A DNA stretch of 19,647 bases from Thermofilaceae archaeon (GTDB taxonomy: Archaea > Thermoproteota > Thermoprotei > Thermofilales > Thermofilaceae). This document shows positions 1 to 19,647 of this stretch, piece by piece; position 1 is the first letter of the stretch, and each line of letters begins with the position of its first letter. The stretch lies in contig JAVYWK010000031.1 of NCBI GenBank assembly GCA_038727095.1, positions 1 through 19,647 on the forward strand, written 5' to 3'. The notes under the pieces are model-generated. The model searched no databases. It saw only the letters and a program-made list of their open reading frames with translations, and was not told where the DNA came from. The position numbers and the translations under genes were made by a program.

Positions 1-36
1 GGCAGCGATCGTGACGCTCACCCCGGCGTCCGTCAT
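1..36 (-). CDS. 5' end of a gene running off the window (MTDAGVSVTIAA...), product unknown
   Basis: ATG at 36 lies 15 nt after the stop of the asparagine synthetase gene on the same strand, with purine-rich GGAG/GAGG upstream. The frame is open to the window edge but is only 12 codons long. Confidence 0.4.
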   Translation of the reverse strand, partial: MTDAGVSVTIAA

Positions 37-51
37 CCTCGCCGTGCTCCT

Positions 52-1107
52 TCAAGGCGTGGGGGCGATCCCTGGTAGCTTCGGGTAGGGCCTCGCCTCC
101 CAAACGGCTGGGAGGCCGCAAACGAACCTGGTCAACCTCTCCACGCCGATCCCGAAGCCAGCCGAGGGGGAGACCCCCGTCTTCAGCATGTCCAGGTACC
201 AGCTGTACTCGGCCGGGTTCTCGCCGCTATCTATCAAGCGCTGCAGTACTCTGCCGTACTCGTACTCGCGCTCAGCCCCCGAAGCAGCTTCCCCGAAGCC
301 CTCCGGGTACACCAAGTCGAAGTCCCTGAGGATGCCGGGCCTCTCAGGGTCCTCCCGATCGTAAAAGCCCCTCGCCGTCTTCGGGTAGTCGATTATGAAG
401 AAGGGGCAGTCGAAGCTGGCGCTCAACGCGACCTCCGCCTCCCACGGGATCTCCTCGCCCAACTTCACCGCGTAGCCCATTCCACCGGCCAGCTTTACAG
501 CCTGCTCGTAGGTGATCCTCGGGAAAGGCGGCCTGTACTGCTCCATGTCGCGTCCCAGCGCCTCCAGGTCCCTCCAGTTATCCTCCAGGACTCGGCCGAC
601 GACGTAGCAGAGCAAACCCTCTGCGATCCTCATCGCGTCCTCGTAGCTAGCCCTCCTCACCTCTATGTCCACCTGGAAGAACTCGGCCAAGTGCCTACCC
701 GTCAGGAGGGCTTCGGGCTTCTCCAGGCGAACGTTCGGGGAGACGAAGTAGATCCTGCCCAGTACGTGCGCCATCATCTGCTTGTAGAGGATGGCGCTGC
801 TCATCACCTTGTACTTGTGCCCGTAGAACTCGACGACGGCCTGCTGAGCCCCCCTTATCCCGGGGTCGGTGGCGGGACCAATGATAGGTGGCAGCAGCTC
901 AGTGAAACCCCTAGCATCCAGGTACTCGCGGATCGCCCTCAGAATCGTGGCTTGAACCCTGAAGACCCGCGTGTACTTAGACTCGCTGCAGTACAGGTAG
1001 TAGCACTTCGAGAGCTTCTCCGACAGCTTCGCGGCGAGCGTAGCGCCGTCGCTCTTCGCGTACTTCTCGAACCACTCGACGGACGGGTGCAGCCGAACGA
1101 TTTTCAC
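52..1107 (-). CDS. asnA: Archaeal asparagine synthetase A (AsnRS2 / AS-AR; class II aaRS catalytic domain only)
   Basis: Class IIb motifs LLPPIIGPATDPG, SPNVRLE..RHLAEFFQVDIE, EAASGAERE and PSAGFGIGVERL are present, with no N-terminal anticodon-binding OB domain. The ORF track starts at 1188. GTG at 1107 is preferred because of GGGAG just upstream and TTCATAT at -30..-24. Confidence 0.88.
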   Translation of the reverse strand: MKIVRLHPSVEWFEKYAKSDGATLAAKLSEKLSKCYYLYCSESKYTRVFRVQATILRAIREYLDARGFTELLPPIIGPATDPGIRGAQQAVVEFYGHKYKVMSSAILYKQMMAHVLGRIYFVSPNVRLEKPEALLTGRHLAEFFQVDIEVRRASYEDAMRIAEGLLCYVVGRVLEDNWRDLEALGRDMEQYRPPFPRITYEQAVKLAGGMGYAVKLGEEIPWEAEVALSASFDCPFFIIDYPKTARGFYDREDPERPGILRDFDLVYPEGFGEAASGAEREYEYGRVLQRLIDSGENPAEYSWYLDMLKTGVSPSAGFGIGVERLTRFVCGLPAVWEARPYPKLPGIAPTP

Positions 1108-1268
1108 GCTCCCTGCTCCAGATGGAACGGATATGAACCTACCTGTCAACTCGACGGAATAAAACGAGTTTAATTTACACTCAGCCATTAAAGCATAAAA
1201 TATCGGTCAAGTATACGGGAAATTTGCGTAGTTTTTAGTCGAAATGACATGGGGGTGGCTGCTCGGCT

Positions 1269-2486
1269 TTAGCCCTGCCTACTCGAGCTCTCCCCGAAGG
1301 CCTTGAGGAACTGCTCCCGCGCCTCCCTAAGGCTTACGCCCTTCCGCCTCGAGTACCGCTCGAGGTCGGCGGCCTCCGGTTTCACCCTAACGATCCTCCC
1401 CTCCCCGTCGTACGCGATCTTCGCTCGCACGCGCTCTCCCGAGACCTCGACTTCAACGGTTTCGCGCCTGAGCTTCAACCTGTCGGCCACGGTCCAGCGG
1501 ACGCCCAGCGTGCCGAGCTCCTTCATCATGAGCTGCGCCAGCTCTCGGGCTCGAGAGGGCTCCGCTAGCACCTGCACTATGAACGCTGGTCTCCCCTTCT
1601 TCCCCACCGCTGGGATCGTGTACACGTCCAAAGCTCCCCTCTCCATCAGGAGATCCCTCGCGTAGGCGAGGAGCTCTCCGTCCACGTCATCAACGTTCGT
1701 CTCGAGCACGGCGACCCTATCGCGGAGCTCGCCGCCGGTTAGCTTCACCTCGTAGGCGATCAGGGGTTGAACCCCGTAATCCCTCGACCCCGCCCCGTAG
1801 CCAACTCTCGCAACCTCGAGCGCCGGCGTTTCAGCCAGAAACTCGTCGGCGAGCGCGGCGAGCACTGCAACCCCGGTTGGCGTCGCCAGTTCCCCCTCCA
1901 CAGGCCCAAGCCGGAAGGGAATCCCCCTTAGCCTCAGGATCTCCCTCGTAGCAGGTGCCGGTGATGAGACTAGCCCGTGCGCTGTCCTGACGGGGCCGCC
2001 GCCGACCGCTACGGGTGTAGCCATTACCCTGCACCCCGCCAACCCTAGACTCTCGATTAGGAGCGGGGCTGCAACAACGTCGAACAGGGTGTCAGCCGAA
2101 GCCAGCTCGTGGAGGTGCACCCCACCGCCACCGTGCACGGCCGCCTCAGCCTCCTCCATGAGCTTGAGAGCCGCCCGAGCTGTCCCGTAGACGTAGTCTG
2201 AGAGGTTGAGAGTCGAGCGGAGCCTTTCGAGAGCAACGTAGAAGTCTGGGAACCCCCTTTCCGCTTCGGTCTCATCGATCCTCAGATCCAGCCTGACGGC
2301 TCGAACTCCAGCCCTTTCCACTCTCTCGAGCGAGACTTTGAAGCCGCGCACCCCATCAAGGACGGAGGGTAGCGCGGAGGCCAACTCGTGTAGCCGGTTT
2401 ACGTCAGCCCCCATGTCCAGCAAGGCGGCGGTGAGCATGTCGCCTGAAACGCCGGAGACCGACGCGTCGATCAGGAGCGCTCGCAT
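1269..2486 (-). CDS. larC: Nickel pincer cofactor biosynthesis protein LarC (nickel insertase)
   Basis: Motifs DASVSGVSGDM..AALLDMG, EAAVHG..VHLHE..SADTLFD, PAPAT, GELATPTG.A, GYGAG, LETNVDD, GKKGRP and GTLGVR; adjacent to larB/larE. Confidence 0.95.
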   Translation of the reverse strand: MRALLIDASVSGVSGDMLTAALLDMGADVNRLHELASALPSVLDGVRGFKVSLERVERAGVRAVRLDLRIDETEAERGFPDFYVALERLRSTLNLSDYVYGTARAALKLMEEAEAAVHGGGGVHLHELASADTLFDVVAAPLLIESLGLAGCRVMATPVAVGGGPVRTAHGLVSSPAPATREILRLRGIPFRLGPVEGELATPTGVAVLAALADEFLAETPALEVARVGYGAGSRDYGVQPLIAYEVKLTGGELRDRVAVLETNVDDVDGELLAYARDLLMERGALDVYTIPAVGKKGRPAFIVQVLAEPSRARELAQLMMKELGTLGVRWTVADRLKLRRETVEVEVSGERVRAKIAYDGEGRIVRVKPEAADLERYSRRKGVSLREAREQFLKAFGESSSRQG

Positions 2487-2499
2487 CCCTCGTCTACCG

Positions 2500-2516
2500 A
2501 AGCGATACTTATCAGC
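2500..2516. promoter_or_regulatory. Putative shared TATA element of the divergent larC / larB promoter
   Basis: The 50-bp intergenic gap has a single AT patch (GATACTTATCA), about 23-28 nt before larB ATG 2537 and a similar distance before larC ATG 2486. Confidence 0.45.
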
Positions 2517-2536
2517 CTTTCCCCCCGAACCCCCTT

Positions 2537-3337
2537 ATGAGTGTCAGGGAGGTTTTGGAGGCGGTAGCGAGAGGTTCGATCAGCGTAGAGGAGGCTGAGA
2601 GGAGGCTTCGCCTGCTCACCCTGGAGATCGTTGGGGACTACGCGAGGCTGGACGTGGGTAGGGAGCTGCGGAGGGGGGTTCCTGAAATCGTGCTAGGCGA
2701 TGTGAAGAGGGTGGACGAGTTGGTCGAGATCATCAGGAGGAAGCTACCAGCCGCAGGCAGAGTGATCGTGAGCAGGGTTGGTAGGAGGAAGGTTGAAGCC
2801 ATCATCGGGGAGTTGAAGCCGGCTAGCTACAGGTACGAGGAGAGGGCCAGAATCCTCGTCGTGTACGGAGAGGGCTTCCAGCCGCGCAAGACGGGTGGAC
2901 GGGTGGCGCTGCTGAGCGGCGGGACCGCCGACATACCCGTCGCTGAGGAGGCCAGGGTCGTAGCGGAGGAAATGGGCTGCGAAGTCAGGTGCTGGTACGA
3001 CGTGGGTGTCGCGGCGCTGCACAGGGCTGTCCAAGCGGTCAGGGAGGCGCTGGAATGGGGGGCTGACGCCATGATCGTCGCCGCGGGCCGGGAGGCGGCT
3101 CTCGCCTCCGTGGTGGCGAGCCTAGCCGACGTGCCCGTCGTAGGGCTGCCCGTGTCCGTGGGCTACGGCTTCGCTGGCCAAGGGTTGAGCGCTCTCGCCT
3201 CCATGCTCCAGTCCTGCCCCCTCGGCCTAGCCGTTGTGAACATCGACGCTGGGGTGGCAGCCGGGGTTTTCGCAGCCATGGTGGCTAACGCGGTGGCGAG
3301 AGCTAGGGCGGCAGGGAGTAAAGGTGGTGGCTCGTGA
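2537..3337 (+). CDS. larB: Nickel pincer cofactor biosynthesis protein LarB (PurE-like carboxylase/hydrolase)
   Basis: Motifs ARLD..RELRRGVPE, GTADIPVAEEA, DVGVAALHR, AGREAALASVV, PVSVGYG and MLQSC..GLAVVNID. Confidence 0.95.
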   Translation: MSVREVLEAVARGSISVEEAERRLRLLTLEIVGDYARLDVGRELRRGVPEIVLGDVKRVDELVEIIRRKLPAAGRVIVSRVGRRKVEAIIGELKPASYRYEERARILVVYGEGFQPRKTGGRVALLSGGTADIPVAEEARVVAEEMGCEVRCWYDVGVAALHRAVQAVREALEWGADAMIVAAGREAALASVVASLADVPVVGLPVSVGYGFAGQGLSALASMLQSCPLGLAVVNIDAGVAAGVFAAMVANAVARARAAGSKGGGS

Positions 3338-4182
3338 CCTCCCCGGGGAGTCAACCCAATAAGCTCGAGAGGCTGATCGAGTGGTTCAAGGAGCTGGGCG
3401 GCCCCGTTGTGGTAGCCTTCTCCGGAGGCGTGGACAGCAGCCTGGTTCTGAAGGCCGCTGCCGACGCTCTCGGCCCCTCCCAGGTGTACGCGGTGACGGT
3501 TGAGAGCCCTCTCCACCCGGCTTCAGAAATCAGGGTTGCGAGGGAGGTGGCCTCGCGCCTGGGGGTCAACCACGTAGTCGTGCGGGGTGACGAGCTCGAG
3601 GACGACAATGTCGTGAGCAACCCGCCCAACCGCTGCTACTACTGCAAGAAGAGGATCGTCGCTAAGATGAAGGAGGTGGCTGCCCGGGTCGGGGCGGTGG
3701 CGATTGTCGACGGTACCAACGCGGAGGACTTGATGGGCCGCAGGCCGGGCCTCAAGGCGCTGAGGGAGGAGGGTGTGAGGAGCCCGCTCCTCGAGCTCGG
3801 TTTCACGAAGAGCGAAGTCCGAACCGCAGCCAGAGCCCTGGGTCTACCGAACTGGGATAAGCCGTCGGCAGCCTGCCTGGCGTCCAGGATCCCCTACGGC
3901 GTGAGGATCACCGTGGATAAGCTCTCTAGGATCGAGAGGGCTGAGGAGCTGGTGAGAGCCATTACGGGCGCGCGGGTCGTCAGGGTGAGGGATCACGGCA
4001 ATGTAGCGAGGATCGAGGTGGGGAGGGAGGAGAGGAAACTCCTCTTCTCCGAGGAAATCATGGACGCGCTGGCGCGCGAGCTCAAAAACCTCGGCTGGAG
4101 GTATATCGCTCTAGACCTGGAGGGCTACAGGACGGGCAGCTTAGATGAAGTGCTTGGGAGAGCGGCTGCGCAAGAAGCCTAA
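3334..4182 (+). CDS. larE: ATP-dependent sulfur transferase LarE
   Basis: PP-loop AFSGGVDS, NPPNRCYYCK, DGTN..D...RPG, SPL, WDKPSAACLASRIPYG, RVRDHG..ARIE and LDLEGYRTGS; 4-bp GTGA overlap with the larB stop. Confidence 0.95.
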   Translation: MTSPGSQPNKLERLIEWFKELGGPVVVAFSGGVDSSLVLKAAADALGPSQVYAVTVESPLHPASEIRVAREVASRLGVNHVVVRGDELEDDNVVSNPPNRCYYCKKRIVAKMKEVAARVGAVAIVDGTNAEDLMGRRPGLKALREEGVRSPLLELGFTKSEVRTAARALGLPNWDKPSAACLASRIPYGVRITVDKLSRIERAEELVRAITGARVVRVRDHGNVARIEVGREERKLLFSEEIMDALARELKNLGWRYIALDLEGYRTGSLDEVLGRAAAQEA

Positions 4183-4370
4183 CCCGGCTGAAAGTGCCTT
4201 GCATCACCCGCCACCAGAGCGCCCACCGCGCGTGAGCAGCCCTCTATTCCGCACGCCCCCTCCGACTTGACGCGCCTACAAAGCTGCTCCTCGATGGAGC
4301 CTTCGGAGCGTATCTGCGTTTTTCTCGCGAGAGAGAAAGATCTTGCCTCGCTCGAGCTAACTGCTGTCGA

Positions 4371-5030
4371 CTACCCTGGGACCATCAGGGGAAGCAGCAG
4401 TGCGAAGAGGAGAGAGGGGAGCAGGTCCCCGACTCTGACTCGCCTCAGGTTGAGCAGGTTGATCCCCACCCCGAGCAGGAGGACACCTCCGCACACGGTT
4501 AGCGTGCTAACCGAGCTTGGGGGCAGCGAAGCCTTGAGGAGCCAACCGAGCAGGGCGAGGGAACCTTGAAAGGCGAGTAGGGGGATTGAGCTCGCCATTA
4601 CGCCCCAGCCGAGCGTGGCAGCGTAGGCTATCGAAACCGTGCCGTCCATCACGGACTTCGTCAGGATGATGGAGGGATCGCCCATCCCGTCCATGAGTGA
4701 GCCCACAACCGTCATCGGCCCCACGCAGTAGGTGAGAAAGGCTGTCATCAAGCCCTCCGCGAACCCTGAGCCCCCGGCCCTGGATGCCAGCGACGACATG
4801 CGCTCCTCCAGCCTGACGAAGTGGCCGAGGAGCGCGCCCAGCAGAAGGGAGAAGACCACTATGATCGGGTTGGCCTTCTCCAAGGCCATGCTCGCCCCGA
4901 GGGCTAAGGTGAAAAGGCCCACAGCCTCCCTCAAGAGCTCCAGCGCGCTCTTCGGAACCTGCCTCCTCAAGGCCAACCCACCGATCGAGCCCGCGACGAC
5001 GGCAGCCGCGTTAACAATCGTGCCGAGCAC
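4371..5030 (-). CDS. DUF554 family membrane protein (YqgA/YdfK-like)
   Basis: Motifs MLGTIVN, GLMTAFLTYCVGPMTVVGSLMDG.GD..IILTKSVMDG, FQG and C-terminal RVGDLLPSL; hydrophobic throughout; AATTAAG about 21-27 nt upstream of the start. Confidence 0.9.
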   Translation of the reverse strand: MLGTIVNAAAVVAGSIGGLALRRQVPKSALELLREAVGLFTLALGASMALEKANPIIVVFSLLLGALLGHFVRLEERMSSLASRAGGSGFAEGLMTAFLTYCVGPMTVVGSLMDGMGDPSIILTKSVMDGTVSIAYAATLGWGVMASSIPLLAFQGSLALLGWLLKASLPPSSVSTLTVCGGVLLLGVGINLLNLRRVRVGDLLPSLLFALLLPLMVPG

Positions 5031-5183
5031 GGGGCGTGGATCACCGGGAGCTTAATTCCTTGTCTCCACGGGCTCCGCAGGTGTAGCATTTGGAAGCGAA
5101 GAGAACGCGTTTACAGACCCGGTGTAGCTTCCAGCCTCGCCTCCAACACCGGCTGAGCTATGCAGGCTTACACCTGGCGCGAC

Positions 5184-5399
5184 TTAGCTTTGAAAGAGAG
5201 CTTCGCCCCAGCGGCTGCGGTAAGTAATCTCACTGAGCGCTTTTCTGTCCGTGACGGGCCCTTTCTCTTCAGCTGGGTAGCCGATCGCTATCATCGCGAC
5301 TATTCTGGCACCGTTGGGTAACTTGAGGAGTTTTTTGAGATCGTCCTCCTCGTCGTGATGGACTCCGATCCAGCAGGTTCCCAAACCTAAGCTGTGTGC
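5184..5399 (-). pseudogene. Nitroreductase family, C-terminal fragment only
   Basis: Reads AHSLGLGTCWIG...LKKLLKLP....VAMIAIGYPAE....DRKALSEI, a typical nitroreductase C-terminus. An in-frame TAA at 5421-5423 closes the frame and the N-terminal half is absent. Confidence 0.8.
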
Positions 5400-5526
5400 T
5401 GGATTTCTGTAGTGGAGACTTTATGTTTGGTTTTTGCTCCTATGTTTCAACTATTTTAACAGCTATCAGCGGCGATTCTAATCCTAGAATCTGCTCGATT
5501 TTTAGGCTAACGACTTTATTTTCCAT
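5400..5526 (-). pseudogene. DUF169-like protein, N-terminal fragment with internal stop
   Basis: Manual translation from ATG 5526 gives MENKVVSLKIEQILGLESPLIAVKIVET*EQKPNIKSPLQKS, which resembles the DUF169 N-terminus (ILGL..P.AVK). It has TAG at 5440-5442 and is cut off at about 5400. Confidence 0.6.
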
Positions 5527-5554
5527 TTCTTTAGGCTTAAGTCATTTTGGCTTG

Positions 5555-6025
5555 CTATATTTTTGCTTCGTCGATTACTATTTTGGCTATTTTCTTGACG
5601 TCTGCCTCGTAGATGTCAAGTGTGGGTACTTTTTGCAGGTATTTGGATATGTCAATTTCGTAGTCGATTCTTTTCCCAGCTTTCTCCAGGACTTTTGAGG
5701 CGCAGCGGTTGCCACACCCGTTTATGACAATGTTCCTTTTTGCTTTTTCTGCAATTTCCAAGTGTGGCTTTGAGCCTGCCGCAACAGCGGTTATGCAGCA
5801 CATTCTAGCCTTACCCATGTTTGTAAGCAGAACGCCTACTGCATGCCCTATTTGGCCAACGTTAGCTGCTCCGTCGCAAACCCAAACGATATTTTCATGC
5901 TCGGCAACCTTATGGCAAGGTGGAAGAATCTTAGGTGTTGCAGCATCTTTATACTCGTCGGCTAATTTCTTTGGTTTTCCCCGATCATTTCCTCCGTTAT
6001 TCTTCAGAATCCCTTCAGTATTCAT
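5555..6025 (-). CDS. DGC-domain putative zinc-binding protein
   Basis: Cys pattern C-D-G-A-A-N-V-G-Q ... ARMCC ... INGCGNRCASKVLEKAG matches the DGC family. Confidence 0.85.
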   Translation of the reverse strand: MNTEGILKNNGGNDRGKPKKLADEYKDAATPKILPPCHKVAEHENIVWVCDGAANVGQIGHAVGVLLTNMGKARMCCITAVAAGSKPHLEIAEKAKRNIVINGCGNRCASKVLEKAGKRIDYEIDISKYLQKVPTLDIYEADVKKIAKIVIDEAKI

Positions 6026-6209
6026 GTACGCCAGCCTCCCTTAGGGCCTCTTTAAATGTTCCTTCGCTTGGGCAAATGCCTATTATGCGTATATCCTTGT
6101 CAATGATAATGGCTGGGCTTGCCGCTATGCCATACTCGCTTAGTTTTGGGTTTATTCCACGGTAGATTTCAATCTCGATCTTATCCTTACTTTTATCTTC
6201 TCTACGAGT
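6015..6209 (-). pseudogene. Small thioredoxin-like (MTH895/Thioredoxin_3 type) protein remnant
   Basis: Manual translation gives ..KDKIEIEIYRGINPKLSEYGIAASPAIIIDKDIRIIGICPSEGTFKEALREAGVHEY*, with a thioredoxin cis-Pro region (YG...SPAIII). There is no start after the upstream TAA at 6210-6212 and no CxxC. KLVEKIK occurs in a shifted frame just upstream. Confidence 0.65.
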
Positions 6210-6260
6210 TTATGCCAAAAGAAACTATACAAGGTACATAGGAAGTGGCAAAGCAGCTGG

Positions 6261-7403
6261 TTATGGGCTTGCCCTTAGAATGGCGCCATTCTTGACGGTT
6301 TGCACCTGCACAATGGATGCTAAAACCGCGTTGTGGATCAACCTTCTAGCCCTCTGTATGCACTGGTTCTCCCTAGTCGGGTGCACGCGGTTGGTCAGCA
6401 GAACGATGAAGATGCCGAGCTCCGGGTCGATCCAGAGGGATGTCCCTGTGAAACCCGTGTGGCCGTACGCTCTGGGTGACATCAAGTCGCCGCAGCTGCA
6501 GGGCCTGCAGTTGAGAGCCCAACCGAGGCCGCGGCACTCGTTGAGGCCCTGCGTGTGGTTTCTCGTGGCGAGCTCCACAGTTAACGGGCTTAGAACCCTC
6601 GCACCGTTGAAGGAGCCCTTGTTGAGCCACATCTGCGCGTAGACGGCTAGGTCGGCCGCTGTGGAGAAGAGGCCCGCGTGGCCAGCCACGCCCCCCATGA
6701 ACCAGGCGTTCTCGTCGTGAACTTCACCCTTCAGAACCCTACCCCTCAGCCTGCAGAACTCCGTCGCAGCGGCCCGCTCCTTGAGATCCCCCTCTGGGTT
6801 GAAGGTTGTCTCACGCATCCCTAAAGGCTTGAGCACCAGCTCGCTAACCACCCTGTCTAGGCTCTCTCCCGTCACCATCTCGATTATGCGGCCGAGCAGG
6901 ATGAAGCCCAGGTCGCTGTAGACAACCTTTGAGCCGGGCTCGTACTCAAGGTTCACGCTGGCAACATAGCTGTAGACCTCCTCCCTCCTCGACAGGAGGG
7001 AGTAGAGGGGGAGGTGGGCCGGTAAGCCTGAAGTGTGCGTGAGCAGGTGCCAAACCCTCACTCTGGCTTTCGAGCCGCTACTGAAGGCTGGGAAGTACGT
7101 GGAAACCGGGTCGTCGAGGCTCAGCTCACCCCTCTCCACGAGCCTTAAGACGACCGGCGTTGTGGCGACAACCTTCGTCAAGCTGGCTAGATCGAAGACA
7201 GCGTCTGTAGTCATGGGGCGCTTCTCGGGGAATAACTGGGAGTACCCGTAGGCCCTATACAAGACCACCCGACCGCCCCTCGCCACGAGCAGGACGGCAC
7301 CGGGGAAGCAGCCAGCCTCAACCAGGAGCGTTAGAAGGTGATCGACCGTGGCCAGCCTCTCAGGGTCGAAGCCGTGCTCCTCGGGCCTACCGCTGGGGAG
7401 CAT
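6261..7403 (-). CDS. Beta-lactamase (AmpC)-fold serine hydrolase; likely AmiE/NamA-like N-acetylmuramyl-L-alanine amidase
   Basis: SxxK (FDLASLTK), LLTHTSGL, YSDLGF, GEVHDENA, GHAGLFS, GHTGFTGT and LLTNR. Divergent from murK-murQ-namZ; no signal peptide visible. Confidence 0.8.
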   Translation of the reverse strand: MLPSGRPEEHGFDPERLATVDHLLTLLVEAGCFPGAVLLVARGGRVVLYRAYGYSQLFPEKRPMTTDAVFDLASLTKVVATTPVVLRLVERGELSLDDPVSTYFPAFSSGSKARVRVWHLLTHTSGLPAHLPLYSLLSRREEVYSYVASVNLEYEPGSKVVYSDLGFILLGRIIEMVTGESLDRVVSELVLKPLGMRETTFNPEGDLKERAAATEFCRLRGRVLKGEVHDENAWFMGGVAGHAGLFSTAADLAVYAQMWLNKGSFNGARVLSPLTVELATRNHTQGLNECRGLGWALNCRPCSCGDLMSPRAYGHTGFTGTSLWIDPELGIFIVLLTNRVHPTRENQCIQRARRLIHNAVLASIVQVQTVKNGAILRASP

Positions 7404-7414
7404 GGTGGAGCCAC

Positions 7415-7432
7415 GTTAAAGAGAATAATAAC
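7415..7432. promoter_or_regulatory. Putative bidirectional TATA region between the amiE-like gene and the murK operon
   Basis: AATAATA at 7424-7430 is 20-26 nt before GTG 7450 on the + strand. Read as TTATTATT on the - strand, it is about 21-28 nt before ATG 7403. Confidence 0.5.
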
Positions 7433-7449
7433 CCTTGCTCGTTGCCGCT

Positions 7450-8412
7450 GTGGGGGAGAGGCGCCTAATAGTGGCTGTGGACGGTGGGGGCAGCGGGTCG
7501 AGAGCCCTCCTTTTCGGCTGCGATGGGAGCGTGCTCTCCCTGCACAAGGGGCCCCCGTTGAACTACGCGGTCCTGGGGCCTACAGCCTTCACCGCGAACC
7601 TGGGGTTGCTGCTGAGACCCGTTTCTGAGTTTTCCGGCGCGATCGAAGGGTACGTCTTCAGCCTAGCGGGGGTATCGGCGTACAGGGGGGAGGTTGAGCA
7701 GCTGCTGCGGAGGGAGCTCGGCGTGGAGCGCGTCTGGCTTCTCACGGACGTTGAAGCGGCGTACATGGCCGCTGCTCGCGGGCGGGATGCCATCGTGGTT
7801 TCAGCTGGAACCGGCTCCTTCGCCTACGGGAGGAGGGCTGGCAGGGAGGCGAGGGTTGGTGGCTGGGGCTACCTGTTCGGTGACGAGGGGAGCGCCTACT
7901 GGATCGGTAGGGAGTTCGTCCGCAGGTGCTTGATGCACTACGACGGCAGGCTGGCGGAGGGTGAGCTCTCCCTAAAACTCCTCCTGGAGGAACTCCACGC
8001 ACCCAACGTCAGGGACGCTCTGGCGAAGCTGTACAGGGAGTACACGCCCCCCAGCAGGGTTGCGGAGCTGGCGAAGGTTGCTTGCAAGGCTGCTGAGCTG
8101 GGGTGCCCGATGGCTCTCGACCTGATCGGGGACGCTGCCCGGCTGCTGGAGCAGATGGTTTCAGCGGTTGCTGAGCTGTTGGGCTTCACGGGGGAGGTAG
8201 ACGTCTACGGGACCGGAGGGGTGATCATCGGCTGCAAGCCCCTCGCGGAGGCCTTGAGGCGCGAGGTTGAGTCGAAGCCAGGGAGGAGGTTCCACGTGAG
8301 ACCCGCACCACCCCTGCTCGGCTGCGTCCTGCACTACCTCCACTCTGCCAAAGGTCTTGGCGTGGACGAATTGGAGAAGGTGAACCTTGAAATACCAACT
8401 GAGGATTACTGA
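7450..8412 (+). CDS. murK: BadF/BadG/BcrA/BcrD-family sugar kinase; MurK-like N-acetylmuramate/N-acetylglucosamine kinase
   Basis: Motifs VDGGGSGSRA, SLAG, TD, SAGTGSFAYG, RVGGWGYLFGDEGSAYWIG and GTGGV; directly upstream of murQ. The ORF track starts at TTG 7435; in-frame GTG 7450 fits promoter spacing better. Confidence 0.82.
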   Translation: MGERRLIVAVDGGGSGSRALLFGCDGSVLSLHKGPPLNYAVLGPTAFTANLGLLLRPVSEFSGAIEGYVFSLAGVSAYRGEVEQLLRRELGVERVWLLTDVEAAYMAAARGRDAIVVSAGTGSFAYGRRAGREARVGGWGYLFGDEGSAYWIGREFVRRCLMHYDGRLAEGELSLKLLLEELHAPNVRDALAKLYREYTPPSRVAELAKVACKAAELGCPMALDLIGDAARLLEQMVSAVAELLGFTGEVDVYGTGGVIIGCKPLAEALRREVESKPGRRFHVRPAPPLLGCVLHYLHSAKGLGVDELEKVNLEIPTEDY

Positions 8413-8416
8413 TCGC

Positions 8417-9352
8417 GTGGGCGAGGGGACTTTCGAGCTGCTCGCGCGCCTCGAGACGGAGCAGAGGAACCCTATCAGCGAGAGGCTCAGCGAGCTGCCG
8501 ACGATAGAGATCCTTAGGATCATCAACGAGGAGGACAAGAAGGTCGCCTACGCGGTGGAGCGCGCGCTACCCGAGATCGCCAAGCTCGTCGATACGATCC
8601 TAGAGGCGATCAGGAGCGGGGGGCGCTGGATTTACGTGGGGGCTGGGACGAGCGGGAGGCTCGCGGCAATCGATGTGGCTGAGCTTCTCTCCACCTACAA
8701 CGCGGGGCCGGAGACCGTCGAAGCTCTCGTGGCGGGCGGCCCTGGAGCAATGGTGAGACCGATTGAGGGGGCGGAGGACGATGAGGAAATGGCGGTGAGA
8801 GAGCTGAAAGCTAGGAGGATACGCGAGGGGGACGTCGTGGTCGGCATCAGCGCGAGCGGGCGGACCCCCTACGTTGTGTCAGCGCTCCGCTACGCGAAGA
8901 GCGTCGGGGCGAAAACGGCGATTATCACGAGCGTCGAGAACTCCCCCGCTTGCGAGTACGCCGACATAAGGATCGTCCTGAGGACGGGGCCGGAGGTAGT
9001 GACGGGCTCAACCCGTATGAAGGCGGGTACCGCGCAGAAGATGGTTCTAACGATGATCAGCACGGCTGTCATGGTGAGGTTGGGGAAGGTTCACGGGAAC
9101 CTGATGATCTCCCTGCAGCCGGTCAGCGGGAAGCTCAGGGAGAGAGCGAAGAGGATACTCATGATGGAGGCCGGAATCGATTACCGGAGCGCCTCAGAGA
9201 TTCTGGAGGAGGCCAACTACAGCCTGCCGGCCGCCATCGTCATGGCGGTAGCGGGCGTCAGCTACGAGGAGGCTTTGCGCTACCTCGAGCAGGCGAACTA
9301 CATCCCCGTGAAAGCGATAGAGCTGGCGAAGGGTGGTCGCGTTGAGGGTTAG
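8417..9352 (+). CDS. murQ: N-acetylmuramic acid 6-phosphate etherase
   Basis: Motifs TEQRNP, GAGTSGRL, EGAED, GISASGRTPYV, GPEVVTGSTRMKAGTAQKMVL and GKVHGNLM..KLRERA. The ORF track starts at 8387; GTG 8417, just after the kinase stop, is preferred. Confidence 0.95.
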   Translation: MGEGTFELLARLETEQRNPISERLSELPTIEILRIINEEDKKVAYAVERALPEIAKLVDTILEAIRSGGRWIYVGAGTSGRLAAIDVAELLSTYNAGPETVEALVAGGPGAMVRPIEGAEDDEEMAVRELKARRIREGDVVVGISASGRTPYVVSALRYAKSVGAKTAIITSVENSPACEYADIRIVLRTGPEVVTGSTRMKAGTAQKMVLTMISTAVMVRLGKVHGNLMISLQPVSGKLRERAKRILMMEAGIDYRSASEILEEANYSLPAAIVMAVAGVSYEEALRYLEQANYIPVKAIELAKGGRVEG

Positions 9353-10553
9353 GTTGGGCTTGGAAAGCCCGGAGCTGGGGAAGCTCCTGGCAGGCAAGAA
9401 GCTGGGGATCGCCACCAACCACACGGGGGTTACCCCCGAGATGAGGCACATAATCGAGATTGCAGGTGAGCACGGGGAGGTTGAGGTGGTTTTCACTCCC
9501 GAGCACGGGTTGTGGGGTTCAGCTGCAGCCGGCGAGCTTGTCTCATCGAGAGTGGATGAGGAGTACGGCGTGAGGGTCTACAGCCTCTACGGAGAGACCC
9601 TGGAGCCACCCACCGAGGAGCTGCAGAAGCTGGACCTCGTCGTATACGACGTCCAGGATCTAGGGCTCCGCTGGTACACCTACGCATCAACGCTCTACTA
9701 CACCGTTAAAGCGTGCGCTAAAGCGGGCACCTCCCTGCTGGTCCTCGACAGACCGGCTCCACTGACGGGGGTAGTGACGGAGGGGCCGGTCCTCGATCCC
9801 ACCTACAAATCCTTCACCGGGTTGGCTAGAATCCCAGCCCGCTACGCGTTAACCCCCGGCGAGCTAGCCCTCTACTACTCGAGAGTTGAGGGGCTGGGTG
9901 GTGAAGTTCACGTTGCCAGGATGGCGGGTTGGAGGAGGGAGATGTGGTTCGATGAGACAGGGCTCCCCTGGGTTCCCCCTTCACCCAACATCCCGAACCT
10001 TGAGGCAGCCCTCGTCTACGCTGGAGCCTGCCTACTCGAGGGTACGAACCTGTCCGAGGGTAGGGGGACGGCTTCGCCCTTCCTCCAGTTTGGAGCACCC
10101 TGGATCCGGGCGAGGAGGCTCGCTCAAGCTCTCAACAAGCTGAGGCTGCCCGGGGTAATCTTCCGCCCCGTCAAGTTCGTCCCTACAGCGAGCAAGTACA
10201 GGGGGCAGGAGTGCGGGGGCGCCTACGTGCACGTTACCGATCGGTCGGTTTTCAGGCCCTTCGTGACCTTCATCGAGGTTCTCAAGACCGTGAAGCGCCT
10301 CTACGGGGACCGCTTCCACCTCATGAGTAGGGAGCACGAGCAGCAGGTAGAGTACTTGAAGGACTACACAGGCTGGTCGAGCGGGACCAGCCGGTACGCT
10401 ATCGATTACCTCGCCGGTACCTCGAGGGTCCGCGAGTGCATCGAGGGGTTGAGGGGCGTGGAGGAAGCTGAGGAGGAGTGGAGGAGGGAAAGAAACGAGT
10501 TCATCGAGAAGGCGCAAAGCGTCCTCTTGTACGAAGGGGGGCTAAGGCCTTAA
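9333..10553 (+). CDS. namZ: Exo-beta-N-acetylmuramidase NamZ family (DUF1343 / YbbC, GH171)
   Basis: Motifs TNHTG, PEHG, SLYG, YDVQDLGLRWYTY, LDRP.P, TPGELA, WVPPSPNIP and EGTNLSEGRGT..PF..FGAPW. The true start may be TTG 9342, after GGGTGG. No signal peptide. Confidence 0.93.
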   Translation: MVALRVRLGLESPELGKLLAGKKLGIATNHTGVTPEMRHIIEIAGEHGEVEVVFTPEHGLWGSAAAGELVSSRVDEEYGVRVYSLYGETLEPPTEELQKLDLVVYDVQDLGLRWYTYASTLYYTVKACAKAGTSLLVLDRPAPLTGVVTEGPVLDPTYKSFTGLARIPARYALTPGELALYYSRVEGLGGEVHVARMAGWRREMWFDETGLPWVPPSPNIPNLEAALVYAGACLLEGTNLSEGRGTASPFLQFGAPWIRARRLAQALNKLRLPGVIFRPVKFVPTASKYRGQECGGAYVHVTDRSVFRPFVTFIEVLKTVKRLYGDRFHLMSREHEQQVEYLKDYTGWSSGTSRYAIDYLAGTSRVRECIEGLRGVEEAEEEWRRERNEFIEKAQSVLLYEGGLRP

Positions 10554-11236
10554 AGCTCTCTAAGCGCCTGCCTCAGCTGCTCGCTCGGCGCCATGAGGGC
10601 TTGGGCGTACCTGAACCCCGACTCGATCCCCCTGATCCTGAAGAGGCAGCTGTAGTACTCGATGTAGGAGAAGCCGGTCTCCCCCCTGGCGAAGGCGTAG
10701 GCGCTCGCCGCCTCCCTCCACACTTCGAAGGTCTCACCGATGTCGACGTACACGTTCGGCCGGTAGCCTCGAGGATCCTCCCAGTTCTCAGCGAAGAAGA
10801 GCCTTCGAACCCGGTGGGCAGGCCTCTCCCTCTTAACCGCTGGTAGCGCAGCATAGAAGAGCGCGTCCAGGACGTTCCTGTACGTGTTCGCATGATCCCT
10901 GTGGATGCTCCCTCGCCAGTGCGTGATCAGGATCTCGGGCTTGTACTCCCTGATCAAGTCGCAGAGCCTAAGCTTCACCTCCCTGCTCACGGGCAGCTCC
11001 CCATCCCTGTAGGGGAGGAAGACAGCTTCAGCCCCCAGGATTCTGGCCGCGTTTTCCGCTTCCCTACGCTTTTGCTCACCGTACTCCTCCTCGGAGAGCG
11101 TGGGGTGCCCTTTCTCGCCCAGCGTCATGTGAACGATTACGACCCTATGACCGGAGCGGGTCAGCTTCGCGATTAAGCCGCCGCACGTGACCTCAGCATC
11201 GCCGGCGTGGGCTCCGACAACCATCAACTTGACCAC
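10550..11236 (-). CDS. PIG-L / LmbE family N-acetylhexosamine deacetylase
   Basis: Motifs VVGAHAGDAE..CGG, MTLGEKG, EAENAARILG, DGEL, IREYKPEILITHW and HRDH. Its stop overlaps the namZ stop in TTAA at 10550-10553. Confidence 0.88.
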   Translation of the reverse strand: MVKLMVVGAHAGDAEVTCGGLIAKLTRSGHRVVIVHMTLGEKGHPTLSEEEYGEQKRREAENAARILGAEAVFLPYRDGELPVSREVKLRLCDLIREYKPEILITHWRGSIHRDHANTYRNVLDALFYAALPAVKRERPAHRVRRLFFAENWEDPRGYRPNVYVDIGETFEVWREAASAYAFARGETGFSYIEYYSCLFRIRGIESGFRYAQALMAPSEQLRQALREL

Positions 11237-11237
11237 G

Positions 11238-12188
11238 TTAGATCACCCTCCTCATGATGAAGTACCTGCGCGTCACTTTAAACCCGAAGCGCGAGTACAA
11301 GCGCGCCGCTTGCTCATCGGTCCAGAGGACGAAGGCGTTGTGAATACCCCTACGCCTCATCTCCCAGAGGCAGCGCGCCAGCAGCACCGTGCCGATCCCC
11401 TTGCCCCGCATATCCTCCCTCACGCCGAAAGGCCCGAAGTGCGCTCCAGGCTTGTGCCAGTGGTAATCCTCGCTGTGCCAGTACTGGCAGTAGCCGACAA
11501 CTTCATCCCCCTTCACCGCTACCAGGATCTGCCCTTTCTCGCAGCCGCTCTGGAGGAGCTCGAGAGCGTGCCTGTACCAGTCGGCCGGGAAGCTCCTCTC
11601 CAGGAACCTGAGGAGCGGGTAAACGTCCCTCGTCTCGAGGAGCCGAACCTTAACCCCCTCCCCCTCCAGCTTCTTCTCCAGCTCTTCGACCTCGGCGGGC
11701 AGCGTATAGTCAGGCCACAGCTGGGCATCCATGCTTAAGGCTTCATACAGCCTTACGAATCCGTGCCTCTCAAGCAGCTCCAGCAGCCACGCGTACCTAT
11801 CGGGATCAACGCCTGGGAAGAAGTAGTTTGGAGTATAAGGTGAAAACAGTACTTCACTCCGTTTCTTCTCCTTAAAGTATTCCAGCGAGCTTTCCATTAA
11901 AGCTGTTCCAGCATCGGGAAAACTGGGATCGTATGCGAAAGCCGTTATCCACCCGCGTTCCCCTTCCAAACCCTGGTAGAAGAGAGGGTATCTACGAACA
12001 ACGCAGAGGCTGAAACCCTGAATCCCCTCTTTACTGACTGCTATTTGCAACCCTTTTTCATCGAAGTTGGGGTCGAGGAGTATTTTTCTCTCGAAAACTG
12101 AAACCGATATAGGGTCGTGCTTAAGCCACTTGTTCCAACACTCCACAAGTTCCTCCTCCAAGCCGGGCTTGTAGTTGACGATCTCCAT
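11238..12188 (-). CDS. Tandem-domain GNAT N-acetyltransferase (GlmA-like)
   Basis: Acetyl-CoA motif FGPFGVREDMRGKGIGTVLL plus AARLYSRFGF; a degenerate N-terminal GNAT domain; YFFPGVD linker. Ends 1 bp before the deacetylase start. Confidence 0.85.
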   Translation of the reverse strand: MEIVNYKPGLEEELVECWNKWLKHDPISVSVFERKILLDPNFDEKGLQIAVSKEGIQGFSLCVVRRYPLFYQGLEGERGWITAFAYDPSFPDAGTALMESSLEYFKEKKRSEVLFSPYTPNYFFPGVDPDRYAWLLELLERHGFVRLYEALSMDAQLWPDYTLPAEVEELEKKLEGEGVKVRLLETRDVYPLLRFLERSFPADWYRHALELLQSGCEKGQILVAVKGDEVVGYCQYWHSEDYHWHKPGAHFGPFGVREDMRGKGIGTVLLARCLWEMRRRGIHNAFVLWTDEQAARLYSRFGFKVTRRYFIMRRVI

Positions 12189-12211
12189 AGGTCATCGTCA
12201 CTCTCTTTGAG

Positions 12212-12228
12212 GAAATGCTTTTATATGT
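12212..12228. promoter_or_regulatory. Archaeal TATA box (TTTTATAT) with upstream purine-rich BRE-like GGAAA; probably serves the divergent genes
   Basis: TTTATAT at 12220-12226 is -29..-23 of ATG 12249. On the - strand it reads ATATAAAA about 31-38 nt before the GNAT ATG 12188. Confidence 0.6.
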
Positions 12229-12248
12229 TTGTATCGAAATCATTATTA

Positions 12249-14348
12249 ATGGAGAAAACTCGTGAGATAGTCGTCCCTGAATATCGTCCTGGAATCACCA
12301 AAAAGAGCCTTACCTTGACGGTATTACTACTGGCTGTGTACATCCCACTTTCTGCTATTGTCAGGCTATACACGGATAAACCTTCAACTTTTGCTGGTTT
12401 TGTCTTACCAATGATCTATGTAATATTTGTTCTAGAATTCATCGGAAGGCTCAATCCTAGAATGCGTTTCTCACCGCAAGAGTACGCTTTTATTTTTGCT
12501 GTATTAGCCATGATAACAGACACAAGTTACTTTCTCTTTCATGCATATGCAAATGAGTATGGCTTAGGCTGGACGGCGCCCGCTCTTAGTGATTTCGCAG
12601 CTTTCGGCTTGTCTGATCTTAGGGACTTTTGGAGCAAAGCCGTTCCCGCCGTTATCGTATCACCCGAGCCCCTCCGCTTCACGATCGGAGAAATGCTCCA
12701 GCACGGGAAAGCTGCAGGCCAGCAGGTTCCATGGAGCAGTATTACACCTGTAGTGTTCTACTGGGGTCTAACCCTGCTCTTTTACAGCTTCATCAGCATC
12801 TTCGTTACGTTCTGTTTTACGAAACCATGGGTTGAGGAAGAGCGCCTGGTATTTCCTCTGGCAATACCAAACGTTTACCTGCTACGCGAAGCTGGAACCG
12901 TTACCACCGGTAACAAATCAAGCCTTTTTGACATAAGCCTCGCTCGCACGAAGGTGTTCTGGGCCCTCTTCGTCATAGGTTTCGTGAGCAGTATTTATGT
13001 CGTCGTAAGCGAGATACTACCAGTATTCCCGATAGGAGCATGGTGGGGTGAGACGAACGTACCCCTATACTTTCTAGCATCGCTCTGGCCTGGGACTTAC
13101 GCTGCCGGGATATTCTTCCTACCTCAGCTGGCAGTGAGCTTGATGCTTACGAATGATGTCTTGATCACTACCATACTTGGGTGGATCATCTTTGGTCTTC
13201 TATATCAGGGTATAGGCGTTACACTCGGCGTTATACCCTATCGCCCAGGCATGGAGTTCGTCTGGCCTTGGGAGGATAATCCAGGCGGATGGCTACCGTT
13301 TCCATACAGATACATAGGACAGGACGGTGTGGCTCTTTCCATCGCTTTATGGATGATCTACAAGTACAGGAAAAGAATAGTGTCGTTCTTCTCAACCCTT
13401 TGGCGCGAGAGCGAGGCCGAGTTCGGGGTCCCACCTAGGCTGATTTCAGCGCTCTTCGTTGTTGGCTTTTTCGGGTGGTATCTCGCGATGCTTATCGAGC
13501 AGGCAGACCCTGTAGTAGCTCTCTTAGTACCGATATGGGCGTTCCTATTTAACATCATGTACGCAAGGGTCTATGCAGAGGTGTTTTGGCACAACGGAAC
13601 GGGATGGGGGGATGCTTGGCAGTTGACGTATTTCTTCGGTCAAGCGGTCAGAGGCTGGCCGCGGGTGGAAGCAATAACTTGGGATAGCCCAAATACTAAT
13701 CCGGCGTGGTTCACGATCGCAAGGCATACGTCGAATTTCGATGAGTGGGTTATATCGTTTGGGAGCATGTCATCGGGAATTCAAGCTTCTTTGTACAAGG
13801 TAGCTTACGACTTAAAGATGAGAATGCGCGACTTGTTGGTTGCGATGCTCATCGGTTTAGTCGCAGTTGCATTCGCCCTGATCCCGCTGCAGGTATACTT
13901 CGTTTTCAACACGAAGGGCGGGCTCAGTTCGCTTCCCTTGTATGCCAGTTGGTGGCCGTGGATAGCTGCGGGACGCTGCCATAGAGGTTACTGGGTTGGG
14001 GCGGGTATCACGCCGACTCACGTAATTTGGCTGCTGTACGGAGTGGGGCTGCTGATAGGACTAGGCTGCTATCTTCTGAAAAGTTTCGTCCCATTCTTCT
14101 GGTTCATCAATGTGCCAGCGCTGTATGTTTCGTTAACGATCGTAACGTATATGTGGCTCACGTCGCTTCTAGCGCTTATAATAAAGTTCGTAGCAGTGAG
14201 AACGGTTGGGATAAAAAGGTACGAGGAGTACGTAATGTCAGCCGTCGCTGGCTTAACATTAGGATTTGGCGCTGCATGGCTTTTCGCGTTATTAATAAAC
14301 TTTGCAACAACTATCTGGCCAAGATTTTTAGCGTTTTATCAGCCGTAG
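12249..14348 (+). CDS. Polytopic membrane protein, DUF6785/DUF6784-like (OPT-related putative transporter)
   Basis: 699 aa with many hydrophobic segments and motifs FSPQEY..IF, VPWSS...VVFYW and KPWVEEERLVFPLAIP, recalled from this family. The ORF track starts at 12117, which overlaps the GNAT; ATG 12249 has a TATA box at the right spacing. Confidence 0.7.
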   Translation: MEKTREIVVPEYRPGITKKSLTLTVLLLAVYIPLSAIVRLYTDKPSTFAGFVLPMIYVIFVLEFIGRLNPRMRFSPQEYAFIFAVLAMITDTSYFLFHAYANEYGLGWTAPALSDFAAFGLSDLRDFWSKAVPAVIVSPEPLRFTIGEMLQHGKAAGQQVPWSSITPVVFYWGLTLLFYSFISIFVTFCFTKPWVEEERLVFPLAIPNVYLLREAGTVTTGNKSSLFDISLARTKVFWALFVIGFVSSIYVVVSEILPVFPIGAWWGETNVPLYFLASLWPGTYAAGIFFLPQLAVSLMLTNDVLITTILGWIIFGLLYQGIGVTLGVIPYRPGMEFVWPWEDNPGGWLPFPYRYIGQDGVALSIALWMIYKYRKRIVSFFSTLWRESEAEFGVPPRLISALFVVGFFGWYLAMLIEQADPVVALLVPIWAFLFNIMYARVYAEVFWHNGTGWGDAWQLTYFFGQAVRGWPRVEAITWDSPNTNPAWFTIARHTSNFDEWVISFGSMSSGIQASLYKVAYDLKMRMRDLLVAMLIGLVAVAFALIPLQVYFVFNTKGGLSSLPLYASWWPWIAAGRCHRGYWVGAGITPTHVIWLLYGVGLLIGLGCYLLKSFVPFFWFINVPALYVSLTIVTYMWLTSLLALIIKFVAVRTVGIKRYEEYVMSAVAGLTLGFGAAWLFALLINFATTIWPRFLAFYQP

Positions 14349-14874
14349 AACATAATATAAATATTTTTAATATTTTATTTTTAATCTCATATTCAAGGAG
14401 CAAGAGAAGTCAATAACAGGGAGAATAAAACGAAAACGCCTCTGCATCGACAGGCTTAGGCATGTCGCTAGAGATGCTGATAATTTTCAATGCTTCACTC
14501 ACTGACTGCCCATGTTTTATATGGCTCTTAAAGATGGTCAAACTTAGAATTTGCGGCATCTTAACTTTGATTATGACTTGGGGAATCATTCATCGGAATT
14601 AATTGAATGAGAACCTCTCAGGCAAAGGAATCGATATCTGTCGTGCTTAAACTGTTCTTTACGATCGGCCTAAAGCCCCCTTTAAAGCGAGTCTGTAGCT
14701 AATAATCGTATTACCCTCTAAACCTTTTTAATTTATTTAATTTCTGAAATGTGAAATCATAGTTTACTTTTCTAGTAATAATTTATGAAAAGTTTAATAA
14801 ATAATTTTAGAATAAAACATGTTCCGTTAAAAGAGCAGGCATATTATCCGGAGATCAGCTATCATCGAGGGAAC

Positions 14875-16356
14875 ATGAAGAGCCCTGTTTTTGGGGTGAC
14901 GATGATACTGGATGAGCGCAAGCACGTCTACCCGCACTACTACGATAAGTGCCTCGAGATGGTCCACCACTGGAAGTCGTTCATCGAGTCGATCAAGTTC
15001 CAGGATGGAACATCACCTAAGGCTGTGGCCTCATCCGAGCTCATCACTTCGGTCGATTCCGCCAGAAGGGTTGGCGAAGAGTTCCTGGAGAAGAAAGTCC
15101 GCGCGGCGATCCTCAACTTCCACGTGTGGAACTTCCCCTACCTCGTCTGGCCCTTCATCAACACCGTGGGTAAGGATAAGCCGATCCTCTGCCTCTCAAA
15201 CAACGAGGGCGCTTACCCCGGTAACGTCGGACTGCTGGCCACAAGCGGCGCGCTGAGGCAGGCCGGCTTGACGGTCCACAGGATCATCGGCGACCCCGGG
15301 GACCCGAAGGTGAAGGATAAGGTGAGGAAGTGGGTGATGGCTGCCACCGCCGCGGTCAACCTGAGGAACGAAGTGTACGGAATGTACGGTGGCCACTCGA
15401 TGGGGATGGAGACCGGGTACTTCCACCTCGTCCCCATCCAGCGGTACTTCGGCACGACGGTCTACCAGATTGATCAGCTTTTGATCGTCGAGAAGATGAG
15501 GGAGATCCCTGACGAGGAGGTTGAGAAGGGGGTTAAGTGGCTGGAGGAGAACGTGGGGAGGATCGAGTACGATGGGAAAATGCTCACGAGGGAGACTTTG
15601 GCAAAGCAGGTGAGGCTCTACCTGGCGGTCAAAAGGCTCAACGAGGAGTACAGCTTCGACTTCTGCGGGATTAAGGGTCAGAGGGAGCTTTCGGAGCACG
15701 TCGTGATCCCCGATGTAGCAGAGATGCTCCTCAACGACCCGTACGACTGGAACGGCCCTAAAGAGCCAACCGTCTGCGCGACGGAGGCAGACTCTCTTGG
15801 CGCCTTGACCATGCAGGTTCTGAAGTACGTCAGCGGCGGGCTGCCCGTGCTCTTCATGGACGTTAGGCTCTACCACCCCGACCTCGGCATCTGGGACTTC
15901 TGCAACTCCGGCGTGCACGCGAGCTGGTACGCAGCCAGGAGCTACAACCCGAGGGAGAACCTGAGGAAGGTGACGCTGTACCCGGCTCTCGAGCTCTACT
16001 TCAAGGCTGGGGGCGCCTCCGTCTCCTTCGACGCTGCACCAGGCGAGCTCACTTTCGCGCGGCTCGGCCTCTACAAGGATCAACTGTACATGGTGATTGT
16101 GAAGGGTGAAGCCGTCGAGCTAGACGAGGAGACTAGGAGGAGGATAAACGCGCAGACGAACCCAACATGGCCCCACGTTCACGCCAGGTTGAACTGCTCC
16201 TACGAGGAGTTCATCGAGTTCTTCCCCGCTAACCACATCCACGCTGTAGCGGGCGATAGAGTCGAAGAGCTCCTGCTATTCTGCGAGCTCACAGGGGTAA
16301 AACCCATCCTGCTGGGAACAGGAAGGTACAGATCGTTCCACGAAGCTTTTCAGTAA
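14875..16356 (+). CDS. L-fucose/D-arabinose isomerase family protein (FucI-like)
   Basis: PGNVGLLA..GAL, GGHSMGM, GQRELSEH, PDVAEMLLNDPYDWNGPKEP..CATEADS, FMDVR, NSG, GELTFARL, TNPTWP and ANH. ATG 14875 follows GAGGGA; the ORF-track extension to 14785 lies in AT-rich intergenic DNA. Confidence 0.88.
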   Translation: MKSPVFGVTMILDERKHVYPHYYDKCLEMVHHWKSFIESIKFQDGTSPKAVASSELITSVDSARRVGEEFLEKKVRAAILNFHVWNFPYLVWPFINTVGKDKPILCLSNNEGAYPGNVGLLATSGALRQAGLTVHRIIGDPGDPKVKDKVRKWVMAATAAVNLRNEVYGMYGGHSMGMETGYFHLVPIQRYFGTTVYQIDQLLIVEKMREIPDEEVEKGVKWLEENVGRIEYDGKMLTRETLAKQVRLYLAVKRLNEEYSFDFCGIKGQRELSEHVVIPDVAEMLLNDPYDWNGPKEPTVCATEADSLGALTMQVLKYVSGGLPVLFMDVRLYHPDLGIWDFCNSGVHASWYAARSYNPRENLRKVTLYPALELYFKAGGASVSFDAAPGELTFARLGLYKDQLYMVIVKGEAVELDEETRRRINAQTNPTWPHVHARLNCSYEEFIEFFPANHIHAVAGDRVEELLLFCELTGVKPILLGTGRYRSFHEAFQ

Positions 16357-16387
16357 GCATCCCGAACTCAGGGGATAATTTTTTGGT

Positions 16388-16936
16388 TTAAGCCTGCCCA
16401 GCAGAGCTACTCTGCCCCCCTGTAGCTAGTAGGGCCTGCGCAGCTCTCACGGGTGGACTCTTCTCGAGAGGTTTCATCAGGATTGCTGCTAGAGCTACCG
16501 AGACTGCGGTTTGGCCGAAGATATCGCGTGCGAGGGAGACGAGGGCTGGGGCTAGGCCTTTCACGAAGACGTTTACCGCGAAGTACGTGAAGCTCATGAT
16601 GAGACCACCCACTAGCATGGCGGCCAGCTGAACCGGGAACTTCTTACCCTTCCCTAGCCCAGCGACGTATCCTTGAAGCCCGTGCGCCAATAGCGTAACG
16701 TACCAGCGCGGGTAGCCGATGAGGAGGTCGGCGATCACGGGGCCTATGAGCCCCACGGTCGCCCCCATCGCCGGCCCGAACAGGAGAGCGGCGAGGTAGA
16801 TGACGGTATCACCGATGTGCGTGTAACCGCCGGTCGGTGAGGGGAGAGCCAGGCCCGGGAAGTAGGTTAGAACGGCTGTCAATGCGGATAGCATGGATGC
16901 GACAGCCGCGAAAGCGGCGCTCCTTCTGGGCGCCAC
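16388..16936 (-). CDS. ECF transporter S-component (substrate unknown)
   Basis: N-terminal AxxxA helix, PSPTGGYTHIGD..IYLAALLFGP..GA.VG.IG..IADLL.GY and HGLQG; about 6 TM segments. Confidence 0.9.
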   Translation of the reverse strand: MAPRRSAAFAAVASMLSALTAVLTYFPGLALPSPTGGYTHIGDTVIYLAALLFGPAMGATVGLIGPVIADLLIGYPRWYVTLLAHGLQGYVAGLGKGKKFPVQLAAMLVGGLIMSFTYFAVNVFVKGLAPALVSLARDIFGQTAVSVALAAILMKPLEKSPPVRAAQALLATGGQSSSAGQA

Positions 16937-16956
16937 AGGGGCTCACTCCATCCAGA

Positions 16957-16970
16957 TTTTAAACCGTTTT
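16957..16970 (-). promoter_or_regulatory. TATA box (TTTAAAA) of the ECF S-component gene
   Basis: The - strand reads GAAAACGG-TTTAAAA, with the box at -27..-21 of GTG 16936. Confidence 0.55.
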
Positions 16971-17226
16971 CTGAACCCCCAAAGCCGGTTTGCCCCTCGC
17001 GAAACGCTTGGTGCAGCCATCCCTGCCGCGCCGGTACGCGCATTGAACGGTAAACGCCGCTTCGGCTGGAGTTTAGCATGGGTCCTTTCAGAGTGAATAA
17101 CGGCAAATGCTGTGCTCAGGGTTTTGAACGCACATGAAGGCTCTAGCGAGCAGTCCTAACCGACTTCTAAACTTCTTGCAGCTTTTACCTAACGAAAAAT
17201 AAGATTTATAGCCAGAATATTGCTTT

Positions 17227-17870
17227 GTGGAGATCCTCCATCAGGCAGCGAAGGCAGGCGACGTTGACCACGTGAGAACCCTCCTCGAGCGCGGATGGAG
17301 CGTGAACGCGAGGGATTTGAAGGGATGGACGCCGCTGCACTACGCAGCAGTCTTTGGACACGTAGAGGTTGCGGAGCTCCTCATCAAGTACGGGGCTGAT
17401 GTCAACGCTAGGGATCGAAAAGGGCTTACGCCTTTGTACTACGCGGTCAAGGAAGGGAATTTCAATGTTGCTGAGCTTCTCCTCCAGCAGGGCGCGGACC
17501 CCAGAGTCAAGGATAAGAGGGGGTGGACTCCGATCCATTACGGCGCGAAGAAGGCAAAGCTGCGGGTCGATCAGATTCTCGCGGGGGTGCCGCCCCCGCT
17601 GAGGATCGTCAGACTGCTGCTGGAGAGTGGTTCTGACCCTAACGCTCAAACGCGCGAGGGGCTCACGCCGCTGCACATCGCGGTCCGCCGCAGCAATGTC
17701 GCATTGGCTAAGCTGCTCCTCGATGCTGGTGCTAGCCCGAACATGCCCGACAAGAAGGGTTGGACGCCTCTGCACTACGCTTACCGCTACGGTGACGAGG
17801 AGCTCATCGAGCTGCTACTGAAATACGGTGCCAACACGGGTGTAAGGGACAAGAAGGGTAGGACTCCGCC
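17227..17870 (+). repeat. Six ankyrin repeats (protein level) plus a partial seventh
   Basis: ILHQAA, GWTPLHYAA, GLTPLYYAV, GWTPIHYGA, GLTPLHIAV, GWTPLHYAY and GRTP at about 33-aa spacing; the fourth repeat carries a ~13-aa insertion. Confidence 0.9.
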
Positions 17871-19464
17871 GATGCTGCGTAACACCCGCACCATCCTTAG
17901 GCGCGGGGCCAAGCCGATGAGTTTGAGCGGGATCCTCGCCAGGGAGGCGACGTACAGATCCAGGAAGGAAAGGGGGGAAATCCCAATCCGGGGTATCGAC
18001 CTCTTTGCTCTGGCCTGGACGGTATTCCTGATACTCTTCTCCCTCTTATTTGGGGTCATTTTCGCCTACTTCATCTATGACGGTTACTTGGAGTTGATCA
18101 CCTCCACCTTTTTCCTTTTCACGCTATCCATGCTGCCCGGGCTCGCGCAAATGGCTCTGAACACGCACGTGATCATCGCCGACAAGCTGATAGATCCGCT
18201 ACTCCACCTACCCGTCAGTTGGGGGAACCTCCGTTGGGCACTGGTCAAGCAGGCCTTCATATGGGGAGGCTTCTCGCCCCTTTTCGCCTTCATCCCAGCG
18301 GCAATCGTGTACTTGGCCGTTCGAAAGAGCCTCGCTGTACCCCTAGGGCTTGCGCTAACCGGGATCTTTGCGACACTCTTGGCGGTTTCGCTAGGATACT
18401 TGATCGGCTCTTACGTAAGCAAGTACACGAGGAGCCTGCTAAGGAGGATCGTATCTACTGTGGTATGGGTCCTGATCCTGGGGTCAGGCCGCATCCTCGA
18501 CCTGTTGAATAACTTATTTGTTAAAGCTGTTTTGCCACTTGATAGCGCCCTGATGAGCATGATTCCTCCCTTCTGCTTCCTACATGTGACGCGTAACGCG
18601 CTTTCACTCACCGTGTCCGTCGCATTGCTCGCTGCATCCGTGTGGCTGACCCGCTTCTCCGTGCGCAGGTTCGTGAGGGCGGCGACAGTGGCAGAGATCT
18701 ACGCGCCCCCGCCCGCTCTCTCGTGGAGGGTAAGCGCGAGGGCTCTGATGCCCACGCTTAAGGAGTTGAAGATGGTTGCTAGAGCACCGAGGATGATGGC
18801 ATTGATCATCACCCAAGCCTTGCTACCCTCGCTACTCCTGATTTACTGGATTCTGACCGCGCTGAGACAAATGCTCACCTGGTGGTTCGAACCCTCTCTA
18901 TCAAACGCCGCCACAATGGTGATCATGATGATGTTGGTATCGATAGGGATCTTTCAGGCTCTCCAGGGCGTCTACATCATGTTCGTCGCCGAGGCGGCGA
19001 ACGCTAGGACGCTATACCTGCTCCCGTTGACGAGGTTGAACGTTGCGCTATCGAAATCCCTCGCCCTACTACTCATGTGCCTCCCGTTCATCGTAGCAGC
19101 CTCAGCGGTTGCCGCGATATTCCTGAACGCTTCAGCGGGGTTGGTTTACGCGGCGGCCACAGTCGGCTCAGTATTGCTGGGCGGCTTGATCCTCGCAATG
19201 TGGGCTCCGCGGGAGCCCTCAGACTGGAGCCGAGAGACCTACAGCCAACTCAAACTCATCGTGGCGTGGCTCGCTCTGCTTACCCCTCTCATAGTTTTGT
19301 TATCGCTTCCCCTGCTACCCCTGCTGCTCCCGATGTATCCCAAGCTGTGCGAGATCGTGCAGTTCCTCTTTGACCATGGACACTTCTTCCTGCTAGCCTA
19401 CCTTGTAGCGCTGTACGTGAGTGGCACGCTAGTGGCGGTGCTGATAAGCAGAGACCCAGTGTAG
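17227..19464 (+). CDS. Ankyrin-repeat domain fused to a polytopic ABC-2-type permease-like domain
   Basis: Six ANK repeats (G.TPLH.A...G..E...LL..GA..N..D) in about aa 1-215. These are followed by about 515 aa with many TM helices and duplicated LLHLPVS / LYLLPLT motifs typical of ABC exporter permeases. Confidence 0.75.
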   Translation: MEILHQAAKAGDVDHVRTLLERGWSVNARDLKGWTPLHYAAVFGHVEVAELLIKYGADVNARDRKGLTPLYYAVKEGNFNVAELLLQQGADPRVKDKRGWTPIHYGAKKAKLRVDQILAGVPPPLRIVRLLLESGSDPNAQTREGLTPLHIAVRRSNVALAKLLLDAGASPNMPDKKGWTPLHYAYRYGDEELIELLLKYGANTGVRDKKGRTPPMLRNTRTILRRGAKPMSLSGILAREATYRSRKERGEIPIRGIDLFALAWTVFLILFSLLFGVIFAYFIYDGYLELITSTFFLFTLSMLPGLAQMALNTHVIIADKLIDPLLHLPVSWGNLRWALVKQAFIWGGFSPLFAFIPAAIVYLAVRKSLAVPLGLALTGIFATLLAVSLGYLIGSYVSKYTRSLLRRIVSTVVWVLILGSGRILDLLNNLFVKAVLPLDSALMSMIPPFCFLHVTRNALSLTVSVALLAASVWLTRFSVRRFVRAATVAEIYAPPPALSWRVSARALMPTLKELKMVARAPRMMALIITQALLPSLLLIYWILTALRQMLTWWFEPSLSNAATMVIMMMLVSIGIFQALQGVYIMFVAEAANARTLYLLPLTRLNVALSKSLALLLMCLPFIVAASAVAAIFLNASAGLVYAAATVGSVLLGGLILAMWAPREPSDWSRETYSQLKLIVAWLALLTPLIVLLSLPLLPLLLPMYPKLCEIVQFLFDHGHFFLLAYLVALYVSGTLVAVLISRDPV

Positions 19465-19559
19465 ATGTTGAGCTGCTCGCGCCTTGGATCTAGGGCTTTC
19501 GAATCAGCAGCGTTTCTGGGCCGAAAGCCTTAATCCTGAGAAGTATTTACGGATCCATA

Positions 19560-19647
19560 ATGTCGTCAAGTGAAATCGAGGCAAGGTACTCTCAGCTTGT
19601 GCAGTGGTACAGCCAACATTCGCTTACTCCAAGAAGGGATGTTGAGC
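19560..19647 (+). CDS. 5' end of an unknown gene (MSSSEIEARYSQLVQWYSQHSLTPRRDVE...)
   Basis: The frame from ATG 19560 is open to the window edge. CCGAAAG-C-CTTAAT (BRE/TATA-like) sits about 26-39 nt upstream. Confidence 0.55.
   Translation, partial: MSSSEIEARYSQLVQWYSQHSLTPRRDVE

Follow-up and report, generated by a model that had tools for sequence, protein, structure and literature searches.

The window analysed here is a 19,647-nucleotide stretch of DNA that makes up one entire contig (19.6 kb) of a 52-contig bin from a Thermofilaceae archaeon (G000). Positions 6261–12188 hold six enzyme genes and are followed by a gene for a large membrane protein. The gene set of 6261–12188 and the positions of all seven genes, as listed in an earlier sequence-only reading, were confirmed from the open reading frames:

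6261..7403, minus strand: AmiE/PBP4B-like serine hydrolase with a beta-lactamase fold, 380 aa
7404..7434, no strand: 31-bp divergent spacer between the hydrolase gene and the kinase–MurQ–NamZ operon, sequence read directly
7435..8412, plus strand: MurK-like sugar kinase, a BcrAD_BadFG ATPase (BadF/BadG/BcrA/BcrD, ASKHA family), PF01869
8387..9352, plus strand: MurQ, N-acetylmuramic acid 6-phosphate etherase, TIGR00274 equivalog
9333..10553, plus strand: NamZ (GH171) exo-beta-N-acetylmuramidase homologue, NamZ_N and NamZ_C, 406 aa
10550..11236, minus strand: PIG-L/LmbE-family deacetylase, PF02585
11238..12188, minus strand: GlmA-like tandem GNAT (GNAT in Pfam; PDB 5kf1/5kga)
12249..14348 (likely ATG start at 12249; maximal open reading frame from 12117), plus strand: DUF6785 multi-pass membrane protein

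The kinase, murQ and namZ reading frames are packed like an operon, overlapping by 26 nt (kinase/murQ) and 20 nt or abutting, and an in-frame GTG at 7450 is a possible true start of the kinase. AT-rich, TATA-like boxes with a putative promoter role were seen by eye in the spacer and upstream of 12249. All six enzymes lack a signal peptide or membrane anchor in reading frames taken at their maximal length. A 1836-nt contig from an RNA library covers positions 8810–10645 at ~97% identity (the 3′ part of murQ, namZ and the 3′ end of the PIG-L gene); DNA can occur in such libraries, and the match is hence no proof of transcription.

The hydrolase matches the Pfam beta-lactamase family (PF00144, E 1.3e-80); in NCBIfam it scores highest against PBP4B, with 248 bits (cut-off 385), ahead of 107 bits for the next family. 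Residues S74-x-x-K77, Y162 and H315-T-G are kept in 30–31 of 31 homologues. The protein's N-terminus lacks a hydrophobic leader and lines up with residue 31 of PDB 7uda; the gene adjoins the cluster in G001–G004, G031, G025, G405 and G081. The protein is proposed to be a cytoplasmic MurNAc-L-Ala amidase, or a peptidase acting on stem peptides.

In the PDB, the kinase finds its best matches in the MurNAc/GlcNAc kinase 8zo3 (E 1.6e-23), presumably, from its name, the Clostridium acetobutylicum enzyme, and S. tokodaii hexokinase (2e2n, E 1.5e-22); Tf-MurK is absent among its PDB matches at E ≤ 1e-5. Thr104 directly precedes the catalytic Asp105, as T94 precedes D95 in Tannerella forsythia MurK, and the I69 position holds no Asp. 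Two paralogues outside such clusters, G000:C16 and L094:15-719, have His-Asp at the catalytic site; in the former, the I69 position is an Asp as well, and the latter lacks that stretch. A clash of both residues (His and Asp) with the lactyl ether is described for S. tokodaii hexokinase in the available text of PMC10465942. Of 18 cluster-linked archaeal kinases, 15 have Thr or Ser, one Gly and two His in front of the catalytic Asp. It is proposed that the cluster enzyme is a MurNAc/GlcNAc 6-kinase.

MurQ scores 319 bits against TIGR00274, above the cut-off of 302, and matches Haemophilus influenzae MurQ (1nri/4lzj) at E 2.3e-73; its residues E99 and E130 are kept in all 18 sequences compared. 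NamZ matches both of its Pfam domains (NamZ_N, E 2.1e-70; NamZ_C, E 2.7e-48) as well as PDB entries 4k05 and 4jja. Residues E57 and R244, kept in 91 and 97 of 100 sequences, correspond at a constant offset of 35 to Glu92 and Arg279, which are named for Bacillus subtilis NamZ in the available text of PMC8054146. The stop-to-stop frame spans only 410 aa for a protein of 406 aa, so there is no room for a leader.

The sequence-only reading left the steps beyond GlcNAc-6P aside, and the PIG-L protein (PF02585, E 6.1e-31) is a candidate for a NagA replacement there. Its nearest PDB entries are LmbE-related 2ixd, TT1542, BshB1 and the diacetylchitobiose deacetylases 8bgn and 3wl4; the NCBIfam score for BshB1 is 108 bits, below the cut-off of 182. 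The gene lies beside NamZ in G001, G002, G004, G046 and G081, and searches of four genomes of the genus gave no NagA. The protein is proposed to deacetylate GlcNAc-6P and/or GlcNAc, although no GlcNAc-6P activity is known for it and its closest matches are bacillithiol-type and chitobiose deacetylases. In the GNAT protein, Pfam detects a C-terminal GNAT domain only, but the best PDB match (5kga/5kf1, E 3e-13) runs end to end, from residues 14–309 to 12–308 of a 328-residue chain. Entry 5KF1 is the glucosamine N-acetyltransferase GlmA (PMC10936415); second among the matches comes 4zm6, a GH3 N-acetylglucosaminidase that also contains a GlcN N-acetyltransferase region. A glucosamine or glucosaminide N-acetyltransferase is accordingly a proposal drawn from structural homologues.

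The DUF6785 protein has about 13–16 hydrophobic segments. In the congener G002, which is 97% identical at the nucleotide level on both sides, 188 bp stand in place of window positions 12175–14831. The gene thus forms a 2.7-kb indel, compositionally foreign (AGG 29% of Arg codons, GC3 0.54, tetranucleotide correlation with the genome −0.04), and forms with and without the insertion are both present in hot-spring DNA runs. Seven family members were matched in G000 (six besides the cluster copy), two of them adjoining M28-peptidase/FtsX giant proteins. The large membrane protein, previously counted within the scavenging cluster, is ruled out as a conserved member; it is a strain-variable insertion of a multi-copy family with other genomic partners, so an importer role for it is not supported. 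For an Opp-type ABC operon of the host (G000:C14), close orthologues lie next to the cluster in G031 and G013 and away from it in G003; none was found in G001, G002 or G004.

NamZ_N was found in 42, and MurQ in 38, of the 401 genomes sampled from the phylum; among the 44 with either, 36 have both, six NamZ only and two MurQ only. Among 41 related genomes, 15 carry a strong MurQ homologue. Gene order is the same in G001 and G003; G004 has a reduced cluster without MurK and MurQ, and other eroded clusters lack MurQ (L010, L011) or retain NamZ only (G099). Twenty of 27 archaeal NamZ sequences fall in a single clade without bacterial members, in which branching roughly follows taxonomy (genus, order, phylum), and the MurQ tree shows the same groupings; the earlier view of the cluster as an old acquisition is upheld by both. 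Other archaeal NamZ loci hold additional genes of peptidoglycan recycling: AnmK (six loci), GH3 (four), Amidohydro_1 (four members within 5 kb), an Orn/DAP-decarboxylase-like gene (three), an Opp-type ABC transporter (three) and a D-2-hydroxyacid dehydrogenase (two). AnmK is specific for anhydro-MurNAc.

Five genomes (G000, its congeners G001, G002 and G003, and G031) contained no match to MurA, MurB_C or Mur_ligase_M, in agreement with the expected absence of MurA, MurB and Mur ligases. The same five genomes yielded no GH25, GH73, SLT, Amidase_3 or PTS_EIIC. Neither NagZ-type GH3 nor AnmK was found in G000, so common fragments that end in GlcNAc or anhydro-MurNAc may be unusable.

The cluster probably serves the cytoplasmic use of MurNAc from bacterial peptidoglycan fragments, released by others, in a hot-spring archaeon of the Thermoproteota. 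All substrates and enzyme activities, the role of the PIG-L protein, the importer and the balance between feeding and salvage are here inferred from sequence. The genomes of the genus are without exception metagenome bins (90–95% complete). A predicted transporter would import soluble MurNAc-bearing fragments (MurNAc-GlcNAc, MurNAc-peptides or free MurNAc); with no signal peptides in the six enzymes, their breakdown is placed in the cytoplasm. The AmiE/PBP4B-like hydrolase would cut off the stem peptide and NamZ would release MurNAc from the non-reducing end. The BadF-type kinase, in place of the bacterial PTS, would form MurNAc-6P (and probably GlcNAc-6P), and MurQ would convert the MurNAc-6P to GlcNAc-6P and D-lactate. 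The PIG-L deacetylase, for the absent NagA, may then yield GlcN-6P, which an SIS protein resembling the isomerase half of GlmS and encoded outside the window (G000:C10) may convert to fructose-6P and ammonia, or which may pass to UDP-GlcNAc. The GlmA-like GNAT may re-acetylate de-N-acetylated amino sugars for entry into the pathway. The earlier interpretation is partly supported as a whole. Its enzyme order, with peptide removal before MurNAc release, fits the families and conserved catalytic residues; unlike in B. subtilis, the leaderless hydrolases would act inside the cell.

That the cluster is bacterial DNA, misbinned or misassembled into a chimeric or contaminant contig, is extremely improbable and close to refuted. 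Its enzymes belong to families typical of bacteria, and none of the rRNAs or other markers tested lies on the 19.6-kb contig; the archaeal SSU and LSU rRNAs of G000 (1456 and 1166 bits, each above its clan rivals) are on another. However, the composition and codon use of the six enzyme genes are those of the genome: AGG makes up 48–65% of Arg codons and GC3 is 0.71–0.82, compared with 43% and 0.69 in the genome's long open reading frames, and the tetranucleotide frequencies of 6261–12188 correlate at 0.954 with those of the remaining genome (random 6-kb pieces, median 0.915), those of the whole contig at 0.97. The GC-rich, AGG-heavy host style previously ascribed to the core genes therefore holds for these six genes and fails for the membrane-protein gene. 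The whole contig is also colinear, at 97% nucleotide identity, with part of a congener's 125-kb contig, and the shared gene order and bacteria-free clade argue further against a stray origin. In two other lineages archaeal 16S is physically joined to these genes: in G120 it shares a 1.08-Mb contig with NamZ-MurQ-MurK, and in G099 it shares a closed 2.08-Mb chromosome with NamZ. The host is archaeal, as first supposed, and the chimeric contig against which the sequence-only reading had warned was not seen. A different substrate, for example a 3-O-substituted amino sugar of archaeal or environmental origin, oligomers of chitin or chitosan, or a thiol of low molecular weight, is quite unlikely. 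The pairing of PIG-L with a tandem GNAT recalls MshB/MshD, and the GNAT gives weak NCBIfam matches to MshD; PIG-L is nearest to BshB1 and chitobiose deacetylases, and the kinase matches a broad-specificity hexokinase almost as well as MurK. Against this stand the equivalog-level MurQ, its frequent company with NamZ, AnmK at six NamZ loci and the lack of any MurA or MurB match for endogenous MurNAc. To our knowledge, GH171 has no activity besides exo-muramidase. The family was founded on that activity, in B. subtilis NamZ (PMC8054146, available text).

The same enzymes could mainly salvage amino sugars, carrying debris MurNAc and GlcNAc through GlcN-6P to UDP-GlcNAc for the archaeon's own glycoproteins and not for carbon or energy, much as T. 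forsythia scavenges MurNAc, but for GlcN; we regard this as the less probable main role, with perhaps a modest chance of being correct. Searches of four genomes of the genus uncovered no full-length GlmS but only an isomerase half (340–360 aa, 247–267 bits against a cut-off of 418) and, in G002, not even that. The isomerase-half gene of G000 adjoins an ACP-like gene and a left-handed-helix gene judged GlmU-like by eye, which points to biosynthesis rather than catabolism, and the MurA-family search returned no EPSP-synthase-like match either, a hint of a scavenging lifestyle. Yet fructose-6P and ammonia could, in principle, suffice for the isomerase half to form GlcN-6P, leaving auxotrophy only putative, and the D-2-hydroxyacid dehydrogenase and DAP-decarboxylase-like genes at other archaeal loci suggest use of lactate and peptide. 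Salvage also shares its steps with catabolism, and both can hold together.

MurNAc breakdown as proposed here has bacterial counterparts. The B. subtilis operon murQ-murR-murP-amiE-nagZ-namZ (ybbC) serves peptidoglycan recycling (PMC8054146, available text) and, like the archaeal cluster, holds MurQ, NamZ and an AmiE-type hydrolase of beta-lactamase fold. The two also share a logic, in which exo-lytic enzymes trim the non-reducing end before a MurNAc-6P etherase acts. The bacterium secretes NamZ, AmiE and NagZ and takes up MurNAc via the PTS protein MurP, whereas the archaeal enzymes are leaderless; the archaeon, in which PTS_EIIC, NagZ-type GH3 and NagA were not found, has the kinase, PIG-L and GNAT instead. 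Since the archaeal host makes no peptidoglycan, its pathway would be one of scavenging, not recycling. A PTS-independent kinase route, as proposed for the archaeon, is used in C. acetobutylicum, which has MurK and GlmA; the best PDB matches of the archaeal kinase and GNAT, 8zo3 (presumably this MurK) and 5kf1 (GlmA), are distant. The clostridial MurK and GlmA genes are reportedly neighbours that serve wall recycling, a finding ascribed to Reith and Mayer (2011).

In T. forsythia, MurT-MurK-MurQ scavenges foreign MurNAc in the absence of its own MurNAc synthesis (PMC10465942), and NamZ1 and NamZ2 are NamZ-type exo-muramidases (bioRxiv 2021.12.02.470905), according to the available text of both sources. 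The archaeon likewise lacks MurNAc synthesis, combines a kinase, an etherase and NamZ, and has Thr before the catalytic Asp of the kinase; the sugar that T. forsythia scavenges goes into its own wall, however, whereas no wall synthesis genes were found in the archaeon. In the chitin pathway of Thermococcus, a PIG-L deacetylase (Dac) and an SIS-type GlcN-6P deaminase (GlmD) replace NagA and NagB. The cluster's PIG-L matches to 8bgn and 3wl4, and the matches of G000:C10 to GlmD and NagB-II, below their cut-offs, recall this arrangement. The Thermococcus pathway, though, deacetylates unphosphorylated sugars and is without MurNAc-specific enzymes.

Secreted archaeal peptidoglycan hydrolases kill bacteria (PMC12352652, PLoS Biol 2025), and that paper raises whether such hydrolases scavenge environmental peptidoglycan; the words MurQ, NamZ, MurNAc and catabol- are absent from its main text. 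Both those hydrolases and this cluster comprise enzymes directed at the bacterial wall and acquired from bacteria, but the former are lytic and secreted, whereas the latter, with no GH25, GH73, SLT or Amidase_3 found, would be the downstream, intracellular part. A literature search found no paper on an archaeal MurNAc pathway, in keeping with the earlier remark that no characterised one was known. The novelty would lie in an archaeal version of a MurNAc breakdown pathway already known from bacteria.

We read the six enzyme genes at window positions 6261–12188 as a new archaeal version of the known bacterial pathway for MurNAc recycling, one that is intracellular, kinase-based and equipped with a PIG-L/SIS back end. 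All seven genes of the sequence-only reading, which had counted the membrane protein beyond the six enzymes as a member of the cluster, were recovered as follows.

6261–7403, minus strand: beta-lactamase-fold serine hydrolase (AmiE/PBP4B-like), best curated family PBP4B
7435–8412, plus strand: BadF/BadG-type ASKHA kinase (MurK-like), PF01869
8387–9352, plus strand: MurQ, TIGR00274, 319 bits versus an equivalog cut-off of 302
9333–10553, plus strand: NamZ, both Pfam domains
10550–11236, minus strand: PIG-L deacetylase, PF02585
11238–12188, minus strand: GNAT (GlmA-like), from alignment to GlmA (5kga/5kf1)
12117–14348 (maximal ORF; likely start ATG 12249), plus strand: DUF6785 membrane protein, following the six enzyme genes

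The kinase gene, murQ and namZ overlap in turn by 26 and 20 nt, and a 31-bp AT-rich spacer separates the divergently transcribed hydrolase gene from the kinase side. One metatranscriptome run contained a 1836-nt contig corresponding to positions 8810–10645 (the 3′ part of murQ, the whole of namZ and the 3′ end of the PIG-L gene) with 57 mismatches. Such a contig would fit joint transcription of these genes in a close relative, although it is an assembled contig and DNA may have been carried over into the RNA library; window parts left uncovered in single runs carry no evidential weight.

The finding is real and not an artefact, and contamination or chimerism is excluded for practical purposes. 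The host genome (1.86 Mb in 52 contigs, 92% complete, 0.9% contaminated), of which the window is one complete contig (C31), bears archaeal SSU rRNA (1456 bits) and LSU rRNA genes on contig C1, each outscoring the rival families of its clan. The tetranucleotide correlation of the cluster core with the rest of the genome is 0.954 (median of random 6-kb pieces, 0.915), while AGG accounts for 48–65% of its Arg codons at a GC3 of 0.71–0.82 (43% and 0.69 genome-wide). These values are typical or more than typical of the host, as the GC-rich, AGG-heavy style noticed earlier had indicated. The whole window is colinear, at 97% nucleotide identity, with part of a 125-kb contig of the congener G002; the same four core genes occur in the related genomes G001 and G003, and a reduced version in G004. 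Elsewhere among archaea, the MurK–MurQ–NamZ trio shares a 1.08-Mb contig with an archaeal 16S gene (G120), and NamZ lies with 16S on a closed chromosome of 2.08 Mb (G099). Taken together, rRNA, composition, colinearity and 16S-linked NamZ establish the archaeal host and intact contig on which the sequence-only reading had depended. At least seven hot-spring metagenome studies contain near-identical DNA. The nearest named NamZ records are from an ‘uncultured Sulfolobales archaeon’ (78% and 75% identity), a ‘Thermoprotei archaeon’ (47%) and Bathyarchaeia (44–45%); the remaining 74 of the 80 NamZ loci among the listed public matches are bacterial, at 34–47% identity.

MurQ exceeds the cut-offs of both TIGR00274 (319.2 versus 302 bits) and PRK05441 (373.8 versus 168 bits), and its SIS domains are present. 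Residues E99 and E130 are invariant in all 18 aligned sequences and identical in Haemophilus influenzae MurQ. From a constant offset of 16, we infer that they correspond to the two catalytic glutamates of Escherichia coli MurQ, Glu83 and Glu114. NamZ (GH171) matches both NamZ_N (E 2.1e-70) and NamZ_C (E 2.7e-48), as well as PDB entries 4k05 and 4jja. In Bacillus subtilis NamZ, the founding paper places Glu92 at the tip of strand 2 and Arg279 in the C-domain (PMC8054146). Residues E57 (in PEHG) and R244 (in GRGT) of the archaeal protein, kept in 91 and 97 of 100 sequences, respectively, each lie 35 positions below these two residues, a mapping made by offset and not by direct alignment. Unlike the founding member, the archaeal NamZ has no secretion signal, and no hydrophobic leader was found within its stop-to-stop frame of 410 aa; the missing leader concerns where the protein works, not how it is folded.

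The kinase matches PF01869 and, in alignment to 8zo3, carries the motifs DGGGS, GTGS and GGWG-x3-GDEGS. Its similarity to the MurNAc/GlcNAc kinase 8zo3 (E 1.6e-23) is about equal to that to the Sulfolobus tokodaii hexokinase 2e2n (E 1.5e-22), and its sole NCBIfam match is a NagK model, far below cut-off. According to the paper on Tannerella forsythia MurK, the lactyl ether of MurNAc would clash in the S. tokodaii hexokinase with a His preceding the catalytic Asp and with an Asp at the position of I69 (PMC10465942). Room for the lactyl ether was judged by a small residue before the catalytic Asp (T94 in T. forsythia MurK), nothing bulky at positions 133–135 and no Asp at the I69 position. By motif alignment rather than superposition, the window kinase has T104–D105, GGW and a Ser at the I69 position, and Thr or Ser precedes the catalytic Asp in 15 of 18 cluster-linked archaeal kinases. 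The non-cluster paralogue on host contig C16 has His-Asp together with Asp at the I69 position, as in the S. tokodaii hexokinase; His-Asp recurs in another paralogue outside the cluster, L094:15-719, from which the stretch with the I69 position is missing. At motif level, these residues point in the right direction and would favour MurNAc acceptance.

In the hydrolase, S74 and K77 (S-x-x-K) and Y162 are kept in all 31 homologues and H315 (H-T-G) in 30 of them. Of the curated models compared, PBP4B is by far the best at 248.4 bits, below its cut-off of 385, and the next scores 107 bits; the protein is a putative relative of AmiE. PBP4B is the product of E. coli yfeW, a gene linked to murQ. The PIG-L protein matches PF02585 (E 6.1e-31), and its GAHAGDAE and HRDHAN segments align to the matching motifs of 2ixd. 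The A-H-x-x-D and H-x-D-H regions of this family supply the metal ligands. Its nearest characterised relatives are deacetylases of GlcNAc-malate or chitobiose. The GNAT protein aligns over its full length to GlmA (5kga/5kf1), a glucosamine N-acetyltransferase with two GNAT halves, but at E 3e-13, and Pfam recognises only the C-terminal GNAT domain. GlmA re-acetylates de-N-acetylated wall sugars in Clostridium acetobutylicum.

The sequence-only reading had asked for the absence of murA–G to be confirmed, and MurA, MurB_C and Mur_ligase_M were not found in the host, three congeners or the archaeal genome G031 (84–95% complete). Since the synthesis genes were not found, MurNAc must come from outside. 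PTS EIIC, GH25, GH73, SLT and Amidase_3 were likewise not found in these five genomes, and the organism appears to scavenge soluble fragments rather than to kill. As an observation in its own right, the MurA model TIGR01072 has zero matches in all five (G000, the host, with G001, G002, G003 and G031); it gives sub-threshold matches to EPSP synthase in four of four archaeal control genomes, and the shikimate pathway may be missing in the five.

No signal peptide or membrane anchor was found in any of the six enzymes, the listed ORFs being maximal. B. subtilis, by contrast, secretes NamZ, AmiE and NagZ, as the founding paper describes (PMC8054146). Because all six archaeal enzymes are leaderless, the pathway must begin with fragment import. 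MurNAc-bearing fragments would be taken up first, and the hydrolase is predicted to remove the stem peptide inside the cell. NamZ would then split MurNAc off the non-reducing end, after which the kinase would form 6-phosphates and MurQ would convert MurNAc-6P into GlcNAc-6P and D-lactate. PIG-L is predicted to act on GlcNAc-6P as a deacetylase in place of NagA, and a 340-aa double-SIS protein encoded on host contig C10 is the only candidate for the step after deacetylation. We regard this mechanism as likely. The pathway proposed from sequence alone keeps its main lines, with the hydrolytic steps now assigned to the cytoplasm; it loses the membrane protein as a member, and it may serve salvage as well as feeding.

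A TIGR00221-type NagA had no match in the host, G001, G002 or G003, and reached 95.8 bits in G031 against a cut-off of 225.65; tblastn with a NagA-like amidohydrolase that neighbours NamZ at other archaeal loci returned nothing in the host. PIG-L recurs beside NamZ in G001, G002, G004, G046 and G081. No archaeal NamZ locus was seen with both PIG-L and Amidohydro_1, other loci carrying Amidohydro_1 instead, and the PIG-L gene beside NamZ is the obvious candidate for a NagA replacement. The double-SIS protein of C10 corresponds to the isomerase half of GlmS and scores below the cut-offs of the NagB-II and GlmD models.

Searches of four genomes from the genus yielded no full-length GlmS; the isomerase half (340–360 aa) is present in three of them and was not found in G002. 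The genus either makes GlcN-6P from ammonia or depends on scavenged amino sugars. In the host, the isomerase-half gene (G000:C10:47949-50996) stands beside an ACP-like gene and a gene that is GlmU-like by eye. As no full-length GlmS was found and the neighbour is GlmU-like, the pathway may feed glycan synthesis as much as glycolysis. This is the main rival to a purely nutritional role, and the two are not exclusive.

The DUF6785 gene, which had been read as part of the cluster, is a variable insertion of recent date that does not belong to the conserved gene set. In G002, 188 bp stand in place of window positions 12175–14831, a 2.7-kb indel. Both forms occur in hot-spring DNA: the insertion is bridged by contigs of two studies, and a contig of a third joins across it. 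With a value of −0.04, the tetranucleotide correlation of the insertion falls under the first percentile for random pieces, and the family has seven matches in the host, six besides the window copy. Considered as an importer, the protein was rejected as a conserved component on account of the indel, the polymorphism, the foreign composition, the multi-copy family and the partners of its paralogues. A DUF6785 homologue lies within 10 kb in only one of 20 other archaeal NamZ loci. Two of the host paralogues sit directly downstream of giant proteins of 1419 and 1480 aa that combine Peptidase_M28 with MacB_PCD/FtsX, and these pairs suggest an uncharacterised membrane peptidase/permease system.

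G000:C10:8685-15195: M28/FtsX giant and DUF6785 pair
G000:C10:58501-64936: M28/FtsX giant and DUF6785 pair

In the Atlas, one cluster of the DUF6785 family has 11% OPT-family members, which serves as a lead only. The best importer candidate in the host is an Opp-type ABC operon on contig C14 (C14:20048-25929), whose five parts are 70–78% identical to the operon directly downstream of MurK–MurQ–NamZ in G031. The orthologue of its binding protein lies about 1.3 kb from NamZ in the archaeal genome G013. No close orthologue of the operon was found in G001, G002 or G004, and its neighbours on C14 are uninformative.

Further components appear across the 26 archaeal NamZ loci surveyed, which include the window and its near-twin in G002. 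Recurrent neighbours are AnmK (six loci), a 530-aa GH3 protein (four), an Orn/DAP-decarboxylase-like gene (three) and an Opp-type ABC transporter with a family-5 binding protein (three). Among 122 ORFs within 5 kb of NamZ at the 24 loci other than the window and its twin, four are Amidohydro_1 proteins and two are D-2-hydroxyacid dehydrogenases. These neighbours are further components of peptidoglycan salvage, for anhydro-MurNAc, GlcNAc ends, diaminopimelate and D-lactate, and the host has a reduced set; neither AnmK nor the DAP-decarboxylase-like gene was found in its genome. The GH3 genes of the host were rejected as NagZ: they encode proteins of 743–955 aa of the long glucosidase type, 26–30% identical to a 534-aa NamZ-linked GH3. 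Three CitMHS transporters had been counted near NamZ, and on rescanning 10 ORFs only L108:13627-15033 proved to be CitMHS.

The survey of archaeal genomes that the sequence-only reading proposed covered two sets. Of 41 related genomes, 15 hold strong MurQ homologues (55–98% identity). Across the phylum, sampled evenly with 401 genomes, 42 genomes spread over 20 of 161 genera gave a match to NamZ_N and 38 gave one to MurQ; 36 genomes have both, six NamZ only and two MurQ only, figures that are counts rather than statistics, as related genomes are not independent. Within a NamZ tree of 100 sequences, two short rows (L069 and L072) being left out, a single clade (SH-aLRT 90) free of bacterial members unites 20 of the 27 archaeal rows, and its branching ascends through genus, order and phylum. 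Elsewhere in the tree, Bathyarchaeia and a further family are placed among bacteria. The groupings of the MurQ tree (19 rows, without a broad bacterial sample) agree with those for NamZ. Both trees are unrooted, and the bacterial NamZ rows are the 80 nearest pattern matches, a biased sample.

The NamZ clade and its agreement with MurQ argue for at least one old acquisition, since inherited as a unit with the archaeal lineages, in keeping with the earlier suggestion of an old transfer; the probable total is two to four acquisitions. Transfer from bacteria to archaea is the direction suggested by the substrate and by the mainly bacterial range of the families. Partial versions were also observed. 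A locus of G004 (L093, G004:C95) keeps the hydrolase, NamZ, PIG-L and GNAT and lacks the kinase and MurQ, at loci L010 and L011 the hydrolase, kinase and NamZ persist with no MurQ between them, and in the closed genome G099 and its family NamZ occurs but MurQ does not.

Other genes of the window were noted in passing. LarC, LarB and LarE, for nickel-pincer cofactor synthesis, lie at 1269–4182, just upstream of the cluster. It is conceivable that D-lactate from MurQ is racemised via the Lar genes; as a D-lactate link they were set aside, a LarA-like gene being found only on another contig (G000:C52:1833-2228) and no functional link being seen. A DGC-domain gene at 5555–6025 forms a low-GC island left of the cluster (GC 0.44; AGG 20% of Arg codons) and is 100% identical at the protein level in G002. 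In the RNA-library run X18, contig depth peaks at a fucose-isomerase-like gene (14875–16361), and a contig joins 16361 to 14875, the end of the gene to its start, with eight extra letters; this junction may stem from an artefact of assembly, from a tandem copy carried by a relative or from a circular molecule. At 17227–19464, a 745-aa protein (97% identity in G002) has N-terminal ankyrin repeats followed by about 12 hydrophobic segments, an unusual architecture for an archaeon.

Peptidoglycan is among the largest pools of bacterial necromass, for which MurNAc serves as a tracer, and its breakdown is normally credited to bacteria. The sequence-only reading was aware of no characterised archaeal MurNAc pathway, and our search agrees: no paper describing or predicting one was found in the full-text literature, subscription journals and supplements lying outside its scope. 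As far as accessible, the founding NamZ paper names only bacterial phyla, and the word ‘archaea’ does not occur in its main text (PMC8054146). A Natrarchaeobius genome paper lists GH171 among CAZymes without comment (PMC12343721). Whether archaeal peptidoglycan hydrolases serve scavenging is a question that a 2025 paper raises and leaves open; its main text is without the words MurQ, NamZ and MurNAc (PMC12352652).

For the phylum Thermoproteota as a whole, the proposition that about one in ten sampled genomes, including Bathyarchaeia-type and hot-spring lineages, carries an ancient intracellular MurNAc pathway, kept by inheritance and fitted with an archaeal back end (a kinase in place of the PTS, PIG-L as a novel type of GlcNAc-6P deacetylase in place of NagA, and a GlmS-half deaminase), is in our judgement evenly poised. 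Being small, soluble and readily expressed, the enzymes make the claim directly testable, and they would provide a thermostable MurQ, NamZ and MurNAc kinase together with a possible non-orthologous GlcNAc-6P deacetylase. If true, the proposition would answer whether archaeal wall-directed enzymes serve nutrition, as asked in the 2025 paper (PMC12352652), and would mean that archaea regularly consume the wall debris of bacteria; a conserved archaeal MurNAc route would count them among the users of this necromass pool in hot springs and sediments.

Follow-up and report, generated by a model that had tools for sequence, protein, structure and literature searches.

The window analyzed here is a 19.6-kb stretch of DNA from a hot-spring archaeon of the Thermofilaceae, and all 16 of its proteins were scanned against Pfam. 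A gene for a large membrane protein of the DUF6785 family lies head-to-head with a tandem-GNAT acetyltransferase gene, beyond which a set of genes for amino sugar and cell wall metabolism follows (Table 1).

Table 1. Positions of the genes, spacers, and variable segment in the window, with the matches or observations on which each entry is based.
Feature	Position	Strand	Basis
DUF554 membrane protein	4371-5030		Pfam
PBP4B/AmpH-like serine hydrolase	6261-7403	-	Pfam/NCBIfam
BadF-type sugar kinase	7435-8412	+	Pfam/NCBIfam
MurQ etherase	8387-9352	+	TIGR00274, 319 bits (cutoff 302)
NamZ exo-muramidase	9333-10553	+	NamZ_N, 237 bits; NamZ_C, 165 bits
PIG-L/LmbE-type de-N-acetylase	10550-11236	-	Pfam PIG-L, 108 bits; co-oriented with the GNAT gene
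Tandem-GNAT acetyltransferase, GlmA-like	11238-12188	-	Pfam GNAT families; best PDB matches 5kf1/5kga and the C-terminal region of 4zm6
Variable segment, apparently mosaic	11800-14850	.	5' third of the GNAT gene, transporter gene, and spacer; identity break versus G014
Divergent spacer, GNAT/transporter	12189-12248	.	60 bp, from the sequence
DUF6785-family transporter gene	12249-14348	+	ATG-to-TAG reading frame, 699 aa; polytopic membrane protein; modeled OPT/Yellow-Stripe fold
AT-rich noncoding spacer, transporter/FucI-like gene	14349-14874	.	526 bp, GC 0.32-0.41, T-runs just after the stop codon
FucI-like isomerase	14875-16356	+	Pfam; start probably ATG 14875 (Met31 of the long reading frame), as the G014 homolog begins at the equivalent ATG and an RNA library contig joins 16361 to 14875
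ECF S-component	16388-16936		Pfam
Ankyrin/polytopic protein	17227-19464		Pfam

The reading frame of the transporter gene is open from 12117 to 14348; with ATG 12249 as the start it yields 699 amino acids, and the alignments of homologs begin at residues 2 to 11. An HMM search assigned the protein to DUF6785 (PF20581; residues 21 to 464; E = 2.2e-11; 43.4 bits versus a gathering cutoff of 25). The C-terminal DUF6784 model gave no Pfam match, although the paralogs do match it, and NCBIfam returned nothing for this protein. It contains at least 12 hydrophobic segments, 4.7% Trp, and 18.2% Trp, Phe, and Tyr combined, whereas the window's other three membrane proteins have aromatic contents of 5 to 10%. 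The initial annotation, which had described an aromatic-rich transporter-like gene divergent from the GNAT gene across 60 bp, with no ATPase or binding-protein gene adjoining, was thus accurate: the start codon of the GNAT gene extends to 12188, and none of the 16 window proteins matched such components in Pfam. Its statement that this is the only large transporter-like gene attached to the cluster needs one qualification, as DUF554, the ECF S-component, and the ankyrin/polytopic protein are further membrane proteins of the window. RNA library contigs cover 12575 to 13726 inside the gene, which can be taken as a hint only.

The short divergent spacer contains a TATA-like element, TTTTATAT, at 12219 to 12226, about 27 nucleotides before ATG 12249. 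It is a putative promoter of the transporter gene, and its distance from the ATG suggests a leaderless mRNA. A similar element (AATGyTTwTATAwG) occurs in orthologous loci L057 and L058. A hidden RNA or small gene in the 526-bp spacer downstream of the gene was rejected, with no Rfam match at E ≤ 1 and only short, unconserved reading frames. This spacer also held no remnant of the small open reading frame that lies downstream of the orthologs in L057, L058, and L068. A bacterial sigma-70 promoter and terminator scan was uninformative for an archaeon. In RNA run X14, no contig covered 12074 to 12307 or 14414 to 14647; such gaps carry no weight.

The guess in the initial annotation that the protein is OPT-like was upheld by structural comparison. 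The AlphaFold2 model (pLDDT 84.2, pTM 0.90) gave two Foldseek matches at E ≤ 1e-3, both of them barley YS1 (7wsr_A: E = 1.4e-10, probability 1.00, TM scores 0.63/0.72). VIA-align superimposed 554 residues on the 600-residue chain of 7wsr_A (HvYS1) with a Z score of 23.2 and an rmsd of 4.0 Å; the next best chain reached a Z score of 4.3, and MFS chains did not exceed 3.6. The model thus supports membership in the OPT/Yellow-Stripe superfamily at the level of the fold. HvYS1 (PDB 7WSR/7WST) has the same overall architecture along almost the entire chain and is likewise a single polypeptide with no ATPase, but the two proteins are only 12 to 14% identical and the archaeal protein exceeds the solved chain by about 100 residues. 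Sequence profiles point the same way through a companion family, here called c1: the DUF6785 and c1 families aligned in hhalign over 590 columns (probability 98.25%, E = 2.7e-14), and c1 members match Pfam OPT (PF03169) with 45.6 and 53.4 bits (cutoff 25.8), which argues for remote homology of DUF6785 to the OPT family. In an Atlas cluster of DUF6784/6785 proteins, 11% of the members carry PF03169, a lead only. Since the transporter itself had no PF03169 match even at E ≤ 10, and a PDB search with the profile of its family returned no match at E ≤ 10, we do not count it among the members of PF03169.

The other genes of the cluster encode enzymes for wall sugars. In the PDB, the GNAT protein is closest to 5kf1/5kga (E of about 4e-13, residues 14 to 309) and to the C-terminal region of 4zm6. 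According to the excerpts consulted, 5KF1 is GlmA (PMC10936415) and 4ZM6 includes a GlcN N-acetyltransferase region (PMC4680927). The protein is GlmA-like, of the glucosamine/glucosaminide N-acetyltransferase type. The relatives of the PIG-L protein in the PDB are the LmbE-related 2ixd, BshB1 (6p2t), and the diacetylchitobiose deacetylases 8bgn, 3wl4, and 3we7; chitobiose and GlcNAc-malate deacetylases are among its kin. The GNAT and PIG-L genes form a pair that abuts the NamZ, MurQ, and kinase genes. None of the kinase, MurQ, NamZ, PIG-L, and GNAT proteins has an N-terminal hydrophobic segment. The PBP4B-like protein probably has no signal peptide either, since the hydrophobic stretch that it has near residue 30 falls within a Pfam Beta-lactamase match that starts at residue 21. 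From the missing signals of NamZ, MurQ, and the kinase, we infer that their substrate must be imported.

The true orthologs are 66 to 100% identical and come from about three lineages (the window/L056, L057 with L058, and L070); paralogs are 59% identical or less. The GNAT gene lies head-to-head with the transporter gene in all four orthologous contigs that include upstream DNA (L056, L057, L058, and L070), and the PIG-L gene follows it in the three that reach that far (L057, L058, and L070). The L070 contig starts with the end of a NamZ_C-like gene (E = 4e-10). The right flank varies, with the FucI-like gene in the window and a small open reading frame plus a coiled-coil gene in L057, L058, and L068. 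In a quick IQ-TREE phylogeny of 40 rows, the five GNAT-linked rows formed one clade (SH-aLRT 100). The initial annotation named orthologs without linkage to mur or nam genes as a refutation; in the contigs of the true orthologs this was not seen, and their linkage to mur/nam or amino sugar genes may be conserved. The paralogs lack mur/nam neighbors, and six of the seven MurQ-bearing Thermofilaceae genomes have no ortholog. With about three lineages, the linkage may be inherited synteny.

The paralogs are found in a different setting. Their usual context is a module of an OPT-like c1 protein of about 640 amino acids, a giant M28-like/MacB/FtsX protein of about 1,500 amino acids, and a DUF6785 protein, together with sugar genes (GH3, GH42-like, FucI-like, and PfkB), and the substrate could therefore be a plain sugar. 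A tblastn search with the giant and c1 proteins of contig C8 detected six giant/c1 pairs in this genome (C8, two in C10, C42, C16, and C18), four of which have a DUF6785 gene alongside (C8, C10a, C10b, and C42). The module-type C8 copy is the closest paralog in the genome (58% identical), and it belongs to a Thermofilaceae module-type clade that is sister (support 99) to the GNAT-linked clade. Instead of giant or c1 genes, of which there are none in the 19.6-kb window or in L056, L057, L058, and L070, the transporter and its orthologs have GNAT and PIG-L genes nearby. The other 15 window proteins had no match in the 26 archaeal paralog loci that were fetched first, and MurQ, NamZ, the kinase, and the PBP4B-like protein had none in the 43 non-GNAT family loci. 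The family is present in 16 of 25 genomes, one of which, 2.0 Mb in size, has as many as 37 matches. We found no paper on DUF6785 and no description of a twin-OPT/giant FtsX module in the literature.

Comparison with a sister genome (G014, 95% complete) showed that the transporter gene is present or absent between near-identical loci. G014 matches positions 1 to 12174 and 14832 to 19647 of the window collinearly, with nucleotide identities of 97.2% across 12.2 kb and 97.7% across 4.8 kb, respectively (blastn). In place of the 2.66 kb between them (12175 to 14831), G014 has 188 bp; every cluster gene is kept, but the transporter gene is absent, and the best match to its product in that genome is 35% identical. 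The 5' end of the GNAT gene is divergent as well, with identity dropping from 94 to 100% to 64 to 74% from 11800 onward, and it is on this break that the mosaic reading rests. The low GC3 of the segment (0.54 to 0.55, with 0.54 for the transporter gene, versus 0.78 to 0.83 in the flanks) was set aside as proof of a recent foreign origin, since the orthologs in L057 and L058 are likewise low (0.59 and 0.53 versus 0.80 to 0.92 in their flanks). Breaks in the metagenome contigs fall at 11769 and 14949, and the depth between them is below that of the flanks, which, with depths taken from contigs, is a hint only. No direct or inverted repeats of at least 14 bp were found in 11600 to 15000, and a transposon-borne segment was rejected for lack of flanking repeats. 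Homologous recombination seems to carry the segment between genomes along with the GNAT 5' end.

Most MurQ-bearing relatives lack the transporter gene. MurQ is present in 7 of the 23 genomes of the taxonomic family, and an ortholog (at least 65% identity) was found in G000 only, with none in the six others, where the best matches were 57% identical or less. In G013 and G011, the GNAT, PIG-L, and NamZ genes are present and the transporter gene is absent. Of 401 genomes sampled from the phylum, 42 have NamZ homologs, and in other archaea Opp-type ABC genes adjoin NamZ or MurQ: the NamZ/MurQ locus of G009 encodes SBP_bac_5 and BPD_transp_1, loci L116 and L121 have BPD_transp_1 (Pfam) with SBP5-like tblastn matches, and a BPD_transp_1 permease adjoins the kinase gene in L105. 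Two further candidates for linkage were discarded. A 586-amino-acid protein with 11 transmembrane segments near the NamZ locus in L106 proved not to belong to the family (hhalign probability 0.08%), and a DUF6785/DUF6784 protein located 3.4 kb from MurQ in G063 (L108) was not counted, given the 37 family matches of that genome. Among the papers listed in a literature search on MurQ and NamZ in archaea, and on Thermofilum peptidoglycan and etherase, none dealt with an archaeal cluster or its transporter.

Taken together, these findings lead us to regard the transporter as probably an accessory, recombination-borne solo offshoot of the three-gene module. It would be a single-polypeptide secondary carrier of the DUF6785 branch of the OPT/Yellow-Stripe superfamily that arose by duplication of the module's DUF6785 subunit within the Thermofilaceae. 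The copy would then have settled head-to-head with the GlmA-like GNAT and PIG-L genes, abutting those for NamZ, MurQ, the BadF-type kinase, and the PBP4B-like hydrolase. Of the roles considered, the likeliest would be uptake into the cell, probably coupled to protons, of a small compound derived from the wall that bears an amino sugar or a peptide; a GlcN/GlcNAc-MurNAc disaccharide, a muropeptide, and a chito-oligomer are candidates, and the cargo would be processed by the signal-less enzymes encoded next door. The transporter is an optional add-on rather than the core importer of the cluster, and its gene lies on the mosaic segment of about 3 kb that seems to recombine with the GNAT 5' end. 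The gene, its family, the modeled fold, the linkage pattern, and the presence/absence polymorphism are established by the analysis; the direction of transport, its energy coupling, the substrate, and independence from the FtsX partner are proposed. We give inward transport of a wall-derived amino sugar or muropeptide by such an add-on a probability of about 0.4. The initial annotation had proposed an importer of wall fragments for the cluster; the clade tied to GNAT and PIG-L and a fungal precedent (see below) favor this part, but a standing as the sole importer is not supported: G014 keeps the cluster without the transporter gene, and other archaeal NamZ/MurQ clusters have Opp-type ABC genes.

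Alternatively, the protein could be a spare specificity subunit that pairs in trans with the c1 and giant M28/FtsX proteins of a module and alters their uptake, its place beside the GNAT gene being incidental or regulatory. The number of giant/c1 pairs in this genome, the occurrence of giant and/or c1 genes at 24 of the 48 family loci, and the sister position of a module-type clade agree with this. Solo life is common in the family, however, as L009, L011, L014, L016, L023, L066, and L067 have copies with neither a giant nor a c1 gene in the 10 kb to either side. The transporter gene also appears to have promoter-like and terminator-like elements of its own, G014 has neither the gene nor a match above 35%, so that joint inheritance is not obvious, and carriers of the HvYS1 type are not known to need a giant FtsX-like partner. 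We therefore hold this arrangement to be improbable.

Rated at a similarly low level is an importer of general nutrients, functionally unconnected with the wall sugar genes, whose segment landed there by recombination and whose linkage is inherited synteny. The presence/absence polymorphism and a GC3 unlike that of the neighbors, in this genome as in L057 and L058, would fit this explanation, and the family has grown so much in some archaea that adjacency by chance comes easily. By rough arithmetic, chance alone would place a family member within about 10 kb of about 1.5 of 21 NamZ loci; 4 were seen, a difference that is not significant. Against it, the GNAT flank with its short spacer is kept in all orthologous contigs while the right flank varies, and the recombination tract takes the GNAT 5' end along with the transporter gene.

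The initial annotation had also suggested that the transporter could serve the downstream isomerase, with aldose uptake followed by isomerization and phosphorylation. In support of this idea, each of the three FucI-like genes of the genome (C31, C10, and C42) has a DUF6785-family gene no more than about 3 kb away, one of the three being accompanied by a PfkB kinase, and GH42-like and GH3 genes follow relatives of the transporter gene in Brockarchaeota-type loci. The FucI-like gene is, however, kept at the same place in G014, where the transporter gene is missing; it is found in none of the three orthologous loci with downstream DNA (L057, L058, and L068); and the AT-rich spacer with its T-runs separates the two genes in the window. 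This makes a sugar importer for the isomerase still less probable than the two preceding explanations. An exporter or resistance cassette, in which acetylation of a toxic amino compound by the GNAT is coupled with its export through the membrane protein, would suit an acetyltransferase head-to-head with a membrane protein on a mobile-looking segment and the weak NCBIfam aminoglycoside acetyltransferase matches of the GNAT, but these matches are all far below the cutoffs, its closest solved relatives are glucosamine acetyltransferases, the PIG-L partner and the NamZ/MurQ context point to catabolism, and the characterized OPT family members are importers in the excerpts available to us (PMC3061005; PMC12284242), which makes it highly improbable.

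If the import of wall fragments is the right reading, the transporter would have the same physiological role as AmpG (MFS), MurP (PTS EIIBC), and Opp/MppA (ABC), which bring MurNAc fragments or stem peptides to cytoplasmic enzymes. It has no sequence or fold kinship with any of them, as the initial annotation had correctly expected of a single-gene carrier: HvYS1 is the sole structural match; Pfam families of the MFS, PTS, and ABC types gave no match to the transporter even at E ≤ 10; and neither PTS EIIB/EIIC nor the set of SBP_bac_5, BPD_transp_1, and ABC_tran was found in it or elsewhere among the 16 window proteins. Known substrates of OPT proteins are peptides and metal chelates. Within the OPT/Yellow-Stripe superfamily, its own family differs in being rich in archaea and in having members mostly beside a giant FtsX protein. 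The closest functional precedent appears to be Opt4 of Candida albicans, an OPT family member that, as described in the consulted portion of PMC12284242, takes up peptidoglycan fragments and recognizes the stem peptide. That protein is eukaryotic, of the true PF03169 type, and experimentally shown, whereas the archaeal protein is a superfamily relative known from sequence and a model. Given this precedent, an OPT carrier for wall fragments would not be a wholly new concept.

A bolder version holds that the GNAT-linked clade is a dedicated proton-driven importer of wall fragments (muropeptides or GlcN/GlcNAc-MurNAc disaccharides), freed from the giant FtsX partner, that spreads in natural populations as a recombining cassette of the GNAT 5' end plus the transporter gene and upgrades an existing MurK-MurQ-NamZ pathway in peptidoglycan-feeding hot-spring archaea. 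We consider this unlikely as a whole, though less so than any of the alternatives above. The claim made here is more modest, since the cluster works without the transporter gene in most relatives and the importer role is putative. If the bolder version holds, DUF6785 would gain a first function, and the OPT superfamily its first prokaryotic carrier for wall fragments. The association of one clade with GlmA-like GNAT, PIG-L, NamZ, MurQ, and kinase genes offers the first testable substrate hypothesis for this large, mainly archaeal family, and the solo copy provides a route to ask whether OPT-fold proteins work without an FtsX partner. The presence or absence of the gene between near-identical genomes constitutes a natural knockout for comparison and bears on the question of how wall-less archaea may harvest bacterial peptidoglycan.

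The initial annotation had described an aromatic-rich DUF6785 membrane protein whose gene diverges from a GNAT gene across 60 bp, with neither an ATPase nor a binding-protein gene beside it. This description was confirmed by the open reading frame (Table), a Pfam DUF6785 match (43.4 bits; cut-off, 25), a Trp content of 4.7% and an aromatic content of 18.2%, the presence of 12 or more strongly hydrophobic segments, the GNAT spacing, and a Pfam scan of the 16 window proteins, which revealed no ABC ATPase or binding protein. Translation from ATG 12249 yields 699 amino acids, and homologue alignments begin at residues 2 to 11. A TATA-like TTTTATAT is located at 12219 to 12226, approximately 27 nt upstream of this ATG, and T-runs directly follow the stop codon. 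An NCBIfam search gave no match. The closest named homologues stem from MAGs of Thermofilaceae, Brockarchaeota, and Thermoproteota. The window's DNA, from a genome of 1.86 Mb in 52 contigs (G000), occurs in hot-spring metagenome runs, and an RNA-library run yielded contigs inside the transporter gene (12575 to 13093 and 13203 to 13726) that are no proof of transcription.

Table. Positions of genes and gene groups in the window
Feature	Position	Strand	Remarks
LarC, LarB, LarE homologues	1269-4182		nickel-pincer cofactor synthesis; adjoin class-II AsnRS/AspRS-like gene
DGC-domain gene	5555-6025		GC 0.44, GC3 0.44; protein 100% conserved in sister genome G014
Peptidoglycan-sugar salvage set	6261-12188		bacterial type
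GNAT gene	11238-12188	-	start 60 bp from transporter, opposite strand
Transporter open frame	12117-14348	+	ORF
FucI-like ORF	14785-16356		start probably ATG 14875 (Met31) rather than 14785
745-aa protein	17227-19464		six N-terminal ankyrin repeats, then long hydrophobic, apparently polytopic C-terminal half

An AlphaFold2 model of the transporter was built from an 18-sequence alignment (pLDDT 84.2; pTM 0.90). Foldseek against the PDB returned only two matches at E ≤ 1e-3, both barley Yellow Stripe 1, of which the better was 7wsr_A (E 1.4e-10; TM 0.63/0.72; 14% identity). VIA-align superimposed the model on the same protein with Z 23.2 and an rmsd of 4.0 Å over 554 of the chain's 600 residues, compared to Z 4.3 for the runner-up chain. 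A PDB profile search found nothing, and Pfam OPT (PF03169) gave no match to the transporter sequence even at E ≤ 10. The DUF6785 profile aligned with that of a paralogous family of ~640 amino acids, c1 (98.25% probability; E 2.7e-14; 590 columns), two members of which score above the Pfam OPT cut-off (45.6 and 53.4 bits). From the Yellow Stripe 1 fold, the c1 profile alignment, and the c1 matches to OPT, we place DUF6785 as a distant branch within the OPT/Yellow-Stripe superfamily but outside PF03169 proper; the transporter is, with high confidence, a secondary carrier of this superfamily. Across 1.84 billion representatives, an exhaustive HMMER search retrieved 142 proteins at E ≤ 1e-3; those of full length have ~650 to 740 amino acids. 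A literature search for the name DUF6785 gave no paper.

The usual context of the family is a three-gene module of c1, a giant protein of ~1500 amino acids with M28-like, MacB_PCD, and FtsX domains, and DUF6785. Four of the seven G000 matches to the transporter (C8, C10a, C10b, and C42) have this arrangement. Six giant/c1 pairs were detected in the genome by tblastn (C8, two in C10, C42, C16, and C18; loci L037 to L041), four with a DUF6785 gene alongside; the scanned flanks contained no ABC ATPase. Giant and/or c1 adjoin DUF6785 in 24 of 48 tabulated family loci; farther neighbors are GH42-like and GH3 hydrolases, FucI-like isomerases, a PfkB kinase, and DUF6786. In many loci a conserved protein of ~220 to 230 amino acids, c2, which has no Pfam match even at E ≤ 10, is encoded between the giant and DUF6785 or just past the giant (e.g., L013:9101-9781 and L037:1761-2453). 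The window's transporter is a solo offshoot of this module. We regard a rival role, as an extra subunit for the FtsX machines, as unlikely.

Adjacent to the transporter in this archaeon is a peptidoglycan-sugar salvage set of bacterial type, comprising a PBP4B/AmpH-like hydrolase, a BadF-type kinase, MurQ, NamZ, PIG-L, and a GlmA-like GNAT (compare L050 to L055 and L102 to L121); searches on the topic found no paper on such a set in archaea. As background, MurK of Clostridium acetobutylicum is a BadF-type kinase, yfeW (PBP4B) of E. coli is situated in the murQP operon, and NamZ of Bacillus subtilis is extracellular. In the window, MurQ exceeds its equivalog cut-off (319 versus 302 bits), NamZ matches both NamZ Pfam domains, and PIG-L has LmbE, BshB1, and archaeal diacetylchitobiose deacetylases as relatives. 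The GNAT is a tandem-GNAT protein with 5kf1/5kga (E ~4e-13; residues 14 to 309) and the 4zm6 C-terminal region as best solved relatives; 5KF1 is identified as glucosamine N-acetyltransferase GlmA (PMC10936415), and glucosamine acetylation, as in the C. acetobutylicum enzyme, is assigned to the latter region (PMC4680927). No N-terminal hydrophobic segment was found in the kinase, MurQ, NamZ, PIG-L, or GNAT (five of the six proteins). The PBP4B-like protein probably lacks one too, judging from its sequence, since the hydrophobic stretch near residue 30 falls within the Beta-lactamase match starting at residue 21. Because the enzymes lack such segments, their substrates would have to be imported. 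Of 401 genomes sampled from the phylum, 42 (20 of 161 genera) encode NamZ homologues, frequently alongside MurQ and the kinase, a pattern suggestive of archaea that feed on bacterial walls.

The initial annotation would have been undermined by orthologues unlinked to mur/nam genes. A metagenome scan recovered true orthologues on L056 (100% identity), L057 and L058 (78%), L070 (66%), and L068 (81%, partial). The GNAT gene is head-to-head with the transporter on every contig with upstream DNA, PIG-L follows it in L057, L058, and L070, and at the start of L070 the tail of a NamZ_C-like gene (29% identity; 99 amino acids; E 4e-10) precedes a HepT/nucleotidyltransferase pair. In a quick 40-row IQ-TREE phylogeny the five orthologue rows grouped in a single clade (SH-aLRT 100), and its sister group (99) was the Thermofilaceae module-type clade holding C8. 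Among orthologues, a sample of only about three lineages, the annotation is thus not contradicted. Relatives of ≤59% identity differ: when the 29 related loci retrieved first were searched by tblastn with all 16 window proteins, DUF6785 alone matched.

The gene lies in a mosaic segment. G014, from the same genus, aligns collinearly with 1 to 12174 (97.2%) and 14832 to 19647 (97.7%), has 188 bp in place of 12175 to 14831, and holds a best family match of 35% identity. Identity to G014 falls from 94 to 100% to 64 to 74% at ~11800, within the GNAT gene, is 84% over 14832 to 14899, and returns to ~97% in the 14900 bin. The transporter gene and the 5′ part of the GNAT gene have GC3 values of 0.54 and 0.55, respectively, versus 0.78 to 0.83 in neighbors; composition alone cannot date the event, because the L057 and L058 orthologues have equally low GC3. 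No flanking repeats were found around the segment. Two hot-spring DNA runs each gave one 3182-bp contig over 11769 to 14949 at depths of 58 and 29, versus ~160 and ~77 in the flanks, and a third run had a loose end at 14864 agreeing with the G014-type junction. As contig depths, these values only hint that alleles with and without the segment coexist. The transporter is an accessory gene that appears to recombine in and out beside the GlmA-like GNAT. A second low-GC island (5000 to 6100; GC 0.48 over 5001 to 6000) surrounds the DGC-domain gene. Elsewhere, the Pfam scan of the window turned up no enzyme of LarA type, and the 745-aa protein, whose architecture is unusual for an archaeon, is conserved in G014.

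The wall-sugar cluster plainly works without the transporter in most relatives. Of 23 family genomes, 7 contain MurQ, and G000 alone among these carries a transporter orthologue of ≥65% identity. GNAT-PIG-L-NamZ stands without it in G013 and G011, and G013 has a coiled-coil gene where L058 carries the transporter and a small ORF. In G009, kinase-MurQ-NamZ precedes an Orn/DAP-decarboxylase-like gene and an SBP_bac_5/BPD_transp_1 ABC system (Opp/Dpp-type binding protein and permease). The decarboxylase adjoins NamZ in two other Thermofilaceae genomes, G009 (L053:1082-8447) and G006 (L054:6742-7986), and would fit use of a DAP-containing stem peptide. Twenty further NamZ loci of the phylum contained MurQ (10), kinase (12), PBP4B-like (7), GH3 (6), PIG-L (3), GNAT (2), and giant plus c1 (2); SBP5-like and BPD_transp_1-like tblastn matches occurred in two (L116 and L121). 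A Pfam scan of 24 membrane proteins near NamZ loci verified BPD_transp_1 in both and additionally found such a permease in L105, an MFS protein, and a distant DUF6785/DUF6784 protein from a genome with 37 copies. By rough estimate, ~1.5 chance adjacencies of a family member to NamZ were expected in 21 loci and 4 were seen, which is not significant.

DUF6785 is present in 16 of 25 genomes and absent from 9. Some lineages of the phylum have expanded it heavily: 37 matches were counted in a genome of ~2.0 Mb and 30 in one of ~2.4 Mb (G063 and G204), and their relatives have 10 to 21. This pattern fits diversified nutrient uptake, and import of an unrelated nutrient would suit it, but the GNAT flank is constant across lineages; we consider this reading improbable as well. 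A feeder of the FucI-like pathway is less probable still: all three FucI-like genes of G000 lie within ~3 kb of a DUF6785-family gene, but the right flank varies by lineage: a FucI-like gene occupies it in the window, and in L057/L058 it holds a small ORF, a coiled-coil gene, and a gene for 5-FTHF cyclo-ligase. The FucI-like start assigned here matches the ATG of the G014 gene, and an RNA-library contig links 16361 back to 14875. Export is very improbable.

In the best-supported role (probability roughly 0.4), the carrier would bring inward a wall fragment that bears an amino sugar or a peptide, and the cytoplasmic enzymes encoded beside it would then use the fragment. The Candida albicans OPT-family carrier Opt4 imports diverse peptidoglycan fragments, apparently recognizing the stem peptide (PMC12284242). 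By analogy with this precedent, uptake of wall fragments by an OPT-fold carrier is plausible and the concept not wholly new, although such import was demonstrated for Opt4 and is proposed here for the archaeal protein. The transporter gene provides the first concrete, testable substrate hypothesis for DUF6785.
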